A stretch of 64,000 nt of DNA, taken from contig DATDFB010000296.1 of the NCBI GenBank assembly GCA_036522835.1, positions 1,351-65,350 on the forward strand. Direction: 5' to 3'. The DNA comes from Thermoanaerobaculia bacterium (GTDB lineage Bacteria > Acidobacteriota > Thermoanaerobaculia > Gp7-AA8). Shown piece after piece: positions 1-64,000 of the stretch; within the stretch, counting starts at the first letter, position 1; every line of letters begins with the position of its first letter. A model generated the notes under the pieces. That model searched no databases, was not told the DNA's origin, and saw only the letters and a list, made by a program, of their open reading frames with translations. A program made the translations under genes and the position numbers.

Positions 1-3000
1 ACCTGGCCGTTGTTGTTCATCGGCGCGTTGATGGTTGCGCCCGCGCCGGCGCTGACCGTGCCCTGGTTGTCGATCGTGCCCGAGCCGGAGATCGCGCTGT
101 TCACGCTGAGCGTGCCGGCGTTCTGCAGCGTACGGCCGCTCAGCGTGACCGCGCCGTTGATGCTCAAGGTCTTCGACGAGGGGTTCGCGGTCGTGCCGCT
201 GCCGCTCATCGTGCCGCCGGACCAGTTGCCGCCGTTGGTGAGCGTGAGCGTGCCGCTGCCGCCGAGCGTGCCGCCGTTCATGCTGAAGGCGTCCGCCGCC
301 GCGGCGGCGTTGAGCGTGGCCGTGCCGCCGGTGACGCTCAGCGTGGCCACGTTGATCGGGACGCCGACGGTGGCCGTGGCGCCGCTGAAGAGGAGCGTGC
401 CGCTGCCGCCGATGGAGCCGCCGCCGCTGACCGTGTGCGTGCCGGCGCCGAAGGCGAGCGTGCCCGGCGCGGTGGCGGTGAGGGAGCCGGTGTACGCGCC
501 GCCGCCCGAGAGCGTCAGGACGTTGCTGGTGGTGATCGCGCCGGCGCCGTTGACGATCGCGCCGATGCTGCAGTCGGCGGCGGTGGTGAGCGTGCCGTTG
601 TTGGCGATCGTGCCGTTGCCGGCGACGTTGGCGCTCAGCGTGAGCGTGCCGTCGTTCTGGAGCGTGCGTCCGCCGAGCGTGACCGGAGCGGTGACGCCGA
701 GCGCCGCTTGATTGACCGTCACGCCGCTCCCGCTCATCGTCCCGCCGGACCACGTGCCGCCGTTGGGGAGGGTGAGCGTGCCGCCGCCGCCGAGCGTGCC
801 GCCGGTCATGGTGAAGGCGCTCGCGGAGGCGGTGCCGTCGAGCGCGGCGGTGCCGGCGGTGACGCTGAGGGTGGCCACGTTGACGGGGACGCCGACGGTG
901 GCTGTGGCGCCGTTGAATGACACGGTGCCGGTGCCGCCGATCGAGCCGCCGCCGCTCAGGGTGTGCGTGCCGCCGGAAAAGGCGATGCTGCCGGGCGCCG
1001 TGGCGGTGAACACGCCGCCGCTGTGCGTGCCGCCTCCGCTGAGCGACAGGGCGTTGCTCGTGGCGACCTGGCCGCCGTTGTTGACGAGGACGCCGACGGT
1101 GACGTTCGCGCCGGCGTTGAGCGTGCCGTTGTTGGCGAGCGTGCCCGATCCGCTGATGTCCGCGCCGAGGCTCAGCGTGCCGTCGTTTTGCAGCGTGCGC
1201 GTGTTGAGCGTGACGGGGGCGGTGATGCCGAGGATCTTCGTCGTTGGGTTGAGCGTCGTGCCGCTGCCGCTCATCGTGCCGCCGGACCACGTGCCGCCGT
1301 TCGTCAGCGTGAACGTGCCGCTGCCGCCGAGCGTGCCGCCGCTCATGGTGAAGGCATTGGCCGAGCCGTTGGCATCGAGCGTCGCGTTGCCGGCCGTGAC
1401 GGAGAGCGTGGGGATGGTGAAAGGACTGCTGATGGTGACGGCCCCGCCAGTGAGCGCGATCGTGCCGGTGCCGCTCATCGCGCCGGCGACGCTGTACGTT
1501 CCCGACGGGAATGCGATGGCCGCGGGCGACGTGGCCACGACGTTGCCGCCGAGCGAGCCGCCGCCGGTGAGTGCGAGCGTGCCGCTGGTGGCGCTCACGG
1601 TTCCGGTGCTGTTGACGGTGGGGAAGAGCGTGGTCGTTCCGGAGCCGCCGTTCTTGGTGAGGGTGCCGTTGTTCGTGATCGTCCCGCCGCTGGAGACGTT
1701 GACGTTGCCGTCGACGGTCAGGTTGAGCGTGCCGTCGTTCTGGAGGACGCGGCCCTGGGCGAGCGATACCGCGCCGCCGGTGATGTTCAGCGTGTTCCCG
1801 GAGCCGATCTGCGTCGTGCCGCCCGGCGCGGTGGCGCTGCCCATGGTGCCGTTGGACCAGGCGCTCGTGCCGGTGAGGGTGAGCGTGCCGGCGCCGTCGA
1901 TCGTGCCACCTTGGAGCGTGACGTTCTTCGGCGCAATGGCGATGCCCGTGGGGACGCGCAGCGTTCCGCCGCTCACTTTGAAGTCGCCGTTCGCCGGAAA
2001 GGAGACGGAGCTGGAGTTGAAGAGAAAGACGCCGCCGGTGAGCTCGAGCGTCGTTCCCGGGTCGTAGTGGACGATCGCGCCGGCGGCCGGGACGGTCACG
2101 CCCGCGCCGACCCGCAGCGTCCCGGTCACGACTTTGAAGGAGCCGAACATCGTCACCGGGACGCCGATGGTGCTCGTGCCGGCCGTGGTGGTTTTCTCGA
2201 TGCAACCGTTGAATCCCGCCGCAAAGCCGCCGATGGTGATCGAGCTGGCCGCGCCGCCGCCATCGACGAAGTTGCCGTTGTTGCTGACGAAGAGAACCTT
2301 GCCGGGGTCGAGAATCAGGCTGCCGCCGTTGGAGAACGTGAGCGCATTACTGGAGGCGCTGTACGTCGACCAGGCCTGCATCTGCAGCGTGCCGCCGTCG
2401 AGCGCGCAGTTGCTCGCCGAACAGCTGATCGTCGGCACCGACGCGGCGTCCATCACCTTCGGTCCGCTTCCGCTGATCGTGCCGCCCGCCCAGGTGAAGT
2501 TGCCGCTCACGTGCAGCGTGCCGGCGCCCCCGATCGTCCCCGAGGAGAGGGAGACGTTGGACCAGGTGACGTTGGCGCCGCTGCTGACGTCGGCCGTTCC
2601 GCCGGCGATCGAGAGCGTGCCGCCGCCGGTGACGCTCGACCCATTGGCGACGGTGAGTGTGCCGCCGGTGAGGGCGAGCGTCGTGGAGATCGAATAGGTG
2701 CTTGCGGTGCTGCCGCCGCCGGCGAGCGCGAGGGTGCCGGTGGTGACAGCGACCGTTCCGGTGTTGTTGACGGTGGGAAAGAGCGTCGTCGTGCCCGAGC
2801 CGCCGTTCTTCGTCAGCGTGCCGCCGTTCGTGATCGTACCGCCGCTCGAGACATTGACGTTGCCGTCGACGGTGAGATTCATCGTGCCGTTGTTCAGCAC
2901 GTTGCGTCCCTGCGCGAGCGAGACGGCGGCGCCGGTGACGTTGAGCGTGTTGCCGGAGTTCACTTGCGTCGTACCGCCGGGCGCGGTGGCGCTTCCCATC

Positions 3001-6000
3001 GTGCCGCCGGACCAAGTGCTCGTGCCGGAGAGGATCAGCGTGCCGCCGCCGTCGATGACGCCGCTGCTCTGCAGCGTCACGTTCTTCGGGGAGGCGGTGA
3101 TGCCTGTCGGGACGCGCAGCGTTCCGCCGCTCACTTTGAAGTCGCCGCTGAACGGAAAGGAGACTCCGTTGGCGTTGACGAGAAACACGCCGCCGGCGAG
3201 TTCGAGCGTCGCTCCAGGACGGTAATCGACGATCGCGGTGTTCGCGATGACGCTCACGCCGGCGGTGACCTGGAGCGTTCCGGTTTGGACTAAGAAGGAT
3301 CCCGACATCGTCACCGGGACTCCGATCACGGTCGTGCCCGAGGTCGTCGTTTTCCAGATGCACGCATTGAATCCCGCTGCAAACCCGCCGATCTGAATGG
3401 AGCTGGGAGCTCCGCCGCCGTCGACGAAGTCGCCGTCGTTGGTGACTTCGATGGTCTGGCCGGGATCGAGAATGAAGGTGGCGCCGTTGGAGAAGACGAG
3501 CGCGTTGCTCGAGGCGCTGTAGGTCGAGAAGGTCTGCATCCGGAGCGTGCCGCCGTCGAGCATGCAGTTGCCCGCGGAACAACTGATGGTCGGCACCGAC
3601 GTTCCGGTCATCACCCTAGGGCCGCTTCCCGTGATCGTGCCGCCGGACCAGTTGAAATTGCCGCTGACGCGCAGCGTTCCGGCGCCGTCGATCTTCGAGC
3701 CGGCGGCGGTGAGGCTGACGTTCGGCCATGTGACGTCGACGCCGTTGTCCAGGAGGAGCGTACCTCCGGCGTTGAGCGTGCCGGCGAGCGTGGCGTTGCC
3801 GGTGAGCTCCAGCCTGCCGGTGAGCGTGGTCGTGCCGGAGACGGAGGCCGTGGCCGGAAGGGCCACGATGCCGCTGCTGCCGCTGATGGTGACGCTGGTG
3901 AAGTTGCCGCTCTGGTTGAAGGCCAGCGTGCCGGAGTCCGCCTGCAGCGTGGAGCCGCCGTTCGAGTCCGTCGGAATGTTGATGACGCTGATGCCGCTGC
4001 CGGCGCTCTTCTTGATCGTGCCCGTGCTGTTCACGATGTGCGGTGCGCCGCTGAAGGCCGACAGGCCTGCGTCGCTCTGAAAGTCGATCGTGCCGTCATT
4101 CGTGACGGTGACGGCGTCGAACATGCCGCATCCGAAGGCGTTGGAGGGGAAATTGATCCGGCCGCCGCTGTTGACTGTGGTGTTGATTGCGATCCAGGCG
4201 GCGCTGTCGGTCCCGCGGCAGTTCAGAATGCCGCCGCTGTTGATGGTCATCGTTCCGTTGCCGGAGAGATGGCCGCCGTAGTGCTCGATCGTGCCGGAGA
4301 CGGAGAACGCCGACGAATTCTGCAGCGACGCGTCCCTCACGTTGACCGTGCCGGCGGAGAAGGTCACCGGCGCGGTGATGGCCAGCAAGTCGATTCCGCC
4401 GCCCGGGCCGTCGCCGACGTCCATGGTCGCGCCGGAGATCGAGACGCTCCCTGCACCGCCGATGGTGGGGCCGCCGAGCATCGTGAAGACGCCGCTGGCG
4501 AAGGCCAGAGTCGCGCCGGAGGCGACGGTGAAGGCGCCGCGCTCCGTGCCGCCGCCGGCGAGCGCGATGGTGCCGGCGCTGACGCTCACCGTGCCGCCGC
4601 TCTTGTTGTCGAGCGGCGGAGAGATCGTGGTCGTTCCGGGGCCAGTGGTCTTGGTGATGGTGCCGTTGTTCTCGATGAGGGCGCCGGCGGAGAGGTTGAT
4701 GTTGCCGCTGCTGGCGGTGAGGTTGAACGCGTTGTTGTTGGTGATCTTGCCGTTGGCGGACATCGTCAGCGGGCTCACGGTCGTGCCGGCGTAGTTGATC
4801 GTTCCGGCGTTGATCAATTCGCGCGACTGGGTGAGCGATTGCGCGCCACCGGCGGTGATGCTCAAGGTGTTGCCGGAGTTGATCTGCGTCGTGCCGCCCG
4901 CCGCGGTGACGCTTCCCATCGTGCCGCCGGACCAGGTGCTCGTGCCGGAGAGGATCAGCGTGCCGCCGCCGTCGATGACGCCGCCCGTCTGCAGCGTCAC
5001 GTTCTTCGGGGAGGCGGTGATGCCGGTCGGGACGCGCAGCGTTCCGCCGCTGATCTTAAAGTCGCCGCTGAACGGAAAGGAGACCCCGTTGGCGTTGATG
5101 AGAAACACGCCGCCCGCGACTTCGAGCGTCGCTCCCGGGCGGTAATCGAGGATCGCGGTGGCCAAGACGACGGTCACGCCGGCGGTGACCCGGAGCGTTC
5201 CGGTTTCGACTAAAAAGGATCCCGACACCGTCACCGGGACGTTGATGATGCTCGTGCCGGAGGTCGTCCATTTTCGAATCAAGGCGTTGAAACCCATCAC
5301 AGGCCCGCCGATGACGATCGAGCTTGCGGCGCCGCCGCCGTCGTTGAAGTTGCCGTCATTGGTCACGTCGAGCCCTTTGCCGGGGTCGAGGATCAGGCTG
5401 GCGCCGTTGGACATCACGAGCGCGTTGCTGGAGGCGCTGTATAACGTCGCGGTGGCCTGAAGCTGCAGCGTCGCGCCGTTGAGGTTGCAGGGTCCGAGGG
5501 AGCAATCGATGGTCGGCGTCGACGTGCTGGTCAACACTTTCGTGCCGCTGCCGCTGATCGTGCCGGCCGACCAGGTGAAATTGCCGCTCACCTGCACCGT
5601 GCCGGCGCCGGTGATCGTCCCGAGGGCGAGGAGGAGGTTCGGGATGGTGACGTTGACGCCGGCGTCGAGCGTCGCCCCGACCACGGCGAGCGTGCCGTTG
5701 GCTCCGGTGACCGTCGCGCTGCCGCTCATGGTGAATGTGTTGCCGTTGGGGCCGAGACGGATCTGGGTGCCGGAAAAGATCGAGAAGATGCCGCTGTCGG
5801 TGCCGCCGCCGTTGAGGTAGAGGTGGCCGATTTGCGTCTCGACCGTCGCCCCGGCCGCATTGTTGACGATGAGGTCGATCCCCATGGGAGCGCTGTTGGT
5901 CGTTTTCCGGATCACGCCGGGGCTGTTGTTGTTGATCGTGGGCGTTCCCCCGCTGACGAGGAGGCCCTGGCCGTTCTGAATGTCGATGGTGCCGGTGTTG

Positions 6001-7175
6001 GTGATCGTGTTGCCGTTGAAGTTGGTCGCCGCCGTGCTGGTGTTGAGGAAGTTGATCGTGCCTTGGTTGGTGATGTCGCGGGAGATGGTTTTCACGGCGC
6101 TGGCCCCGATGTTCAGCACGCCGCCGCTGTTGATGAACAGCTGTCCGCTGCCCGAGATCGTGCCGTCGGTGGAGTTGAAATTGCCGCTCACCCGCACGAT
6201 TCCTGCGCCGGTGATCGTTCCTCCGGACAGGGTGACGTTGGTCCAGCTGACGTCGACGCCGGAGCCGGCATCGAACGTCGCGCCGCTGTTGACGGTCAGC
6301 GACGGGCTCCCCGCCGCCGTGAACGCGCCGGAGAAGTGGAGGGTATTGTTTCCGGATGCGACCGAGTAGGCGCCGTGCAGGGCCCCGCCGTTGTTGAGAT
6401 CGAGCCTGCCGGAGCTCACCTGGATCGAGGCGCCGCTGCCGTTGTTGACCGGAACGTTGATGGCCGCGGTGCCGCTGCCGGCGCTCTTCTGGATCACGCT
6501 GCCGCTGTTGTTGCTGATGAAAGAGCCCGTGCCCGAGGGATCGATGTTGTGGTCAGACTGAAGGTCGATCGTGCCGTCGTTGCCGAGGTGGGCACTGTCG
6601 AGCAGGAATCCCACTGCGCTGTTGCTCTGCAACGTAATCGTGCCGCCGGCGTTGTTGGTGACCGTGCGGGAGATGGTAATGACTGAGCCGCTGCCGGTGG
6701 ACCCGATGTCCAGATTGCCGCCGCTGTTGATGATCAGATTTCCGCTGCCGTCGATCGTGCAGTTGCCGTGAATACCGGCTGTTCCGTTCACGGTCAGATT
6801 TCCGGCGCCGTGCCAGATCCCGCCTGTAGGGTTCGCACCGACGAGGTTCAGCGTTCCGCCGGCGTCGATGGTGCTCGAGTTGGTCACGGTGAGAGCCTGG
6901 CCGCCCTCGACCCTGAGCGTTGCGCCGTTCTGGATCGTGATGCTCTTGACGGTCGGACTCGTCGTATCGACGCTGGCCGTGCCGGAGCCGGCGTTGGCGA
7001 TGATGACGTCGTCGCTGCTGGTGGGCAGTGAGCTGGGGGTCCAGTTGGAGGAATTGCTCCAACTGTCGTTGACGCTGCCGTTCCAGGTCTTCGTCGTACT
7101 GAAGGCAGGACAGGAAACCAGCACGACCGCCAATACAGCGGTGGCGCGCACGAAGGCACGAATGCGAATGCTCAT
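1..7175 (-). CDS. Giant secreted beta-helix / adhesin-like repeat protein, N-terminal part only (at least 2391 codons; runs off the left edge)
   Basis: Missing from the ORF track because this frame has no stop in the window. Hand translation of the minus strand from ATG at 7175-7173 gives MSIRIRAFVRATAVLAVVLVSCPAFSTTKTWNGSVNDSWSNSSNWTPSS. That is a signal peptide followed by the W-x-G...NW opening seen in autotransporter-associated beta-strand (PATR-like) proteins. Spot translations at 60-300, 2385-2445, 3541-3600 and 5470-5530 stay open and are G/T/S/N-rich (e.g. GGTLGGSGTLTLTNGGNWSGGTMSGSGTT). All listed minus ORFs in 1-7175 are in the other two frames. The plus-strand ORFs are P/V/A-rich mirror images. 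Confidence 0.8.
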   Translation of the reverse strand, partial: MSIRIRAFVRATAVLAVVLVSCPAFSTTKTWNGSVNDSWSNSSNWTPSSLPTSSDDVIIANAGSGTASVDTTSPTVKSITIQNGATLRVEGGQALTVTNSSTIDAGGTLNLVGANPTGGIWHGAGNLTVNGTAGIHGNCTIDGSGNLIINSGGNLDIGSTGSGSVITISRTVTNNAGGTITLQSNSAVGFLLDSAHLGNDGTIDLQSDHNIDPSGTGSFISNNSGSVIQKSAGSGTAAINVPVNNGSGASIQVSSGRLDLNNGGALHGAYSVASGNNTLHFSGAFTAAGSPSLTVNSGATFDAGSGVDVSWTNVTLSGGTITGAGIVRVSGNFNSTDGTISGSGQLFINSGGVLNIGASAVKTISRDITNQGTINFLNTSTAATNFNGNTITNTGTIDIQNGQGLLVSGGTPTINNNSPGVIRKTTNSAPMGIDLIVNNAAGATVETQIGHLYLNGGGTDSGIFSIFSGTQIRLGPNGNTFTMSGSATVTGANGTLAVVGATLDAGVNVTIPNLLLALGTITGAGTVQVSGNFTWSAGTISGSGTKVLTSTSTPTIDCSLGPCNLNGATLQLQATATLYSASSNALVMSNGASLILDPGKGLDVTNDGNFNDGGGAASSIVIGGPVMGFNALIRKWTTSGTSIINVPVTVSGSFLVETGTLRVTAGVTVVLATAILDYRPGATLEVAGGVFLINANGVSFPFSGDFKISGGTLRVPTGITASPKNVTLQTGGVIDGGGTLILSGTSTWSGGTMGSVTAAGGTTQINSGNTLSITAGGAQSLTQSRELINAGTINYAGTTVSPLTMSANGKITNNNAFNLTASSGNINLSAGALIENNGTITKTTGPGTTTISPPLDNKSGGTVSVSAGTIALAGGGTERGAFTVASGATLAFASGVFTMLGGPTIGGAGSVSISGATMDVGDGPGGGIDLLAITAPVTFSAGTVNVRDASLQNSSAFSVSGTIEHYGGHLSGNGTMTINSGGILNCRGTDSAAWIAINTTVNSGGRINFPSNAFGCGMFDAVTVTNDGTIDFQSDAGLSAFSGAPHIVNSTGTIKKSAGSGISVINIPTDSNGGSTLQADSGTLAFNQSGNFTSVTISGSSGIVALPATASVSGTTTLTGRLELTGNATLAGTLNAGGTLLLDNGVDVTWPNVSLTAAGSKIDGAGTLRVSGNFNWSGGTITGSGPRVMTGTSVPTISCSAGNCMLDGGTLRMQTFSTYSASSNALVFSNGATFILDPGQTIEVTNDGDFVDGGGAPSSIQIGGFAAGFNACIWKTTTSGTTVIGVPVTMSGSFLVQTGTLQVTAGVSVIANTAIVDYRPGATLELAGGVFLVNANGVSFPFSGDFKVSGGTLRVPTGITASPKNVTLQSSGVIDGGGTLILSGTSTWSGGTMGSATAPGGTTQVNSGNTLNVTGAAVSLAQGRNVLNNGTMNLTVDGNVNVSSGGTITNGGTLTKNGGSGTTTLFPTVNNTGTVAVTTGTLALAGGGSTASTYSISTTLALTGGTLTVANGSSVTGGGTLSIAGGTADVSSGANVTWSNVSLSSGTIGGAGTLHVSGNFTWAGGTISGSGPKVMDAASVPTISCSASNCALDGGTLQMQAWSTYSASSNALTFSNGGSLILDPGKVLFVSNNGNFVDGGGAASSITIGGFAAGFNGCIEKTTTAGTSTIGVPVTMFGSFKVVTGTLRVGAGVTVPAAGAIVHYDPGTTLELTGGVFLFNSSSVSFPANGDFKVSGGTLRVPTGIAIAPKNVTLQGGTIDGAGTLTLTGTSAWSNGTMGSATAPGGTTQIGSGNTLNITGGAVSLAQGRVLQNDGTLNLTVDGNVNVSSGGTITNNGTLTKNGGSGTTTLFPTVNSTGTVSATSGTLALTGGGSLGGNVVATSPAAIAFPSGTYSVAGAMSGTGTIALTGGAVTISSPFTIPTLSVTAGNATLDANGSANAFTMSGGTLGGSGTFTLTNGGTWSGGTMSGSGTTLNPTTKILGITAPVTLNTRTLQNDGTLSLGADISGSGTLANNGTLNAGANVTVGVLVNNGGQVATSNALSLSGGGTHSGGVFTATAPGSIAFSGGTHTLSGGGSIGGTGTVSFNGATATVGVPVNVATLSVTAGTAALDGTASASAFTMTGGTLGGGGTLTLPNGGTWSGGTMSGSGVTVNQAALGVTAPVTLGGRTLQNDGTLTLSANVAGNGTIANNGTLTTAADCSIGAIVNGAGAITTSNVLTLSGGGAYTGSLTATAPGTLAFGAGTHTVSGGGSIGGSGTLLFSGATATVGVPINVATLSVTGGTATLNAAAAADAFSMNGGTLGGSGTLTLTNGGNWSGGTMSGSGTTANPSSKTLSINGAVTLSGRTLQNAGTLSVNSAISGSGTIDNQGTVSAGAGATINAPMNNNGQ

Positions 7176-7231
7176 TGGGGACCGACCCGTTCGATTGCCG
7201 AATTGCTGAATTATTAGTGTACGCCGATTTT

Positions 7232-9784
7232 TTACTTCATCCTGTAAATGATTCGGGCACTGACCGTCCTGCCGGCCTGCAGGACGCTCGGCAGCGTCTC
7301 CGATCCCACCACCCAATACTGCTTGTTGAGAACGTTGTCGGCCAGGAGCTGCATCGTCACGTTCGGCAGGAGATCGCGGTAGGTCAGCGTCACGGCCGTC
7401 GTCGCGTAGGCGTCGACGGAGCGCACGCCGAGGAAGTCGGGATCGATGATGAAGCCCGTGCCCTGGCCGACCTTTCGGGCCCCCGAGTAGTGCGTCCGCA
7501 CCGCCGCCGTCAGCTGGCGCCACTCCGCGTCGACGCCGATGTTGAACTGATTTCCGGCCATGTTCGGCACGCGCACGATCTCGGTCTCGCCCGGAGTCAC
7601 CAGCGTCGGCACGCTCTGCACGGCCTGCGTGTGCGTGTAATTCGCCCAGAGCGTCGCGACGGAGAACTTGTGCCGGCCCGTCAGCTCTAGGCCGCGCACG
7701 TGCACCTGGTCGCGGTTTCCGTTCTGCAGGCAAGGGAAGGGGCACTTCGACGTCTCCGGGACCTCCGTCAAGGCGATCACGCCGCTGTAGTGGGACTCGT
7801 AGAGCGAGAGCTCCGTGGACGTCGACTCGTCCGGCTCCCATTGGCCGGAGAGCTCCGTGTTGCGCACGCGCTCCGGGCGCAAGTCGAAGTTGGTCGCCGA
7901 CTGCAGGCTGTAGCGGGGGAAGACATAGCCGCCGAATTTCTCCGTGTCCGTCGGATCCTTGAACGCCTCCGAATAGATCGCCTTCAGCACCAGATGCCGC
8001 TTGCCCGGCATGTAGATCACGCCGAGGCGAGGGGTGAAGATCGAGCCGAAGCCGGAGACTTCGCTCCGCTCGCTGTTGTTGATCTCGTTGTGGCTGAGCC
8101 GCCCGGCGGCGATGAATCGCAGCCACGGCCGCGGCTTCCACGAGCCTTGTCCCCACAGCGCGGCGTCGGTGTGGTAGTTGAAGCCGGAGTTGATGGCGAT
8201 CTTGCCGTCGACGAATTGATCGTATTGGGTCTGAATGGAGCTCTTGGCGAATTCGACGCCGGCCACGCCGCTCAGCGTCTCTCCCGGCTGAAAGGCCATG
8301 GTGATCTCGTTGCGGATCTGCGTCGAAAGGGCCCGGCCGTTGATGTGGAGCACGCTATCGTCGTTCGGCGGGCGATCCGGCGCATTGCACGACCGGCCGC
8401 AGAGGTCCCTGGCGTCGTTGTAGCCGTTCGCATACGTGCCGATGCTGTCGAATTCCGAGGCTTTGCGGTCGATGCTCGATTGCCGGTAGCGCGTGAAGAC
8501 GGTCAGCGTTCCGGCTGACAGGCGCGCCGAATAGCGGGCGTAGAGCGCCGTCTCCTCCGGCGTGTAGGTGGTGTTGCCGGCGAACGGGAGCGCGCCGTAC
8601 GCGGAAGCGACGCCTTCTTCGCTGCGCCACGACTGCAGTCCGAGCGTGAGATTGGAGACCTGCACCTTGGCGTTGATGCCCCAGTTCGTGGCCCGGTCGT
8701 CGAACCCGAGACGGTTCAGGGCGATGAACGCGGCGTCGGTCTGGCGCGCCAGCTCGACGCGCGACTGCGGGATGCCCAGCGCGGCGTAATCGACGTTGCG
8801 GTAGGTGTAGTCCCACGTGTCGAAGCCGGAGAGGTCGCGCTCTCTTCCTTTCTGAAAGCTTCCCGCCAGCGACCACGAGACCGCGCCGCCGCTGGCCGCG
8901 CCGGCCATGGTCATGTCGACCGAGCGGTTGCCGTAGCCGCCGGCCGTGGCGTGCCCGAGAAGGGCGAAGCGCTTCTCGCCCAGGAAGGTGCCGGCGTCCT
9001 TGGTGATCACGTTGATCACGCCCGTGTAGGCGTTCGCGCCGTACATCGTCGAGGCCGGACCGTAGATGACCTCGACGCGGTCGATGTCGGTGAGCGGGTA
9101 TTGCCGCGAGAGATACTCCGTCCCCTGCGTGAGGTCGTTCTGCTCGACGCCGTCGACGAGGAGCAGCAGGCGGCTGTTGAATTCGTCGTAGTAGCCGCGC
9201 TGGTAGACGTGCGCGTAGATGTCGCCGTTGGTGCGGTTGACGTCGAAGCCGGGGAGGTCGTGGAGGATCTGCTCGAGGTCGAGATAGCCGCGGCGCTCGA
9301 TCTCGTCGCCGGTGACGACGACGACGGTGGCCGGGGCCTCGCGCAGGCTCTCCGCGCTCTTCGACACGGACGTGACCTGCGTGGCCTGCTCCTCTTTCCG
9401 CACCTCGGACAGGAGCGCCGCGAAGCGCGCCGAGCCGGCGGTGTCGTCGAAGCCCGGCTCGATCCGGAGCAGCTTCGAGATCTCTTTGCGCGCTTCCTCC
9501 GGACGCTCGTCATACATGAGCGAGCGGGCCAAAAGCGACTGCACTTGAACCGAGACGGTGCGCGAGAGCTTGGCGTGCGCGCAATCCTGGCGCAGCAGCG
9601 CGGCCGCCTGCGCGAAGTCGCCGGCGTCGTAGAACCGCTGCGCCTGCAGCAGCGACGCCGTGCAGGCGTTTTGGGCCGCGGCGACGTGCGCGAGGAGGAG
9701 AACGGCCGCGGCGAAGCAGAAATAGATCCTTCTCCCCGCCGCCCGGGGAGAAGGTGCCGCGAAGCGGCGGATGAGGGGCGCCAT
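7232..9784 (-). CDS. TonB-dependent outer-membrane receptor with a roughly 100-aa TPR-like N-terminal extension
   Basis: This is the C-terminal 850 codons of ORF 7232..12586. Start ATG 9784 gives MAPLIRRFAAPSPRAAGRRIYFCFAAAVLLLAHVAAAQN (signal peptide). It is the only start codon upstream of the hydrophobic core. Plug-like region: SLREAPATVVVVTGDEIERRGYLDLEQILHDLPGFDV ... IDRVEVIYGPASTMYGANAYTGVINVITK. A long beta-barrel-like C-terminal part follows. Confidence 0.85.
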   Translation of the reverse strand: MAPLIRRFAAPSPRAAGRRIYFCFAAAVLLLAHVAAAQNACTASLLQAQRFYDAGDFAQAAALLRQDCAHAKLSRTVSVQVQSLLARSLMYDERPEEARKEISKLLRIEPGFDDTAGSARFAALLSEVRKEEQATQVTSVSKSAESLREAPATVVVVTGDEIERRGYLDLEQILHDLPGFDVNRTNGDIYAHVYQRGYYDEFNSRLLLLVDGVEQNDLTQGTEYLSRQYPLTDIDRVEVIYGPASTMYGANAYTGVINVITKDAGTFLGEKRFALLGHATAGGYGNRSVDMTMAGAASGGAVSWSLAGSFQKGRERDLSGFDTWDYTYRNVDYAALGIPQSRVELARQTDAAFIALNRLGFDDRATNWGINAKVQVSNLTLGLQSWRSEEGVASAYGALPFAGNTTYTPEETALYARYSARLSAGTLTVFTRYRQSSIDRKASEFDSIGTYANGYNDARDLCGRSCNAPDRPPNDDSVLHINGRALSTQIRNEITMAFQPGETLSGVAGVEFAKSSIQTQYDQFVDGKIAINSGFNYHTDAALWGQGSWKPRPWLRFIAAGRLSHNEINNSERSEVSGFGSIFTPRLGVIYMPGKRHLVLKAIYSEAFKDPTDTEKFGGYVFPRYSLQSATNFDLRPERVRNTELSGQWEPDESTSTELSLYESHYSGVIALTEVPETSKCPFPCLQNGNRDQVHVRGLELTGRHKFSVATLWANYTHTQAVQSVPTLVTPGETEIVRVPNMAGNQFNIGVDAEWRQLTAAVRTHYSGARKVGQGTGFIIDPDFLGVRSVDAYATTAVTLTYRDLLPNVTMQLLADNVLNKQYWVVGSETLPSVLQAGRTVSARIIYRMK

Positions 9785-9847
9785 TCTGCAGCGATCGCCC
9801 CTCACCCGGCGCTGCGCGCCACCCTCTCCCCGCAAGCGGGGCGAGGG
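9728..9847 (-). repeat. Composite palindromic (REP/MITE-like) element, copy A (three hairpins)
   Basis: Hairpins: ccttctccccg..cggggagaagg (9728-9754), ggatgagggg...cccctcaccc (about 9769-9806) and ccctctccccgc-aa-gcggggcgaggg (9822-9847). The same three hairpins occur in the same order, in opposite orientation, at 58826-58952. Confidence 0.65.
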
Positions 9848-9876
9848 ACCTTCGTCACGGTGACTCATGCAGAATT

Positions 9877-12800
9877 TCATTTCGATCCCAGCGCCGCGTT
9901 GGAGCATGGACTCTTCTCGGGGTATTGCTCGTCGGTGTAGCGGCTCCAGACTTCCTTGCTCAGCGGATCGAGCTTCGTGCTGCAGAGGTGCGCGGCCAGG
10001 ACGTCGGTGCGCGCGTCGGAGATGCGGATGGCCGGTTCCTTGCCGCCGGAGATGACGCCGCTGCCGTCGGCGTTGAACGCCACCGCCCACACCCATCCCT
10101 CCTGCCGGGGGAGCACCTGCGGCAAGGCTTCGGGCTTGCCGGTTTGCCACAGCCGGACCGTTCCGTCGGAGCTGCCGGAGGCGAAGACGCTGCCGTCCGG
10201 ACTGAAGCTGAGCGCGTTGACGCTGGCGCCGTGGCCGGAGTAGGTGAGCTCGGGCCCGTTTCGCAGCGGCGCGGCCACGATGCGTCCGTCCGCTCTGCCG
10301 CAGAGCAAACCGTTCCCGTTCGGCTCGAAGGCCAGGCTGCGGAGATCGTTCGCGTCCTTGCAGACGCGACGCGGCGGGGCATCCGGTTGGGCGACGTTCC
10401 ACAGCAACGCGCCCCCCGCCGGTTGGCTGGCGGCCACGCTCTTGCCGTCGGGGCTGAAGGCAACGGCGCGGACGCCGTTCTTGTTGTCCGCCGTGCGCAA
10501 CTGCCGCGGCGCGGCCGGATGGGCGGCGTCCCACAGCGCCACGGTGCCGTCGAGATTTCCGGCGGCGAGCAGCGATCCCTTCGATTGAAAGGCCAGCGAC
10601 ATCACCGCGGCGTTGCCGGCGGTGAGCTCCTGCGGCGCGGCGTTGCGGCTGCGGAGGTCGAAGAGCGCGATCTTGCCGGCGGCCGTGCCGGCGGCGAGGA
10701 GGTGGTCGCGCAACGCCAGCGTGCGCACCGGGCCGGCCAGGTGCCCGAAGGCCTTCGGCGGCAGCCAATGATCGCGGTCGTAGTCGTGGCGCGAGATCTG
10801 GCCGCTCTCGTCGCCGGCGAAGATGGTGCGGCCGTCGGGCGACACGGCGATGGCCAGCGCGCCATTCTTCTGCGGCAGCTTCTCGATGGTGTGCGACGGA
10901 TAGCGCGCGCCGACGGCGTGCATGGCCGCGAAGAGCTCCGCATCGCTCGGATCGCCGTGGTTCTCGCGGTTGAGGCGATACGCTTCGAGCACGAGGCGGA
11001 CGTCGACGCTGCGGGCCTCGCGCGAGGTCAGCGCCAGCGCGCGCGACGCCGAGAGGTGGCGCAGCGTCGTGGCCGTGTTGCGCTCCTCGTCGGCGCGGTC
11101 CCGGAGCGCCAGAGCCTCGTGCTGCGCCGCCTCGGCCATCTTGGCGCTCTCGCGCGCTTCCCGCTCGCTCTCGAGCGCTTTCCGCTGTTCGATCGTGGCC
11201 CGCTCGCGCGCGCTGTCGGCGAGCTTGCTCTGCTTCTTTGCGATCTCCGTCTGCGTCTCGGCGCGGACGCGCTGATGCTCGGCCTTCTCGCGCTCCTGCA
11301 CGGCCACCCTGCGCGCTTCTTCCGCGCTGCGCTTCTCGTCCTCGGCGCGGCGCTTCTCCAACTGCGCGCGCTTCTGCATGGCGTAGGCCCCTTCGCGCTC
11401 CTGCACCGCTTCGTACTGCGCCAGCTCCGCCGCGGTCTCTCCTCGCCACGCCTTGTAGCCGAGGTAGGTCATGAGCACGAACCCGGCCGAGAGGACGGCC
11501 AGGGCGATGCGCGAGCGCCGCAATTCGCGCCGGCGCCGCCGCTCGCGGGCCTGCGCTTTGTCGTCGCGCTCTTTCATGCTGGCGTCGAGGAAGGCCATGG
11601 CCGGCGCGAACGCCGGGTCGTAGCGGTCCGCCCACTCCGGCGTCGGCTTCTCTTTCTCGCGCCAGGTCAGCGCGAACTGCAGCTCCGGATCGCGCCACAG
11701 CGCCACGCGGCCTTCCGCGTACCGCTGCGCCGCCTGGGCCACGTTGAGATAGAGCTGCCCGGCGTGCGCTTCGTCGTCGGCCCACTTCGACAGCCGCGAC
11801 CAATTGCGCATCAGGCTCTCGTGCGAGATGTCGATGATGGAGCTGTCGTCGATCTCCACGTCCGCGGGCGGCATGAGGAACGAGCGGCCGGCGCGGCGGA
11901 AGCTCTCCGTCACCTGCGCGATCTCGCCGAGGCTGGCCTGCGACACCGCGCGGATCTCGCGCACCGAGGCGGGGCGCCGCACGCCGCGCGGATCCGAGGC
12001 CTTGTCGGTCAGCACCTTGAACATCTTCTCGGCGATCAACTGCCCGAGCTGGTCGAGCTCCCCGAAGGCCTCCTCGGCGTGCCGCGACAGCGCCTCGCGC
12101 ATCGTGCCGATCTCCTCGTAGTGGCGGAGGTCGAGCGGCTCGCCGGGCCGATGGCCCGACTGCCAGCGCTCCCACGTGCGCATCAGCGCGTGCTGCAGGA
12201 TGGGGAGCTGGTCGGGATCGTCGCCGACGTCGTTGAGGAGGCGCGACACCAGCCGCGGCGCGATCGTGGCGCCGCCCACGGCCACGGGGCCGGTGATGGC
12301 GCTGCGCAGCTCGTCGCGCGTCAGCCGCGGGACGAGATAGATCCCTTCGTTGAGCACCTCCGGCAGCGTGCCGAATTCCATGCAGTCGCCGATGAAGTCG
12401 GAGCGCATGGTGATGGCGATGTAGATCGGCACGTCGCTCTCGCGCGCCGCCAGGAGGAGCTTGACGAACGCCGCGGCATCGTCGCCGACGGCGCGGCGGC
12501 TGCGCTTGTAGCGGAAGATCTCTTCGAACTGGTCGACCAGGACCAGCACGTTGTCGGCCGCGCCGGTGTGCGACTGGCGCACGCACTCGACCAGGCCGAG
12601 GCGGCTGGCCCGCAGCGTCGTCTCGAACAGAGCGCGAGTGAGCGTTTCGTCGCTGCCGCTGCCGAGATCATCGGGAACGGTGAGCGCCGCGGCCAGATTG
12701 CCGATGGGGTCTTCGCCCGGACGCATCATCGCTACGCGCCACCGCGAGCCGGCGCGCGTCATCGCCCCGCCGTAGAGGCTGGGAATCAGACCGGAGCGGA

Positions 12801-13011
12801 CCAGCGACGACTTGCCGCTGCCGGAGCGGCCCAGGATGGAGAGAAAGCGCGTCGTGCGCAGCCTCCGCAGCAACTCGTCCGTCTGCCGCTCGCGCCCGAA
12901 GAAGAGATAGTCCTCGTCCGGCTCGAACGGGCGCAGTCCGGGGAACGGATTGACATCCGCCGTCGGATCGAGGCCGATGACGATGCCCGACGAGCCGGTG
13001 CTGGTTCTCAC
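9877..13011 (-). CDS. STAND-type P-loop NTPase (nSTAND/NACHT-like) - TM helix - coiled coil - 7x WD40 repeat protein (1044 aa)
   Basis: In frame with ORF 9877..14592. The GTG start at 13011 overlaps the TGA of the upstream TIR gene (GTGA). N-terminus: PFPGLRPFEPDEDYLFFGRE. Walker A: GRSGSGKSS. Walker B: VLVLVDQFEE. Hydrophobic helix: RIALAVLSAGFVLMTYLGY (aa 500-519). A roughly 130-aa E/R/K/A-rich coiled coil follows. WD40 blades include VNALSFSPDGSVFASGSSDGTVRLWQ and VRAVAFSPDGKSVAAS. Confidence 0.85.
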   Translation of the reverse strand: MRTSTGSSGIVIGLDPTADVNPFPGLRPFEPDEDYLFFGRERQTDELLRRLRTTRFLSILGRSGSGKSSLVRSGLIPSLYGGAMTRAGSRWRVAMMRPGEDPIGNLAAALTVPDDLGSGSDETLTRALFETTLRASRLGLVECVRQSHTGAADNVLVLVDQFEEIFRYKRSRRAVGDDAAAFVKLLLAARESDVPIYIAITMRSDFIGDCMEFGTLPEVLNEGIYLVPRLTRDELRSAITGPVAVGGATIAPRLVSRLLNDVGDDPDQLPILQHALMRTWERWQSGHRPGEPLDLRHYEEIGTMREALSRHAEEAFGELDQLGQLIAEKMFKVLTDKASDPRGVRRPASVREIRAVSQASLGEIAQVTESFRRAGRSFLMPPADVEIDDSSIIDISHESLMRNWSRLSKWADDEAHAGQLYLNVAQAAQRYAEGRVALWRDPELQFALTWREKEKPTPEWADRYDPAFAPAMAFLDASMKERDDKAQARERRRRRELRRSRIALAVLSAGFVLMTYLGYKAWRGETAAELAQYEAVQEREGAYAMQKRAQLEKRRAEDEKRSAEEARRVAVQEREKAEHQRVRAETQTEIAKKQSKLADSARERATIEQRKALESEREARESAKMAEAAQHEALALRDRADEERNTATTLRHLSASRALALTSREARSVDVRLVLEAYRLNRENHGDPSDAELFAAMHAVGARYPSHTIEKLPQKNGALAIAVSPDGRTIFAGDESGQISRHDYDRDHWLPPKAFGHLAGPVRTLALRDHLLAAGTAAGKIALFDLRSRNAAPQELTAGNAAVMSLAFQSKGSLLAAGNLDGTVALWDAAHPAAPRQLRTADNKNGVRAVAFSPDGKSVAASQPAGGALLWNVAQPDAPPRRVCKDANDLRSLAFEPNGNGLLCGRADGRIVAAPLRNGPELTYSGHGASVNALSFSPDGSVFASGSSDGTVRLWQTGKPEALPQVLPRQEGWVWAVAFNADGSGVISGGKEPAIRISDARTDVLAAHLCSTKLDPLSKEVWSRYTDEQYPEKSPCSNAALGSK

Positions 13012-14492
13012 GATGCCGCTCCGCGCGCCTTGGCGATGGCCTCGAGCAGCGGCGCGAGCGCCGCGGGATCGAAGCCGCCGGCCGGCTCGTGCACGAGGAT
13101 GGCCTCGTGCGTGCGGAAGCGCTCCTTCTGCGGCGTCGACGGCGCGCCGACGTAGATGCCCCGCGCCAGGAGCGGCCGCTCCCGCCCCAGGGCCGCGCTT
13201 TTCTGCAGCTCGCGCAGCTTCCGCCGCAGCCAGAGCTCGTCGCCCGCCCCGTAGTAGAGGAGGACCGCGTCGCAAGCGCGGAGGTTCTCCTCGTGCTCGA
13301 GCCGCGCCTGCGCTTCGTCTTCGTCGAAGAAGGGGAGGATGACCTCGTAGCCGGCGCCGAAGAGGTAATCCTCGAGCGGATGCGTGGCTTCGACGTCCCC
13401 TTGATCGCAGAGCAGATAGAGCCGCGGATGCTCCTCCTGCGTCGGAATGGAGGCGGCCTTCACCGCCGCCGGCGGCGGGGGAGCGAGCTTGCGGTAGATG
13501 ATCGACTTCAGATCCTCGATCGGAACTTCCAGCAGCTCCGCCGCGGCGTGCACCGTCGGATCGGTCTGGAGGTGGTTGACGAAGTTTCTCTGGCGCTCGT
13601 CTTCGATGTCGGTCGCCGACGAGAGCCAGATGACGCTCGACAACTTCGTTCCTTTGGCGATCTCCGACGCGAGCGTCTGCTGCCGCTCCACGATCGAGAC
13701 CGTCGCCCCCTCGGGCACGATGCCGTAGTTGCGGCCGACCAGGTGGATCGACACTCTGCTGCGCGCGAGCTGCTCGCGCACCATGGCGTCGAGGTCCGGC
13801 GCGACGAGGGGGAGGGCCCGGTCGGGCAGCACTTCGTACCCATTGCGGATGAGATCGCGCTTGATCGCCTCGCGCTCCTCGCGCAGCTCGTAGCTCGTCT
13901 CGGCCAGATAGAGCGTTCCCTTCGGCTCCGCCGGCGTGGTGGTCACGGCGTCGTTGTTCATCGCGTCGAGGAGCTGGGCGATGTCGTAGGCGAGGTCGTC
14001 GAGCTTGGTCAGAAACGCTCGCTCTTTGCCGTAGTCGCGCGACAGCTCCCGCGGCCGCCCGCTCTCGTCCTGAACGAAGAATTCGTAGCCGAGCATCGGC
14101 TGGACTTCCTCGGGGAGCCGCTCGAAGTTGACCGGCGTCTTGACCACCTTGAAGATGCGGGCCTTGTCGCCGATGCGCACGCCGCCGGTGCGCTCCGCGG
14201 CGCGGCAAAACTCTTTGAGCTCGCGGTTGCACCACTCGGACTGCACGTAGCGCGGCGAGAGGATCGACACCAGCGCCGCGATGCGCGGCAGCCGCTCCAT
14301 GATCGTGTCCGAGAAGATGTCGTTCCCTTGCAGCTTCAGATCGCGCCAGATCCTCGGTTTTTCCCCTCGTACCTGGGCCACGCGGATCTCCAGCAGCCGG
14401 TGCAGCTCGGAGACCCATCCGGGCTCGTCGGCGATCAGGGCTTGGTCGTCGATATGTGCATAGCTGATGAAGAAGTCGTGCTCGAAGGGCAT
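13008..14492 (-). CDS. TIR-domain protein followed by two further TIR/DUF4062-like alpha/beta modules (494 aa)
   Basis: ORF 13008..14492. N-terminus: MPFEHDFFISYAHIDD. TIR signature: LSPRYVQSEWCNRELKEF, with Glu91 at the position of the TIR NADase catalytic Glu. Second module: TLYLAETSYELREEREAIKRDLIRNGYEV (DUF4062-like S-x-x-L-x-x-E-R). Third module: RLYLLCDQGDVEATHPLEDYLFGAGYEVILPFFD. Confidence 0.85.
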   Translation of the reverse strand: MPFEHDFFISYAHIDDQALIADEPGWVSELHRLLEIRVAQVRGEKPRIWRDLKLQGNDIFSDTIMERLPRIAALVSILSPRYVQSEWCNRELKEFCRAAERTGGVRIGDKARIFKVVKTPVNFERLPEEVQPMLGYEFFVQDESGRPRELSRDYGKERAFLTKLDDLAYDIAQLLDAMNNDAVTTTPAEPKGTLYLAETSYELREEREAIKRDLIRNGYEVLPDRALPLVAPDLDAMVREQLARSRVSIHLVGRNYGIVPEGATVSIVERQQTLASEIAKGTKLSSVIWLSSATDIEDERQRNFVNHLQTDPTVHAAAELLEVPIEDLKSIIYRKLAPPPPAAVKAASIPTQEEHPRLYLLCDQGDVEATHPLEDYLFGAGYEVILPFFDEDEAQARLEHEENLRACDAVLLYYGAGDELWLRRKLRELQKSAALGRERPLLARGIYVGAPSTPQKERFRTHEAILVHEPAGGFDPAALAPLLEAIAKARGAAS

Positions 14493-14666
14493 GGATCGTT
14501 TTGGGAACCACTAAAGGAGTGACGCCGGGGGGTGTTTCCCTACCCAAATAATCGTCGGCGGGCTCATGGATGAACCCCCCGACAAACGGCACCAGGAGCT
14601 CCTCCGAACGCGTCGCCGTCGCCGTCGATCGGATCCGGCATTCCGTATATGGGAAAACGGCGCTGC

Positions 14667-14701
14667 GTAATAAAATGCGCCGTCGTCCGTCAATCCCTTA
14701 T
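14667..14701 (+). promoter_or_regulatory. Conserved AT-rich leader/promoter box upstream of ELW gene 1
   Basis: gtaataaaatgcgccgtcgtccgtcaatcccttat-ATG. The same box lies at the same distance upstream of ELW2 (19371-19404) and ELW4 (29167-29200). TAAAAT stands out in a high-GC context. Confidence 0.4.
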
Positions 14702-17700
14702 ATGCGCAGGCTCCTTTCCCTCGCACTCCTCCTCTGCTCGTTCTCGGCCTCGGCGCAGACGCCGTATCTGGTCAAGGACATCAACACGATCACGAGCGCG
14801 TCGCCGACGTCGTCGACGCCGACCGGCTTCTTCGTCTCCGGCTCGCGCATCTACTTCGGCGCGGTCACGGCCGACGGCGGCACCGCGCTCTGGGCGACGG
14901 ACGGCACGGCCGCCGGCACCGTACAGGTCGCCGGCTTTCCGCAGAGTTACGCGCCGTTGATGCCGTCGCGGTTTCTCGCGCTCAACGGCAAGGTCGTTTT
15001 CAACGCCAACGACTACGCCCATGGCGAAGAGCTGTGGATCACCGACGGCACGAGCGCGGAGACGCGCCTCCTCGCCGACATTGATCCAGGTCCCGCCGCC
15101 TCGAGCCCCGGCGACCGCATCGTCTACCACGGGAAACTGATCTTTGCCGCCGGCAACGACCTCACCGGCCGCGAGCTGTGGATCAGCGACGGGACGGGGG
15201 CGGGCACGCGGTTGCTGAAGGATCTGGTGCCGGGGACGGGCGGCAGCGACCCGAATGGTTTCACGCTGCTCAACGACGTCGTCTACTTCGGCGCCGCCAA
15301 GGGCTTGTGGAAGACGGACGGCACGGAGGGCGGCACGGTGCTGGTGAAGGCGACCGACAAGGTCTCCGACATGGCCATCGTCGGTTCGCGCCTCTATTTC
15401 CGCGATTTCAACACGATGTGGACGAGCGACGGAACGGAGGCGGGAACGCAATCGCTCGGCACATTCACGGCGATTTATCTGGGCGGGCTCACGCCGTTCG
15501 GCGACAAATTGATTTTCGAAGCCGTCGCGCCGCCGTTCGGCGGCGAATTCTGGATTACGGACGGCACCGCCGCCGGAACACACGTGATCCGCGATATCGA
15601 GCCAAACTCCTCGTCGGTGGCGCAGGTCGCCTTCACCACCGTGGTCGGCAACGTCGCCTACTTCTCCGCGTTCACCATCGCCAACGGTCAGGAGCTTTGG
15701 AAAACCGACGGCACCGAGGCGGGGACGGCGCTGGTCAAAGACATCAATCCGGGCAGCGGCGGCAGCGGCGCCGCGCCGCTGTTCGCCCTCGGCGGGAAGC
15801 TCTATTTCGCCGCCAGCAGCACTACCCCCACCAACTCCAGCAACGGTTTGGCGCGGACGTTGTGGGTCACCGACGGCACGGCCGCCGGAACGCGGCAGGT
15901 GAGCAGCGGGGGGCGGCCGGTCGGCGTGAGTGTGGCGTTCGACGGCCGTCCCATGGTGGCCAGCCTCAACGGCGTCTTCTACTTCGCCGGCGCGGGTGGC
16001 TTGAACGGGTTCGAGCTGTGGCGGAGCGACGGCACCGACGACGGCACGTACCAGGTCGCCAATCTGACGTCCGACGATCCGCCGTCGTCGTATCCGCGCA
16101 ATCTCGTCGCCGCCGGCGACTGGGTCTACTTCGAAGCGTGGGACGGTCTCGGCACCTCCACCCCCGTCACCTCTTCCTTCTTCGATCTGCCGCGAGCGCT
16201 CTGGCGCAGCGATGGTACGGCCGCCGGAACGCTCCCGCTGACGGACCTGCCGCCGCCCTTCGCCACGTACTTCCCGGCATCGGGACACACGCTCTACTTC
16301 ACGAAAGGGAACGTCCTCTGGAGCAGCGACGGCACGCCCGAGGGGACGGCGCCGGCGACGGCGATCGTCAACCGCTTCCCGAAACCGCCGGGGTCTTTTT
16401 TCGTCGTCGGCGACAAGATCTTCGCCAGCATCTCCGATGCCTCGTTTCAGAACAGCCAATTGTGGGCGACGACGACCGCGCCCGACGCTCCGGCCGTGGC
16501 GCTCGGCGTGCCCGGTGTATTCACATTCATCGACGTTGCCGGCCGGGCCATGTTTGCCGGCAACTCCATGGTCGGTGTCAGCGACGGCACGCCGGCAGGC
16601 ACGACGTTCGCGATTGTGCCGAACCTCGGATCCGTCGACGCGACGAGCCTCACCGTTGTCCGCGGGCAGTTGTACTTCGTGAGCGGCGGGAACCTGTGGA
16701 AGAGCGACGGCACCGCGGGCGGCACCACGATCGTGAAGAAGGTCCCCGACGGTACCAAATCTCTCGTCGCCGCGGGGAAGCAGCTCTTCTTCGTCGGCGC
16801 GGCTGAGCTCTGGGTCAGCGACGGCACGGACGCCGGCACGCACTCGCTTGGCGTGAAGTCGCTCGCGAACGTCGCCGCCGTGGGCGACCGCGTCGTCTTT
16901 TCGAGCAAGGATTCGGCGAACGGCGAGGAGCTGTGGGTGAGCGATGGCACCGCCGAGGGGACGCACTTCCTGCGCGACCTCCTGCCTGGCGCGTTCGGTT
17001 CGTTTCCGACGGATTTCACGAGCATCGCCGGCTCCGTCTATTTCACCGTCCTGGCCGGCTCGTCCACGTACGGATCGGTGTGGGTGACGGACGGCACGGC
17101 GGAGGGGACGAAGCTCGCCGCGGCGGTCGAGCCCGGAAAGGGCTCGGGCACACCGCCGGCCTACACGAAAGCGGGAGAGCGCATCTTCTTCAGCGGAACG
17201 ACGCCGTCGGCGGGCACGGAGCTGTGGGCGATCCCCCTTCCGCCGTCGCCGCGGCTGAGCATCAACGATGTCCGCGTGACGGAGGGGGATGCGGGGACGG
17301 CCACGGCGCGCTTCACCGTGACGTTGTCGCCGGCGTCGGCGCAGAGCGTCACCGTCGACTTTGCGACGTCCGACGGCACCGCCTCCGCCGGCAGCGATTA
17401 CGACGCCGCCTCGGGCACGCTGACGTTCGCGGCGGGAGAGACGTCGAAGAGCGTCGACGTCCGCGTCCGCGGCGACGCCGACCTCGAGAACAACGAGACC
17501 TTCTTCGTCACTCTGCGCAACGCCGCCGGCGCCTCGCTGGAGAAGCCGCTCGGCTTCGCCGTCATCGACGACGACGACCTGACGGCCGACCTGTCGCTGT
17601 CGCCGGACTTCGTCAGTTGGGGCGACACCAGCGTCGTCATCGCCGCCGCCAACGCCGGTCCGGTGACGGCAAACGGGATCGCCGTGCAGACCACGATCAC

Positions 17701-18748
17701 GCCCGTTCCCGACGTACCGGGCAGTTGCTTGCCTTGCTCGAAGCCGCCGCTCCAGATCGCGGCGGGCGCGTCGGCGAACGTCGCCGACTATCGCTGGTAT
17801 TCGTTCCAGCAGTACGTGACGGCCACGGTCACGGCGTCGCAGAGGGATCCGCAGCCGTCGAACAACAGCACGGGCTTCATCACCGCCGCGCACATCGGAC
17901 TCGATGCGCTCTATCTGACGCCGGGGGCGCAGGCCAACGCCTGGATCTACAGCACCTCGACCGCGCCGAGTCTCACGGTCACGTCCTCCGACCCGGGCGT
18001 GATCTCCGTTCCGGCCACGACGACGTTCACGCAATTCAGGTCGTCGAAGTTCACGGTACGCGGCGCCGGCGTCGGCACCGCCACCATCCGCGTGGCCGAC
18101 GGCGCCACGACCGTCGGCACGCTCACGGTCGACGTCGTGGCCGCGGGAACGAAGCCGCGCTTCCCCGGCGGCGTGAAGTTCTCCGCCGACGCCGCCACGG
18201 CCTTCGATCATCCGGCGACCGTGACGGTTCAGGTGCTGGGCACGGCGCCGTACAGCGGCGCGCACGCCACCGGCCTGGTGACGGTGACGGAGAACGGCCG
18301 CGAGCTCGGACGGACGACGCTCAGCGGCAGCGCGCAGCCGTCGACGCTGCCGGTGTACGTGAGCGACGTCGGCGCGAACGCGATCGTCGTCAACTATGCC
18401 GGCGACGCGAACTTCCTTCCGAGCACGGCCACGCTCAGCGTAGCGGCGTCGTCCGGCTCCGCCACGATTCTGGCCGCGCCGGAGCGAAGCGGGACGACGG
18501 CGACGATCCACGTGACGGTCGCAGGCTCGCCGGCGGCCGCGCCGACCGGCACGATCAGCATCAGCGAGCCGGGCGTGGTGCCGTCCCAGCAGCAGACGCT
18601 GAGCGCCGGGAAGGCCGATTTCACGCTGACGAATCTCGCCGACGGCATGCACACGTTCGTCCTGGCGTACTCCGGCGATTCACGCTATCGAAGCGGCAGC
18701 CAAACCCTGCGGCTGCCGCCGCCGCGCGGGCGCGCGGCCAGGCATTAG
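14702..18748 (+). CDS. ELWxxDGT-repeat exoprotein with Calx-beta, CARDB/DUF11-like and Ig-like (Big) domains, paralog 1 (1348 aa)
   Basis: ATG 14702 is in frame with ORF 14570..18748. It opens the signal peptide [29 protein letters not shown], which the paralogs share. About 15 G.ELW.(T/S)DGT..GT repeats. Calx-beta signature: [63 protein letters not shown], then VIDDDD. Ig-like tail: [24 protein letters not shown]. Confidence 0.9.
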   Translation: [1348 protein letters not shown]

Positions 18749-18819
18749 CCGGCGTCGAGCGGACCCGAAGACGAGGAGCGAGCAGGGGCGGACGGCGGCG
18801 GTGCAAACCCCGCCCGAGG

Positions 18820-19332
18820 CTACCGCATGGGTCGCGCGCGCCCGTCGCGGATGGCTTGTTCCACCATGATCCGCAGCTTGGCCTCGATCTCCTTCTCCAT
18901 CGCCTCGCTCCGCTCTTCGAGCTCGCGCAGGCGGGCGCCGACCACGCGGTCGCGCTCGCGGAGCCGTTTCAGCTCGCCCGGCTCGCCGGCCGCCTTGCCG
19001 TCCTCGATCGCGTCGATGCGGCGGTCGAGCCGTCTCTCTTCCGCGCTCAGCGCTTTTTCTTCCGGCTTCAGCGCGTGCGCAGGCGCCCACAGCGCGTCCG
19101 CGTCGCGGAGGAAGGCTTCGTCGCGGATCAGGTACTCCCGTCCGTCGATGCGCGTCCAGAGATACGACCCGCCGCCGAGTCGTTTCTGCAGCCCGACGAA
19201 GAACTCGATCGACGAGCCCGTCATCATCGTCACGTCCGTCTTGCCGAAGTGCAGCACGTAGGCGTCGCCGCGCCGCCAGGCCGCGCCGGCGGCCAGAGCG
19301 AGAAGCAGCAGGAGCAGAATCGTTCGTCGCAT
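18820..19332 (-). CDS. 170-aa secreted coiled-coil protein, paralog 1 (unknown function)
   Basis: ORF 18820..19332. Signal peptide: MRRTILLLLLLALAAGAAW. Globular part: YLWTRIDGREYLIRDEAFLRDADALWAP. The C-terminal half is charged and helical. About 90% identical by eye to 28615..29127. Divergent from ELW2. Confidence 0.75.
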   Translation of the reverse strand: MRRTILLLLLLALAAGAAWRRGDAYVLHFGKTDVTMMTGSSIEFFVGLQKRLGGGSYLWTRIDGREYLIRDEAFLRDADALWAPAHALKPEEKALSAEERRLDRRIDAIEDGKAAGEPGELKRLRERDRVVGARLRELEERSEAMEKEIEAKLRIMVEQAIRDGRARPMR

Positions 19333-19370
19333 GCCCGTTGGACGTTGCCTCGGCGTGCCGGTTGGGATTC

Positions 19371-19404
19371 GTAATAAAATGGCCCCTCGTCCGTCGATCC
19401 CATC
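19371..19404 (+). promoter_or_regulatory. Conserved AT-rich leader/promoter box upstream of ELW gene 2
   Basis: gtaataaaatggcccctcgtccgtcgatcccatc-ATG; see 14667-14701. Confidence 0.4.
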
Positions 19405-22400
19405 ATGAGAGTCCCCCTGGCCCTCCTACTCCTCGTCTGCTCGCTCGCCGTCTCCGCGTCCGCACAGACGCCGTACCTGGTCAAAGACATCAACACCCTG
19501 CGCTCGAGCGATCCGAAGTCGTCGGCGCCGCCGGAGTTCGCCGCGCTCGGCAACACCATCTTCTTCGCCGCGAGCCTCGACGCCGCCGGCAGCGAGCTGT
19601 GGAGCACCGATGGGACGAGCGCCGGCACGAAGATGGTCGCCGACATCAATCCCGGCGCCTCCGGATCCAATCCGCACGGCTTCACGGTGGTCAACGGCGC
19701 GCTCCTCTTCTTCGCGACCGAGGCCGGTCACGGCAACGAGCTTTGGTCGAGCGACGGCACCGCCGCGGGGACGAAGCTCGTCTTCGACATCCATCCGGGG
19801 TTCGTCTCTTCGCCCCTGATGAACCCATTCCTCTATAAGAACCAGATTCTCTTCAGCGCCGAAGACGGGATTCACGGCTTCGAGCTGTGGATCAGCGACG
19901 GCACCGCCGCCGGCACGCGCATGCTCAAAGACCTCAACCCCGGTCCCGGCGCGTCGTTTCCGAACTACTTCACGGAGCTCGGCGGCAGCGTCTACTTTTT
20001 CGCGGGGTTCAACGCCTTCTGGAAAACGGACGGCACGGAAGCCGGAACGGTCAAGTTGGCGGACGTGGACGGCCTCGGCCCGGTCGCCGCCGGCTCGAAG
20101 CTTTTCTTCCAGGGGTTCACCAACGACCGCGGCGCCGAGCCTTGGGTCAGCGATGGGACGGCAGCGGGGACGCACATCATCGCCGACATCATTCCCGGCC
20201 CGACCGGCTCGGGCGCCACAACTTTCAGAACGCGGTTCGCGGCCCTCGACAGCAACCACGCCCTCTTCGTCGCCAACGACAACGTCCACGGCAACGAGCT
20301 GTGGATTACCGACGGCACCGCGGCCGGCACGCGCATGGTGAAAGACGTCACGCCCGGCGCGAAAGGGACGTGGAGCACCAGTCCTCTTTTTACTTCGTTC
20401 AACGGCCGTGTCTATTTCTCCGCGTCCGACAGCGAGCACGGTTTGGAGTTGTGGGTGACGGACGGCACGGAGGGAGGGACGCAGCTCTTTCTCGACTCCG
20501 TTCCCGGCGCGGCGTCGGGATCTCCATCCGCGCTGACGGTGTCGGGCGGGAAGCTCTTCTTCGCCGCGGGCTCCGACACCGAGCCGGCGATCTGGGTGAG
20601 CGACGGCACCGCGGCCGGAACGCGCCGGCTGCATGCGTCGGAGGGTCTCGCCGGCGGCCTGAGCTCCGACAAGACCGTGCTGCCGCTCTGGCCGGCCGGC
20701 GGCAAAGTCTACTTCGACGGCTTCACGCCGCTCACGGGCGGCGAGCCGTGGGTGTCGGACGGCACCGAGGCGGGGACGCGCATGATCGCGAACCTCGCGG
20801 CGGACGGCGTGCCGTCGTCCTCGCCGTTCATGCTCACGCCGGCCGGCAACGTGCTGCTCTTCTACGCGACCGAGGGAATCGTGGCCGGCGAGAAATCGCT
20901 GTGGCGCACCGACGGCACCGGGGCGGGGACGTTCAAGCTGCGCGACAGCGGCCAGCAACCCCCGGCGTTGTTCGCCGCCGGCCCGGTGGCGCTGTGGAAC
21001 GAGCCGCTCGAAAAAATGAGCATGAGCGACGGCACGAGCGTCCAGTTGGCCGACAGCTTCCTGAGCCGCTTCGGCGTCACCAAGGACAACTCGTTCTTCC
21101 TCTTCGGCGACACGCTCTTCTCGGTGATCGACGGAGCGCTCTGGAAGACCACCGCGGCGCTGAACGCCCCGGCCGTCAATCTCGGCGGCGGTACGGGCGG
21201 CCGCGGCTTCATCGATGCGGGCGGCGGCCGTTGGATGTACCTGGGGCACGATCCGCGCTCCCCCTTCCTCTCCGGTCTTTGGACGACGGACGGCACACCG
21301 GCCGGAACGCACGCGGTGATCCCCGAGCTCGGCGACGGCGGCGCCGTGCCGACCGCTCTCGCCAAGGCCGAGGGGACTGTCTTTTTCACCAGAACGCTTC
21401 CGATCTTCCCGAGCGGCTCGGAGCCGACGAAGCTGTGGAAGAGCGACGGTACGTTCGACGGCACGACCGTCGTCGCGGAACTGCCGGGGGAGGCCACCTC
21501 GATCGCGGCCGCGGGGCGGCGGGCCTTCTTCATCGTGAAAAACTCTCTCTGGACGAGCGACGGCACCGCTGCGGGTACGGTGGCCCTGACGGGCGTGAAG
21601 GTGTCGCCCAACGCCTCCATCACGCTCGTTCCGGCCGGCAACCGCGTCGTCTTCGAAACGGAAAGCGACACGCCGAACGGGCGCGAATTGTGGGACAGCG
21701 ACGGCACGCCCGAAGGGACGAAGCTGTTGATGAAGATCCCCGCCATCGTCGCGCCGCCCGTGGCCATCGACGGCATCGCCTACTTCGAAGGCTTCGACGA
21801 TGCGCACGGCTACGAGCTCTGGACGACCGACGGCACCGCGGAGGGGACGAAGCTCCTCGCCGACATCAATCCCGGCTCGGCGAGCTCGCATCCCGGCAGC
21901 TTCACGAAAGCCGGCAATACGGTCTACTTCGCCGCCACCACGGACGTCACCGGCACGGAGCTGTGGGCGCTTCCGCTCACCGAGCGGACGCTCTCGATCG
22001 GCGGCGCGCGCGTGGCGGAGGGGGGTAGCGGCACGGCCACGCTGCGCTTCACCGTGACGCTGTCGTCCGCGGCCGCGCAGAGCGTGACCGTCGACTACGC
22101 CACGTCCGACGGCACCGCGCGCGCGGGCGAGGACTACGACGCCGCCAGCGGCACGCTGGCGTTCGCCCCGGGCGAGACCGCGAAGACGATCGACGTGCAC
22201 GTGCACGGCGACACCGCAGTGGAGGGGAACGAGACCTTCTTCGTCACGCTGCGCAACGTCAGCGGCGCACGCGCCGTCCGCAGCGAAGCCGCCGGCATCA
22301 TCGACGACGACGATGCCGCGGCCGACGTCAGCATCGTCACCCTCTTCAACGGCAACAACCCGAGCAGCGTCACTGATGAGATCATCGTCAAGGACAACGG

Positions 22401-23460
22401 TCCCAGCGCCGCCACCAGCATCGTGGTGAAGATCACCTCGGCGCCGGCAGGGCCGGCGTGCACCACGTGCTTCATTCCGCAGCTCGCGTCGGGTCAGTCG
22501 CTGGAAACGCTTGTCGCCAGCGGCTCGACGTACCTGAGCGCGATCGTGACGGCGCACGAGCGCGACCCGCAGACGGCCAACAACGCCACGAGCTGGATCT
22601 TCAACGATGGTCACCGCATGGTCATGACCCCGGCCTTCCTCGTCACCGGCGGCACGGGCACGGTGACGGCCGTGTTCGGCGCGCAGAATCTCACCGCCAC
22701 GTCCTCCGATTCCTCGGTCGTCTCGGTCGGTGCGGTGACGAAGTTGCCCGACAACCTCGGGACGTTCAAGGTCACCGGATTGAAGCCGGGGACGGCGACG
22801 ATCAATGCCGGCATCGGCCAGATGACCATCACCGTGGTGGCGCCGGGCACGACGCCGCGCTTCCCGGGAGGGATGACGATGACGGTCGACGAGGGGAACC
22901 ACTTCTTCGATCTTCCGCTCTACGTCAGGATTACGCCGACGGGAACGGCACCCCTCACCGGCATCACCGCCACGGGCACGGTGACGGCGGCGTTCGATGG
23001 ACAGGAGTTGGCGAGCGGCAACGTCAGCGGCGGCACGATCGTGCTGCCGGTCTATCCGCGCGCGGTCGGCCTCGTCCCGTATCAGCTCGACTACGCCGGC
23101 GACACGAATTTCCTCCCGCAAACGGTCACCGGAAAAATCTCCGTGCTCAAGGGACATGCGACGCTGAAGGCGACGCTGGAAGCGGTGCCGGGAGCGGCGG
23201 GTACGTTCACACTCTTCGTCCAGGCCACCGGCTCGCCGCTCACGCCGCCGGGCGGCACGCTGTCGGTTCTCAACGGCACGACGGAGATCGCCAAGGTGAC
23301 GCTCGCTGCAGCGGGCGGCGTCGCCCTGGCCAGCGCCACGCTCACGAATCTGCCGGCCGCGCCGACGCTGACGATCAACTATCCGGGCGACGCGCTCTAC
23401 CAGTCTGCATCGCAGCAGGTGCGCGTCGTCGTGCCGCGCGGGCGCACCGTGCGGCACTGA
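19405..23460 (+). CDS. ELWxxDGT-repeat / Calx-beta / Ig-like exoprotein, paralog 2 (1351 aa)
   Basis: ORF 19405..23460. Signal peptide: [31 protein letters not shown]. About 16 ELW.(T/S)DGT repeats. Calx-beta: [56 protein letters not shown]. Ig-like modules: [26 protein letters not shown]. Confidence 0.9.
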   Translation: [1351 protein letters not shown]

Positions 23461-23472
23461 GGGAACGCCGTC

Positions 23473-26400
23473 ATGCGAACGACCCTGGCCCTCCTGCTTT
23501 TCGTCTGCTCCTTCTCCGCCTCGGCGGAGACGCCGTACCTCGTCAAGGACATCAATACGACGAACTCGCACCAGATCAAGTCGTCGGTCCCCTCCGAGTT
23601 TGCCAAGGTCGGCAACACGATTTACTTCGCCGCGAACACCGATCCGTACGGCCCCGAGCTGTGGACGACGGACGGCACGAGCGGCGGCACGAAGCTCGTC
23701 GCCGACATCGTCCCCGGCACGTCCGGCTCCGGCCCGAGCGGCTTCAGCTCCGTCAACGGCGTCTTTCTCTTCAACGCCCGCGACGTCAATCACGGCATCG
23801 AGCTGTGGACGAGCGACGGCACCGCGGCCGGAACGCACCTCCTCCTCGACGTCAATCCGGGGCCGAGCTCCGGACAGCCGACCGGGAAGTTCCTCTACAA
23901 AACCCGCCTGCTCTTCAGCGCCGACGACGGCGTCAACGGCCGCGAGCTCTGGGTCACCGACGGCACGGCCGGCGGCACGCGCATGCTCAAGGATCTCAAC
24001 CCCGGCAGCGTGGGGTCGTTTCCGTTCAACTTCACGCAGCTCGGCGGCAGCGTCTACTTCTTCGCCGCCGGCGCGCTTTGGAAAACCGACGCGACGGAGG
24101 CGGGCACAGTTCAAGTGGCCGGCGTGAGCGGCCGCAGCATGGTGGCCGCCGGATCGCGGCTCTTCTTCGAGGGCTTCAGCCCCGAGTCGGGACGCGAGCC
24201 GTGGGTCAGCGACGGCACCGCGGCGGGGACGCATCGGATCCTCGACGTTCTTCCGGGCACGAGCGGATCGACGGAGACTTCCTATGTCACCCCCTTCGTG
24301 GCCCTCGATCAACGCGCGCTCTTTCTCGCCAACGACGGCGTGCACGGCCGCGAGCTCTGGGTCACCGACGGCACGGCCGCAGGCACGCACATGGTTCGCG
24401 ACCTCCTGCCCGGCCCGAAAGGCCCGTGGGACTTCAGCTATCCGGGGCTCACTGCCTTCAACGGCCGCGCGTATTTCTCGATGAGCGATGCCGACCACGG
24501 CCTCGAGGTGTGGGTCACGGACGGCACGGAGGAGGGGACGCAGCTCTTCCTCGACTCCGCGCCGGGGAAGACGCCGGGGTTTCCGTTCTACTTCACCGTC
24601 TCGGGCGGGAAGCTCTATTTCGCCGCCGGCAGCGACTACCTCTCCGGATCGCCGCTCTGGGTGAGTGACGGCACCGCCGCCGGCACGCATCGCCTGCGCG
24701 CGCCGGACGAGCTCGGCCTCGGATTCAACGATCTCGTCGCTCCGCTCTGGCCCGTCGACGGGAAGATCTACTTCAGCGGCTTCACGCCGCTGACCGGAGG
24801 CGAGCCGTGGGTGACGGACGGCACCGACGCGGGCACGCACATGATCGCGAACATCGTTGCGGACGGCGCGCCGTCGTCGAATCCGTACATGTTCACGCCG
24901 CTCGGCAATCTTCTGTTCTTTCACGCCACGGAGGGGACGCTGGCGCCGTCGAACGTCGCCGAGGCCTCGCTGTGGCGCACCGACGGCACCGCTGCCGGAA
25001 CCTTCAAGCTGCGGGAGACCGGGCAGCATCCGCCGGCGCTGCTGCCTGCCGGCAACGTCCTGTTCTTCAGCCAGTCGTTCGACCCGCTCACCATGACCGA
25101 CGGTACGCTTGCCGGCACCGGTCCGGCGGACGCGTACCTCCAGGGCAAATTCGGGAGCAACAGACTCACCTCCACTTTCGTCTTCGGCGACACCGTCTTC
25201 GCTCTCGTCAACGGCGTGCTCTGGAAGACGGCCGCCGCGCCGAACGCCCCGGCCGTGAACCTCGGCGCGCGCAACGCCAACGGCTTGATCGAGGCCGGCG
25301 GCCATTGGATGTTCTGGGCGGAGAACGGCACGTTCAAGATGGGTCTCTGGACCACGGACGGCACCGCCGCCGGCACGTACGCCGTCTTCCCCGATTTCGG
25401 CGCCGACGATCTTCTGTCGCCGAGCAATCTCGTCAACGCCGCCGGCACGATCTTCTTCGCCAAAACGCTGCGCGACTCGAACACGACCAAGCTTTGGAAG
25501 AGCGACGGCACGGCCGACGGTACGGTGGTCGTCAAAGAGATAGGAGCGAACGTCGAGTCGATCGCCGCCGCGGGCCGGCGCGCATTCTTCGTCGCCGGCG
25601 GCTCGCTTTGGACGAGCGACGGCACGGCCGCGGGGACGGTCGCGCTGACCGCGGTCAAGAGCTCGCCGGGCTCGCCGACCAAGCTCGTGCCGGCGGGAAA
25701 CCGCATCGTCTACGTGCAGTACCTGCCGTACCCGTTGAGCGGGACCGAACTGTGGGCGAGCGACGGAACGGCGGCCGGCACGAAACTGCTGATGACGTTC
25801 AACGCGTATTTGCAGCCGCCGGCGGCGGTCGATGGCATCGTGTATCTGCAAGGCTACGACGACGCGCACGGCGCCGAGCTTTGGACCACCGACGGCACGG
25901 CGGAAGGGACGAAGCTCTTCGTCGACGTGGATCCCGGCCCGTCCGGTTCCTTTCCCGACGAATTCGTGAAGATCGGCAACACCCTCTACTTCCGCGCCAG
26001 CACCGACACGACCGGCACCGAGCTGTGGGCGCTGCCGCTGACCGATCCGGTTCTCTCCATCGCCGACGCCCGCGCAGGCGAGGGCGGCACGACGATGCGT
26101 TTCACCGTCTCGCTCGCCCCGGCGGCGACGCAGAGCGTGACCGTCGACTACGCGACTTCCGACGGCAGCGCGCGCGCCGGCAACGACTACGACGCCGCCT
26201 CCGGCACGCTGACGTTCGCCCCCGGCGAGACGTCGAAGACGATCGACGTGCGCGTGCGCGACGACGCCGCGATCGAGGAGAACGAGACGTTTTCCGTCAC
26301 GTTGCGCAACGCAGCCGGCGCCCGCGTCATCCGCAGCGAGGGCATCGGCATCATCGACGACGACGATGCCGCCTCGGACCTCGCCCTGAGCGTGAGCTTC

Positions 26401-27531
26401 ACCGCCAACGTCTTCGGCATCGACGCTGCCATGACCATTTCGAACAACGGCCCGAGCGCCGCCACCGACGTCGCGACGAAGCTGACCTCTACGCCTGGTG
26501 CGTCGCCGTGCGTCACCTGCGCGATCCCGCAGCTCGCCTCGGGGAAATCGCAACCGATCGGGCAATTCTTCGACGCCACCGCGGGAGGAGTGTGGAGCGC
26601 CGCCGTCACGGCGCATCAGCGCGATCCGCAGCCGTCGAACAACAGCGTCACCTGGAGCGTCAGCGGCGACACTCACATGGTCGTCTCGCCGGCGTTCCTC
26701 GTCACCGGCGGAACGGCCACGGTGTGGGCCGTCATGACGGCGGCCACGCCCGCCGTCACCTCGTCCGATTCCTCCGTCGTCTCCGTCGGTCCGATCACGA
26801 AGCCGAGCAGCACGCTGGGCACGTTCTCCGTCACCGGGTTGAAGCCGGGCACGGCGACGCTGACGATCGCCAACGACAACGCGCTGCCGCTGACCGTCAG
26901 CGTCGTTGCGCCGGGAACGTCGCCGCGATTCCCGGGCGGGATGGCCATCAGCGTCGATCCGGGCAGTCCGACCTTCGACAAGCAGATCACCGTCACCGCC
27001 AAAGCGGCCGGAACCGCGCCGCTCACCGGCACCACCGCCACCGGCACCGTCATCGCCACGTTCGGCGGACAGGAGCTGGCGCGCGGCGACGTCACCGGGA
27101 GCGGCACGCTCGCGCTGCCCATCTTCCCGCGCGCCGCCGGCAGCATTCCGTACACGATCGCCTACGCCGGCGACGCGAATTTCCTGCCGCAAACCGTCAC
27201 TGGAACAACGTTCGTGCAGAAGGGCAACGCCACGCTCGCGGCCACGCTCGAAGCGGCGCCCGGCGCAGCCGGAACGTTCACGCTGTACGTCCAGGCCACG
27301 GGCTCGCCGCGCGTGCCGCCGGGCGGTACGCTCTCCGTCATGAGCGGCGCGACGCAAATCGCGACGGTGCCGCTCGCGGTCGCGGGCAGCGTGTCGCTCG
27401 CCAAAGCGACGCTGACGAACCTCGGCGCCGCGCCGTCGCTGACGATCAATTATCCGGGCGACGGGAACTACGTCTCCGGCTCGCAACAGGTCCGCGTCGT
27501 CGTGCCGCGCGCGCGCGGCGTCCGCCCCTGA
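23473..27531 (+). CDS. ELWxxDGT-repeat / Calx-beta / Ig-like exoprotein, paralog 3 (1352 aa)
   Basis: ORF 23473..27531, starting 12 nt after the ELW2 stop. Signal peptide: MRTTLALLLFVCSFSASAETPYLVKDINT. Same domain order as paralog 2. Confidence 0.9.
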   Translation: MRTTLALLLFVCSFSASAETPYLVKDINTTNSHQIKSSVPSEFAKVGNTIYFAANTDPYGPELWTTDGTSGGTKLVADIVPGTSGSGPSGFSSVNGVFLFNARDVNHGIELWTSDGTAAGTHLLLDVNPGPSSGQPTGKFLYKTRLLFSADDGVNGRELWVTDGTAGGTRMLKDLNPGSVGSFPFNFTQLGGSVYFFAAGALWKTDATEAGTVQVAGVSGRSMVAAGSRLFFEGFSPESGREPWVSDGTAAGTHRILDVLPGTSGSTETSYVTPFVALDQRALFLANDGVHGRELWVTDGTAAGTHMVRDLLPGPKGPWDFSYPGLTAFNGRAYFSMSDADHGLEVWVTDGTEEGTQLFLDSAPGKTPGFPFYFTVSGGKLYFAAGSDYLSGSPLWVSDGTAAGTHRLRAPDELGLGFNDLVAPLWPVDGKIYFSGFTPLTGGEPWVTDGTDAGTHMIANIVADGAPSSNPYMFTPLGNLLFFHATEGTLAPSNVAEASLWRTDGTAAGTFKLRETGQHPPALLPAGNVLFFSQSFDPLTMTDGTLAGTGPADAYLQGKFGSNRLTSTFVFGDTVFALVNGVLWKTAAAPNAPAVNLGARNANGLIEAGGHWMFWAENGTFKMGLWTTDGTAAGTYAVFPDFGADDLLSPSNLVNAAGTIFFAKTLRDSNTTKLWKSDGTADGTVVVKEIGANVESIAAAGRRAFFVAGGSLWTSDGTAAGTVALTAVKSSPGSPTKLVPAGNRIVYVQYLPYPLSGTELWASDGTAAGTKLLMTFNAYLQPPAAVDGIVYLQGYDDAHGAELWTTDGTAEGTKLFVDVDPGPSGSFPDEFVKIGNTLYFRASTDTTGTELWALPLTDPVLSIADARAGEGGTTMRFTVSLAPAATQSVTVDYATSDGSARAGNDYDAASGTLTFAPGETSKTIDVRVRDDAAIEENETFSVTLRNAAGARVIRSEGIGIIDDDDAASDLALSVSFTANVFGIDAAMTISNNGPSAATDVATKLTSTPGASPCVTCAIPQLASGKSQPIGQFFDATAGGVWSAAVTAHQRDPQPSNNSVTWSVSGDTHMVVSPAFLVTGGTATVWAVMTAATPAVTSSDSSVVSVGPITKPSSTLGTFSVTGLKPGTATLTIANDNALPLTVSVVAPGTSPRFPGGMAISVDPGSPTFDKQITVTAKAAGTAPLTGTTATGTVIATFGGQELARGDVTGSGTLALPIFPRAAGSIPYTIAYAGDANFLPQTVTGTTFVQKGNATLAATLEAAPGAAGTFTLYVQATGSPRVPPGGTLSVMSGATQIATVPLAVAGSVSLAKATLTNLGAAPSLTINYPGDGNYVSGSQQVRVVVPRARGVRP

Positions 27532-27637
27532 TCCCGATGAAAACTCCTTCTCTTCCGCGCCGGCAGCCGGACCCGCAGCGGCGCGACATTGATGTGCACC
27601 GATGTGTGCCGCGCTCGGTCCGCGACGCACCACATCG

Positions 27638-28003
27638 ATGATTACCTCTCCGATTCGCACGGCCTGCGCACTCTCCGCAGCGGCGGCGTTCTTCGTGGCC
27701 ATCGCCGCGATCGTCACCGACGGCGCGGCGGGAACTGGGTCGAGCTCGCGACGGCGCGCAAGTGTGATCGTGCTCGATGCCAATCGCATGTTCCACGAGA
27801 CCGGCGCTCGCGAGGGCGAGTACGAAGAGTTCGCGCGCTTTTCGATCAGCACGACCTGCATGACAGTGAACTGCGCAGTGAAGAACGGCAATCGCCTGCA
27901 GTGGGCGCTCATGAACTGGAACGGCGACGACGTCGAGTTTCGGATCCGTCTGAAGCTGCATCGCTGCGGCAAGATCGCCGACGACGTCGATGAGTCGTCC
28001 TGA
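27638..28003 (+). CDS. Possible chimeric small protein: duplicated TM-helix N-terminus fused to a unique C-terminus
   Basis: ATG 27638 is in frame with ORF 27602..28003. The first 29 or so residues, [29 protein letters not shown], are identical to the start of 37327..37707. The sequence then diverges into a non-biased tail (VIVLDANRMFHETGAREGEYEEFARFSIS...). Expression is unproven. Confidence 0.35.
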   Translation: MITSPIRTACALSAAAAFFVAIAAIVTDGAAGTGSSSRRRASVIVLDANRMFHETGAREGEYEEFARFSISTTCMTVNCAVKNGNRLQWALMNWNGDDVEFRIRLKLHRCGKIADDVDESS

Positions 28004-28007
28004 TGCG

Positions 28008-28574
28008 CTAGCGATCAACAGCGCGTCGGGCCGCCCACCCCTCGAGCTCCAGCCCCTGCACGCGCGCGTCGTTCGGCAAGGCCTTCTTCACGGCGGCGAG
28101 GATCTCGGCGGGCTGGCGCTTTCCTTCCAGGCGCGGGACCTGCGATACGCGGACGGAGCCGTCGCGATTGACCGCGACGACGAAGATGTTTCCATCAGCC
28201 AGGTCGAACCGGCGGCCGCCGCCTTCGAACACGTCCGCGAACACGTAGCGGCGGAAGACCGTGACCGGCTGCGCCTCGAACTGCTTCACGCCTCTCTCTG
28301 TGTACGCGAAGCGAAAGGTGTGCTTCCGCTCGTCACCGGCGCTTCCGTATTCAAAGCCGAGATCGGCGCGCGGCGGATCCCACTGCGGTACGAACAGAAC
28401 GTGGCACACCGGGACAGGCTCGTCGCTTCCCTCGTACACGTAGTGCGACTCCAAGTGCGCGTGCTTGCTGAGTGTTGCCGTATTCCCGTGCGTCCCGTGC
28501 CTGCCGACGCCGAGCCAACACCCGGCGCTCACCGCGAGCAGGACAACACCTACGGACAACGTTCGTGACGGCAT
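28008..28574 (-). CDS. Hypothetical secreted/anchored protein (188 aa)
   Basis: ORF 28008..28574. N-terminal hydrophobic segment: MPSRTLSVGVVLLAVSAGCWLG. The composition looks protein-like (not Arg/Ala-biased). No recognisable motif. Confidence 0.55.
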   Translation of the reverse strand: MPSRTLSVGVVLLAVSAGCWLGVGRHGTHGNTATLSKHAHLESHYVYEGSDEPVPVCHVLFVPQWDPPRADLGFEYGSAGDERKHTFRFAYTERGVKQFEAQPVTVFRRYVFADVFEGGGRRFDLADGNIFVVAVNRDGSVRVSQVPRLEGKRQPAEILAAVKKALPNDARVQGLELEGWAARRAVDR

Positions 28575-28614
28575 GCCCTCAACATACGCATGCCGCCACC
28601 GATCCGCAAGCTAC

Positions 28615-29127
28615 CTACCGCATCGGTCTGGCGCGCCCGTCGCGGATGGCTTGTTCCACCATCACCCGCAGCTTGGCCTCGATCTCCTTCTCCATCGCGT
28701 CCATGCGCTGCTCGAGCTCGCGCATGCGCGCGCTGACGGCGCGGTCGCGCTCGCGGAGGCGCTGGAGCTCGCCGGGCTCGCCCGTGGCCTTGCCGTCCTC
28801 GATGGCGTCGATGCGGTGGTCGAGCCGCCTCTCCTCCGCGGCCAGCGCCTTCTCTTCGGGCTTCAGCGCATGCGCCGGCGCCCACAGCGCGTCGGCGTCG
28901 CGAAGGAAGGCCTCGTCGCGGATCACGTACTCCCGTCCGTCGATGCGCGTCCAGAGATATGACCCGCCGCCGAGCCGTTTCTGCAGGCCGACGAAGAACT
29001 CGATCGACGAGCCCGACATCATCGTCACGTCCGTTTTTCCGAAGTGCAGCACGTAGGCGTCGCCGCGCCGCCACGCCGCGCCGGTCGAGAGAGCGAGGAG
29101 CATCAGAAGCAGCATTGTTCGTCGCAT
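28615..29127 (-). CDS. 170-aa secreted coiled-coil protein, paralog 2
   Basis: ATG 29127 is in frame with ORF 28615..29367 and gives MRRTMLLLMLLALSTGAAWRRGDAYVLHFGKTDVTMM. Same length as 18820..19332, with about 17 substitutions and no indels by eye. Divergent from ELW4. Confidence 0.75.
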   Translation of the reverse strand: MRRTMLLLMLLALSTGAAWRRGDAYVLHFGKTDVTMMSGSSIEFFVGLQKRLGGGSYLWTRIDGREYVIRDEAFLRDADALWAPAHALKPEEKALAAEERRLDHRIDAIEDGKATGEPGELQRLRERDRAVSARMRELEQRMDAMEKEIEAKLRVMVEQAIRDGRARPMR

Positions 29128-29166
29128 ATCCCTTGGACGGCGCCCGCGCCACGCCGGTTGGGATTC

Positions 29167-29200
29167 TTGATAAAATGCAGCCTCGTCCGTCGATCCCATC
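29167..29200 (+). promoter_or_regulatory. Conserved AT-rich leader/promoter box upstream of ELW gene 4
   Basis: ttgataaaatgcagcctcgtccgtcgatcccatc-ATG; see 14667-14701. Confidence 0.4.
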
Positions 29201-32200
29201 ATGCGAACATCCCTCGCCCTCCTGCTCTTCGTCTGCTCGTTTTCCGCCTCGGCGCAGACGCCGGTCCTCGTCAAAGACATCAACACCACCAACTCGCGCG
29301 ACCTCAAGTCGTCGGTTCCGACCGAGTTCGCCAAGGCCGGCAACACCGTCTTCTTCGCCGCCAGCACCGATGCCTACGGCAGCGAGCTCTGGAGCACGGA
29401 CGGCACGAGCGCCGGCACGAAGCTCGTCGCCGACATCGTCCCCGGCACCTCGAGCTCGAGTCCCGGCGCCTTCCGCACCGTCAACGGCGTACTCCTCTTC
29501 AGCGCGCGCGACGCCAATCACGGCGTCGAGCTCTGGACGAGCGACGGCACCGCCGCCGGCACGCACCTCTTTCTCGACCTCAATCCCGGCCCGAGCTCGG
29601 CGCAGGCGTTCTTCGCCTCCTTCAACTACAAGAACGGGACGTTCTTCACCGCCGACGACGGCGTGAACGGGCGCGAGCTCTGGTTCACCGACGGCACGGC
29701 GGCGGGCACGCGCATCGTCAAGGACATCAATCCCGGCAGCGCCGGATCGTTCCCGTCGAGCCTCACGATCTTCGGTGGCAGCGTCTACTTTTTCACCACG
29801 GGCGGGCTGTGGAAGACCGACGGCACGGACGCGGGCACGGTCAAGGTCGCCTCCGTGAGCGGCCGCGGCCTGGCCGCGGCGGGCTCGCAGCTTTTCTTCG
29901 ACGGCTATTCGCCGGACGCCGGCGTCGAGCCGTGGGTCAGCGACGGCACGGAGGCGGGGACGCATCAGATCGCCGACATCCTGCCGGGCCCGAACGGCTC
30001 GACGGACTCGATCTATCCCATCACGTACGTCCCCATCGGCAACCGTGCGCTCTTCCTCGCCAAAGACGGCGTGCACGGGCGCGAGCTCTGGGTCACCGAC
30101 GGCACCGCCGCCGGAACGCACATGGTCCACGATTTCCTGCCGGGCCCGAAAGGGGCGTGGGACTTCGGCGTTCCGTTCATCAAGGTGCTGAACGGCCGCG
30201 CGTACTTTGCGGCGAGCGATGGCGCGCATGGCGATGAGTTGTGGGTGAGCGACGGCACCGAATCCGGGACGAGCCGCGTCCTCGACTCCGCGTCCGGCTC
30301 CGGATTCAGCTACCCCTTCGCGCTCACGCTCTCCGGAGCGAAGCTCTTCTTCTGGGCCGGCACCGATTCTCTGTCCGGCTCGTCGTTGTGGGTGTCGGAC
30401 GGCACGGCCGCCGGCACGCATCGCCTCGGCGCCGCGGACAGGCTCGGCCTCGGTAACGTCAGCTACGGCGCGATCTGGCCCGTCGACGGGAAGGTCTACT
30501 TCAACGGATCGACGCCGCTGACGGGAAGCGAGCCGTGGGTGTCGGACGGAACCGACGCGGGGACGCGCATGATCGCCAACCTCGCTCCGGACGGCGCGCC
30601 GTCATCGAATCCCGGTGCGCTCACGCGCGCGGGCAACCTGCTGGTTTTCTACGCCAGCGACGGGACGCCGGTCACCAACTCGGCCGAAGCCACCGTGTGG
30701 CGGACCGACGGCACGCCGGCGGGGACGTTCAAGTTGATCGACAAGGCCAAGAGCGGATGGACGTTCACCTCCTTCGGACCGTTCGCTCTTTTCAAAGAGC
30801 CCTTTGACAACAGCCCCGTGTTCATCACCGACGGCACCGTCGACGGGACCGGACCGGCCACCAGCTTCCTCAGCCGCTTCGATTCCCCGAAGGTTCAAAC
30901 GTATTGGCGCTTCGGCGACACGCTCTTCGCCGCGGCCGGCGGCAGCGGGACTTTCGATACCTTCCTTTGGAAAACCACCGCGGCGTTGAACGCCCCGGCG
31001 GTGAACCTCGGCGCGAAGTCGCCGTTCGGCATGATCGAGGCCGGCGGGCATTGGATGTTCTATGCCCAGGCGCCGCGCGGCGTGTACTACTACGGTCTTT
31101 GGACCACGGACGGTACGCCTCAGGGAACGTACGCTGTCGTTCCCGAGCTCGGCGACACCGCCTCGCAGTCGCCCGATCCGATGGTCAACGCCGGCGGGAC
31201 GATCTTTTTCTCGATGCAGTTGCGCGACGAAAAGACGAAGCTGTGGAAGAGCGACGGCACGTTCGACGGCACCGTGCCGGTCAAGGAAATCCCCCAGGGC
31301 GTCTTTTCACTGACCGCCGCCGGGCGGCGCGTCTTCTTCGTCACGAACGCCGGCAGCTTCAACTCGCCTGACAAAACGCTCTGGACGAGCGACGGAACCG
31401 CCGAAGGCACGGTCGCCCTCGCGAACGTGAAGCTGCAGGACGCGCGCGGCGCGCTCGTCGCCGCCGGCAACCGCGTTCTGTTCGCTCAGTACGACAACGA
31501 CACCGGGTATCACCTCTGGACGAGCGACGGCACGGTGGAGGGAACGAAGCTGCTCAGGGATCTGAACAGAGTCTTCCCGAGCTTCACCAACATCGACGGC
31601 ACGCTGTACTTCGCCGGCAACGACGACGCGCACGGCTCCGAGCTGTGGACGACGGACGGCACGGCGGAGGGGACGAAGCTCCTTGCCGACGTGAATCCCG
31701 GTCCGGCCAGCTCCAACCCGGCAGAGTTCACAAAGATCGGCGACACGCTCTACTTCAGCGCCTCCGAGGAGAGCGTCGGACGCGAGCTGTGGGCGCTGCC
31801 GCTCGCCGATCCGGCGCTCTCCATTGCCGACGCGCGCGTCGCCGAGGGGGGCAGCGGGACGGCTGCGATGCGCTTCACCGTGACCCTCACGCCCGCGGCG
31901 CAGCAGAGCGTGACCGTCGACTACGCGACCTCCGACGGCACCGCGCGCGCCGGTGACGACTACGACGCCGCGTCGGGCACCCTGATCTTTGCTCCCGGCG
32001 AGACGGCCAAGACGATCGACGTCCGCGTGCGCGGCGACGCCGCCTCCGAGGGGAACGAGACGTTCTTCGTGGCCCTCCGCAGCGCCCACGGCGCGCGCGT
32101 CGTCCGGAGCGACGCGGCGGGCATCATCGACGATGACGACGCCTCCGCCGACGTGAGCGTCGCGGTGAAGTTCTCACCCGCGTCGTTTTCCGGCATCGTC

Positions 32201-33304
32201 GACGACGTCGTCGTCTCCAACGCCGGCCCGCGCGCCGCGACCAACATCGCCACCAACATCACCTCGACCCTCAGCCAATCGCCGTGCAACTGCGCGCCCT
32301 CGCAGCTCGCGCCGGGCGCGTCGCAAACGTTGCTCCGCTTTTCCCCCCGTCCGTCCGGCTACCTCTCCGCCTCCGTCACGGCGCGGGAGCGCGATCCGCA
32401 GGCCGCGAACAACACGGCGACGTGGACGATGAACGGCGACCAGACGCTGGGCATCGACCGCGCCTATCTCTTCACCGGCGGCACCGCGAACGGCGCGGCG
32501 TATACGTTCCGCGAGAACCCGGCCATTGTGCTGTCCGATCCCTCCGTCCTCTCCGTCGGCACCCTCGAGCGCAACGCCGCGAACGGCTTCACGACGTTCA
32601 AGATCACGGCCCTCAAGCCGGGGACGACCACGCTGAGCATCAACGGGCAGGGAACGCAGCAACTGACCGTCATCGTGGCCGAGCCCGGAACGGTGCCGCG
32701 CTTCCCCGGCGGCGTGTCGATCGCCACCGACTTTTCCGCCACCCGTCTCGACCGTCCCATCACCGTCACGGTCAGCGCCATCGGCACGTCGCCGTACAAC
32801 GGCGCGGCGCCCACCGGCACCGTGACGGTCACGGCGGGAGGGACGGAGGTGGCGCACGGCATCATCGACAGCACGCGGGCCATCCGGTTGCCGTTCTACC
32901 TCCGCTCGCTCAACGCCGTGCCGATCACGATCGCCTACAGCGGCGACGCGAACTTCGCCCCGCAAACCGTGAGCGGCAGCGTCTTCGGCCAAAAGGCGCA
33001 GACGACGCTGACGGCGACGTTGCAGGCCGTTCCCGGCGCCGCCGGAACGTTCGTGCTGAACGTCGATGCCGCCGGCTCGCCGGTTGTGCCGCCGGCCGGC
33101 ACGCTCTCCGTCCTGAGCGGCACGACGGAGATTGCCAAGGTGACGCTCACCGCCGCGGGCAGCGTGTCGACGGCGAAGGCGACGCTCTCGAGTCTTCCGG
33201 CCGCGCCGGCGCTGACGGTGAGCTATCCGGGCGACAGCCTCCATCTCTCCACGGCCCAACAGGTGCGCGTCGTCATCCCCCGCACGCGCGCGGTGCGCCA
33301 CTGA
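29201..33304 (+). CDS. ELWxxDGT-repeat / Calx-beta / Ig-like exoprotein, paralog 4 (1367 aa)
   Basis: ORF 29201..33304. Signal peptide: MRTSLALLLFVCSFSASAQTPVLVKDINT. The N-terminus is closest to paralog 3. Calx-beta: RFTVTLTPAAQQSVTVDYATSDGTARAGDDYDAASGTLIFAPGETAKTIDVRVRGD. Confidence 0.9.
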   Translation: MRTSLALLLFVCSFSASAQTPVLVKDINTTNSRDLKSSVPTEFAKAGNTVFFAASTDAYGSELWSTDGTSAGTKLVADIVPGTSSSSPGAFRTVNGVLLFSARDANHGVELWTSDGTAAGTHLFLDLNPGPSSAQAFFASFNYKNGTFFTADDGVNGRELWFTDGTAAGTRIVKDINPGSAGSFPSSLTIFGGSVYFFTTGGLWKTDGTDAGTVKVASVSGRGLAAAGSQLFFDGYSPDAGVEPWVSDGTEAGTHQIADILPGPNGSTDSIYPITYVPIGNRALFLAKDGVHGRELWVTDGTAAGTHMVHDFLPGPKGAWDFGVPFIKVLNGRAYFAASDGAHGDELWVSDGTESGTSRVLDSASGSGFSYPFALTLSGAKLFFWAGTDSLSGSSLWVSDGTAAGTHRLGAADRLGLGNVSYGAIWPVDGKVYFNGSTPLTGSEPWVSDGTDAGTRMIANLAPDGAPSSNPGALTRAGNLLVFYASDGTPVTNSAEATVWRTDGTPAGTFKLIDKAKSGWTFTSFGPFALFKEPFDNSPVFITDGTVDGTGPATSFLSRFDSPKVQTYWRFGDTLFAAAGGSGTFDTFLWKTTAALNAPAVNLGAKSPFGMIEAGGHWMFYAQAPRGVYYYGLWTTDGTPQGTYAVVPELGDTASQSPDPMVNAGGTIFFSMQLRDEKTKLWKSDGTFDGTVPVKEIPQGVFSLTAAGRRVFFVTNAGSFNSPDKTLWTSDGTAEGTVALANVKLQDARGALVAAGNRVLFAQYDNDTGYHLWTSDGTVEGTKLLRDLNRVFPSFTNIDGTLYFAGNDDAHGSELWTTDGTAEGTKLLADVNPGPASSNPAEFTKIGDTLYFSASEESVGRELWALPLADPALSIADARVAEGGSGTAAMRFTVTLTPAAQQSVTVDYATSDGTARAGDDYDAASGTLIFAPGETAKTIDVRVRGDAASEGNETFFVALRSAHGARVVRSDAAGIIDDDDASADVSVAVKFSPASFSGIVDDVVVSNAGPRAATNIATNITSTLSQSPCNCAPSQLAPGASQTLLRFSPRPSGYLSASVTARERDPQAANNTATWTMNGDQTLGIDRAYLFTGGTANGAAYTFRENPAIVLSDPSVLSVGTLERNAANGFTTFKITALKPGTTTLSINGQGTQQLTVIVAEPGTVPRFPGGVSIATDFSATRLDRPITVTVSAIGTSPYNGAAPTGTVTVTAGGTEVAHGIIDSTRAIRLPFYLRSLNAVPITIAYSGDANFAPQTVSGSVFGQKAQTTLTATLQAVPGAAGTFVLNVDAAGSPVVPPAGTLSVLSGTTEIAKVTLTAAGSVSTAKATLSSLPAAPALTVSYPGDSLHLSTAQQVRVVIPRTRAVRH

Positions 33305-33309
33305 CTCCG

Positions 33310-36300
33310 ATGAGAACCTCCGCGCTCGCCGTTCTCCTCTCGCTGGCCGCGCCGCTCGCCGCGCGCGCGCAGGAGCCGGCATATCTCGTCCGGGACATCA
33401 ACACCGTCACGAGCTCGAGCCCGAGCTCGTCGTCGCCGTACGGCTTCTTTCGCTTCGGATCGCGCATCGTCTTCGCCGCCGCCGGCAGCGACGGCATCGA
33501 GCTCTGGTCGACGGACGGCACCCCCGCCGGCACGGCGGAGATCGCCAATATCTACGGGAGCTCCGGATCGTCGTCGCCGTCGCGCTTCGCCATCGTCAAC
33601 GGCAAGCTGCTCTTCAACGCTCTCGACGCCACCCACGGCGAAGAGCTGTGGGTCTCGGACGGCACGGCCGCAAACACGCGGCTGCTCGCCGACATCCAGC
33701 CCGGCTCCGCCGGCTCGCGGCCGGGAGACCGCATCGTCTATGGCGGGAAGTTGATCTTCGCGGCCACGGAGAACCTCGACGGCACGGAGCTTTGGACGAC
33801 GGACGGCACGCCCGCCGGCACGATGTTGCTCAAGGATCTGAGGCCGGGCTCTGCCGGCTCCGAGCCGAGCTCGTTCGTGCTGTTCAACGGCAGTGTCTAC
33901 TTCATCGCGGACGGCGCGCTCTGGAAAACCGACGGAACGGCCGGCGGTACGGTGAAGGTGAAATCGGCGAACATTTTCGGGAGTCTCACCGTCGCCGGCT
34001 CGCGGCTGTATTTCGCCGCCAGCAGCACACCCGACTTCGTGTTCGGGCCGTGGGTCAGCGACGGGACGGACGCGGGCACGCAGCCGCTCGCTCCCTCCTC
34101 GCCGGGGAGCTTCGCGACGAGCTTCATGCCGTTCGGCGACGGGGTGTTGTTTCAAAACCTCGGGAAGCTCTGGATCAGCGACGGCACGGCCGCCGGCACG
34201 CGCGTCGTGCGCGACGACGTGCTGCTTTCGACGACGCCCGGCTTCGCCGTGGCCGGCAACATCGCCTATTTCGCGGCGTCGTCGGCGACGCTGAGCGAGG
34301 CGGAGCTGTGGCGGACGGACGGCACCGCCGCGGGCACGTTCCTCGTCCGCGACATCGCGCCGGGCCCGGCGAACGGCGGCGTGCGCGGCCTCGTCGCCGC
34401 CGGCGACAAGGTCTACTTCGTGGCCACGTCGAGCGCCGCCGGCCGGCTCACGCTCTGGGTCAGCGACGGCACCGCCGCCGGCACGCGCCAGGTCAAAGCC
34501 GCGGGACTGGCCGTCGGCTTCCCCCCGTCGGGCCCGACGCTCGCGAACATCGACGGCACGATCTGGTTCTCCGGCGCGAACGCGCTGAACGGCTATGAGC
34601 TGTGGAAGAGCGACGGCACCGACGCCGGAACGACGATGGTGGCGAACATCAGTGCCGACCTCCCGCCCGGCTCGTTCCCGCGCAACTTCACCGCTGCCGG
34701 CGGGCTCCTTTTCTTCGATGCCTGGAACGGCCTCGGCACGTTCACGGACCCGAATCAGTTGCCGCGATCGCTCTGGCGCACCGACGGCACCGCCGCCGGC
34801 ACGATCGAGCTGACGGACCTGCCGTTCGCCGCGGCCACCGCCGCCGGCAGCAGGATCTACTTCATGAAAAACAACAAGCTCTGGACGAGCGACGGCACGC
34901 CCGAGGGAACGGGGCCGGACACGGAGCTCGCGCGCCGCTTTCCGGCGGGATTCAACCTGCAAGGAGTGGTGGGCGACCGCATCTTCGCGTACGCATATCC
35001 CAACACCTGGATGACGACCGCGGCCGCCGGCGCGCCTGCGTACAACCTCGGCGACTTCGCCGGGTACGGCTTCGTCGACGTCGCCGGACTGACGCTCTTC
35101 TTTGCCTCGAACGCGACCGGAAACAACAGCGCGTTGTGGAGGACCGACGGCACGCCCGGCGGCACGTTCCGCATTGCCGCGGATGTCGCGAACCTTCAGC
35201 GCAGCGCCGCCGTGTCCAACGGCATCCTCTACTTCTCGTACGACAAGAAACTCTGGAAGAGCGACGGCACGCCGGACGGCACGGGCGTCGTGAAGTCTGG
35301 CCTGCCGCAGGACGGCAATCGCTTCGTCGCGGCCGGGAAGAACGTCTTCTTCACCGTGAATACGCAGCTTTGGGTGACCGACGGGACGGAAGCCGGAACG
35401 CACGCGCTTCCGGCCTTTCCGAACGCCGGTCCCGCCGCCGCGGGCGACCGCGCGGTCTTCATCGTGAACAACGCGACCGGCTACGCGTTGTGGGTGAGCG
35501 ACGGCACGGCGGAGGGAACGCGTCAGCTGCGGCCGCCCCAGTTCTTCGACATCCTCGGCCTCGCCACGGTGGGCGGTCTCGTCTACTTCACGATGGGTGA
35601 CGATCGCGGCGTCGAGCCGTGGGTCACGGACGGCACGCCGGAGGGGACGCTGCGCGCTGCCGACGTCGAGCCGGGAAGCGCCGGCAGTTTCCCGCATGAC
35701 TTCGCGCTCGCCGGCGATCGGATTTACTTCAGCGCCACGACGTCGGCGGCGGGCACGGAGCTGTGGGCGATCTCGATCGCGCAGCGGTTGACGATCGGCG
35801 ATGCTCGCGTGTCCGAGGGAGACTCGGCGGACGGTGTGGCGCGCTTTACCGTGACCCTGTCGGCGGCGGCGAAGCAGAGCGTGAGCGTCGACTACGCGAC
35901 CGCCGACGGCAGCGCGCACGCCGGCAGCGACTACGACGCGGCCGCGGGGACGCTGACGTTCGCGCCGGGCGAGACCGCGAAGAGCATCGACGTGCGCGTC
36001 CACGGCGACACCGCCACGAACGGCAACCGCATCTTCTTCGTCACGCTGAAGAACGCCGCCGGCGCCGCCATTGACAAGGCCTCAGGCAGCGGCGTCATCG
36101 AAGACGATGACCAGACCGCCGACCTCGGCCTGGCCCTCGACATCTTCGGCGCCGTGCCGGGCATCGTCGTCGCCAACGTCGCGAACAACGGCCCGAGCGT
36201 GGCCACGAACGCGGCCGTCACGACCACGGTCACGCCGCGGGCAAGCTCCTTCGATTGTCCGGCGTGCTCCGCCTCGATGCTCCTCCTGCCGGGGGCGACG

Positions 36301-37284
36301 GTGACGGCGCTCCGCGACGGCGCGACTGTCCCGCAGCGTTACTGGACCGCCACGGCGGCGTCGCGGCAGCGCGATCCGCAGCCGGCGAACAACAGCGTGG
36401 CCTGGACCTCCGGGAACTCCATGGCCATGGACGCGCTCTACCTGACCACGGGCGGGCAGGCCAACGTGTCGTTCTCGCCGTTCCTGCCCGGTACGTACAC
36501 CCTGTATTCCTCCGATCCGGCCGTCGTGTCCGTGCCGTCGTCGAGCCTCACCGTCACCGCGGCAAACAAGACGGCGACGTTCGTTGCGCGCGGCGCCGGG
36601 GCCGGCACGGCCACGATCCGTGCCGTCGACGCCATCGGCAATTCCGGATCGCTCGCGATCATCGTCGTCGCGCCGGGAACGAAGCCGCGTTGGCCGGGCG
36701 GCGTGGAGCTTTCGAACTTGGGGACGTTCCCGCCGTTCGACGTGCCGGTCACGGTCACGGTCAACACGCGCGCAAGCGCGCCGTACAGCGGCGAGACCGC
36801 GACGGGCCTGGTCATCGTGACGGAGAAGGGGCGCGAGCTCGGCCGCGTCACGCTCACGCGCGACAAGCACGATTGGACGCTGCCGGTCTACGTCGCCGAC
36901 GTTGGTGCGACGACGATCGACGTCAGCTATTCGGGCGACGCGAACTTCCTTCCCGCGGCGCAGACGTGGCCGGTGCAGGCGCTGACCGGCAATGCCACGA
37001 TCAACGCCACGGCGACGGAGCGGAGCGCCACGACGGCGACGATCCGCGTCAGCGTGACCGGTTCTCCGGCGGCCGCGCCGTCCGGCACGGTCACGATGAG
37101 CGAGCTCGCCAAGATCCCGGTGCAGCAGGCGACCCTGGTGCAGGGACAGGCCGAGTTCCGGCTCACCAATCTCGCGCCGGGGACGCACACGCTCGTGTTC
37201 AATTACTCCGGCGACGCGCGCTACCGCGCCAGTAGCCAGAGTCTCCGGCTGCCGATGCCGCGCACGCGCGCCGCGGGACATTGA
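33310..37284 (+). CDS. ELWxxDGT-repeat / Calx-beta / Ig-like exoprotein, paralog 5 (1324 aa)
   Basis: ATG 33310 is in frame with ORF 32284..37284 and lies 5 nt after the ELW4 stop. It gives MRTSALAVLLSLAAPLAARAQEPAYLVRDINT. Overall it is closest to paralog 1 (e.g. the tail RYRASSQSLRLPMPRTRAAGH). Confidence 0.9.
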   Translation: MRTSALAVLLSLAAPLAARAQEPAYLVRDINTVTSSSPSSSSPYGFFRFGSRIVFAAAGSDGIELWSTDGTPAGTAEIANIYGSSGSSSPSRFAIVNGKLLFNALDATHGEELWVSDGTAANTRLLADIQPGSAGSRPGDRIVYGGKLIFAATENLDGTELWTTDGTPAGTMLLKDLRPGSAGSEPSSFVLFNGSVYFIADGALWKTDGTAGGTVKVKSANIFGSLTVAGSRLYFAASSTPDFVFGPWVSDGTDAGTQPLAPSSPGSFATSFMPFGDGVLFQNLGKLWISDGTAAGTRVVRDDVLLSTTPGFAVAGNIAYFAASSATLSEAELWRTDGTAAGTFLVRDIAPGPANGGVRGLVAAGDKVYFVATSSAAGRLTLWVSDGTAAGTRQVKAAGLAVGFPPSGPTLANIDGTIWFSGANALNGYELWKSDGTDAGTTMVANISADLPPGSFPRNFTAAGGLLFFDAWNGLGTFTDPNQLPRSLWRTDGTAAGTIELTDLPFAAATAAGSRIYFMKNNKLWTSDGTPEGTGPDTELARRFPAGFNLQGVVGDRIFAYAYPNTWMTTAAAGAPAYNLGDFAGYGFVDVAGLTLFFASNATGNNSALWRTDGTPGGTFRIAADVANLQRSAAVSNGILYFSYDKKLWKSDGTPDGTGVVKSGLPQDGNRFVAAGKNVFFTVNTQLWVTDGTEAGTHALPAFPNAGPAAAGDRAVFIVNNATGYALWVSDGTAEGTRQLRPPQFFDILGLATVGGLVYFTMGDDRGVEPWVTDGTPEGTLRAADVEPGSAGSFPHDFALAGDRIYFSATTSAAGTELWAISIAQRLTIGDARVSEGDSADGVARFTVTLSAAAKQSVSVDYATADGSAHAGSDYDAAAGTLTFAPGETAKSIDVRVHGDTATNGNRIFFVTLKNAAGAAIDKASGSGVIEDDDQTADLGLALDIFGAVPGIVVANVANNGPSVATNAAVTTTVTPRASSFDCPACSASMLLLPGATVTALRDGATVPQRYWTATAASRQRDPQPANNSVAWTSGNSMAMDALYLTTGGQANVSFSPFLPGTYTLYSSDPAVVSVPSSSLTVTAANKTATFVARGAGAGTATIRAVDAIGNSGSLAIIVVAPGTKPRWPGGVELSNLGTFPPFDVPVTVTVNTRASAPYSGETATGLVIVTEKGRELGRVTLTRDKHDWTLPVYVADVGATTIDVSYSGDANFLPAAQTWPVQALTGNATINATATERSATTATIRVSVTGSPAAAPSGTVTMSELAKIPVQQATLVQGQAEFRLTNLAPGTHTLVFNYSGDARYRASSQSLRLPMPRTRAAGH

Positions 37285-37326
37285 TGTACACTTTCGTGCG
37301 CCGCTCTCGGTCCGCGGCGCCAATCG

Positions 37327-37707
37327 ATGATTACCTCTCCGATTCGCACGGCCTGCGCACTCTCCGCCGCGGCGGCGTTCTTCGTGGCCATCGCCGCGAT
37401 CGTCACGGACGGCGAGTGGGCGCTGCCGCTCGCCGCGGCGGCGGTCTTCGCGCTCGTGGCCATGTTCGGCGCCGGCCCGGCGCCGCGCGACTTCGGCCCG
37501 ATCCTCGAACACTTCCGCCGCTTCCGCGTGGCCATGATGGTCTGCTTCAGCGCCGCGATCGCGCTCTACAGCTTTGCCGCGGCGATGAAGAATCCGGCCG
37601 CGGCCACGCTCGGGGTCGCCTTCTGGCTCGTCGCCTTCGTCCTCGCCTTCTTCGTCGTTTACTTCCGCAGCCGCGTTAGAGTGTTCGAGAACGCGCAAGT
37701 GAAGTGA
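37327..37707 (+). CDS. Small multi-pass membrane protein (126 aa)
   Basis: ORF 37327..37707 with several hydrophobic helices ([66 protein letters not shown]). Its stop overlaps the ppa start (GTGA). Confidence 0.6.
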
Positions 37708-38309
37708 CGACGTTTTCGCGATACCGACCGCACCCCTGGCACGGCCTCTCCGCAGGCGCCGGCGCGCCGCGCGTCGTCACCGCCTACATCGAGATCACGC
37801 CGTTCGACCTGGTGAAGTACGAGGTCGACAAAGCGAGCGGCTACCTCCGCATCGACCGTCCGCAACGCACGTCGTCGCAGCCGCCGGCGCTCTATGGCTT
37901 CATCCCGCAGACGTACTGCGCCGAGAACGTGGCCGGCCTGGCGCCCGGCGCCGAGCGCGGCGACGGCGACCCGCTGGACATCTGCGTGCTGAGCGAGCGC
38001 CCGATCGCGAAGTCGGAGATCATCATCGCCGCGCGCGTGATCGGCGGCTTGCAGATGATCGACGGCGGCGAGGCCGACGATAAGATCATCGCCGTGCTCC
38101 AGGGCGACTACGTCTGGGGCAACGCCGCCGACCTGGGCGACGTCCCGGCGGTGCTGGTCGAGCGCCTGCAGCACTACTTCTCGACGTACAAGCTCAAGCC
38201 CGGCGAGCCGGCCCGCACGAAGATCACGCAAGCCTACGGCTACGACGCCGCGGCGAAGGTGATCGAGGCGGCCATGCGCGACTACGCCGCGCACTTCGGC
38301 GACGGGTAG
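37704..38309 (+). CDS. ppa: Inorganic pyrophosphatase (family I)
   Basis: ORF 37704..38309. Motifs: [30 protein letters not shown]. Confidence 0.9.
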
Positions 38310-38356
38310 GGAAACGGCGTCTCGCGTCTCTCCAGAAGACGAAGGGAGAACGCACG

Positions 38357-39280
38357 ATGCTGGGACTCGACACGCTCGATATCGCGATTGGTCTGGTGTT
38401 CGTCTATCTGATGGTGAGCTTCGTCTGCTCCGCGGCGGTGGAGCTGGTGGAGGTCGTTCTCAAGAACCGTCCGAAGAAGCTCTACGACGGAATCAATGAG
38501 TTGCTCGGAAGCACGTGGGCCGACAACCTCTACAAGCATCCGCTGGTCTCGTCGCTGTATAAGAAGGCCTTCAACGGGCGTAGCGGCGAGCTGCCGTCGT
38601 ACATTCCGGCGCGGAACTTTGCGCTGGCCGTGCTCGAGCTGGCGAAAGGCGGCGCGCCGGGAGCGACCGATCTGCAGACGATCGAGAACCGGATCGCCGC
38701 GCTGACCAGCAATAACGATTTGAAAAAGGCTCTCGAAGCGATCTACCTGAACGCCCAGGGGCAGGCGGAGAACGTCATCAAGGGAATCGAGGATTGGTAC
38801 AACAGCTCGATGGACCGCGTGGCCGGTTGGTACAAGCGCTACGCGCAGGTATGGCTGCTCTTCTTCGGTGCCACCGTCGCGGTGGCGATGAATGTCGATA
38901 CGGTCGTCATCGTGAAGTACCTCTCCATGAACAAGGCCGCGCGCGATGCGATCGTCTCGACGGCCGGCGAGGCGGTGAAGAAGGGGATGCCGCAAAATGC
39001 GAAACCGGAGACGATCAAGGCCGCGGAGCAAAATCTAGTCGACAGCATCAATCACGTCAACTCGCTCGGCCTGCCCATCGGCTGGGGGAAGAATCCGGTG
39101 TGGGATTCGTCGCAGATCTGCCCGGCGGTGAAGGCGCACTTCCTCGGCTGGCTCCTCACCGCCATCGCCGTCTCCTTCGGCGCGCCGTTCTGGTTCGATA
39201 TCCTGAACAAGTTCATGGTCGTCCGCTCCACGGTGAAGCCGAAGGAAAAGAGCGGCGTCGAGAAATCGAAAGACAGCTGA
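38357..39280 (+). CDS. Hypothetical membrane protein (307 aa)
   Basis: ORF 38357..39280. N-terminal TM helix (IAIGLVFVYLMVSFVCSAAV) and two C-terminal TM helices. Lys/Asn-richer and visibly lower in GC than its neighbours. Confidence 0.6.
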   Translation: MLGLDTLDIAIGLVFVYLMVSFVCSAAVELVEVVLKNRPKKLYDGINELLGSTWADNLYKHPLVSSLYKKAFNGRSGELPSYIPARNFALAVLELAKGGAPGATDLQTIENRIAALTSNNDLKKALEAIYLNAQGQAENVIKGIEDWYNSSMDRVAGWYKRYAQVWLLFFGATVAVAMNVDTVVIVKYLSMNKAARDAIVSTAGEAVKKGMPQNAKPETIKAAEQNLVDSINHVNSLGLPIGWGKNPVWDSSQICPAVKAHFLGWLLTAIAVSFGAPFWFDILNKFMVVRSTVKPKEKSGVEKSKDS

Positions 39281-39282
39281 GC

Positions 39283-40125
39283 GTGACCGATTACATCCTC
39301 GACATCGCCTTTGACGACGACGACGAGGAGCTCGTGCAGTCGCGGCTGTTCCTCACGAAGTCCACCGGGAGCGTCGCCGTCGAGGCGACGCTCCTCTCCG
39401 CCTATTTCGACTCCGCCGCGGACCGCGACGCGGCCATGGAGCTGCTGGGCGGGTTCGAGCTCCGCGCGTACGAGCGCCAGCGCCAGGACTGGCTCGCGAA
39501 TTACGAGCAGTCGCTCGAGCCGCTGCTCATCGGCGACTCCTTCGTCGTCGCGCCGGACGCGCGGCTCATCCCGCCGGACACCGCGCGGCACGTGCTCGTC
39601 GTCCCGCAGGAGCAGGCCTTCGGCACCGGCTCGCACGAGACGACGTCGCTCTGCATCGAGCTGCTGGAGCGGATGAAGATCAATCGCGGCCTCGACGTCG
39701 GCGCCGGCAGCGGCATCCTCGCCCTGGCCATGCTTCGCCTCGGCGCGGAGAAAGTGATCGCCTTCGACAACGACGCCGACGCCTATGGCGCGCTCCGCGA
39801 CAACCGCGCCCGCAACGGCATCGATCCGGCGCGGATGCCGCTCTTCATCGGCGGCGTGGAGGCGTTGCGCGGCGGGCGCTTCGACGTGGTGACGATGAAC
39901 ATCATCCCCGAGGTGATCCTGGCGCTCCTCGGCGCCGTGGGGCGCATGCTATGCGCCCCTACCGGTAGGGGCGCACAGCGTGCGCCCACCCTCATCCTCA
40001 GCGGCATCCTTGTCGATCGTGCCGCCGAGGTCGTGCGCGCCTGCGAAAACCGCGGCCTGCGTCTGGCGGAAGAGCGGAAAAAAGGGGAGTGGTGGGCGGG
40101 CTCGTTTAGAATTCCGGAACCATGA
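39283..40125 (+). CDS. prmA: Ribosomal protein L11 methyltransferase
   Basis: GTG 39283 is in frame with ORF 38794..40125. Motifs: FVVAPD, QAFGTGSHETT, LDVGAGSGILA, FDNDADA, DVVTMNI, LILSGIL. Carries an in-frame palindromic insertion at 39941-39986. Confidence 0.85.
   Translation: MTDYILDIAFDDDDEELVQSRLFLTKSTGSVAVEATLLSAYFDSAADRDAAMELLGGFELRAYERQRQDWLANYEQSLEPLLIGDSFVVAPDARLIPPDTARHVLVVPQEQAFGTGSHETTSLCIELLERMKINRGLDVGAGSGILALAMLRLGAEKVIAFDNDADAYGALRDNRARNGIDPARMPLFIGGVEALRGGRFDVVTMNIIPEVILALLGAVGRMLCAPTGRGAQRAPTLILSGILVDRAAEVVRACENRGLRLAEERKKGEWWAGSFRIPEP
39941..39986. repeat. 46-nt near-perfect palindrome inside prmA (family tgcgcccctacc)
   Basis: The arms ggcgcatgctatgcgcccctacc / ggtaggggcgcacagcgtgcgcc pair at 21 of 23 positions. 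The element encodes RMLCAPTGRGAQRAP. Confidence 0.7.
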
Positions 40126-41282
40126 ATCAGCTCAGCGATCGCCTCCGCGGACTCGTGCAATCCGACATCCGCCGCATGTCTCGCGAGTGCGAGCGCGTCG
40201 GCGGCATCAACCTCGGCCAGGGGATCTGCGACCTCCCCACCATCCCTGAGCTCATCGAGGGCGCCTGCGACGCCATCGCCGCGAACAAGGCTACGTACTC
40301 GAAGTTCGAGGGCATCGACATCCTGCGTGAGCGCATCGCCCGCAAGATGGCCCACTACAACGGCATCGTCTGCGATCCGGTTACCGAGGTCGTCGTCACG
40401 GTCGGGTCGAGCGGCGGCTTCGCCGGCGCGGCGCTGGCTACGCTCAACGCCGGCGACGAAGTCATCCTCTTCGAGCCGTATTACGGCTATCACCTCAACA
40501 CGCTCGTCGTCCTCGGCTTCAAGCCGAAGTTCGTGCCGCTGCGCGCGCCCGACTGGACGATCGACTTCGATGCCCTGCGCGCGGCCTTCACGCCGCGCAC
40601 GAAAGCGATCGTGGTCTGCACGCCGTCGAACCCCTCGGGGAAGATGTTCACGCGCGAGGAGCTGGAGCAGATCAGCGCGCTCTGCCGCGAGCACGACGCC
40701 TGGATCTTCACCGACGAGATCTACGAGTACATCGTCTGCGACGGCCGCAAGCACGTGTCGCCGGCCTCGCTCGACGGCATGCGCGACCTCTGCGTCACCA
40801 TCAGCGGCTTCTCCAAGACCTTCTCGATCACCGGCTGGCGCATCGGCTACGTCGTGGCGCCGCAGCGCGTGGCGGGTCCGATCGGCTTGATGAATGATCT
40901 GCTCGCGATTTGCGCGCCGACGCCGCTGCAGTGGGGCGTGGCCCGCGCGCTGGAAGTGCCGGACAGCTACTACGCCGACATGGCCGCGTCGTATCAGAAG
41001 AAGCGCGACATGCTCGCCGCGGCGCTGACGGAGGCGGGCTTCACGCCGTCGATCCCGCAGGGGTCGTACTACATGCTGGCCGAGATTCCGGACGAGTTCC
41101 GCGACTCCGCCGAGGCGGCCAAGGCGCTGCTCGAGGAGGCGCGCGTGGCCTCGGTGCCGGGGACGGCCTTCTTCGAGTCCGACACCGGCAAGCGCATGCT
41201 CCGCTTCTGCTACGCGAAGGACCTCGACGCGCTCGACGAAGCGTGCAAGCGCATCCGGGCCTTCCGCGCGGTCAAGGCATAG
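40122..41282 (+). CDS. PLP-dependent aminotransferase, class I/II
   Basis: ORF 40122..41282. Motifs: CTPSNPSGK, and SGFSKTFSITGWRIGY (PLP lysine). ATGA overlap with the prmA stop. Confidence 0.85.
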   Translation: MNQLSDRLRGLVQSDIRRMSRECERVGGINLGQGICDLPTIPELIEGACDAIAANKATYSKFEGIDILRERIARKMAHYNGIVCDPVTEVVVTVGSSGGFAGAALATLNAGDEVILFEPYYGYHLNTLVVLGFKPKFVPLRAPDWTIDFDALRAAFTPRTKAIVVCTPSNPSGKMFTREELEQISALCREHDAWIFTDEIYEYIVCDGRKHVSPASLDGMRDLCVTISGFSKTFSITGWRIGYVVAPQRVAGPIGLMNDLLAICAPTPLQWGVARALEVPDSYYADMAASYQKKRDMLAAALTEAGFTPSIPQGSYYMLAEIPDEFRDSAEAAKALLEEARVASVPGTAFFESDTGKRMLRFCYAKDLDALDEACKRIRAFRAVKA

Positions 41283-42378
41283 GCCCGATCTGCGCGCCCT
41301 TCGCCGCCGGCGGCGAGCAGCCGTTGCCGAGCGCCGGCGCCGTCGTCTCGGTGGCGTACGTCGGCTCGCCGACCATCGCCACCGTCATCCACGACTGCCC
41401 GCCGGTATTGAGGTACAGCCAGCCGCCCGCGTCGGAGCCGGAGACGGGTGGGAAGAGCGTCGGACTCGTGGTCAGGTATGCGCCGGTGACCGAGGGGCCG
41501 GCCGCCGCCGTTCCGATGACCGCGTTCTCGTGCTCGTCGAAGCGCACGGCCTCGACGAACGGCATGCTGGAATTCGCCTGCACGCCGATGCATGCGCCGG
41601 CCGAAAGCCCTTCGCGCCAGATCTTGATCGCCGACTTCAGCGCGTCGCTGTTGAGCACGCGCGGCGCGAACGCCGAGGGGAGCGGCTGCCGGCGGTCGGC
41701 GTGCTGCGCGAGCGGGTCGGGCATGAAGCGCTCGTAGAACGTGTGCGGCAGCCGCGTGGCCACGACCATCCCCGCCGCCCCTCCCTCGGGAATGGCGCGG
41801 ATGTGCACGAGCGGTCCACCGAAGGCGCGCTCGCCCTGGATCTGCTGGTAATCGCCGGTGAGCACGTTGTCGTAGAGCAGCGTCGAAAAGAGATCGGAGC
41901 TCTTCGCCGCGCACGTCGACACGACGTCGATCGTGGCGTAGCCGGCGGCGCGCAGGTGAAAAAAGCCGATCGTCGCCGCGCAGGCGCGGCTGCCGCCGAT
42001 CGTCAGCGCGCTCTGCACGTCGGGGAGCACCGACGGCGCGATGTTGCCGGCGTGGCACTCCGTCGGCGGCAGGTTGCCTAGGGCGAGGACGTCGTAGAGG
42101 TTGATCCCCTGCACGTCGTAGCCGGTGAGGTGGACGGGGAAGTTGATGACCGGGAAGCCCCAGTCCGTCCAAAGCGTGACGTTGGCGATCACCGCCTTCG
42201 GCGACACGTTCTGCAGCGTGACGAGCGTCGTGGCCGCGCGCGACTTGAGGTCGACTTCGAAGTACGGCAAGAGCAGCGTCGCCGCCGGCTGCAGGGCGAC
42301 GTCGCAGCTGTCGTCGTTGTTCGTCGTGGCGGCGAACAGCGGCGCGGCAAGGAGCAGCAGTGCGAGCGCGGTTCTCAT
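41272..42378 (-). CDS. Secreted protein of the unrecognised 'DDSCD' family, paralog A (368 aa, short form)
   Basis: ATG 42378 is in frame with ORF 41272..42507 and overlaps the TGA of paralog B (ATGA). Signal peptide: MRTALALLLLAAPLFAATTNNDDSCD. Shared blocks: LLLPYFEVD, VTLWTDWGFP, LTGYDVQGINLYDV, GYATIDVV, YDNVLTGDYQQI, LVHIRAIPEGGAAG, DRRQPLPS, IWREG, VRFDEHEN, GGWLYLN, ALGNGCSP. Confidence 0.8.
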   Translation of the reverse strand: MRTALALLLLAAPLFAATTNNDDSCDVALQPAATLLLPYFEVDLKSRAATTLVTLQNVSPKAVIANVTLWTDWGFPVINFPVHLTGYDVQGINLYDVLALGNLPPTECHAGNIAPSVLPDVQSALTIGGSRACAATIGFFHLRAAGYATIDVVSTCAAKSSDLFSTLLYDNVLTGDYQQIQGERAFGGPLVHIRAIPEGGAAGMVVATRLPHTFYERFMPDPLAQHADRRQPLPSAFAPRVLNSDALKSAIKIWREGLSAGACIGVQANSSMPFVEAVRFDEHENAVIGTAAAGPSVTGAYLTTSPTLFPPVSGSDAGGWLYLNTGGQSWMTVAMVGEPTYATETTAPALGNGCSPPAAKGAQIGPMP

Positions 42379-43841
42379 GGGTTTGCATTCCCCGCCGGCG
42401 CGATCTGCGCGCCCACCTTCGGCGACGGCGAGCAGCCGTTGCCGAGCGCCACGGCCGTCGCCTCGGTCGCGTACGTCGGCACGGCGAACATCGATGTGAT
42501 CACCCAATTCTGGCTCTGGCGCAGGCCGATCGTCGTGCTCGTGTTCGTGCGGAAATCACGCGGAATGCCGGGCGGCACGACGTTGACGCTGTACACCGTC
42601 GATCCGCCGTTGTTGAGGTTGAGGTAAAGCCAGCCGCCGACGTCGCCGGAAGGGCCGGGCGGCGGGAAGAAGGCGCCGGCCGTCGTCGAGGGCGAAAATG
42701 ACAGCGGCGACCCTGACGGCAACGGCGGCGCGAGGATCGGCGGCGGGATGAACACCGTCGAGTTCTCGTGCTCGTCGAAGCGGACGGTCTCGACGATCGG
42801 CACGGCGCTGTTGCGGACGTAGTCCTTGCACGCGGCGTCGCCGCCGACGAGCCCCTCGCGCCAGATCTTGAGCGAGGCGTTGAAGCCGGTCGGACCTCCG
42901 CTGATGTAGCGCGGCGCGAATACGGACGGCAGCGGCTGCCGCCTGTCGATGGTGCGGTTCGCCGGGAAGCCGACGGTGTAGCGGTCGTAGAAGGTATAGG
43001 GCAGGCTCGACGAGACCGCGGCGCCCGCCGCCCCGCCCTCGGGGATGGCGCGGATGTGCACGAGCGGCCCGCCCTGCGCGTAGCTCTGGGCCCCGCGCGG
43101 CACGATCTGCTGGTAGTCGCCGGTGAGGACGTTGTCGTAGAGCAGCACGCCGCTGTAGTAGTCGCTCGACGTGGGCGACTTCGCCGAGCAGGTCGCCACG
43201 ACGTCGATGGTGGCGTAGCCGACGGCGTTGGCGTGCACGCCGCCGAGGCGGTCGGCGGCTCCCGTGCCGGGCGGAGGCGGCGAACAAGGGTATCCGTTCG
43301 AGACCGGAATGCCGGTAGTGAAGATCTGCTGGATGTCGGTGAGCAGCGATGACGTGAAGAGGCCCGGAGCATTCGCGCAGGCGGTGGTGACGTCCGACAG
43401 GAACCGCGGATTGGCGGTGTTCGCCGCCGGCTGCGAGCCGGCGGTCGGATTCGACGGTATGGGCGTCGTGATCGACGTGCCGCTCGTTCCCGGCGTCGAG
43501 CCCGGCGCGATCACGGCGCGCGCGAAGACGTCGTAAAGATTGATGCCCTGCACGTCATAGCCCGTCAGGAAGATGTTGAAGGTCAGCGCCGGAAAGCCCC
43601 AGTCGGTCCAGAGCGTGACGTGGGCGATCTGCGGCTGGTTCGAGACGTTCGCCACGGTGAAGAGCGTCGTCACGGCGGTGGACTGCGGCGATTTGAAGTC
43701 GACCTCGAAGTACGGCAGGAGCAGCGTCGCCGCCGGCTGCACGGCGATATCGCAACTGTCGTCGTTGCTCGTGGTGGTGGGACCGGCGGCGAAGAGCGGC
43801 GCAGCGAGGATCGATGCCAGAAGGATGGCGGGAACACGCAT
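42375..43841 (-). CDS. Secreted 'DDSCD' family protein, paralog B (488 aa)
   Basis: ORF 42375..43841. Signal peptide MRVPAILLASILAAPLFAAG. GGGAGG lies 8 nt upstream of the ATG. Same conserved blocks as paralog A, plus a Pro/Gly/Thr-rich insert. Confidence 0.85.
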   Translation of the reverse strand: MRVPAILLASILAAPLFAAGPTTTSNDDSCDIAVQPAATLLLPYFEVDFKSPQSTAVTTLFTVANVSNQPQIAHVTLWTDWGFPALTFNIFLTGYDVQGINLYDVFARAVIAPGSTPGTSGTSITTPIPSNPTAGSQPAANTANPRFLSDVTTACANAPGLFTSSLLTDIQQIFTTGIPVSNGYPCSPPPPGTGAADRLGGVHANAVGYATIDVVATCSAKSPTSSDYYSGVLLYDNVLTGDYQQIVPRGAQSYAQGGPLVHIRAIPEGGAAGAAVSSSLPYTFYDRYTVGFPANRTIDRRQPLPSVFAPRYISGGPTGFNASLKIWREGLVGGDAACKDYVRNSAVPIVETVRFDEHENSTVFIPPPILAPPLPSGSPLSFSPSTTAGAFFPPPGPSGDVGGWLYLNLNNGGSTVYSVNVVPPGIPRDFRTNTSTTIGLRQSQNWVITSMFAVPTYATEATAVALGNGCSPSPKVGAQIAPAGNANP

Positions 43842-43894
43842 GGCGATGACCTCCCGCCGTCTGTACGCACGTCATTTGCCAAACGTTGGGCGGA

Positions 43895-45298
43895 TCAGGG
43901 CGCCGGGCCGATGGCCGCGCGGAAGCTGAAGTCGGGCGCCGGCGAGCAGCCGTTGCCGACCGCCGGCGCATCCATCTCCACGCCGAAGCGCCCCTCGGCG
44001 AACATCGACGTGACGACCCAGGCCTGGCTCTGGCGCCGGCCTCTCGTCGTCGATCCGGAGCCGTAGTTGCGCGCCGACGAGTACGCCTCCGAGCCGCCGT
44101 TGTTGAGGTTGAGGAAGAGCCATCCGGCAACGTCGCCCGAGATCGAGGGCCGCGGAAAATTCGAGGTTGTCGTCCCTTGGCTCGACGTCGCCGGCGCCAC
44201 CGGTGTGAAGCAAACCAAGTTGCAGGGGGGGCCATACGTGGCGTTCTCGTGCTCGTCGAATCGGACGATGTCGGCGATCGCCATCCGGTCGTTGGACTCG
44301 TAGCCGATCGGGCACGCCGTCGGCGCGGCGAATGCCTCGCGCCAGATCTGCAGGGTCGTGTTGAACGAGTTGAGTCCTCCTTCGATGAACCGCGCCAGGA
44401 ACGCCGAGGGGAGCGGCTGTCGCCGGTCCTGCGTGCGCACGGCCGCGCCGGGCGTGTAGAGGTCGTAGAACGTGTATGGCAGCTCCGTGGCCATGACGGT
44501 CCCGGCCGCTCCTCCCTCGGGAACGGCGCGGATGTGCACGAGCGGATTGCCGCCCGCGTAGTTGCCGGTGGCGGGATTCGGGTTGAGATGCTGGTAGTCG
44601 CCGAGGAGCACGTTGTCGAAGAGGATCTCCCCGTTGAAGTAGAGCGGCGACAGCGGCGAGGTGGCGTTGCAGTTCGCGACGACGTCGATGGTCGCGTAGC
44701 CGACGGCGTCCTGGCCGTGATTGTTCGAGCCGACGTTCTTCATGATCGCGCAGTCAGGACGGCTGATCGTTCCGGTGGTGAACGCCGAGCGCAGCTCGGC
44801 GAGCAGGGCCGCGTCGATCGCGCCTGGATTGCTCGCGCACGTCGTCGCCGCGTCGGCGAGGAAGTGCGGGTTCTGGTCGTTCTGGAACGGCTGCGAGCCG
44901 GAGACTTGATTCCGCGGGACGGCCGTCCGGTTCGACGTGCCGGGCGAGGCTCCCGGTGCAATGACGCCGCGCGCGAAGACGTCCCCCAGGTTGATCGACT
45001 GCACGTCATAGCCGGTCAGGAAGATGTTGAACGTCAGCATCGGATACGCCCAGTCGGTCCAGAGCGTCACGCGCGCGATCTGCGGCTGCGGCGTGGTGTT
45101 CTGGACGGTGAAGAGCGTCGTGTGCGCCGTCGTCGAGGGCGATTGAAAGTCGACGTCGAAGTACGGCAGCAGCAGCGTTGCTGACGGAAGCAGCGAGATG
45201 TCGCAGGAGTCGTCGTTGGCGGTCGTGGCCGGGCCGGCGCCGAGCGCGGAGGCGGAGACGAAAAGGAGCACAGCGAAGCAACGCATCGGCTGGCTCAT
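43895..45298 (-). CDS. Secreted 'DDSCD' family protein, paralog C (467 aa)
   Basis: ATG 45298 is in frame with ORF 43895..45742 and overlaps the TGA of paralog D (ATGA). N-terminus: MSQPMRCFAVLLFVSASALGAGPATTANDDSCDISLLP. Confidence 0.8.
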   Translation of the reverse strand: MSQPMRCFAVLLFVSASALGAGPATTANDDSCDISLLPSATLLLPYFDVDFQSPSTTAHTTLFTVQNTTPQPQIARVTLWTDWAYPMLTFNIFLTGYDVQSINLGDVFARGVIAPGASPGTSNRTAVPRNQVSGSQPFQNDQNPHFLADAATTCASNPGAIDAALLAELRSAFTTGTISRPDCAIMKNVGSNNHGQDAVGYATIDVVANCNATSPLSPLYFNGEILFDNVLLGDYQHLNPNPATGNYAGGNPLVHIRAVPEGGAAGTVMATELPYTFYDLYTPGAAVRTQDRRQPLPSAFLARFIEGGLNSFNTTLQIWREAFAAPTACPIGYESNDRMAIADIVRFDEHENATYGPPCNLVCFTPVAPATSSQGTTTSNFPRPSISGDVAGWLFLNLNNGGSEAYSSARNYGSGSTTRGRRQSQAWVVTSMFAEGRFGVEMDAPAVGNGCSPAPDFSFRAAIGPAP

Positions 45299-46755
45299 GG
45301 CGTCGGATTCGCCGCCGGGCCGATCGGCGCTTTGGCCGAGAGATCGGGCGCCGGCGAGCAGCCGTTGCCGGCCGCCAGCGCGTCCATCTCCACCGCATAG
45401 CGTCCCTCGGCGAACATCGACGTCACCACCCACGCCTGGCTTTGGCGCGCTCCGCGCGTGGTCGTGCCGAAGCGATAGTTCCCGCGCGCCGACGAGTACG
45501 CGCTCGAGCCGCCGTTGTTCAGATTGAGAAAAAGCCAACCGGCGACGTCGCCCGACGCTGACATCGGCGGCCACAGAGTCGTATTCGCCGCCGATACCGC
45601 TACCGCGGTCCCGGTTCCCGGACGCCCCGGCGGGCACAGAGTGCTGCAGGACAAGGAGACGACCGTCGCGTTCTCGTGCTCGTCGAAACGAACGGCCTCG
45701 GCGATCTCGAGATTCGAATTGCTGCGATACGGCATCGGGCACGCCGCCGGAGCGGCGAACGCCTCGCGCCAGATCTTGAAATTCGTGTTGAAGGCGTTCG
45801 TTCCCCCGTTGATGAAGCGCGGCATGAACGTCGACGGCAGCGGCTGGCGCCGGTCCGCCGTCCGCGTCGTACCGGCGGTGTAGAGGTCATAGAACGTGAA
45901 CGGCAACGTGGTCGGGAAGGACTGGCCGGCCGCGCCTCCTTCCGGCACGGCACGGATATGCACGAGCGGATTTCCGCCGGCGTAGTTTCCGGTCGAGGGG
46001 TTTGGATTGACGTCCTGGCTGTCGCCGGTGAGAACGTTGTCGTAGAGCATCTCGGCGAAGTAGTGCGATCCGATCGGCGTTTCGCTGTCGCAGTTCGCCA
46101 TGACGTCGATCGTGGCGTAGCCGACCGCGTTCGCGTGCGGATAGCCGACGTCTGTCACGGCCGCGGCGCAGCCGGGCGCGCTGATCCGTCCCGTGGTGAA
46201 CACAGTCTGCAGGTCGGCCGTCAATGCGGCGCCGAGGGATCCGGGATTGCTGCTGCACGTGACCGCGGCGTCGGGGAGGAAGTGCGGATTCGCGTTGTTG
46301 GGGGCCGGCTGCGTGCCCGGATGGGAGCCGGGTAAAGCATTCTGCGGGTTGTCCGGCACGGTCGTTTTGTTCGATGTTCCACCAGTGCCCGGCGCAACGC
46401 CCGGCGCGATCACGCCGCGCGCGAAGACGTCGTACATGTTGATGCCCTGAACGTCGTAGCCGGTCAGGAAGATGTTGAACGTCAGCATCGGATACGACCA
46501 GTCCGTCCAGAGCGTGACGCGGGCGATCTGCGGCATGGCCGTCGTGTTCTGGACCGTGAAGAGCGTCGTCCGCGCCGTCGTGGCCGGCGATCGGAAATCG
46601 ACTTCGAAGTGGGGCAGAAGGAGCGTCGCCGCGGGGAACAGCGAGATGTCGCAGGAGTCGTCGTTGTCGGTCGTCGCCGGCTTGACGGCCGTGAATGTGC
46701 CGGCGGCGGCAGTGGTGGCCAGGAGAGCGGCGAGGATCAGCGCGAAGCAACGCAT
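45295..46755 (-). CDS. Secreted 'DDSCD' family protein, paralog D (486 aa)
   Basis: ORF 45295..46755. N-terminus: MRCFALILAALLATTAAAGTFTAVKPATTDNDDSCDISLFP. Same conserved blocks as the other paralogs. Confidence 0.85.
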   Translation of the reverse strand: MRCFALILAALLATTAAAGTFTAVKPATTDNDDSCDISLFPAATLLLPHFEVDFRSPATTARTTLFTVQNTTAMPQIARVTLWTDWSYPMLTFNIFLTGYDVQGINMYDVFARGVIAPGVAPGTGGTSNKTTVPDNPQNALPGSHPGTQPAPNNANPHFLPDAAVTCSSNPGSLGAALTADLQTVFTTGRISAPGCAAAVTDVGYPHANAVGYATIDVMANCDSETPIGSHYFAEMLYDNVLTGDSQDVNPNPSTGNYAGGNPLVHIRAVPEGGAAGQSFPTTLPFTFYDLYTAGTTRTADRRQPLPSTFMPRFINGGTNAFNTNFKIWREAFAAPAACPMPYRSNSNLEIAEAVRFDEHENATVVSLSCSTLCPPGRPGTGTAVAVSAANTTLWPPMSASGDVAGWLFLNLNNGGSSAYSSARGNYRFGTTTRGARQSQAWVVTSMFAEGRYAVEMDALAAGNGCSPAPDLSAKAPIGPAANPTP

Positions 46756-46798
46756 CGCCCTGCATTACGGACGCGCCGCGCGCAGCGTCGGTGCGCGT

Positions 46799-47238
46799 TT
46801 ACGTCGTCGGGTTCGCCGCCGGCCCGATTGGCGCCTTCGCTTCCGGCGCCGGCGTGCAGCCGTTGCCGAGCGCCGTCGCCGGGAGATCGAAGCCCCAGGC
46901 ATCGCGGCCCGCCCACGGCACTTCCTTCGGTTTCGCCGAGGGAGTCGAAGGAATCGCCGGTCTAATCGGGCGAGGCAGCGTTTTTCGCGGCGCACTCGGC
47001 GACGACGTCGATCGTCGCGTAACCGATGGCATTCGCGTGCACGCCGCCCACCGGCGTCGCCGCACAGGTCGTGCTCCTTGTAGCCGGTGAGGAAGAGCGG
47101 GAAGGAGACGGCCGGAAACGACTGTCGGTGCAGGGCGAGGTCGCAACTGTCGTCGTTGTTCGTCGTGGTCGGGCGGATCGGCGACGTGGCGGCCGACGCC
47201 GTGGCGGCGACGAGCAGCAGCAGCGCGAAGCAGCGCAT
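46799..47238 (-). pseudogene. Decayed fifth copy of the 'DDSCD' family (internally deleted and frameshifted)
   Basis: Frame 1 (from ATG 47238): MRCFALLLLVAATASAATSPIRPTTTNNDDSCDLAL...FPLFLTGYK. Another frame reads VHANAIGYATIDVV. A third frame ends ALGNGCTPAPEAKAPIGPAANPTT-stop at 46799. Family blocks are kept, but in 440 bp instead of about 1.4 kb and in different frames. The 5' leader gcgcgtccgtaatgcagggcgATG is shared with paralog D. Confidence 0.7.
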
Positions 47239-47273
47239 CGCCCTGCATTACGGACGCGCCGCGCGCGCCGCCG

Positions 47274-47723
47274 CTACTTCCGATTCAAATCCGCGAGCAC
47301 TTCCTCGGCGTGCCGCGCCGGCTCGACCTTCTTGTAGATCTTCCGGATCCGCCCGTCCGGGCCGATCCAATACGTCGTCCGCGTCACGCCCCAGGTGCGC
47401 CGGCCGTCGAGGTTCTTCTCCTTCCACACGCCGTACATCTTGGCCACGTCGGCGGTGGCGTCGGAGAGGAGCGGGAAGTTGAACTTCTCCTGCGAGTCGA
47501 GCAAGCCGGTCGACACGCCGAGCACCGCGGCGTGCGCTTTGGAGATGTCGGACTCGTGCTCCTGGAACGAGCGCGCCTGATCGGCCGGGTCGTCGTTCGG
47601 ATAGAAGTAGAGGATCACGTCCTGCCCGCGGAACTGCCCCAGCGACACGTCCTTGCCGCGCGTGGAAGGGAGGCGGAAGTCGGGGGCAAGGTCGCCGATT
47701 TTGGGCTCGTAGAAGTCTTGCAT
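47274..47723 (-). CDS. Peroxiredoxin (Bcp/AhpC-TSA fold) homolog with no cysteine
   Basis: ORF 47274..47723. Fold-typical motifs: APDFRLP, VILYFYP, FPLLSD, AKMYGVW, HAEEVL. The canonical FYPKD.TPGCT motif reads FYPNDDPADQA here, and the protein contains no Cys. Confidence 0.75.
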   Translation of the reverse strand: MQDFYEPKIGDLAPDFRLPSTRGKDVSLGQFRGQDVILYFYPNDDPADQARSFQEHESDISKAHAAVLGVSTGLLDSQEKFNFPLLSDATADVAKMYGVWKEKNLDGRRTWGVTRTTYWIGPDGRIRKIYKKVEPARHAEEVLADLNRK

Positions 47724-47734
47724 TCAGTCTCCGG

Positions 47735-47803
47735 GGTGACGGGTCACAGATGACAGGTCACAGGTGAGTGCCTCTGAGGAAGCCACCTGTCACCCGTTAC
47801 CTG
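47735..47803. repeat. Heptamer-repeat / inverted-repeat element in the intergenic region upstream of the bcp-like gene
   Basis: Five direct heptamers: gtgacgg gtcacag atgacag gtcacag gtgagtg. A 13-nt spacer follows, then inverted heptamers cacctgt cacccgt tacctgc. ggtcacaggtg and cacctgtcacc can pair at 10 of 11 positions. Confidence 0.5.
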
Positions 47804-47807
47804 CACC

Positions 47808-48806
47808 CTAATTCGTCACCCCACTCGCAAACAGCACCTTCTCCGCGATCAGCACCGCGTTCAGCGCCGCGCTGCGGCGGAGATTATCGCAAACGGCCCA
47901 GACCCAGAATCCGCCGTTGATCGCCGGGTCGCGGCGCACTTCGGCGACCAGCACCTCGTCCCGTCCTGCCGCGTCGATCGTGCCGAATTGCTCGTCCCCC
48001 TCGGGCAGCGCAATGGCGGCGTTCGCCCGCAGCGTCTCCTCGATCTCGCGCGTCTCCAGCTCCTCCTCCGTCTTCACGAACAGGGAGAACGTGTGGCCGT
48101 GAAAGATCGTCCCCTGCGTGATCAGCAGCGCCATCTGCGTGCGCACGTCGATCAGCGCCCGGATCTGCGAGACGATGAGCTCCTCGTTGCGCTCGAGCGC
48201 CGGGTAGAGATTGAACGCCAGCTGGCGGTCGAACACCGCTTTCGGGACGCTGTGCACGTTCAAGACGCTGATCGTCTGCTGTGCCAGCTCCTCGACGCCG
48301 GCCTGCTCGAACTCCGAGGCCGGCTGCACCACCGTGGCGGCGCAGAGCTCCACGCGCCCGAGCTGCGCGATCTGGTGCAGCACCAGCGCGATCGGAATGG
48401 CCACCGGGTGCGGCGACACCACCACGCGCTCGCTGCCGTCGAGCTGCTCGAGGTTCACGCCCGCCACCGCGAGGCGCGCCTCCTCCACCGTCGTCGGCTG
48501 CGAGAGGTCGACGGCGATGAAGCGGTCGTCGCCGGCGCGCAGCAGCCACTCCCGATTCTCCTCGGCCGGGCCGCAGAAGAAAACGAGGTCGAGATCTTCG
48601 AGCTCGTCGTCCGACACCGGCTGCACGTACACCGGCTCGCCATCCGCCTCGGTCAACGCGCCGGCGCTCTCGCCCGTGGCCAGCAGCACCGTCTTCGCCA
48701 GCGGAAACGAGCGCTCGCGGAGAATCGTCTGGATCTCCGTGCCGACGAGCGTCAAGGGATTGACGATGCCGATGCGATAGCCGGCGGCGTGCTTTGGCTC
48801 GGGCAT
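47808..48806 (-). CDS. Aspartate-semialdehyde dehydrogenase-like protein lacking the catalytic Cys
   Basis: ORF 47808..48806. By-eye alignment to Asd: FHGHTFSLFV (active-site His retained), VAEVRRD, VWAVCDNLRRSAALNAVLIAE. Where Asd has ANPNCST this protein has VSPHPVA. The GxxGxxG motif is degenerate (IVNPLTLVG). Confidence 0.65.
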   Translation of the reverse strand: MPEPKHAAGYRIGIVNPLTLVGTEIQTILRERSFPLAKTVLLATGESAGALTEADGEPVYVQPVSDDELEDLDLVFFCGPAEENREWLLRAGDDRFIAVDLSQPTTVEEARLAVAGVNLEQLDGSERVVVSPHPVAIPIALVLHQIAQLGRVELCAATVVQPASEFEQAGVEELAQQTISVLNVHSVPKAVFDRQLAFNLYPALERNEELIVSQIRALIDVRTQMALLITQGTIFHGHTFSLFVKTEEELETREIEETLRANAAIALPEGDEQFGTIDAAGRDEVLVAEVRRDPAINGGFWVWAVCDNLRRSAALNAVLIAEKVLFASGVTN

Positions 48807-49600
48807 CAGTGCGTCTCGACCGCCGGCTGCAATTCATCGGGATTCGACGGCGGCGGGAAAGCGATCGACCAGAGCCGCAGCAGCGGCCCCGAGGCGAGGT
48901 AGCCGATCGAGCCGACGAAGAGAAACTCGCGCGGCCAGAAGGCGAAGATCCCGAGCACCAGCGCGATCGCCACGATCGCCAGCAGCGACCGCTCGCGCTT
49001 GAAGTAGAGCCCTTTCTGGCTGCGCCACCGGATCGGCGAGACCATGGCGAAGGCGACGGCCACCGTCAGCACCACGATCACCATGGCGAAGCGATCGTTC
49101 GTCACGGGCGACGGCGCGTAATAGATGATCGACGCCAAGGTCAGCGCGCCCGCGGGGCTCGGCAGCCCGACGAAGTAGCGGTGATCGGTCTTCCCCGCCA
49201 TCACGTTGAAGCGCGCCAGGCGCAGCGACACCGCCACGAGGAAGACGAACGCCACCCCCGCGCCGATGCGCAGGTCGTGCAGCCCCCAGCAATAGACCAG
49301 CACCGCCGGCGCCGCGCCGAAGGTGACGACGTCGGCGATCGAGTCGTACTCCTTGCCGAAGTCGCTCGTGGCGTTGAGCGCCCGGGCCAGCAGGCCGTCG
49401 AACGTGTCGAACACGGCGGCGATGAAGAGCGACAGGCATGCCGTCTCGAAGAGGTGCACGGCCACGTCCGTCCGCCCCTCGGCCATCTCCCCGACCGCGC
49501 GCGCGCTGGAGACGATGGCCCGGAAGCCGAAGAAGATGTTCAGCATCGTCATCAGCGTCGGGATGATGTAGACGCCGCGGCGGAGGTTGGGCCGCTTCAT
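48806..49600 (-). CDS. pssA: CDP-diacylglycerol--serine O-phosphatidyltransferase
   Basis: ATG 49600 is in frame with ORF 48806..50215 and overlaps the psd stop (ATGA). CDP-alcohol phosphatidyltransferase motif: DTFDGLLARALNATSDFGKEYDSIAD. Multi-pass membrane protein. Confidence 0.85.
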   Translation of the reverse strand: MKRPNLRRGVYIIPTLMTMLNIFFGFRAIVSSARAVGEMAEGRTDVAVHLFETACLSLFIAAVFDTFDGLLARALNATSDFGKEYDSIADVVTFGAAPAVLVYCWGLHDLRIGAGVAFVFLVAVSLRLARFNVMAGKTDHRYFVGLPSPAGALTLASIIYYAPSPVTNDRFAMVIVVLTVAVAFAMVSPIRWRSQKGLYFKRERSLLAIVAIALVLGIFAFWPREFLFVGSIGYLASGPLLRLWSIAFPPPSNPDELQPAVETH

Positions 49601-50244
49601 GCCGGCTCTCCGATCTCCGCGATCACGGTGATGCCGACCTTCACCTTGTCGCGCATGCCCACTTTGATGTTGGCGTCGGGCGGGAAGAACATGTCGACGC
49701 GCGAGCCGAACTTGATCATGCCGACGCGCTCGCCGCGCACGACCTCGTCGCCTTCTTTTTTGTCGAAGACGATGCGCCGCGCCAAAAGCCCGGCGATCTG
49801 CTTGAAGGCCACGCGGCCGCCGTGCGAGTCCTCGATCACCACGAGGTTCTGCTCGTTCTCCGCCGACGACTTCTCCGCGAAGGCGGCGATTTTCTTTCCG
49901 GGGTTGTAGCGGTAGTGCACGATCCTGCCGCTGATCGGCGCGCGGTTGACGTGCACGTCGAACACCGACATGAAGATGCTGACCTGCTTGGTCAGCCCCT
50001 GCCAGACCTCGCCGTCCGGCACGTCCTTGATCTGCACGACCGTGCCGTCCGCAGGCGAGAGGACGTCGATGTGCCGCTCGGAGCCGGCGCGGTGCGGGTC
50101 GCGGAAGAAGTTGAGGAGGAAGAGGAAGACGAGCGCCAGGACGGCGCCGGCGATCCACCACTGAATGAGAAACGCCGCCGTCGCGAGGATCGCGACGGGC
50201 ACGATGAAGATCCACCCCTCGGCTGCCAGTCGTATGCGCGGCAT
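49597..50244 (-). CDS. psd: Phosphatidylserine decarboxylase proenzyme (short form)
   Basis: ORF 49597..50244. Two N-terminal TM helices, and IKFGSRVD (the G-S self-cleavage site region). Confidence 0.8.
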   Translation of the reverse strand: MPRIRLAAEGWIFIVPVAILATAAFLIQWWIAGAVLALVFLFLLNFFRDPHRAGSERHIDVLSPADGTVVQIKDVPDGEVWQGLTKQVSIFMSVFDVHVNRAPISGRIVHYRYNPGKKIAAFAEKSSAENEQNLVVIEDSHGGRVAFKQIAGLLARRIVFDKKEGDEVVRGERVGMIKFGSRVDMFFPPDANIKVGMRDKVKVGITVIAEIGEPA

Positions 50245-50253
50245 GGAACGACG

Positions 50254-50311
50254 ATTAAAGCAGAAATCCTGGCGGCAATCGCGCGATCACCGCCAGGATC
50301 TCGGATTTCTG
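50254..50311 (-). terminator. Candidate intrinsic terminator after the DUF465 gene
   Basis: On the minus strand: cagaaatccgagatcctggcgg-tgatcgcgcgattg-ccgccaggatttctg, followed by CTTTAAT. There is an 8-bp GC core stem plus an outer 8-bp stem with a bulge. Confidence 0.45.
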
Positions 50312-50327
50312 ATCTTGGATTGCTGAG

Positions 50328-50564
50328 TTAGGCGACGGCGTGCTCCGACTCGTACGAGCGGATCCGCTCCGCCATCTGGTCCTTCAGATGCAGCTTGCGT
50401 TTCTTCAACGTTTTCTCTTCGAGCTCTTCGTCGACCGTCACCTCTCGCTTGCCCGAGAGCTCCGACAGCCGCGACTCGCACGAATGGTGCTCTTCGATCC
50501 ACTTCCGGAACTCTTCGTCCTCGCTGCTGAGAATCCGTTGAATCTCCGCGGTTCGATTGGACAT
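50328..50564 (-). CDS. DUF465 (YdcH-like) small coiled-coil protein (78 aa)
   Basis: ATG 50564 is in frame with ORF 50328..50840 and preceded by AAGGAGGAAAA. Sequence: MSNRTAEIQRILSSEDEEFRKWIEEHHSCESRLSEL...LKKRKLHLKDQM. Confidence 0.75.
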   Translation of the reverse strand: MSNRTAEIQRILSSEDEEFRKWIEEHHSCESRLSELSGKREVTVDEELEEKTLKKRKLHLKDQMAERIRSYESEHAVA

Positions 50565-50591
50565 CAAGCTTTTCCTCCTTTGATGGTCCGG

Positions 50592-50621
50592 TTCGCAAGG
50601 GCGATTGTAGACCTTTACAAT
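50592..50621 (+). promoter_or_regulatory. Candidate sigma70-like promoter within a divergent region; the -10 lies in the palindrome ATTGTA-N6-TACAAT
   Basis: TTCGCA (50592-50597), 18 nt, then TACAAT (50616-50621), 10 nt before ATG 50632. The reverse complement of ATTGTA (50604-50609) is also TACAAT, facing the DUF465 gene. Confidence 0.3.
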
Positions 50622-50631
50622 CCCCTGCCGC

Positions 50632-52080
50632 ATGCCGCTTTCCCGCCGCCTCGCCGAGGCCGCCGTTTGCCTCGTGGCGCTCTCGACTCTCATCACCCCG
50701 TTCCGGCGCGACCTCTTCGTCGGCGACGAGACCAAGTACGCCCAGGTCATTCGCGAAATGCGCGCCACCGGCGCGTTTTTCCTGCCGACGCTGGGGGGGC
50801 AGCCATTCACCCATAAGCCTCCTATCCACTTCTGGCTCATCGACTTACTGACGTTCCCCTTAGGCGTCTATTCGATGTGGGCGTTCGTCCTGCCGTCGCT
50901 CCTGGCGTTCGCGCTGCTGCTGGGTTTGTTGTGGCGGCGCGGCGGCCCGATGGCCGCGTTCGTCTGCGGGACGTCGTTCCTCATCTGGGGCTCGGCGCAG
51001 TCGGCGCGGATGGACGTGTCGTTCACGCTGCTGATCGCGTACGGGCTCATCCGTCTCGAGGATTTCTTCGAGCACGACGACTTTCGCGCCCTGCTCGCCT
51101 GCGCGGCCGCGCTCGGCGTGGCGACGCTGATCAAAGGTCCGATGGCGCCGGTGATCGGCCTCGTGCTGTTCGCTCTGGAGTGGTGGCGCCGCCGCCGCGT
51201 GCCGCGCGGGAACTACCTGCCGGCAATCGCGGCGCTCGTGCTGATCCCGCTGGCCTGGCTCGTCCCGGCGATGCTCCTCGGCGGCCACGCCTACACGCGC
51301 GAGGTGATCGTGAAGCAGACCGTCGGGCGGGCAGTGGCGACGTGGGTCCACTCCGCGCCGCCGTGGTACTACGTTCTGCACCTGCCGGCGACGCTCTTCC
51401 CGTGGTTCTTCCTCGCCGTTGCGGCCGTAATCGCGCGCCGCTGGTCGTTCCTGACGAACTGGATTCTCGCGGTGCTCGTGCCGTACTCGCTCCTGGCGTC
51501 GAAGCTCGACGTCTACATGATGGCCATGATCCCCGCCCTAGCGCTGCTGAGTGTGGAGTGCGGCGGCCATGCCGCCGCTCGATGCCGCGTCGCGAACGCG
51601 ATCGCAGCATCGATCCTGACCCTCTTCGTCGCCGGCGTCTTCTTCAACGTTCCCGACGTCCCGATCCACGGCCTCTGCATCGCCACCGCGATTGCGGGCG
51701 TCATCGCCTTGATCCTCGTTCTTCGATCGTCGTTTGCAACGGGCACGATCGCCGTCGGCCTCGCCTCGCTCGTCCCTCTGCTCTACACCGCCGTCGCCCT
51801 CATGCCCCAGGTCAACGAGCTCGCCTCCACCCGCCCCCTCGTGCGCGCGCTCGTCCGCCAGCAGGTCCCCGGCGACCAGATCACGCTCTATTGGTGCCCA
51901 TATCTCTGGACGCGCGACATGCCGCGCGACCTCGAGCGCGTCACCTACGCGGATGAGCTGCAGACGGTGCGCACGCCGGTGCTCGCGATTGCCCGCGCGA
52001 AAGCGCCGGCGCTCCCGGGTTTCCAACGCGTCGACGAGCTGAAGATGATCGGAAAGTGGTTCGATGTCTATCGACGCTAA
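50632..52080 (+). CDS. Glycosyltransferase family 39/83 (ArnT / PMT_2-like) membrane protein
   Basis: ORF 50632..52080. Motif: GDETKYAQVIREMRATGAFFLPTLGGQPFTHKPPIHFW. More than 10 hydrophobic helices. Confidence 0.75.
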   Translation: MPLSRRLAEAAVCLVALSTLITPFRRDLFVGDETKYAQVIREMRATGAFFLPTLGGQPFTHKPPIHFWLIDLLTFPLGVYSMWAFVLPSLLAFALLLGLLWRRGGPMAAFVCGTSFLIWGSAQSARMDVSFTLLIAYGLIRLEDFFEHDDFRALLACAAALGVATLIKGPMAPVIGLVLFALEWWRRRRVPRGNYLPAIAALVLIPLAWLVPAMLLGGHAYTREVIVKQTVGRAVATWVHSAPPWYYVLHLPATLFPWFFLAVAAVIARRWSFLTNWILAVLVPYSLLASKLDVYMMAMIPALALLSVECGGHAAARCRVANAIAASILTLFVAGVFFNVPDVPIHGLCIATAIAGVIALILVLRSSFATGTIAVGLASLVPLLYTAVALMPQVNELASTRPLVRALVRQQVPGDQITLYWCPYLWTRDMPRDLERVTYADELQTVRTPVLAIARAKAPALPGFQRVDELKMIGKWFDVYRR

Positions 52081-52912
52081 GCACCGCCTCGCCGCCGCCG
52101 CGTTCATGGCGCTGCTGCTGCTGTCGGTCTTCTGGCCTGAGCCGGTCGTCGACGTGAACCGCCTCTGCTGCAACGCCGCGCTCACCGTCGACGACCTCTC
52201 CTTCCTCGGGCGCGAAGCGCCGTCGTGGGACGTCGTCTTCTGGTGCCTCGCCGGCCTCTTCGCGCTCGCGCTGATGCACCCGAGCGGCGAGCCGCGCGAC
52301 TACGCGCTGCCCCGCATGCGCGTGTCGTGGAAGCCGCTGCTCGCGATCATCCCCGCCGCGATCGTCGTCTTCCTCGCCTGGCGCTTCGCCGACGCGCCGG
52401 TGACCGCGTGGGCGGAGCGCATCCAATCCGACACGATCCAGGACTTCATCCGCATCACCAACCGCCTGGGCGGCGGGATGAACCCGGCAATGATCATCGT
52501 CTTCTTCTACCTCGCCGGCGTTGCCTACGGCGTGCCGCGCTGGAAGAGTTACGCCCTTTCGATGACGATCGCCGGCGCCGGCGCGGGCCTTCTCGCGCAG
52601 ATCGTCAAGTACACCGTCCTCCGCTCCCGCCCCGAGCTCTGGCTCGGCCCCTTCCACCACGCTCGCGCCTCAGCGACGTCGTTCCCGAGCGGCCACACCA
52701 TCGGCGCCTTCGCGTTGGCGGGGGTGCTGCTGTTTTTGTCCCCCTCGCGCACGCTGCGCGTCGTCGCGGTGCTGACCGCCGCCGCCGTCGGCCTCTCGCG
52801 CATCCTGGCCTTCCGCCACTGGACCTCGGACGTCGTCGCCTCGGCCGCGCTGGGACTGATCGTCGCGGCAATCGTGAGCCAGCTCACACGCGACCCGGCG
52901 CGCGTCGAGTAG
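52064..52912 (+). CDS. PAP2-family phosphatase (membrane)
   Basis: ORF 52064..52912. PAP2 motifs: KYTVLRSRP, PSGHT, SRILAFRHWTSD. It overlaps the previous gene by 17 nt. Confidence 0.8.
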   Translation: MSIDAKHRLAAAAFMALLLLSVFWPEPVVDVNRLCCNAALTVDDLSFLGREAPSWDVVFWCLAGLFALALMHPSGEPRDYALPRMRVSWKPLLAIIPAAIVVFLAWRFADAPVTAWAERIQSDTIQDFIRITNRLGGGMNPAMIIVFFYLAGVAYGVPRWKSYALSMTIAGAGAGLLAQIVKYTVLRSRPELWLGPFHHARASATSFPSGHTIGAFALAGVLLFLSPSRTLRVVAVLTAAAVGLSRILAFRHWTSDVVASAALGLIVAAIVSQLTRDPARVE

Positions 52913-52924
52913 ATTCCGCGCGCC

Positions 52925-53152
52925 ATGCCGCGAGCTCGCCTGTCGCTGTTCACCTACGACGTCGTGCGCGAGCTCTGCGGCCACTGCCGCAAAGAGCGCT
53001 TTCACTTCGTCCCGGCCGGCGCCGCCCCCGCCCCCGGCACCTGCCCCCGCTGCGGCGCCGAGCGCAAGCTCGCTGAGATCAGCGACACCGCCATCATCCG
53101 TCTGGTCACGCAGCCGAACGGGGAGGTGGTGGTGGTGCCGGTGATCGGGTAA
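52925..53152 (+). CDS. Small zinc-ribbon-like protein (75 aa)
   Basis: ORF 52925..53152, with CGHC ... CPRC pairs. No other motif. Confidence 0.45.
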   Translation: MPRARLSLFTYDVVRELCGHCRKERFHFVPAGAAPAPGTCPRCGAERKLAEISDTAIIRLVTQPNGEVVVVPVIG

Positions 53153-53172
53153 CGCCGAGGTATCATCGGCGC

Positions 53173-53736
53173 GTGAGCAGTAATCCCGTGCTCCGCGGCG
53201 CCACGTACGAAGACCTGCTAAAGGTTCCGGAGAATCTCGTCGCAGAGCTCATCGACGGCGAGTTGTACACGTGGCCGCGGCCGGGATCGCCACATGCCCG
53301 CGCAGCGACATTGCTTGGCGGCGTCTTAGCGACACGTTTTGATCAAGGTGATGGCGGGCCGGGAGGGTGGTGGATCGTCGATGAGCCCGAACTGCACTTG
53401 TCGGGCGTCTATGTTCCCGACATGGCGGGTTGGCGGCGCGAACGCATGCCCGAATATCCGAATACCTCGGGTTGCACGATTCGACCGGATTGGGTTTGTG
53501 AAGTTCAGTCGCCGAGCAATGCTCGTCACGATCGCGTGGTCAAACTGCCGAAGTACGCCAAGGACGGGATTCCGCACGTCTGGCTACTCGATCCACGAGC
53601 TCAAACGCTCGAGGTACTCCGGCTCGAAGAAGGACGGTGGATCGTGGCCGGCAACTACGGCGGCGACGACAAAGTTCGCGCAGAGCCGTTCGATGCAATC
53701 GAGATCGATCTCGCGGCGCTCTGGCTTCCGTCCTAG
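53173..53736 (+). CDS. Uma2-family (DUF820) putative endonuclease
   Basis: ORF 53173..53736. Motifs: AELIDGELYTWPRPGSPHA, PDMAGW, PDWVCEVQSPSN, KLPKYAKDGIPHVWLLDP. Confidence 0.75.
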   Translation: MSSNPVLRGATYEDLLKVPENLVAELIDGELYTWPRPGSPHARAATLLGGVLATRFDQGDGGPGGWWIVDEPELHLSGVYVPDMAGWRRERMPEYPNTSGCTIRPDWVCEVQSPSNARHDRVVKLPKYAKDGIPHVWLLDPRAQTLEVLRLEEGRWIVAGNYGGDDKVRAEPFDAIEIDLAALWLPS

Positions 53737-56700
53737 CTCTCCACCTCCGCGAAATTCACCGACACCAATCGCGAGCAGCCCGCCTCTTCCATCGTCACTC
53801 CATACAGGATGTCCGCCGCCTCCATCGTTCTTCGCGAGTGCGTGATCACGATGAACTGCGTGTCGCGGGACATGTCGCGGACCAGGCGGACGAAGCGCTC
53901 GTTGTTGATCTCGTCGAGCGGCGCGTCGACCTCGTCGAGGATGCAGAAGGGCGACGGCTTGTAGCGGAAGATCGCGAAGAGCAGCGCCAGCGCCGTCAGG
54001 GCCCGCTCGCCGCCGGAGAGCAGCGCGATCGACTGGTTCTTCTTCCCCGGCGGCTGGGCCACGAGCTCGATGCCGCTCTCGAGGATGTCCTCCTCGTCGA
54101 GCAGTTGCATCTTGGCCGTGCCGCCGCCGAAGAGCGACATGAAGATCTCGGTGAAGTACTGATTCACCGCCATGAAGGCGTCGCGGAACAGCTCGCGCGA
54201 GGTGAGATTGATCTTGCGGATCGTGCCGCGCAGCGACTCGATGGCCTGCACGAGGTCGTCGCGCTGCGTGCGCAGGAACGACTCGCGCTGCTCGAGCTCC
54301 TGATGCTCCTCGATGGCCAGCACGTTGACCGGGCCGATCTTCTCGATCTGCTCCGACAGCTTCGCCACCTCGGCCTCCAGCGATGTCCGCGCTTCATCGG
54401 ACGCCGGCGGCTCGACCTCGGCCAGCGCGTCGATGCCGGCGTGCAGGTCGAGCGCGATCTGCTCGCGCAGCAGGTCGAAGGCCGACTTGGCGCGGTCGGC
54501 GCGCCGCTCCGCCTCGAACAGCGCGTCCTTCGCCGCGTTCCACTGTTCGCGCGAGCTCACCGAGCGCGACTGCAGCTGCTGCACGCGCGCGTCGAGGTCC
54601 GCGACCTCCGCCTCCAGCGCCACGCGCACCTCGGAGAGCTCATGCAATTTCGTGAGCGACGCGTCGAGCTGCGTCCGCGAGCTCTCCACCGCCGTCTCGG
54701 TGTCGTTCTTCTTCCGCGCCAGCGACTCGATCTCCTGATGGAGCTGCGTGGCGCGCGATTCCAGCGAGATCACGATGCGCGACAGGTTCTCGTGCTCGCG
54801 GGCAATCGCGTTCACGTTCCCTGCCGCCGTCTCCACGTCGACGCGCGCCTTCGACGCCACTTCCGTCACCTGCTCGAACGCGTCGCGCGACACCCCGAGC
54901 TCTTCCTCGTGCCGGCGAATGATCTCGTGCGTGTCGCGCTCGAGCTGCTCGAGGCGCTGCAGCTCGTCGATGGCCGCGGTCTTCCGGGCGATGAGCTGAT
55001 CCTTTTCCTCGACGTACAGCGTCTGCTCTTCCGAGGCGACGGCGAGGTCCTTTTCGAACCGCTGCAGCTCCGCGCCGGCGCGCTCGAACTGATTGCGCCG
55101 CTCGCGCAGCTCCTGCTCCGCTCCCCGCGCCCGCTCCTCGGCGAGGATGCGCGCGTCGTCGGCGGCGCGCAGCTCGTCCTCGACGGACTGCAATTCAGCG
55201 GCGATGCCGCTGGCGCGAGTCTCGGCGGACCCGAGGTGCGCTTCGAGGTCCGACAGTTGCCGCTTCAGCGAGAAGACACCCGGCGTGGCTCCTTCGAGCC
55301 GTCCGCCGATGATCAGCGGACCGCGGACGATGTCGCCTTCGAGCGTGACGAACGTCGCGCTCGGCCGTTCCTTGGCGCGCTCGGTGGCTTCGCCGAGCGT
55401 GCCGACGATGTACGCCTCGGGCATGGCGCTGCGGATGGCGTCCGGCACCGCGCCGTCGCCGACGACGGCGTACGTGGCATTCCCGCGCCGGCTCCCTCCA
55501 TGGGGGACAGGCACTCTTGCCTGTCCCTCCTCCGGGCCAGGGACAGGCATGAGTGCCTGTCCTCCACCGAGATAGTCGAGCGTGATGAACGCGCCGCGCC
55601 CCGCGCCGCGCTCGCGTAGGCGTGCGATGGCCTCAATCGCGGTGTGCGCGTTGTCGACGACCACCGCTTTGGACACGTCGCGCAGCAACGTGTCGAGCGC
55701 CGCCTCGAACCCTTCCGTCGCTCGCACCGCCTCGGCGGCGGCCATGGCGTTCGGGATCAGCTCCAGGATGGCGCGCCGCACCTCTTCGTCCTGCGATTCG
55801 AGCGACGTCAGCAGCGTGCGCAACGAGTCGATGCGATACGTCGTCTGCGACACCGCGTCGCGGGCCGAGGCCAGCGACGCGCGCATCTCGTCGCGCCGCG
55901 ACGTCAATTCGTCGCGGCGAGAAACCGCCTCGCGCGCGGCGTGCTGCGCCGAGACGAGCGCCTGCTCCGCGTCGCGCAGCCGCTGCTCCCCCTCGCCGAC
56001 GAGCGCAGCCGCGCCGTCGCGGCTTTCGAGCGCGCGGCGCGCGCTCTCGCTCAACTTGGAGAGGTAGAACTCGCACTTCTCGACGGCGATCTCGATCTGG
56101 TGCACCTGATTGCGCGCCTCGGAGATCTTGGCGATCGTGCGCATCAGCGACTCGCGCGAGTCCGTCAGGGCCTTCTCGTGCTGTCGAACTTCGTCCGACT
56201 TTTCCTGGCGCTCGCGCTCGAGCTGATCGGCGATCTCGCGCAGGCGATTGCGCTCGTTGCGGGCGGCGTCGAGCGCCTGCGACTTCTCGTCGAGCAGCGC
56301 CTGCTGTTCGCCCGCTTCCTGTTCGAGCGAGGCGATCTGCGCGTGCGCCGAATCGATGCGCTGCACGAGGTCGCCCAAGTTCGTCTCGGACTGCTGGAGA
56401 AACGAGCGGAGGCGCTCCACTTCACCGGAGAGCGAGGCCATTTCTTCGCGCAGCGACGACGCGCGCGCGGCGCGCTCGGCGAAGAGCGTGCGGTTCTCGG
56501 CGAGCTCCGCCTCGTCCGTGGCCAGTTGCGCGGCGAGCTCGCTCTCCGTCGCCTGCGCCGCCGCCACGCCCTGCTGCGCCGCTTCCTGCTCCGCCTGTCC
56601 GGCCACGATGCGGCCGCGGTAGAGCGAGCGCTTCGCCGTCGAGAGCTGCTCGGTCAGTTCTCGATGCCGGCGCGCCTTGCCCGCCTGGCGTTTGAGCGAG

Positions 56701-57320
56701 TTCAGATTCCGCGTCACCTCGCCGAGCGTGTCGTCGATGCGCAGCAGATTCTGCTGCGTCTCTTCGAGCTTGAGCTCGGCGGCGCGGCGCTTGGTCTTGT
56801 ACTTGGTGATGCCCGCGGCCTCTTCGATGAGGCGCCTCCGGTCCTGCGGCTTGTTGGAGAGGATGAGATCGATCTTCCCCTGCTCCATCACCGAGTAGTT
56901 GCGGATGCCGAGGCCCGTGTCCATGAGGATGTCGGAGATGTCCTTCATCCGCACGCGCTTGCCGTTCAAGCGGAACTCCGACTCGCCGGTGCGGAAGACG
57001 CGGCGGTTGATGACGATGCGGCCGTCGTCGGCCATCGGATGATCGCTGTCGCCGTTCGACGTGCCGAGAGTCAGCGTGACCTCGCCCATCGACAGCGGGC
57101 GGCGGCGCGCCGAGCCCTGGAAGATGACGTCGTCCATCGTCTCGCCGCGGATGTGCGCGGCGCGATTCTCGCCGAGAACCCAGATGATGGCGTCGCAGAT
57201 GTTCGACTTCCCGCAGCCGTTCGGTCCGACGACCGCGGTCATCGCGGCGGGGAAGGTCAGATTGGCGGGGTCGTAGAAGGACTTGAAGCCGTGTATTTCT
57301 AACTTTTCGAGACGAAACAT
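53733..57320 (-). CDS. smc: Chromosome partition protein SMC
   Basis: ORF 53733..57320. Walker A: VVGPNGCGKSNICDAI. Long coiled coils. Hinge: GRGAFITLDYL. Signature motif: LLSGGERALTALALLFA. Walker B: PFCILDEVDAPLD. Confidence 0.95.
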   Translation of the reverse strand: MFRLEKLEIHGFKSFYDPANLTFPAAMTAVVGPNGCGKSNICDAIIWVLGENRAAHIRGETMDDVIFQGSARRRPLSMGEVTLTLGTSNGDSDHPMADDGRIVINRRVFRTGESEFRLNGKRVRMKDISDILMDTGLGIRNYSVMEQGKIDLILSNKPQDRRRLIEEAAGITKYKTKRRAAELKLEETQQNLLRIDDTLGEVTRNLNSLKRQAGKARRHRELTEQLSTAKRSLYRGRIVAGQAEQEAAQQGVAAAQATESELAAQLATDEAELAENRTLFAERAARASSLREEMASLSGEVERLRSFLQQSETNLGDLVQRIDSAHAQIASLEQEAGEQQALLDEKSQALDAARNERNRLREIADQLERERQEKSDEVRQHEKALTDSRESLMRTIAKISEARNQVHQIEIAVEKCEFYLSKLSESARRALESRDGAAALVGEGEQRLRDAEQALVSAQHAAREAVSRRDELTSRRDEMRASLASARDAVSQTTYRIDSLRTLLTSLESQDEEVRRAILELIPNAMAAAEAVRATEGFEAALDTLLRDVSKAVVVDNAHTAIEAIARLRERGAGRGAFITLDYLGGGQALMPVPGPEEGQARVPVPHGGSRRGNATYAVVGDGAVPDAIRSAMPEAYIVGTLGEATERAKERPSATFVTLEGDIVRGPLIIGGRLEGATPGVFSLKRQLSDLEAHLGSAETRASGIAAELQSVEDELRAADDARILAEERARGAEQELRERRNQFERAGAELQRFEKDLAVASEEQTLYVEEKDQLIARKTAAIDELQRLEQLERDTHEIIRRHEEELGVSRDAFEQVTEVASKARVDVETAAGNVNAIAREHENLSRIVISLESRATQLHQEIESLARKKNDTETAVESSRTQLDASLTKLHELSEVRVALEAEVADLDARVQQLQSRSVSSREQWNAAKDALFEAERRADRAKSAFDLLREQIALDLHAGIDALAEVEPPASDEARTSLEAEVAKLSEQIEKIGPVNVLAIEEHQELEQRESFLRTQRDDLVQAIESLRGTIRKINLTSRELFRDAFMAVNQYFTEIFMSLFGGGTAKMQLLDEEDILESGIELVAQPPGKKNQSIALLSGGERALTALALLFAIFRYKPSPFCILDEVDAPLDEINNERFVRLVRDMSRDTQFIVITHSRRTMEAADILYGVTMEEAGCSRLVSVNFAEVES
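55503..55562. repeat. Two tandem hairpins (family gggacaggca-N4-tgcctgtcc) in frame inside the smc hinge
   Basis: gggacaggca-ctct-tgcctgtccc (55504-55527) and ggacaggca-tgag-tgcctgtcc (55541-55562). They encode GGQALMPVPGPEEGQARVPVP directly after the hinge motif FITLDYL. Confidence 0.7.
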
Positions 57321-57390
57321 TTGGATTGGAGCGGGATGGTAGGTCCCCGCGTGTTGCCGCGCAAGTTGACAGACAGAACGCGCAGCCGTT

Positions 57391-57855
57391 CTAGTGCACT
57401 TCCCGCCGCCAGGCCAGGAGCAGCGGAATGAAGGCTAGAAACATGAAGAAGCCGCGTGCCCAGCTCAGATGCTGCCAGTTCTGGCCGCGCACGTACCACT
57501 CGGCCGGGGCGACGCTCGACGAGGCGCTGTTGCGGAAGGCGATGAGCTCGGGGACGAAGTAGAGGGCGGTGGTGACGATGGCGACGGCGTAGATGGCCAC
57601 GGTGATGAAGATGAGGTTGCGCCGCGAGCGCAGCTTCCAGTTCAGCGCGAGCGCGGCGATCAGCGTCACGATCGCCAGCGGATGGATGCTGAGCCAGAAA
57701 TGCTCGTCATGGATCGTTTGCGCCAGCGCCGCCGTCTTGGGCAGATCGGCGAGGTACGGCGGAAACCAGACGATGTGCGAGTAGACGATGCCGCCGAGAA
57801 TGGTGGCCCAAACGACGATCGCCGCCGCGAGCGACAGGTCACGAGCTCTTGTCAT
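57391..57855 (-). CDS. Small 4-TM membrane protein (DUF1772-like)
   Basis: ATG 57855 is in frame with ORF 57391..58518. N-terminus: MTRARDLSLAAAIVVWATILGGIVYSHIVWFPPYL. Four hydrophobic segments. The family assignment is tentative. Confidence 0.6.
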   Translation of the reverse strand: MTRARDLSLAAAIVVWATILGGIVYSHIVWFPPYLADLPKTAALAQTIHDEHFWLSIHPLAIVTLIAALALNWKLRSRRNLIFITVAIYAVAIVTTALYFVPELIAFRNSASSSVAPAEWYVRGQNWQHLSWARGFFMFLAFIPLLLAWRREVH

Positions 57856-57879
57856 GGATTGCGCATATCGTAGCAGAGC

Positions 57880-58872
57880 GTGATCGAGGAGTACCTGCAG
57901 CGCGAGATCGACGTCGGCAGCTTCCCCGCGGCGGCGTGGGCGGTGGGCACTCTTGCCGGTGGCGTCGTCGCTGAGGGTGCTCTGGGCCACGCGGTGGCCG
58001 TCCCGCTGCGGATTCCCGCCACGGTCGACACAATCTTCGACGTGGCCTCGCTGACGAAGCCGTTGATCACGGCGACGCTGATCCTGCAGGCGGTGGCCGA
58101 GGGGCGCATCGGCCTCGACGATCGATTCGAGGGCTTCACCTACCGGTCGCTGCTCACGCACTCGTCGGGACTCGTCGCCTGGCTGCCGTTGTACGCGTTC
58201 CCCGATCCGCTCGCGGCGATTCGCGACCACGGCCGCGGCGCGGCCGGCACGGTGTACTCCGATCTCAATTTCGTGCTGCTCTGGTACGCGCTGCAGCGGC
58301 TGTACGGCGACTATGTCTCGCTTGCCGAGGCACGAATTCTCAAGCCGCTCGGCATCGAGGCCCTCTTCCGCCCGCCCGCCCCGCTCCGGCCGCGCATCGC
58401 CGCGACGGAGTGGGGGCAGCGGTGGGAGATGCGGATGTGCGCCGAGCGGAAGATCGCGTTCGACGGGTTCCGCCAGACGTTGATCTGGGGCGAGACGCAC
58501 GACGGGAACTCGTTCCACTTCGGCGGCGGCACGGCGGGAAATGCAGGACTTTTCGCGACGGCGCGTGCGGTGTTCCGTTTGGCGCAGGCGGTGGCTTCCG
58601 GCGACCTCATCCCGCGCGAGCTCATTGGCCTCGGCTGGGACAAGCCGACGCCCGGCTCCCTCGCGACGTCGATGTTCTCACCCGAGGCGTACGGCCATAC
58701 CGGCTTCACCGGCACCTCGGTGTGGATCGACGGCGAGCGGATCTTCGTGCTGCTTACCAATCGCGTGCACCCGGTGGCCGCGGCGAATGCGATGCAGAGG
58801 GTGCGGGGCGAGTTTCACAAAAGGACCCTCTCCCCGCTGCGCGGGGAGAGGGTGGCGCGCAGCGCCGGGTGA
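57880..58872 (+). CDS. Serine hydrolase of the beta-lactamase/transpeptidase-like superfamily
   Basis: ORF 57880..58872. S-x-x-K motif FDVASLTKPL, then YSDLNF and HTGFTGTS. The last 14 or so codons (LSPLRGERVARSAG) come from repeat copy B. Confidence 0.8.
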   Translation: MIEEYLQREIDVGSFPAAAWAVGTLAGGVVAEGALGHAVAVPLRIPATVDTIFDVASLTKPLITATLILQAVAEGRIGLDDRFEGFTYRSLLTHSSGLVAWLPLYAFPDPLAAIRDHGRGAAGTVYSDLNFVLLWYALQRLYGDYVSLAEARILKPLGIEALFRPPAPLRPRIAATEWGQRWEMRMCAERKIAFDGFRQTLIWGETHDGNSFHFGGGTAGNAGLFATARAVFRLAQAVASGDLIPRELIGLGWDKPTPGSLATSMFSPEAYGHTGFTGTSVWIDGERIFVLLTNRVHPVAAANAMQRVRGEFHKRTLSPLRGERVARSAG

Positions 58873-58952
58873 GGGGCTCGAGTTGGGAAGCATGCGCCCC
58901 TCATCCGGCCTCGCTCCGCTCGGCCACCTTCTCCCCGCAGGCGGGGAGAAGG
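58826..58952 (+). repeat. Composite palindromic (REP/MITE-like) element, copy B
   Basis: Hairpins: ccctctccccgc-tgc-gcggggagaggg (58826-58852), ccgggtgagggg...cccctcatccgg (about 58866-58908) and ccttctccccgc-ag-gcggggagaagg (58927-58952). It is the inverse of 9728-9847. Confidence 0.65.
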
Positions 58953-58958
58953 ATCTCT

Positions 58959-59543
58959 CTATCGCGCCCAAACGCTTCCCGGCGCCCACGCCGCCGCCCG
59001 CCCGCGCAAGGCCTGAGCGCGCGCGGTGTCGCCGCTCGCCTCGGCCAGCGCGGCGTACATGACGAGCGTCTCGGCCAGGAGCGGGTCGGGGTCGGTGTAG
59101 TCGTCGCGGAAGCGCGTCTCGAGGAGCTCGGCGTTGTCGCGATAGATGCGCAGCGCCTCGTCGCGGCCGCCGGCCTTCAGAACAATGTAGGCGAGGGCGA
59201 GGGCCTGGAACTCCTGGATCTGCGGATGGAGGGCGATGGTCTGCTCCATCAGCGTCGCCGCTTCGTCGAAGTCGCGGCCGAGGTGCGCGAGAGACAGGGC
59301 GATGCCCTCGCGCGCGGCGGGATCGTCGGACTGGCGATATGCCGCGATTGCCTCCTCGAATCGTCCCATCAGCTTCAACGCCTCGGCGCGGTGCAGGGGA
59401 TCGCGCGCCGCGGCGGCGGCCGCGTCGGCGTAGCGATGCTGGTGGATGAGCTGCTGCGCGCTCGTTGCCGGCTTCTGCGACAGCATCCAGATCGCCAGCC
59501 ACACCACCAGCGCGACGGTGATGATGAGAATCGTCAGGACCAT
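58959..59543 (-). CDS. Membrane-anchored TPR-like protein (194 aa)
   Basis: ORF 58959..59543. N-terminal TM helix MVLTILIITVALVVWLAIWML, followed by helical repeats. The start overlaps the upstream stop by 1 nt (TAATG). Confidence 0.65.
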   Translation of the reverse strand: MVLTILIITVALVVWLAIWMLSQKPATSAQQLIHQHRYADAAAAAARDPLHRAEALKLMGRFEEAIAAYRQSDDPAAREGIALSLAHLGRDFDEAATLMEQTIALHPQIQEFQALALAYIVLKAGGRDEALRIYRDNAELLETRFRDDYTDPDPLLAETLVMYAALAEASGDTARAQALRGRAAAWAPGSVWAR

Positions 59544-60010
59544 TACTGCGTCGTCGTTGTCGTTGGCTGCGCCGGCGCTACGGCGCCCGGCTCCACGATC
59601 AGCGTCCGCATCGTCTGCGGGCGCCCCTCGTACTGAAAGTGCAGGTCGGGCATCGGCTGCGGCTTCGTCTCGTCGGGTTGACTGCTGAGGTCCGTGACGT
59701 CCGTCAGCGGAACCGCCGAAGCATTCATCACGCGCTCATTGCGGCGGCTGACGAACTCGTGGAGCCCGAGGAGCAGCAGCACCACGACGAAGGCGCCGAG
59801 CACCGCCACGATGCCCTGCCGCTGCCGCGCGTACTCGATCACGCCCTCCGACTTCTTCCCGCGGCGCTGCGGAAACATCTCCTGCAGCACCGCCTTCGTG
59901 TCGACCTTCGCTCCCGTACGCGGGTCGGCGCCGCAGTACGGGCAGAGCTTTGCCGCCGCGTCGATCTCGTGACGGCAGGCGACGCAGGCGATGCGGTCCG
60001 AATCACTCAA
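59543..60010 (-). CDS. Zinc-ribbon - TM protein (155 aa)
   Basis: ORF 59543..60010. CVAC...CPYC zinc ribbon, TM helix GIVAVLGAFVVVLLLLGL, and a Pro/Thr-rich tail. Confidence 0.65.
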   Translation of the reverse strand: MSDSDRIACVACRHEIDAAAKLCPYCGADPRTGAKVDTKAVLQEMFPQRRGKKSEGVIEYARQRQGIVAVLGAFVVVLLLLGLHEFVSRRNERVMNASAVPLTDVTDLSSQPDETKPQPMPDLHFQYEGRPQTMRTLIVEPGAVAPAQPTTTTTQ

Positions 60011-60842
60011 CGTTGATGTCCACCGTGAATCGCGAAGTCACCGGCACGCCGTTCTGGGTGGCCGGTTTGAAGCGCCATGATTGCACGGCGCCGATCAAAC
60101 GTCCCATCTCGCCCGCCAGCGGCTGCACGATATCGACGTCGCGCACGCGGCCGTCCGTGCCGACCGTCAGCGTCATCCGCGCGTGTCCGTGACCGTGCAG
60201 CGGCGGCACCGGCTGGTACTCAGGCACCGGCTGCGTCATGCGCGCCGACGTCGTCGCCGGCGGCGCGGTGCGCCGCGGCCGCGGAATGCGCGGCTCCTGC
60301 GGCGTTTGCCCGTACACCGTTCCGGTGATCGAGCGCGGATCCATCGTCTGGACCGGCTGCTGCGGCGGCGGCACTCCTTGCGTCGCGCCGTACTGCTGCG
60401 ACGTCATCGCCGTCGCATCGCTCCCCATCGCGCCGGTCACGGTGCTCGTCATCGGCTGCGTCGTCGCCGGCGGCTGCTGCTGGAGCGGACCGGCCGGCCC
60501 CGCGCTGTTGTCGGGAACGAGCGGGATATTCGCCGTCGGCGTCGCCGGCGCTTCCGTCGCCACCGCCTCCGGCGTCTTCGGCTGCTGCGCGGCCTTCACC
60601 TCGCTCGGCTCGAAGCCGTGGATCAGCGATCCGATCACGAAGGCGATGATCAGCAGCGCCACGAAGGCGACGATGCCGAGGATCTTGTTGTTCCAACGAT
60701 GTTGCGGCTGCGGCGCGGTGGCCGCGGACGGCTCCGGCTTCGCCGGCGGCTTATCGCCTTGCCACCAGTTGCAATAAAGGCAGGTTTTCGCGCCCAGGTC
60801 GATGCCGCGATTGCAATTCACGCACTGTTTCTTTTCACTCAT
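60003..60842 (-). CDS. Zinc-ribbon - TM - Pro-rich - TonB C-terminal domain protein (279 aa)
   Basis: ATG 60842 is in frame with ORF 60003..61577. N-terminus: MSEKKQCVNCNRGIDLGAKTCLYCNWW. TM helix: ILGIVAFVALLIIAFVIGSL. Long P/Q/T-rich linker. TonB_C-like end: MTLTVGTDGRVRDVDIVQPLAGEMGRLIGAVQSWRFKPATQNGVPV. Confidence 0.75.
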   Translation of the reverse strand: MSEKKQCVNCNRGIDLGAKTCLYCNWWQGDKPPAKPEPSAATAPQPQHRWNNKILGIVAFVALLIIAFVIGSLIHGFEPSEVKAAQQPKTPEAVATEAPATPTANIPLVPDNSAGPAGPLQQQPPATTQPMTSTVTGAMGSDATAMTSQQYGATQGVPPPQQPVQTMDPRSITGTVYGQTPQEPRIPRPRRTAPPATTSARMTQPVPEYQPVPPLHGHGHARMTLTVGTDGRVRDVDIVQPLAGEMGRLIGAVQSWRFKPATQNGVPVTSRFTVDINVE

Positions 60843-61840
60843 CAATTGGCAATACGGTGCAACCGCCGTACCGCGTCGTCCCAGACGAACACAGCCTCCG
60901 ACGTAATCGCAAACGACTGAGGGGGAATGCCTTGCGCGACGGCCGTGCTCTTCGCTTTCACGACACGGTACAGCGTCTCGCTGCTTGTGTCGTACGCAAA
61001 TAACAGATTTCCGCGAACGAGGACGCGATCGACTCCGGTCGGAAAGTCGGAGTTGCGGTTCGGACGGATGCCGAGGCCGATGAGGCCGCGGAAAAAGCCG
61101 CGGAGGAAAGCCTGGCGGAACGACTGCGCGCCCTCGATCATCCAGACGCGCTTGGCTGACGGATCGGCGACGGCCAGCGTGTGCGATGAGGCGAAGGCGA
61201 GCGCGACCGGCACCGCGCCGACAGCGGTCTCGCCGGCGGACTTCATCGTCGAGAGCGCAATCACGCGCATCCTCGCCTCGCGCGGATAGACGAGGTAAGC
61301 ATTGTCGCCGTCGAGCTGCAGGTCCGAGGCAAACGGCGCGACGGTCACGCTGCGCGCGACGGCGAACGGCATGGTGGTGATCTCCTGCAAGAGGCCCGCG
61401 GTGCGCGCGTAGACGTAGAGCCGCCCGTTGGCCGCGCGAAGAAACGACGGATCGGCGGCGATTGTGATGGACGCCCCCGCGCCGTCCGCGCCGATCCGTT
61501 CGAGGGCTCGAGCATCGCGCTCGAGGAGATAAAGCGCGCGTCCGTGGAAGACGCCGTCGACGGGAGTCTCGCCGCACTGGATCGTCGTGCCGCGGCCGGT
61601 GCCGAGCTCGACGACGCGCACTTCGTTGGAGAGAGCATCGAGGACCGCCACGCGGTCATCGCCGGCGACGATCTGCGTTGGCTTCAGCACGCCGCCGCTG
61701 TTCCATACGACGTCGAGCGTTTTGGCGTTGAACAACTCGACGGCGCCGTGGTGCGCGACGACGATGCCGTGCGCTGTGCTCGCCACCTGCTGCGCGAGCG
61801 CGGGGACGGCGGCGAACAGCAACACCAGAAGCCGCTTCAT
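60842..61840 (-). CDS. Secreted hypothetical protein, possibly beta-propeller-like (332 aa)
   Basis: ORF 60842..61840. Signal peptide MKRLLVLLFAAVPALAQQ. Repetitive beta-strand-like segments. ATGA overlap with the upstream gene. Confidence 0.6.
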   Translation of the reverse strand: MKRLLVLLFAAVPALAQQVASTAHGIVVAHHGAVELFNAKTLDVVWNSGGVLKPTQIVAGDDRVAVLDALSNEVRVVELGTGRGTTIQCGETPVDGVFHGRALYLLERDARALERIGADGAGASITIAADPSFLRAANGRLYVYARTAGLLQEITTMPFAVARSVTVAPFASDLQLDGDNAYLVYPREARMRVIALSTMKSAGETAVGAVPVALAFASSHTLAVADPSAKRVWMIEGAQSFRQAFLRGFFRGLIGLGIRPNRNSDFPTGVDRVLVRGNLLFAYDTSSETLYRVVKAKSTAVAQGIPPQSFAITSEAVFVWDDAVRRLHRIAN

Positions 61841-63366
61841 TTGATGGCCTCGATGCGGATCGGCTCGAGAAGCAGGCCGTCGGCGCCGCCCACGTCGGTG
61901 ACGCCGAGGATGCGGTAGACGAGGCGCAGCGGCGTGCTCGCGGCGAAGCTGCCGTTGAAGACCGTCGGCTCGGCGAAGCGGAAGGGAACGCCTTCGATCG
62001 TGCCGGACGCGAACGGCGTCTGCGCGAAGATGACGACGCCGCTGAAGGTCATCTGATCGAGCGTGGCGCGCTGCTCGGGCGTGAGCTTCAGGCCGAGGAG
62101 CTTGCGCAGCTCGGGGCCGCTCGGCTGCGCGGTGGCCTTGCCGCCGGTGAGGAACGCCGGCGCGCCGCTCTCCGGCTCTTCCGCTTCGCGGCGGAGCGTG
62201 CGCAGCGTGTCATTGTCGGGGAAGCGTGTGAGCAGTGCGTCGAGCGTGGCGCGCGCGCTGCGCAGCTCGCCGGCGTGGAGTTGTTGCAGGGCGCGCCGGA
62301 CCTCGGCGCCGGTGGACGATTCCTCGGGCGCACGCTGTGCGCCCCTACCGGGTTCATCGTCGGTAGGGGCGCACGGCGTGCGCCCGCAAACGCGCTCGAG
62401 GTATCGCTGGTACTCGCGCACGAGAGCGATGGAGAAGGGATTGGCGTCGAACGCGGCGGCGAACGCCTTTTCGTCAGGACCGAGCCGGGCAATCGCGGTG
62501 AGCGCCGTCGGATCGTCGCTGCGCGAGGCGAGCACGGCCTCGTACAACCTGCGCGCTTCCACGACGTCGCCGCGCCGCTCGACGAGCCCGGCGAGGCGGA
62601 GCTGCGTGCGGTTCAGGAGCGACACGTACGTGGCCACGTCGCCGCGCGCCGTCGAGTAGATCTCGAACGATTCGTTGCGGACGACGGCGGACTTCAGCGG
62701 ATCGAACGCGCTCGACTTCAGCGACGCGATCACGGTGCGCAGGAGTTGCTCGTCGTTGGTGAACGTCGCCAGCGAGTATTGATAGACGGCGAGGTCGAGC
62801 CGGTTGGCGAGCGACGGCGACGTCTGCACGTCCGCTTCCGCGATCGTCACCGCGTTGCGCGCCGCACTCGCCGCCTTCGGCGTCTTGCGCAGTTGCGCCA
62901 TCGTGCTGGCGTAGAGGTTCCACGTCTTCGCCGAGTCGCTCGTGTAGCGCAGCGCCTCCTCCGCCAGCGCGAAGGCGCGCGCGTCGTCGACGCCCAGCTT
63001 CGCCTCCGCCAGCGCCGCATACGACGTAGCCGTCGCGTAGCGCGCCATGTCCGAGGCGCGGCGCGCGTCGAGGCGCTCGCGCGTGGCGATCTCGAGGGCG
63101 CTCTTGTACTCGGCGTTGGCGCGCGCGGTCTCGGAACGAGCGGCGCGGAGGTCGCCGAGGTTGAGGTGCGCGGAGAGCTGCGAGACGAAGTCGTGCGTCG
63201 TCGCCAACTGCTTCTCCATCTGTTGGATCTCGAAATCCGAGGAGAGGCGCGATTGCTGGCCGGAGAAAAGGAAAAACAGTGTCATCCCGAGCGCAGCGAG
63301 GGACCCCCTCCCGGCGGGGGATCCTTCGCCGTCTCCGCGGCTCAGGATGACCCGGGGACGCTTCAT
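61837..63366 (-). CDS. TPR-like helical repeat protein (509 aa as drawn)
   Basis: ORF 61837..63366. ATG 63366 overlaps the VWA gene stop (ATGA). Helical A/L/R-rich repeats. Contains two palindromic elements (62326-62385 and 63281-63351). An alternative start at ATG 63285 is possible. Confidence 0.65.
   Translation of the reverse strand: MKRPRVILSRGDGEGSPAGRGSLAALGMTLFFLFSGQQSRLSSDFEIQQMEKQLATTHDFVSQLSAHLNLGDLRAARSETARANAEYKSALEIATRERLDARRASDMARYATATSYAALAEAKLGVDDARAFALAEEALRYTSDSAKTWNLYASTMAQLRKTPKAASAARNAVTIAEADVQTSPSLANRLDLAVYQYSLATFTNDEQLLRTVIASLKSSAFDPLKSAVVRNESFEIYSTARGDVATYVSLLNRTQLRLAGLVERRGDVVEARRLYEAVLASRSDDPTALTAIARLGPDEKAFAAAFDANPFSIALVREYQRYLERVCGRTPCAPTDDEPGRGAQRAPEESSTGAEVRRALQQLHAGELRSARATLDALLTRFPDNDTLRTLRREAEEPESGAPAFLTGGKATAQPSGPELRKLLGLKLTPEQRATLDQMTFSGVVIFAQTPFASGTIEGVPFRFAEPTVFNGSFAASTPLRLVYRILGVTDVGGADGLLLEPIRIEAIK
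62326..62385. repeat. 60-nt hairpin element (family tgcgcccctacc) in frame inside the TPR gene
   Basis: The arms gggcgcacgctgtgcgcccctaccg / cggtaggggcgcacggcgtgcgccc pair at 24 of 25 positions, with a 10-nt loop. On the minus strand the element encodes GRTPCAPTDDEPGRGAQRAP. Confidence 0.7.
63281..63351. repeat. Palindromic element (family gtcatcccgagc...gctcaggatgac) at the 5' end of the TPR gene
   Basis: The termini gtcatcccgagc / gctcaggatgac pair at 11 of 12 positions, with an internal ccccc...ggggg stem. The element encodes ILSRGDGEGSPAGRGSLAALGMT. Confidence 0.6.
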
Positions 63367-64000
63367 TGCGCGAAGTAGCCTCTGCGCGCGTTCAGCACTT
63401 CGACGCCGCGCGTTGCGGCCGTGATCGTGATCGCGCGCCAGCCGGCCGCGTTGCCGTGGCTTTGATAAACCAGCGTGTAGCGCGAATTGATGTCCATGAG
63501 GATTCGACGGAGCTCGCGGCCGATCGTCGCGGCGCTCGCCTTGGCGATCACGCCGCCGGTGTTCTTCGCCGCCTTCTCCAGAAACGGGCTGCCGCCGCCG
63601 AGGACGATGGCGTCGACGACCATCTTCGTGCTGCTGACCGCGCGCAGCGCCTCCTCCTCGGATGTCACGCTGTTGCGGTCGCCGCCGTCGGTGATGACGA
63701 TCGCGTACGTCCGCTCGCGCGAGGCGATCGACGTCAGCGCGTCGCGCAGCGCCGTGCCGCCGTTGGCGTCGACCTTGCCGATGGCCGCGAGCGGCTGCGC
63801 CTTCGTCACGTTGTGATTGAAGAGCACGACCTCGGCGCGGTCGTCCTTGCGCAGCAGCGCCGACGCGCTTTCGATCGCGCGCAGCGCCGCGGCAAGTTTG
63901 CCTCCGGTCATCGACAGCGACCGGTCGACGATGAAGACGAAGCGCGCCGGGCCGCGCTCGGCGCGTACGTCGCGCACCGTCTGCTCGATCGCGTTCTCCG
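63363..64000 (-). CDS. von Willebrand factor A (VWA) domain protein, C-terminal part (continues past the right edge)
   Basis: ORF 63363..63977. MIDAS-like motif FIVDRSLSMTG, then GGTALRDAL and VITDGGD. The frame remains open upstream of 63977 to the window end (ENAIEQTVRDV), so the GTG at 63977 is probably internal. Confidence 0.75.
   Translation of the reverse strand, partial: ENAIEQTVRDVRAERGPARFVFIVDRSLSMTGGKLAAALRAIESASALLRKDDRAEVVLFNHNVTKAQPLAAIGKVDANGGTALRDALTSIASRERTYAIVITDGGDRNSVTSEEEALRAVSSTKMVVDAIVLGGGSPFLEKAAKNTGGVIAKASAATIGRELRRILMDINSRYTLVYQSHGNAAGWRAITITAATRGVEVLNARRGYFAQ

Follow-up and report, generated by a model that had tools for sequence, protein, structure and literature searches.

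The closest described relatives of the locus analysed here are STAND NTPases of prokaryotic immunity. Avs proteins whose N-terminus is an NIR/DUF4062 domain, such as PsAvs2, and TIR-bearing bNACHT proteins combine three elements: an effector of the NADase type, a STAND NTPase and, at the C-terminus, a sensor built of repeats. DUF4062 has been described as a TIR-like NADase effector, also within Avs/NLR-like proteins, and its NAD+-depleting activity was shown experimentally in Avs and other systems (10.64898/2026.05.01.722283; 10.64898/2026.09.04.749371; 2026 preprints). The nSTAND1 clade (PF20703) was defined as a conflict-system NTPase (PMC8195603), and the counter-invader systems that contain it (Kaur, Burroughs, Iyer, Aravind, eLife 2020/2021; PMC7159879, PMC8195603) share with the family studied here a repertoire of TIR, CHAT, kinase, FGE/FGS, SLATT and WD40/TPR supermodules. 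The eukaryotic DUF4062-NACHT-WD40 proteins NWD1, NWD2 and TEP1 show the same order of TIR-like NADase, STAND and WD40 (10.64898/2026.05.01.722283), the WD40 part being the presumed signal receiver, as in Apaf-1. Outside immunity, in systems of the FecA-FecR-FecI type, a TonB-dependent receptor (TBDR) has an additional periplasmic domain at its N-terminus, before the position of the TonB box. The neighbouring gene encodes its partner, a single-pass inner-membrane protein (N-in/C-out) that could pick up the signal with its periplasmic part.

The DNA studied here comes from a Thermoanaerobaculia bacterium, a soil acidobacterium (GCA_036522835.1, contig DATDFB010000296.1); the window is the whole stretch of 64,000 nt that was analysed. 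Three linked genes lie on its minus strand (7232-14492), and from their sequence we read them as one operon (Table 1). Compared to Avs and bNACHT, with which it shares the existence of fused effector-NTPase relatives, the locus differs in several respects: its effector, with three domains, is encoded separately, its NTPase is of the nSTAND1 type and escapes the PADLOC Avs/NACHT models, its sensor lies beyond a transmembrane helix and is predicted to be periplasmic, it includes a gene for an outer-membrane barrel, and it is outside a defence island. The nSTAND1 counter-invader systems have the same NTPase clade, but their descriptions (PMC7159879, PMC8195603) feature effector-associated-domain adaptors, EACC1 and cytoplasmic sensors, unlike this locus, and in a text search of the main texts neither a TonB receptor or outer-membrane barrel as partner nor a 494-aa TIR-DUF4062-X protein came up. 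In contrast to NWD1, NWD2, TEP1 and Apaf-1, the NTPase belongs to another clade, the three-domain effector is split off, and the sensor is predicted to be membrane-anchored and extracytoplasmic. Where Fec systems have an anti-sigma factor and an ECF sigma factor, we find a STAND NTPase with WD40 and a TIR/NIR enzyme as output. As in Thoeris (ThsB TIR and ThsA) and SLATT-linked signalling, the TIR protein could generate a signal, and in some related loci a SLATT/DUF4231 2-TM gene is directly upstream of the TIR gene; however, ThsA is absent here, ThsB models do not match, and no SLATT gene adjoins the operon in the window.

Table 1. Coordinates of the three genes and their features, numbered along the window.
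Feature	Position	Strand	Remarks
Gene A	13008-14492	-	ATG start, 494 aa; ORF
Domain 1, canonical TIR, aa 1-180	13953-14492	-	TIR_2, motif alignment
SEWCNRELKEF motif, aa 85-95	14208-14240	-	TIR domain
Glu91, catalytic position	14220-14222	-	
Domain 2, DUF4062/NIR-like, TIR-related, aa ~190-340	13473-13925	-	PF13271, model
Domain 3, alpha/beta, aa ~355-494	13011-13430	-	AlphaFold2 fold
GTGA stop/start overlap of A and B	13008-13011	-	direct sequence reading
Gene B	9877-13011	-	GTG start, 1044 aa; ORF
nSTAND1 NTPase module, aa 22-433	11713-12948	-	PF20703; predicted cytoplasmic
Walker A GRSGSGKSS, aa 61-69	12805-12831	-	
Walker B LVLVDQFEE, aa 156-164	12520-12546	-	
Single TM helix, aa 502-519	11455-11508	-	RERRRRRELRRSR before helix
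Helical stalk, aa 521-665	11017-11451	-	Ala heptads; predicted periplasmic
Seven-bladed WD40 propeller, aa ~706-1000	10012-10896	-	Pfam WD40, PDB WD40 matches, model; predicted periplasmic sensor
REP/MITE-like palindrome pair	9728-9847	.	inserted between genes B and C
Gene C	7232-9784	-	850-aa TBDR-like outer-membrane protein
Signal peptide of C	9674-9784	-	
Family-specific N-terminal extension, aa 38-128	9401-9673	-	alignment of operon-linked TBDRs
TQVTSVSK motif, just before Plug	9359-9382	-	position of TonB box
Plug	9017-9346	-	Pfam Plug 7.7e-21
Barrel	7331-8656	-	Pfam TonB_dep_Rec_b-barrel 4.4e-32

A first-pass annotation of this DNA had described genes A and B as a unit joined by the GTGA overlap. 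The open reading frames and direct sequence reading bear this out, since the TGA of gene A (13010-13008) overlaps the GTG of gene B (13011-13009), with GGAG 7 nt upstream of that GTG, but the unit is larger than was thought, as gene C also belongs to it. The REP/MITE-like element between genes B and C, of which a second copy pair is found at 58826-58952 in the window, is outside the conserved module, because orthologous loci show a 4-nt STAND/TBDR overlap instead.

The product of gene A begins with the canonical TIR domain that had been recognised from its SEWCNRELKEF motif and Glu91. Pfam TIR_2 covers aa 7-100 with 44.8 bits (cutoff 28; E 2.2e-11), E91 is invariant across 43 homologues, and the TIR chains of TLR1/6 and RPS4/RUN1 can be aligned with the motif. 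The AlphaFold2 model has three Rossmann-like alpha/beta domains and its top Foldseek matches are plant, SARM1 and SPARTA TIR domains; confidence in the TIR domain itself is only modest (pLDDT 50-78). The earlier label 'multi-TIR' is borne out in part. Domain 2 (pLDDT 80-89; Q271/Q272, W289 and D298 invariant in the homologue alignment) is DUF4062/NIR, PF13271 matching aa 195-271 with 27.1 bits (cutoff 24.7). Domain 3 is a beta-alpha-beta fold (pLDDT ~85) for which the Pfam search returned no family match: its segment ELWLRRKLRELQK resembles the TIR alphaC motif, but K425 occupies the Glu position and hhalign was not significant. Domain 3 is a candidate adaptor to the NTPase, and the whole protein, whose relatives (E<=1e-30) fall into 1222 clusters when grouped at 50% identity and mostly have 480-520 aa, is predicted to be a cytoplasmic NADase or signal-generating effector.

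Gene B likewise agrees with most of what had been noted. The suggested searches yield Pfam nSTAND1 (aa 22-433, E 2e-96, 324 bits) and WD40, both Walker motifs are in place with invariant cores in the homologue alignment (G61, S63, G64, G66, K67, S68 and D160-E164), and the estimate of about seven WD40 blades corresponds to 28 modelled strands, i.e. seven blades with pLDDT ~90; AlphaFold2 confidence is low in the NTPase and the first half of the stalk. Some homologues have TolB-type PD40 repeats. The transmembrane helix had been noticed too, but not the periplasmic WD40 sensor that it would imply. A hydrophobic helix follows the NTPase at the same position in nearly all complete homologues (Kyte-Doolittle 1.7-3.0, across phyla), and K/R residues are more numerous before it than after it in 71/71 homologues (mean 7.8 vs 3.8). 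A single-span helix would put the two ends of the protein on opposite sides of the membrane, and because of the positive-inside rule and the paired cysteines of the C-terminal part, the WD40 or TPR sensor of this family is predicted to be periplasmic and the NTPase cytoplasmic. C884 and C904 are both present in 23 homologues, both absent in 15 and never single; for C1010/C1036 the counts are 34, 3 and one single. This is the pattern that would be expected of disulfides, although it could alternatively stem from one or few loss events on the tree. In the stalk (~130-145 residues), conserved Ala recurs at intervals of seven between 521 and 647, about 19 heptads, with a column conservation of 0.90 in this register as opposed to 0.37-0.63 at other columns; positions 541-686 hold neither Pro nor Gly, and the periodicity is also present in distant homologues. 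In composition and layout the stalk resembles TolA domain II.

The plug of gene C matches CirA, BtuB and PhuR in the PDB. The N-terminal extension is helical, has two conserved Cys, looks TPR-like by eye and, according to the alignment, is private to operon-linked TBDRs; it does not belong to the STN type found in FecA (no STN match in Pfam). In the alignment of operon-linked TBDRs (A5), V102/S103/K104 of the TQVTSVSK motif are invariant. The motif sits at the TonB-box position, presumably opposite ETMVVTA of CirA, an assignment derived by hand from the plug match and the CirA sequence.

The pairing of genes A and B is far beyond chance. Both products have thousands of homologues, an nSTAND1 gene lies directly downstream of the TIR gene in 79/79 GTDB species loci whose sequence extends beyond the latter (from Acidobacteriota, Cyanobacteria, Bacteroidota and further phyla), ~45/81 related loci share the 4-nt TIR/STAND overlap, and two proteins (P0388, P0301) are fusions in which nSTAND1 directly follows the 494-aa module. 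The split effector/sensor pair of the first-pass annotation, and the neighbourhood it proposed to look for in other genomes, therefore hold. An outer-membrane barrel gene comes right after the STAND gene in 41 of the 58 loci with room for it (25 TBDR, 16 small OMP). The TBDR goes with the WD40 type, and in TPR-type loci the same slot holds an unrelated small OMP (~385 aa, signal peptide, C-terminal ...EYRYSF). STAND/TBDR 4-nt overlaps occur in ~16 loci. When the N-terminal extension of the gene C type was used as query in JGI metagenomes, WD40 was found upstream in 55/67 loci, nSTAND1 in 46/53 and a linked TIR gene in 35/45, and about 12/67 were without an upstream STAND gene. Since 17/58 loci, including cyanobacteria, are without an outer-membrane partner, and a distant clade without TIR gene keeps STAND+TBDR pairs, the module can exist without either partner; its hub is the STAND protein, which the effector and the barrel each accompany in most lineages, not all. 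Conservation is far stronger in the cytoplasmic parts than in the periplasmic and outer-membrane parts: in the distant tier, identity is 79% in the NTPase, 35% in the stalk and 43% in WD40, and TBDR identity is 30-74%.

The surroundings in the window are housekeeping DNA (SMC, aminotransferase, PS decarboxylase, pyrophosphatase) and not a defence island. Searches of phages, IMG/VR contigs and plasmids gave no relatives of the module, and identity over the best 120 homologue matches is 65-87%, unusually high for a defence gene. At least three MAGs carry two diverged paralogous cassettes per genome. Recurrent neighbours at other loci are SLATT/DUF4231, TIR-FGE-sulfatase, TPR-S/RyR/cyclase, LSDAT SLOG and patatin, CHAT and protein kinase fusions exist among relatives, and the cassette has no sigma factor or transcription-factor output. 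PADLOC v2, also proposed earlier, assigns neither the A nor the B product to a named system and gives no Avs or NACHT model match. The module is in this sense unnamed, but its parts are not undescribed, as nSTAND1 and DUF4062 are already published, and it amounts to a variation within a known class.

We lean towards the view that the operon is an envelope-spanning, NLR-like (STAND) alarm module made of a barrel, a periplasmic sensor, a cytoplasmic NTPase and a TIR/NIR NADase, and we infer an immune role for it. Against it we count the housekeeping window, the lack of mobile-element relatives, the high identity, the 17/58 loci without barrel, the TBDR-side loci without STAND gene (about 12/67) and the clade without TIR gene, as well as the REP-like insertion separating genes B and C in the window and the absence of a PADLOC match. 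The same housekeeping context, absence from mobile-element collections and high conservation would suit non-immune surface signalling, in which the TBDR binds or imports a nutrient or envelope cue, the STAND protein replaces a FecR-type anti-sigma factor and a nucleotide second messenger made by the TIR/NIR protein adjusts physiology without killing the cell. The layout of a TonB-dependent transducer (an extension before the TonB-box position and an adjacent single-pass N-in/C-out partner), the paired cassettes, as with multiple surface-signalling systems, and the STAND+TBDR pairs without any TIR gene point the same way. We nevertheless find this explanation unlikely, though deserving of attention: genes for SLATT, patatin, CHAT and TIR-FGE turn up in related loci, a transcriptional output is missing from the cassette, and all characterised prokaryotic uses of TIR, DUF4062 and STAND-with-repeat proteins that were found, in PMC8195603 and PMC7159879 and in 10.64898/2026.05.01.722283 and 10.64898/2026.09.04.749371, are in conflict or abortive infection.

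It seems quite improbable that genes A and B form a cytoplasmic Avs/bNACHT-like antiphage pair, with a helix that only tethers and does not span, a WD40 domain acting as cytoplasmic sensor of a phage protein and the TBDR gene as a mere syntenic neighbour. Cytoplasmic sensing by WD40 or TPR is classic for STAND proteins (Apaf-1, Avs), the barrel-free loci fit such a pair, and the fused P0388 has no obvious hydrophobic helix after the NTPase (by eye), but the conserved helix with its positive-inside bias, the forced separation of the two ends, the paired behaviour of the cysteines and the failure of the PADLOC Avs/NACHT models argue against it, as do two unrelated barrel families in one slot, often with 4-nt overlaps, and the reciprocal co-occurrence from the TBDR side. 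Very improbable, in our judgement, is a structural or transport accessory in which the STAND protein is a TolA/TonB-like partner, its NTPase powers the receptor instead of TonB and the TIR protein is a later add-on. A transmembrane helix, a long Ala/Glu/Arg-rich helix and a C-terminal globular domain do mimic TolA, the conserved QVTSVSK motif occupies the expected binding position of TonB, and some STAND+TBDR pairs do without TIR. However, the TIR gene is linked in most TBDR-side loci, the small barrel of TPR-type relatives has no plug to operate, and STAND NTPases are established as switches, not motors (Leipe et al. 2004, as cited in PMC8195603).

As an alarm module, the operon could work as follows, with NADase activity, topology and WD40-TBDR contact as predictions. 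An outer-membrane or periplasmic event (a ligand, phage or bacteriocin engaging the receptor, or envelope damage) would alter how the WD40 propeller and the N-terminal extension of gene C touch each other. Passing via the stalk and the transmembrane helix, this change would release the NTPase, which might oligomerise in an NTP-dependent manner, as in STAND/NLR proteins, and cluster the co-translated TIR/NIR protein, thereby switching on NAD+ cleavage. The cell would then be depleted of NAD+ and stop growing, or a signal derived from ADP-ribose would form, which in related loci could open the adjacent SLATT membrane protein. For this soil acidobacterium, the operon may represent an immune-type alarm that watches the cell surface.

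The TIR protein (gene A) and the nSTAND1 NTPase protein that follows it (gene B) share the tetranucleotide GTGA at 13008-13011, which holds the stop codon of the former and the start codon of the latter, with a GGAG placed 7 nt before the GTG. Reading of the ORFs located every motif quoted in the first-pass annotation in its place, and the families named there (TIR_2, DUF4062, nSTAND1 and WD40) were all matched in Pfam. The annotation had proposed a split effector/sensor pair, to be checked by its conservation as neighbours, and the proposal is borne out. When GTDB was scanned with a single genome for each species, at least 252 stretches encoding full-length gene A relatives were found, the 80 best of which were kept (44-87% identity); these come from all Acidobacteriota classes, Cyanobacteria, Bacteroidota, Accumulibacter, Methylomirabilis, Dormiibacterota and Anaerolineales. 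The closest homologues are in metagenome-assembled genomes of Thermoanaerobaculia (Acidobacteriota). An nSTAND1 gene is found 3' of the TIR gene, on the same strand, in 79 out of 79 loci with downstream DNA; these genes are 53-86% identical to gene B and directly adjacent save in three loci (L070, L077 and L079). The two genes overlap by ATGA, GTGA or TTGA in about 45 of 81 loci, and most others are spaced by -23 to +20 nt. Moreover, in two related protein clusters (P0388, 1880 aa, and P0301, 972 aa) the 494-aa module is fused directly to nSTAND1, which starts at around residue 501; the C-terminal end of P0388 is a CHAT domain. Judged from domain order, the pair is the classic plan of N-terminal effector, STAND NTPase and repeat sensor, with the putative effector split off into its own gene. 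Cultured carriers of the pair are Chryseosolibacter histidini PWU4, Stenomitos frigidus ULC18, Scytonema sp. PCC 10023 and Brasilonema sp. CT11.

Features of the three-gene cassette and of a repeated palindromic element in the window
Feature	Position	Strand	Description
Gene A	13008-14492	minus	ORF, ATG start, 494 aa
Gene B	9877-13011	minus	ORF, GTG start, 1044 aa
Alanine-stripe stalk	11017-11451 (gene B aa 521-665)	minus	heptad periodicity
Gene C	7232-9784	minus	Plug PF07715 7.7e-21, barrel PF00593 4.4e-32
REP/MITE-like palindrome pair	9728-9754 + 9822-9847; 58826-58852 + 58927-58952		

An AlphaFold2 model of the gene A protein (built from 43 homologues, mean pLDDT 72.7) contains three separate Rossmann-like alpha/beta domains, i.e. 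residues 1-180, 190-340 and 355-494. The first includes the TIR_2 match (PF13676, aa 7-100, 44.8 bits vs a cutoff of 28) and is modelled as a flavodoxin-like beta-alpha fold, with a pLDDT of only 50-78 within the domain. The best specific Foldseek matches of the protein in the PDB are RPP1, RUN1, SNC1, SARM1 and the SPARTA TIR(-APAZ) protein (E 1e-5 to 3e-3). The segment SEWCNRELKEF aligns with the corresponding motif of TLR, RPS4 and RUN1; E91 occupies the catalytic Glu position of the alphaC W-x-x-x-E motif, and both W87 and E91 are invariant in the 43 homologues. Domain 1 is a predicted TIR NADase. The second domain has a marginal DUF4062 match (PF13271, aa 195-271, 27.1 bits vs a cutoff of 24.7) that recurs in precomputed Pfam matches of gene A homologues and in fusion proteins; a PDB sequence search with this domain found no relative. 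DUF4062 is shown in three 2026 preprints to act as a TIR-like NADase effector in Swarozyc, Evangelion, Vulcan, Vesta, some Avs and human TEP1; in tested proteins its conserved catalytic Glu lies some 100 residues from the start of the domain (E98, E103, E108). Around the approximate position expected from these, the gene A homologues have an invariant D298, and E297 and E299 are largely retained. The third domain has no family match, and its segment ELWLRRKLRELQK resembles the TIR alphaC motif but has a Lys at the Glu position. The protein had been called multi-TIR, a label that is therefore established in part only. We do not claim three TIR domains: profile-profile comparison of the domains with hhalign did not reach significance, owing to the small depth of the alignments (Neff about 1.5-1.9).

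The gene A family is large, with at least 1222 clusters at 50% identity, mostly of 480-520 aa, in an exhaustive search at E<=1e-30. In several clusters (P0242, P0304, P0367, P0246 and P0384) the module is fused to a Ser/Thr kinase (at either end), to CHAT or to an nSTAND2-like ATPase-TPR protein, which suggests that the TIR-DUF4062-X module is a portable effector cassette.

Residues 22-433 of the gene B protein match Pfam nSTAND1 (PF20703) over profile positions 1-373 of 379 (324 bits, E 2e-96). The Walker A (GRSGSGKSS, aa 61-69) and Walker B (LVLVDQFEE, aa 156-164) motifs are intact, and their cores are invariant in homologues. The NTPase/helical module is followed by RERRRRRELRRSR, a hydrophobic helix (aa 502-519) and a long Ala/Glu/Arg-rich helix, in which an Ala recurs with a period of seven residues between 521 and 647 (about 19 heptads) with polar residues at the other positions. 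Conservation in this stalk is 0.90 in the Ala register vs 0.37-0.63 in the other registers; the pattern persists in homologues with just 43-46% NTPase identity. Pfam detects WD40 repeats over residues ~700-1025, and AlphaFold2 predicts 28 strands, i.e. a seven-bladed propeller, at residues ~706-1000 (pLDDT ~90). In relatives the C-terminal part consists of WD40 repeats (7 to about 16), TPR, PD40 (TolB-type) or a coiled coil only, and the repeat supermodule is the predicted sensor. The STAND reading frame is broken or shortened in six related loci (L015, L035, L044, L060, L061 and L070), and in L060 and L061 a small-barrel gene is split as well. Such copies may be pseudogenes, or may owe their state to assembly or frameshift errors in the MAGs.

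The first-pass annotation had noted the transmembrane helix, which is indeed present, but overlooked its topology. A single hydrophobic helix (Kyte-Doolittle 1.7-3.0) occupies this position in almost every complete gene B homologue, and the 20 residues before it contain more Lys/Arg than the 20 residues after it in 71 out of 71 homologues (means 7.8 vs 3.8). By the positive-inside rule, this bias places the NTPase in the cytoplasm and all C-terminal parts outside it, and we infer that the WD40 domain is periplasmic. The gene B protein recalls TolA in its TM segment, its long Ala/Glu/Arg helix and its globular head. The 127-145 helical residues of the stalk, at 1.5 A each, would reach a length of about 19-22 nm, close to that needed to cross a periplasm. 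Cysteines in the WD40/C-terminal region come in pairs: C884 and C904 are both present in 23 homologues, both absent in 15 and never found alone, while for C1010 and C1036 the corresponding numbers are 34, 3 and 1. Disulfides in an oxidising compartment would give such a pattern, although, given the kinship of the homologues, the counts may reflect few independent events. Conservation varies along the protein as well, the distant tier being 79% identical in the NTPase, 35% in the stalk and 43% in the WD40 domain; in the cassette as a whole the cytoplasmic parts are far better conserved than those assigned to the periplasm and outer membrane.

The pair proposed in the first-pass annotation is real, but a third gene had been missed. 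In annotated contigs with close homologues the TIR, nSTAND1-WD40 and Plug/TonB-dependent receptor (TBDR) genes follow each other in a row with 4-nt overlaps, and the row recurs in two diverged cassettes that have nothing in common in their flanks. Two of the proteins, P0048 and P0119, share the NCBI locus-tag prefix JO093 and therefore come from one MAG. In the window this third gene is gene C, whose matches to Plug and the 22-strand barrel HMM identify it as TBDR-like; its Plug aligns with CirA, BtuB and PhuR. The operon-linked TBDRs (30-74% identity) share an N-terminal extension peculiar to them, with a signal peptide and a helical segment of about 90 aa with two conserved Cys, followed by a highly conserved QVTSVSK..ESLREAPATV segment, at the position of the CirA TonB box, and the plug. 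This N-terminal extension resembles that of TonB-dependent transducers in layout and position but differs in fold, and Pfam finds no STN domain (PF07660) in it; sigma/anti-sigma domains of an ECF pair are likewise absent from the cassette and from the annotated neighbours of its relatives. ATG 9784 is the preferred start of gene C; an ATG at 9880 that overlaps with the stop codon of the STAND gene was rejected, since starting there would place 32 residues, encoded by the REP-like element, in front of a normal signal peptide. At their C-termini (7232-7270 in gene C) the protein and its orthologues lack the usual terminal aromatic residue and end in a last strand (...GRTVSVRMIY) plus a short tail of 2-10 residues (RLK, RMK, GMK and others).

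How general the outer-membrane partner is can be seen in the 58 loci in which the STAND gene is followed by 1.2 kb or more of sequence. A TBDR gene follows in 25 of them (including L009, which was assigned by hand; the automatic count is 24). In another 16, all of TPR type and mostly Terriglobia-like, the same slot holds an unrelated protein of about 385 aa with a signal peptide, a C-terminal ...EYRYSF (a hallmark of outer-membrane barrels) and a weak Phenol_MetA_deg match; a PDB sequence search with this small barrel found no match. The remaining 17 loci have unrelated neighbours. That one position in the operon is taken by either of two unrelated outer-membrane proteins is a strong argument for a function in the envelope. 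The partner also recurs when the search is run from the receptor side: in JGI metagenomes, queried with the TBDR N-terminal extension only, WD40 lies upstream of the receptor in 55 of 67 testable loci, nSTAND1 in 46 of 53 and the TIR protein in 35 of 45. In a distant clade, whose NTPase is 43-46% identical and whose GC is 39-62%, the STAND domain, the TM helix, the Ala-heptad stalk, WD40 and the receptor are retained and the TIR gene is absent; the STAND protein is therefore the hub, and its partners on either side are facultative. The clade comprises metagenome contigs (L147, L148, L151, L158, L163 and L164) in which the STAND protein has no extra N-terminal domain and the neighbours are sulfatase, ABC transporter and STAS genes.

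A defence-island setting, for which the first-pass annotation had suggested a test, is not seen: at some distance from the cassette the window contains genes for SMC, an aminotransferase, PS decarboxylase, pyrophosphatase, AhpC, PAP2 and a beta-lactamase-fold protein. PADLOC matches elsewhere in the window (mad3, LmuB, AriA and GajA, ATPase-type models, E down to 8e-62) were rejected as defence genes: their most likely source is an SMC_N protein (Pfam E 1e-65), presumably the 1195-aa ORF at 53733-57320. Downstream of the cassette, on the minus strand (1-7175) and running off the left edge, lies a giant (>2390 aa), repeat-rich adhesin/autotransporter-like gene with a signal peptide, whose syntenic counterpart in locus L001 encodes 3495 aa and matches Pfam CLIPPER. 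On the other side, separated from the divergently oriented TIR gene by 77 nt, are tandem plus-strand paralogues of about 1350-1390 aa (14570-18748, 19405-23460, 23473-27531 and 29201-33304) with ELW-x-[ST]-DGT repeats, Calx-beta and Big_3_5 Ig-like domains. Neither kind of gene is counted in the module, because the paralogous cassette has entirely different flanks. In L004/L005 (17346-21256) a small precursor-like gene (weak Frankia_peptide and NHase_alpha matches), a YcaO gene and a ThcOx/nitroreductase gene lie 3' of the paralogous cassette, and this group next to the TBDR gene looks like a RiPP cluster of the thiazole/oxazole type. The REP/MITE-like element consists of two palindromes (CCCTCTCCCCGC-NN-GCGGGGAGAGGG) about 94-100 nt apart and has two copies in the window, where its motif matches 7 times vs 0.53 expected. 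One copy separates the STAND gene from the TBDR gene, two genes that overlap by 4 nt in orthologous loci. This copy seems to supply part of the coding sequence for the n-region of the TBDR signal peptide. A scan for consensus promoters and terminators found nothing above chance, and searches of phage records, IMG/VR and plasmids found no full-length relative, the sole plasmid match being partial and 24% identical.

In other genomes the neighbours of the TIR-STAND pair are of the kinds usual in nucleotide-centred conflict systems. SLATT/DUF4231 lies immediately upstream in 13 loci, some of them cyanobacterial; the others are TPR-S accompanied by RyR or cyclase (13 loci), TIR-FGE-sulfatase (7), LSDAT SLOG (3) and patatin. 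Larger conserved neighbourhoods occur in Terriglobia-like loci (L048, L052, L062, L049, L056, L057, L066 and L082), in cyanobacteria (L053, L055 and L065) and in L068, L077 and L084. They contain TPR-S (some with RyR and guanylate cyclase), TIR_2-FGE-sulfatase, a 94-aa ORF, SLATT/DUF4231, patatin and LSDAT_prok SLOG genes, and may form multi-gene nucleotide-signalling islands.

It is useful to compare the cassette with known systems. The earlier statement that it fits no named defence system holds for the collections scanned: the PADLOC-DB v2 models of Avs, NACHT, Thoeris and others are unmatched at E<=0.1, the sole matches of the two proteins being SAVED_TIR (6e-4, TIR domain) and HEAT-ARM_XIII (WD40 region), and an NCBIfam scan of both named no system. 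Thoeris differs in that NCBIfam ThcB4 scores 11.9 bits vs a cutoff of 220 and a ThsA-like (SIR2/Macro/TM-SLOG) gene is absent from the cassette. FxsC (NF040588, FxSxx-COOH) gives gene A a sub-threshold N-terminal TIR-like match (52.8 bits vs a cutoff of 130); only the domains are related. On the other hand, the word 'undescribed' was too strong. In the literature nSTAND1 is named as a conflict-system NTPase (PMC8195603), and TIR, CHAT and SLATT partners with WD40/TPR sensors are standard (PMC7159879); DUF4062/NIR-STAND architectures (NIR being the TIR-like DUF4062 domain) are known in bacteria and in NWD1, NWD2 and TEP1 (10.64898/2026.05.01.722283). A targeted search of article text found neither the three-domain effector nor this operon, and neither an N-in/C-out nSTAND1 with an Ala-heptad stalk nor coupling to a TBDR or small barrel. 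To our knowledge, characterised bacterial STAND/NLR-like defence proteins (Avs, bNACHT) sense phage proteins in the cytoplasm. Published work suggests, in passing only, that certain NACHT proteins with a TM segment might respond to cues from the membrane or the periplasm.

We lean, by a small measure, towards the view that the cassette is an envelope-spanning, NLR-like alarm module. The WD40 domain would contact the N-terminal extension of the receptor, the STAND NTPase would oligomerise in an NTP-dependent manner, and NAD+ cleavage by gene A would be activated downstream of this switch. A conventional cytoplasmic pair of the Avs kind, next to an outer-membrane gene by coincidence, is hard to square with the topology evidence and with the recurrent outer-membrane gene, and we consider it improbable. 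A mechanical role of the TolA/TonB kind strikes us as very unlikely.

We speculate, with considerable doubt, that the module is an NLR-type immune receptor guarding the cell surface, with the outer-membrane receptor as guarded entry port or decoy. A phage, bacteriocin or other attacker would engage the TBDR-like receptor (the small barrel in TPR-type relatives), the periplasmic WD40 or TPR head of the inner-membrane STAND protein would detect the engagement, and the signal would pass along the alanine-zipper stalk to the cytoplasmic NTPase, whereupon the TIR/NIR NADase would fire. The invader would thus be detected at the surface of the cell, during or even ahead of its passage through the envelope. 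The main rival of the alarm module builds a non-lethal cell-surface signalling system from the same parts, and is favoured by the housekeeping context of the window, the high sequence conservation, the paralogous cassettes and the TIR-less STAND-receptor clade; this, too, we hold to be possible rather than probable.

The family may offer a concrete and widespread test case, with at least 1222 effector clusters (50% identity) and at least 252 GTDB stretches, a conserved STAND protein of predicted N-in/C-out topology, a stalk of periplasmic length and two unrelated outer-membrane partners in one operon slot. Its conserved effector of TIR, DUF4062/NIR and a third domain, a predicted NADase, adds to the NADase repertoire, and the TIR-less STAND-TBDR clade raises the question of what else the STAND switch controls. 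The cultured carriers (Chryseosolibacter, Stenomitos, Scytonema, Brasilonema) make the TIR-STAND core testable. If the prediction holds, it would show that a switch of the NLR type can relay a signal through the inner membrane, and TonB-receptor biology, i.e. phage and bacteriocin entry ports and surface signalling, would be tied to NAD+-based effectors.

Follow-up and report, generated by a model that had tools for sequence, protein, structure and literature searches.

The window, a 64,000-nucleotide stretch from a Thermoanaerobaculia bacterium, hosts on its minus strand (41272-46755) a tandem array of four intact paralogs, with a decayed fifth copy lying upstream. We named the paralogs A (41272-42378; 368 amino acids), B (42375-43841; 488 amino acids), C (43895-45298; 467 amino acids) and D (45295-46755; 486 amino acids). 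All are supported by their open reading frames and translations, and B, C and D also by the family HMM, which scores D at 726 bits. A first-pass annotation of this DNA had proposed four minus-strand genes of exactly these lengths, with ATGA overlaps between the stop of D and the start of C and between the stop of B and the start of A, and with a ribosome-binding site in the spacer between C and B. Each of these features could be read in the sequence: the spacer measures 53 nt and holds a Shine-Dalgarno-like GGGAGG on the minus strand (43850-43855), separated by 8 nt from the ATG that starts B. A scan for sigma-70 promoters and intrinsic terminators returned nothing exceeding the shuffled background. 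Paralog D is composed of a signal peptide and one family module with variable insertions. Paralog A is a minimal module with none of the Pro/Ser/Thr/Asn-rich insertions, and the comparison of the paralogs thus bears out the earlier remark that it lacks the variable regions between conserved blocks. The 12 blocks that had been described as invariant are so only in part, since eight are exact in all four paralogs and four each fail in one of them. The deviations are found in paralog A (HLTGYDVQ and a shortened LNTGG) and in paralog D (IDVM, GDSQ and AAGNGCSP).

The DNA of the array forms a direct repeat with a unit of approximately 1.45 kb and 60-85% identity, far beyond chance, and the four proteins share 51-69% of their amino acids in pairwise comparisons. 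By using tblastn with D and matches to the family HMM, we detected upstream of D, on the same strand, the remnant of a fifth module (pseudogene E, 46799-47238), a copy that was absent from the first-pass annotation. Pseudogene E is both deleted and frameshifted: what is left of its N-terminus, middle and C-terminus is spread over three frames, and its internal deletions are large. It retains the signal peptide with NNDDSCD, the segment GGVHANAIGYATIDVV, and ALGNGCTP...IGPAANPTT. The start region of D (46733-46790, minus strand), which we delimited through the direct-repeat family D20 and the upstream sequences, spans 58 nt and is composed of the first 23 nt of the D coding sequence and the 35 nt upstream. 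It is 90% identical to its counterpart at E (47216-47273), and the 25 nt preceding the ATG are identical between the two.

Arrays of this family lie invariably on one strand, reach up to nine modules and frequently include in-frame fusions of two modules. Whether tandem arrays are typical had been raised as a question; same-strand arrays proved to be typical, as did fusions and variation in copy number among close relatives. At the same chromosomal site, one related locus (L002) carries two copies, another (L005) six, and the window four plus the pseudogene. Three of the window paralogs pair with modules of the syntenic L005: A with module 5 (87% identity, dN/dS 0.22), B with module 4 (83% identity, dN/dS 0.33) and C with module 3 (90% amino-acid identity, dN/dS 0.30). 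Paralog D has no one-to-one ortholog in L005 and shares 70% identity with module 3, while the counterpart of pseudogene E there is the first module, which is intact. Unequal recombination between the 1.45-kb repeats lets arrays expand, give rise to two-module fusion proteins and decay, and the same-strand paralogs, the changes in copy number, the pseudogene remnants and the hypervariable segments are those of birth-and-death evolution. Among birth-and-death clusters of secreted or surface proteins, the tandem paralog cluster of PMC2568036 is likewise organized head-to-tail on one strand, with copy-number differences and pseudogene remnants. As in birth-and-death clusters such as this one, recombination units cross gene boundaries, here with the duplication of the D/E start region. 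Unlike that cluster, the array described here encodes an unrelated protein family, also undergoes in-frame fusion of two modules, and has an exceptionally conserved core.

Searches with paralog B as query returned more than 3,260 matches, and the family forms 1,787 clusters at 50% identity. Almost all the named members derive from MAGs of Thermoanaerobaculia/Acidobacteriota. The family is large, unannotated and, as far as seen, confined to this lineage. When we compared the four paralogs with Pfam-A (2025) and NCBIfam (June 2026), there was no match at E ≤ 1, and 93 diverse members returned no recurrent Pfam family at E ≤ 10. Neither sequence nor profile searches of the PDB gave a match, and full-text searches of the literature did not find a description of the family. 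Together with the structure searches reported below, which also placed the family nowhere, these results agree with the earlier statement that it could be assigned to no domain. Some members carry extra domains, either PKD, BACON, fn3 (weak), or TSP_3 with DUF11. The family occurs at several loci per genome, with around 1,800 clusters and a core as conserved as that of an enzyme. Its size, copy number and conserved core make it a large piece of the biology of Thermoanaerobaculia, yet we found no database or paper that describes it. The Thermoanaerobaculia themselves are widespread in soils and sediments and almost uncultured.

The proteins had been proposed to be secreted and disulfide-bonded, and the distribution of their N-termini and cysteines is in agreement with both proposals. 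All four paralogs start with a Sec-type signal peptide according to a heuristic test (one Arg, an h-region and no lipobox), with a mean Kyte-Doolittle hydropathy of 2.66-3.04 over a 10-residue window, and the hydropathy heuristic recovers signal-peptide-like N-termini in 300 of 327 family members. The first conserved cysteine is preceded by D-S rather than by a lipobox. Six cysteines are conserved in the module, and all of them are kept in 389 of 455 modules. Of the 112 aligned members, 93 have an even number of cysteines, and C133 and C263 were lost jointly 11 times, with a single loss of C133 alone. The module is approximately 350 residues long, has around 70 near-invariant positions, 17 of which are polar, and accepts the variable Pro/Ser/Thr/Asn-rich insertions at five fixed sites. 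Strict conservation is observed for the polar residues D72, D88, D151, D170, N171, D176, H192, D228, R230, R240, R255, D281, E284, N285 and Q328, as well as for the aromatic residues W70, Y87, Y147, Y215, W254, W320 and W330.

To model the fold we relied on AF2 with an alignment of 112 sequences, which returned an all-beta structure of paralog A (pLDDT 92.0, pTM 0.90). This model replaced that of an earlier run on a shallow alignment of 48 sequences (pLDDT 61.6), whose fold search was uninformative except for TM1070, the top match when only the N-terminal half was confident. The predicted fold is without an overall solved counterpart: Foldseek found no match at E ≤ 1e-3 in the PDB and no global match in BFVD, and the matches in these two collections are only of a generic beta-sandwich type (TM-score ≤ 0.25). 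Global similarity to two-jelly-roll enzymes of the PNGase F/peptidylglycine hydroxylating monooxygenase type is absent (1pnf, 3pms and 8dsj, Foldseek probability 0.10-0.21, TM-score 0.15-0.19), and no internal duplication of the module was found (hhalign probability 0.6% between the N- and C-terminal halves). Matches to the CupB6 adhesin, GH2 accessory domains, complement MG domains, PNGase F and norovirus capsids were dropped as non-specific.

The only probable structural match is a local one, between a sub-domain of the predicted model and TM1070/ASRT (DUF1362; PDB 1nc7 and 2ii7), an eight-stranded beta-sandwich. The match has a Foldseek probability of 1.00, a TM-score of 0.69-0.73 when normalized on the target and of 0.25 when normalized on the query, an E-value of 0.012-0.016 and an rmsd of 3.7-5.1 Å, and it spans at most around one third of the protein. 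The ASRAH/ASRT superfamily has been proposed to bind sugars, has extracellular versions in cell-surface proteins, and is characterized by a near-invariant Asn that ends strand 2 and makes a tight turn between strands 2 and 3, and by a conserved Trp that follows a polar residue where strand 1 begins (De Souza, Iyer and Aravind, PMC2739507). In our family, N57 is present in 453 of 455 modules and ends predicted strand 2 (residues 49-57), the strand position of the hallmark Asn, which makes it a candidate equivalent of N32 of TM1070. The hallmark Trp is absent from predicted strand 1 (residues 34-42, TLLLPYFEV) in every paralog, the E-value of the match is weak, and the ASRT/DUF1362 profile matched neither the four paralogs at E ≤ 1 nor the 93 members at E ≤ 10. 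Conversely, ASRAH proteins have no six-cysteine framework, and ASRT proper is a small cytoplasmic tetramer.

In 28 of 77 GTDB loci, a single family member is nested in the conserved order wzm (ABC2_membrane), FG-GAP protein, family member, giant PKD protein, wzt (ABC_tran with Wzt_C) and GT2-methyltransferase. Apart from two near-identical pairs, the neighbors in these loci are 27-79% identical to those of one of them (L009). In seven further loci, a pair of members immediately follows a Bac_transf priming sugar transferase, and a GT1 gene is located upstream. One sub-branch of the family is thus embedded as in Wzm/Wzt polysaccharide loci, between wzm and a wzt with Wzt_C and with the methyltransferase downstream. 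Loci that depend on ABC transporters and that combine a C-terminal glycan-recognition domain of Wzt with a terminating methyltransferase produce the O9a O-antigen of Escherichia coli and the S-layer glycan of Geobacillus. To our knowledge, known Wzm/Wzt loci are without the three genes for secreted proteins (FG-GAP, family member and giant PKD) between wzm and wzt. We also considered the giant PKD neighbor as a homolog of the family module, and rejected it on comparison; a protein with PKD domains and two modules (P0240) resembles it in the PKD region only.

We infer, tentatively, that the array encodes extracytoplasmic proteins that bind or process envelope polysaccharide. The proteins would fold outside the cytoplasm with three disulfides, among which a C133-C263 bridge is expected and a C25-C354 bridge joining the two termini is conceivable, and would act at the cell envelope on, or together with, the surface polysaccharide of the cell itself. 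Their likeliest role would be that of a lectin-like module for glycan binding or anchoring, with catalytic glycan processing as a close second. The conserved aromatic and acidic positions would make sites for the ligand and/or Ca2+, and the variable loops would face outward. The ATGA coupling, together with how often two modules are fused, suggests joint production of neighboring paralogs and a function in pairs. Similar to carbohydrate-binding modules and lectin-like beta-sandwiches, the module is predicted to be all-beta, is secreted, has conserved aromatic and acidic positions, is found fused to PKD, BACON and fn3 domains, and is associated in genomes with polysaccharide genes. Unlike carbohydrate-binding modules, it is three times their typical size, usually stands alone rather than as an appendage of an enzyme, and matches none of their profiles or structures; the Pfam searches of the paralogs and of the 93 members gave no sequence or profile link to carbohydrate-binding or carbohydrate-active families.

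The wzm/wzt gene order fits equally well if the proteins are glycan acceptors rather than binders. They may be structural envelope glycoproteins, namely subunits of a surface layer, matrix or adhesin to which the polysaccharide leaving through the neighboring Wzm/Wzt is attached. Attachment would occur in the Pro/Ser/Thr/Asn-rich loops and at terminal N-x-T motifs, and the arrays would provide surface variation. Several observations point in this direction. The wzm/wzt-type member sits between two large adhesin-like secreted proteins (FG-GAP and PKD), and such members carry N-A-T-[FY] after the signal peptide (15 out of 18) and N-x-T-P at the C-terminus (12 out of 18). The insertions are richer in Pro, Ser, Thr and Asn than the core (49.6% and 27.8%, respectively), N57-x-S/T occurs in 91% of the modules, a gene for a PMT_2 (GT-C) glycosyltransferase is located 4 kb away from the array in the window, and birth-and-death arrays that include a pseudogene are a typical trait of variable surface proteins. 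However, N57 may be a mere structural turn residue, and N-x-S/T sequons show no overall enrichment (observed/shuffled 1.05), so that we rejected a general signal of N-glycosylation. In addition, the loops are wholly absent in paralog A and in a branch of approximately 405 amino acids, no oligosaccharyltransferase was observed adjacent to the genes, and such strict conservation of the core would be unusual in a purely structural surface protein. We consider such a glycoprotein unlikely, although with an appreciable chance of being right. Even if the family were only a structural surface protein, it would still offer a clean example of birth-and-death evolution, with fusion, fission and decay between close relatives.

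The strictly conserved polar and aromatic residues, the many members that are stand-alone genes without a partner, and the C-terminal PKD, BACON and fn3 fusions, which resemble accessory domains of secreted CAZymes, are also what a secreted enzyme of new fold would display. Such a glycoside hydrolase, polysaccharide lyase or peptidase would degrade external polymers for nutrition, and tandem duplication would widen its substrate range. This is rather improbable, because no catalytic family was matched by sequence or fold, a divergent branch has FDEGGN in place of FDEHEN, the family has only one conserved His, and the conserved gene orders associate the family with the polysaccharide machinery of the cell itself rather than with genes for uptake or catabolism. 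The six cysteines per module could instead serve an extracytoplasmic thiol or redox function, tied to the AhpC/TSA (bcp-type) peroxiredoxin encoded directly upstream of the array or to DinB_2, which precedes the copies in L002 and is one gene away from the pair in two other loci (L071 and L072). Among the 77 loci, adjacency to bcp is limited to L005 and the L002-type genome, which are closely related and syntenic. The link to bcp raised by the first-pass annotation thus reflects local synteny, and we rejected a functional tie. Furthermore, the conserved cysteines form no CxxC motif, are spread out and are mostly even in number, as for structural disulfides, and this function is very improbable. 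Polymorphic secreted toxins or competition effectors would likewise be expected to diversify in tandem, with variable loops and the remnant of a pseudogene. Such a role is just as hard to sustain, since small immunity-like genes do not alternate with the modules, neither a dedicated secretion system nor a toxin domain was found, IMG/VR viral contigs and PLSDB plasmids contain no relatives, and one sub-branch is a conserved single-copy gene in a housekeeping-like envelope locus.

For the preferred reading of proteins that bind or process envelope polysaccharide, the glycan link is carried over from other sub-branches, because housekeeping genes rather than glycan genes flank the array in the window, which lies outside any Wzm/Wzt locus, and likewise the largest arrays elsewhere. 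A more specific version is possible but doubtful, in which the predicted new fold, with three disulfides and an ASRAH-like sandwich within a 350-residue domain, founds a carbohydrate-binding or carbohydrate-active family specific to Thermoanaerobaculia, lineage-defining and massively expanded, that works directly with Wzm/Wzt export, probably as paired modules. If the module is a new fold for glycan binding or processing, carbohydrate biology would gain a family, and Thermoanaerobaculia a marker. The nesting between wzm and wzt and the position after the priming sugar transferase offer a testable entry into the assembly and organization of surface polysaccharides in Acidobacteriota. Between the window paralogs and the wzm/wzt-type member, identity is 56-57%.

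The tandem array comprises four intact paralogs on the minus strand, A (41272-42378), B (42375-43841), C (43895-45298) and D (45295-46755), with complete ORFs of 368, 488, 467 and 486 amino acids, respectively. Stop and start codons overlap by ATGA at D/C and at B/A, and the 53-nt spacer between C and B holds a GGGAGG site (43850-43855, minus strand) 8 nt upstream of B's start codon (ATG). The lengths, overlaps, spacer and GGGAGG site had been read in the same way by the first-pass annotation, which was also right that paralog A is free of variable insertions. Its 12 invariant blocks stand in part: eight are exact in all four paralogs, and each of the remaining four has a single paralog that departs from it. 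Overall, we confirmed the observation, and the results below support its interpretation as an unrecognised secreted family. The four proteins share 51-69% pairwise identity, and the array DNA is a direct repeat with a unit of approximately 1.45 kb and 60-85% identity, in a window with a GC content of 64-72% throughout. Pro, Ser, Thr and Asn make up 49.6% of the insertions that distinguish B, C and D from A, compared with 27.8% of the core.

A fifth copy, now decayed and overlooked at first pass, lies between D and an AhpC/TSA (bcp-type) gene (47274-47723) located upstream. This remnant (46799-47238, minus strand) retains three pieces: a signal peptide together with NNDDSCD, a block from the middle (GGVHANAIGYATIDVV) and a C-terminal block (ALGNGCTP...IGPAANPTT). 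They lie in three different frames and are separated by large deletions. The start regions of D (46733-46790) and of the remnant (47216-47273), each composed of 35 nt upstream and 23 nt of coding sequence, are 90% identical over these 58 nt, and the 25 nt preceding the ATG are the same in both. What was duplicated therefore extends across the gene boundary. At the other end of the array, paralog A converges with a plus-strand class I/II aminotransferase gene (40122-41282). Their 3' ends share 11 nt (41272-41282), and no terminator-like site was found between the two genes.

None of the four paralogs had a match in Pfam-A or NCBIfam at E ≤ 1, no recurrent family emerged when 93 diverse members were compared one by one with Pfam at E ≤ 10, and no match was found in PDB by sequence or by profile. 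The AlphaFold2 model of paralog A was poor with a 48-sequence alignment (pLDDT 61.6) and confident with 112 sequences (pLDDT 92.0, pTM 0.90, 295 of 368 residues with pLDDT ≥ 90). The predicted fold is all-beta, with approximately 18 strands and a few short helices, and has no global structural match: Foldseek against PDB returned nothing at E ≤ 1e-3, with a query-normalised TM-score never above 0.25, and the BFVD fold search gave no global match. Homology between the two halves of the module, the compact family unit of approximately 350 residues, is not detectable. The first-pass annotation could assign these proteins to no known domain, and the profile and structure searches for a confident placement in a characterised domain family came out negative. 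The family is unplaced in Pfam 2025, NCBIfam June 2026, PDB to 2026 and BFVD, and we provisionally rate it as a new protein family.

The only high-probability Foldseek match was TM1070 (1nc7; probability 1.00), with a TM-score of 0.69-0.73 normalised to the 116-residue target. Because TM1070 was already the top match with an earlier model confident only over residues 33-155, the corresponding part is most likely the predicted N-terminal sandwich. De Souza, Iyer and Aravind argue that the ASRAH superfamily, defined by TM1070 and ASRT, binds sugars and has extracellular versions; its two hallmark residues are a Trp where strand 1 begins and a near-invariant Asn where strand 2 ends (PMC2739507). 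The present family likewise has an invariant Asn where predicted strand 2 ends (N57 in paralog A numbering, 453 of 455 modules), but lacks the Trp in strand 1. We consider this resemblance a lead, through which the N-terminal part might turn out to belong, as a very divergent branch, to a known superfamily, and stop short of assigning the family to ASRAH.

Of 8,000 candidates examined with B as query, more than 3,260 proteins reached E ≤ 1e-3. All are 'hypothetical' or unnamed and none has a Pfam domain, and the named ones come from MAGs of Thermoanaerobaculia or of Acidobacteriota, which includes this class. When 1.84 billion cluster representatives were searched by profile, 1,787 clusters matched at E ≤ 1e-3, 625 of them at E ≤ 1e-30. 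With one genome taken for each GTDB species, at least 547 family-encoding stretches were found, the best 80 of which are all in Thermoanaerobaculia or Acidobacteriota MAGs, often with several loci per genome. The same taxonomy holds for a further branch of approximately 405 amino acids, retrieved with a divergent module and encoded in two large genomes by a solitary gene divergent from lipA. One exception is a partial protein with TSP_3 and DUF11 domains on a 3.8-kb contig binned as Actinomycetota; no relatives were found among IMG/VR viral contigs or PLSDB plasmids. The family is real, large, lineage-restricted and unannotated. Homologs of approximately 800-850 amino acids consist of two fused modules preceded by one shared signal peptide, a few members have C-terminal PKD, BACON or weak fn3 domains, and in one protein of 1,897 amino acids two modules come after four PKD domains.

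The secretion proposed at first pass is supported by the N-termini, which look like Sec signal peptides: a basic residue and then a strongly hydrophobic stretch precede the module in all four paralogs and in 300 of 327 family N-termini, with no lipobox or C-terminal hydrophobic anchor among them. The suggested disulfide bonding also fits. Six cysteines are conserved (positions 25, 108, 133, 156, 263 and 354 of A), all of which are kept in 389 of 455 unique modules, and the total cysteine count per protein is mostly even, a pattern typical of disulfide-bonded secreted proteins. Since C133 and C263 were lost jointly 11 times and C133 alone only once, the two probably pair.

Tandem arrays are typical of the family. 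In all arrays among 77 related loci the modules lie head to tail on one strand, up to nine in the largest (L022 and L025), whose flanking genes are unrelated. The array site is syntenic with two other genomes. One (L002) has the order psd, pssA, asd, bcp, DinB_2, two family copies and convergent aminotransferase. The other (L005) has six modules between flanks approximately 90% identical to the window, with one-to-one orthologs of A, B and C (87%, 83% and 90% amino-acid identity; dN/dS 0.22-0.33) and none of D; its intact first module corresponds to the remnant. This array therefore gains, loses and erodes copies between close relatives while its intact genes are under purifying selection. The tandem arrays of the family evolve by duplication, fusion and decay. 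The ATGA coupling and the frequency with which two modules are fused suggest that neighbouring modules function in pairs. Two small genes without Pfam match separate a two-module gene from three single-module genes in a distant 5-Mb genome (L001 12491-13859). One encodes a Thr/Ser/Asp-rich protein of 125 amino acids with a lipobox-like VVSC, the other a secreted protein of 299 amino acids.

The array in the window is flanked by housekeeping genes, with asd-like, pssA, psd, PMT_2, PAP2, Uma2 and SMC on one side and aminotransferase, PrmA-like (by synteny with L002) and pyrophosphatase genes on the other. Approximately 4 kb from the array, two overlapping genes (50632-52912, plus strand) encode a PMT_2 glycosyltransferase (GT-C, ArnT/PMT-like) and a PAP2 phosphatase; the pair, also present in L002, is a possible candidate link to envelope glycosylation. 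Between the pyrophosphatase and PrmA-like genes lies a 307-aa ORF (38357-39280, plus strand) that begins with a hydrophobic N-terminus and matches nothing in Pfam; this stretch does not align with L005 DNA, and the segment is therefore variable.

Two sub-branches are conserved in place within polysaccharide export and synthesis loci. In 28 of the 77 loci, a single member occurs in the same-strand order wzm (ABC2_membrane), FG-GAP protein, member, PKD protein, wzt (ABC_tran and Wzt_C) and GT2-methyltransferase, and wzt is absent only where the contig ends. The FG-GAP and PKD proteins, the latter of 1,400-1,800 amino acids, are both secreted, and the neighbours share only 27-79% identity with their counterparts in L009, except for two near-identical pairs. 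Three secreted-protein genes are nested in this conserved cluster between the two genes of a polysaccharide ABC exporter (L009 6920-19799 and 27 other loci, such as L018, L044, L055, L059, L067 and L081), and a TPR gene lies upstream in divergent orientation; a second member just before wzt occurs in L045 and L060. In seven other loci (L071 2606-12633, L036, L050, L066, L069, L072 and L076), a member pair lies on the same strand downstream of Bac_transf, a priming sugar transferase, with GT1 upstream. The pair follows Bac_transf directly in five of them, and a DinB_2 gene and a 285-aa ORF intervene in L071 and L072; DinB_2 also directly precedes the two copies of L002.

We infer that the family proteins may function extracytoplasmically and work on, or together with, surface polysaccharide of the cell itself, lectin-like binding or anchoring being the favoured role; we hold this full statement as possible rather than probable. 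The window paralogs share 56-57% identity with the wzm/wzt-type member over conserved columns, a similarity at which their basic biochemistry is expected to be the same. The proteins could instead be glycosylated structural proteins themselves, which we consider unlikely. N57 (window about 42208-42210) is followed by x-S/T in 91% of the 455 modules, forming a conserved sequon; because N-x-S/T sequons are not enriched overall (ratio 1.05), it may be a structural turn residue instead. Slightly less likely again is that they are enzymes of a new fold. Among the 70 positions conserved in at least 93% of 455 modules, the polar ones include N57, D72, D88, D151, D170, N171, D176, H192, D228, R230, R240, R255, D281, E284, N285 and Q328, and the aromatic ones F40, W70, Y87, Y147, F214, Y215, W254, F280, W320 and W330. 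A redox role is very improbable, as is a toxin role. The bcp-like neighbour, whose conservation the first-pass annotation proposed to examine, is not evidence of function, since among the 77 loci bcp adjoins the array only in syntenic relatives.

The wzm/wzt-type members (for example, L009 9860-11431 and L053 5490-6998) have N-A-T-[FY] just past the signal peptide in 15 of 18 cases, and end in N-x-T-P in 12 and in N-x-N-P in 4 of the 18. Both motifs could be a glycosylation sequon or a processing signal. In the window, paralog B ends in NANP and paralog D in NPTP.
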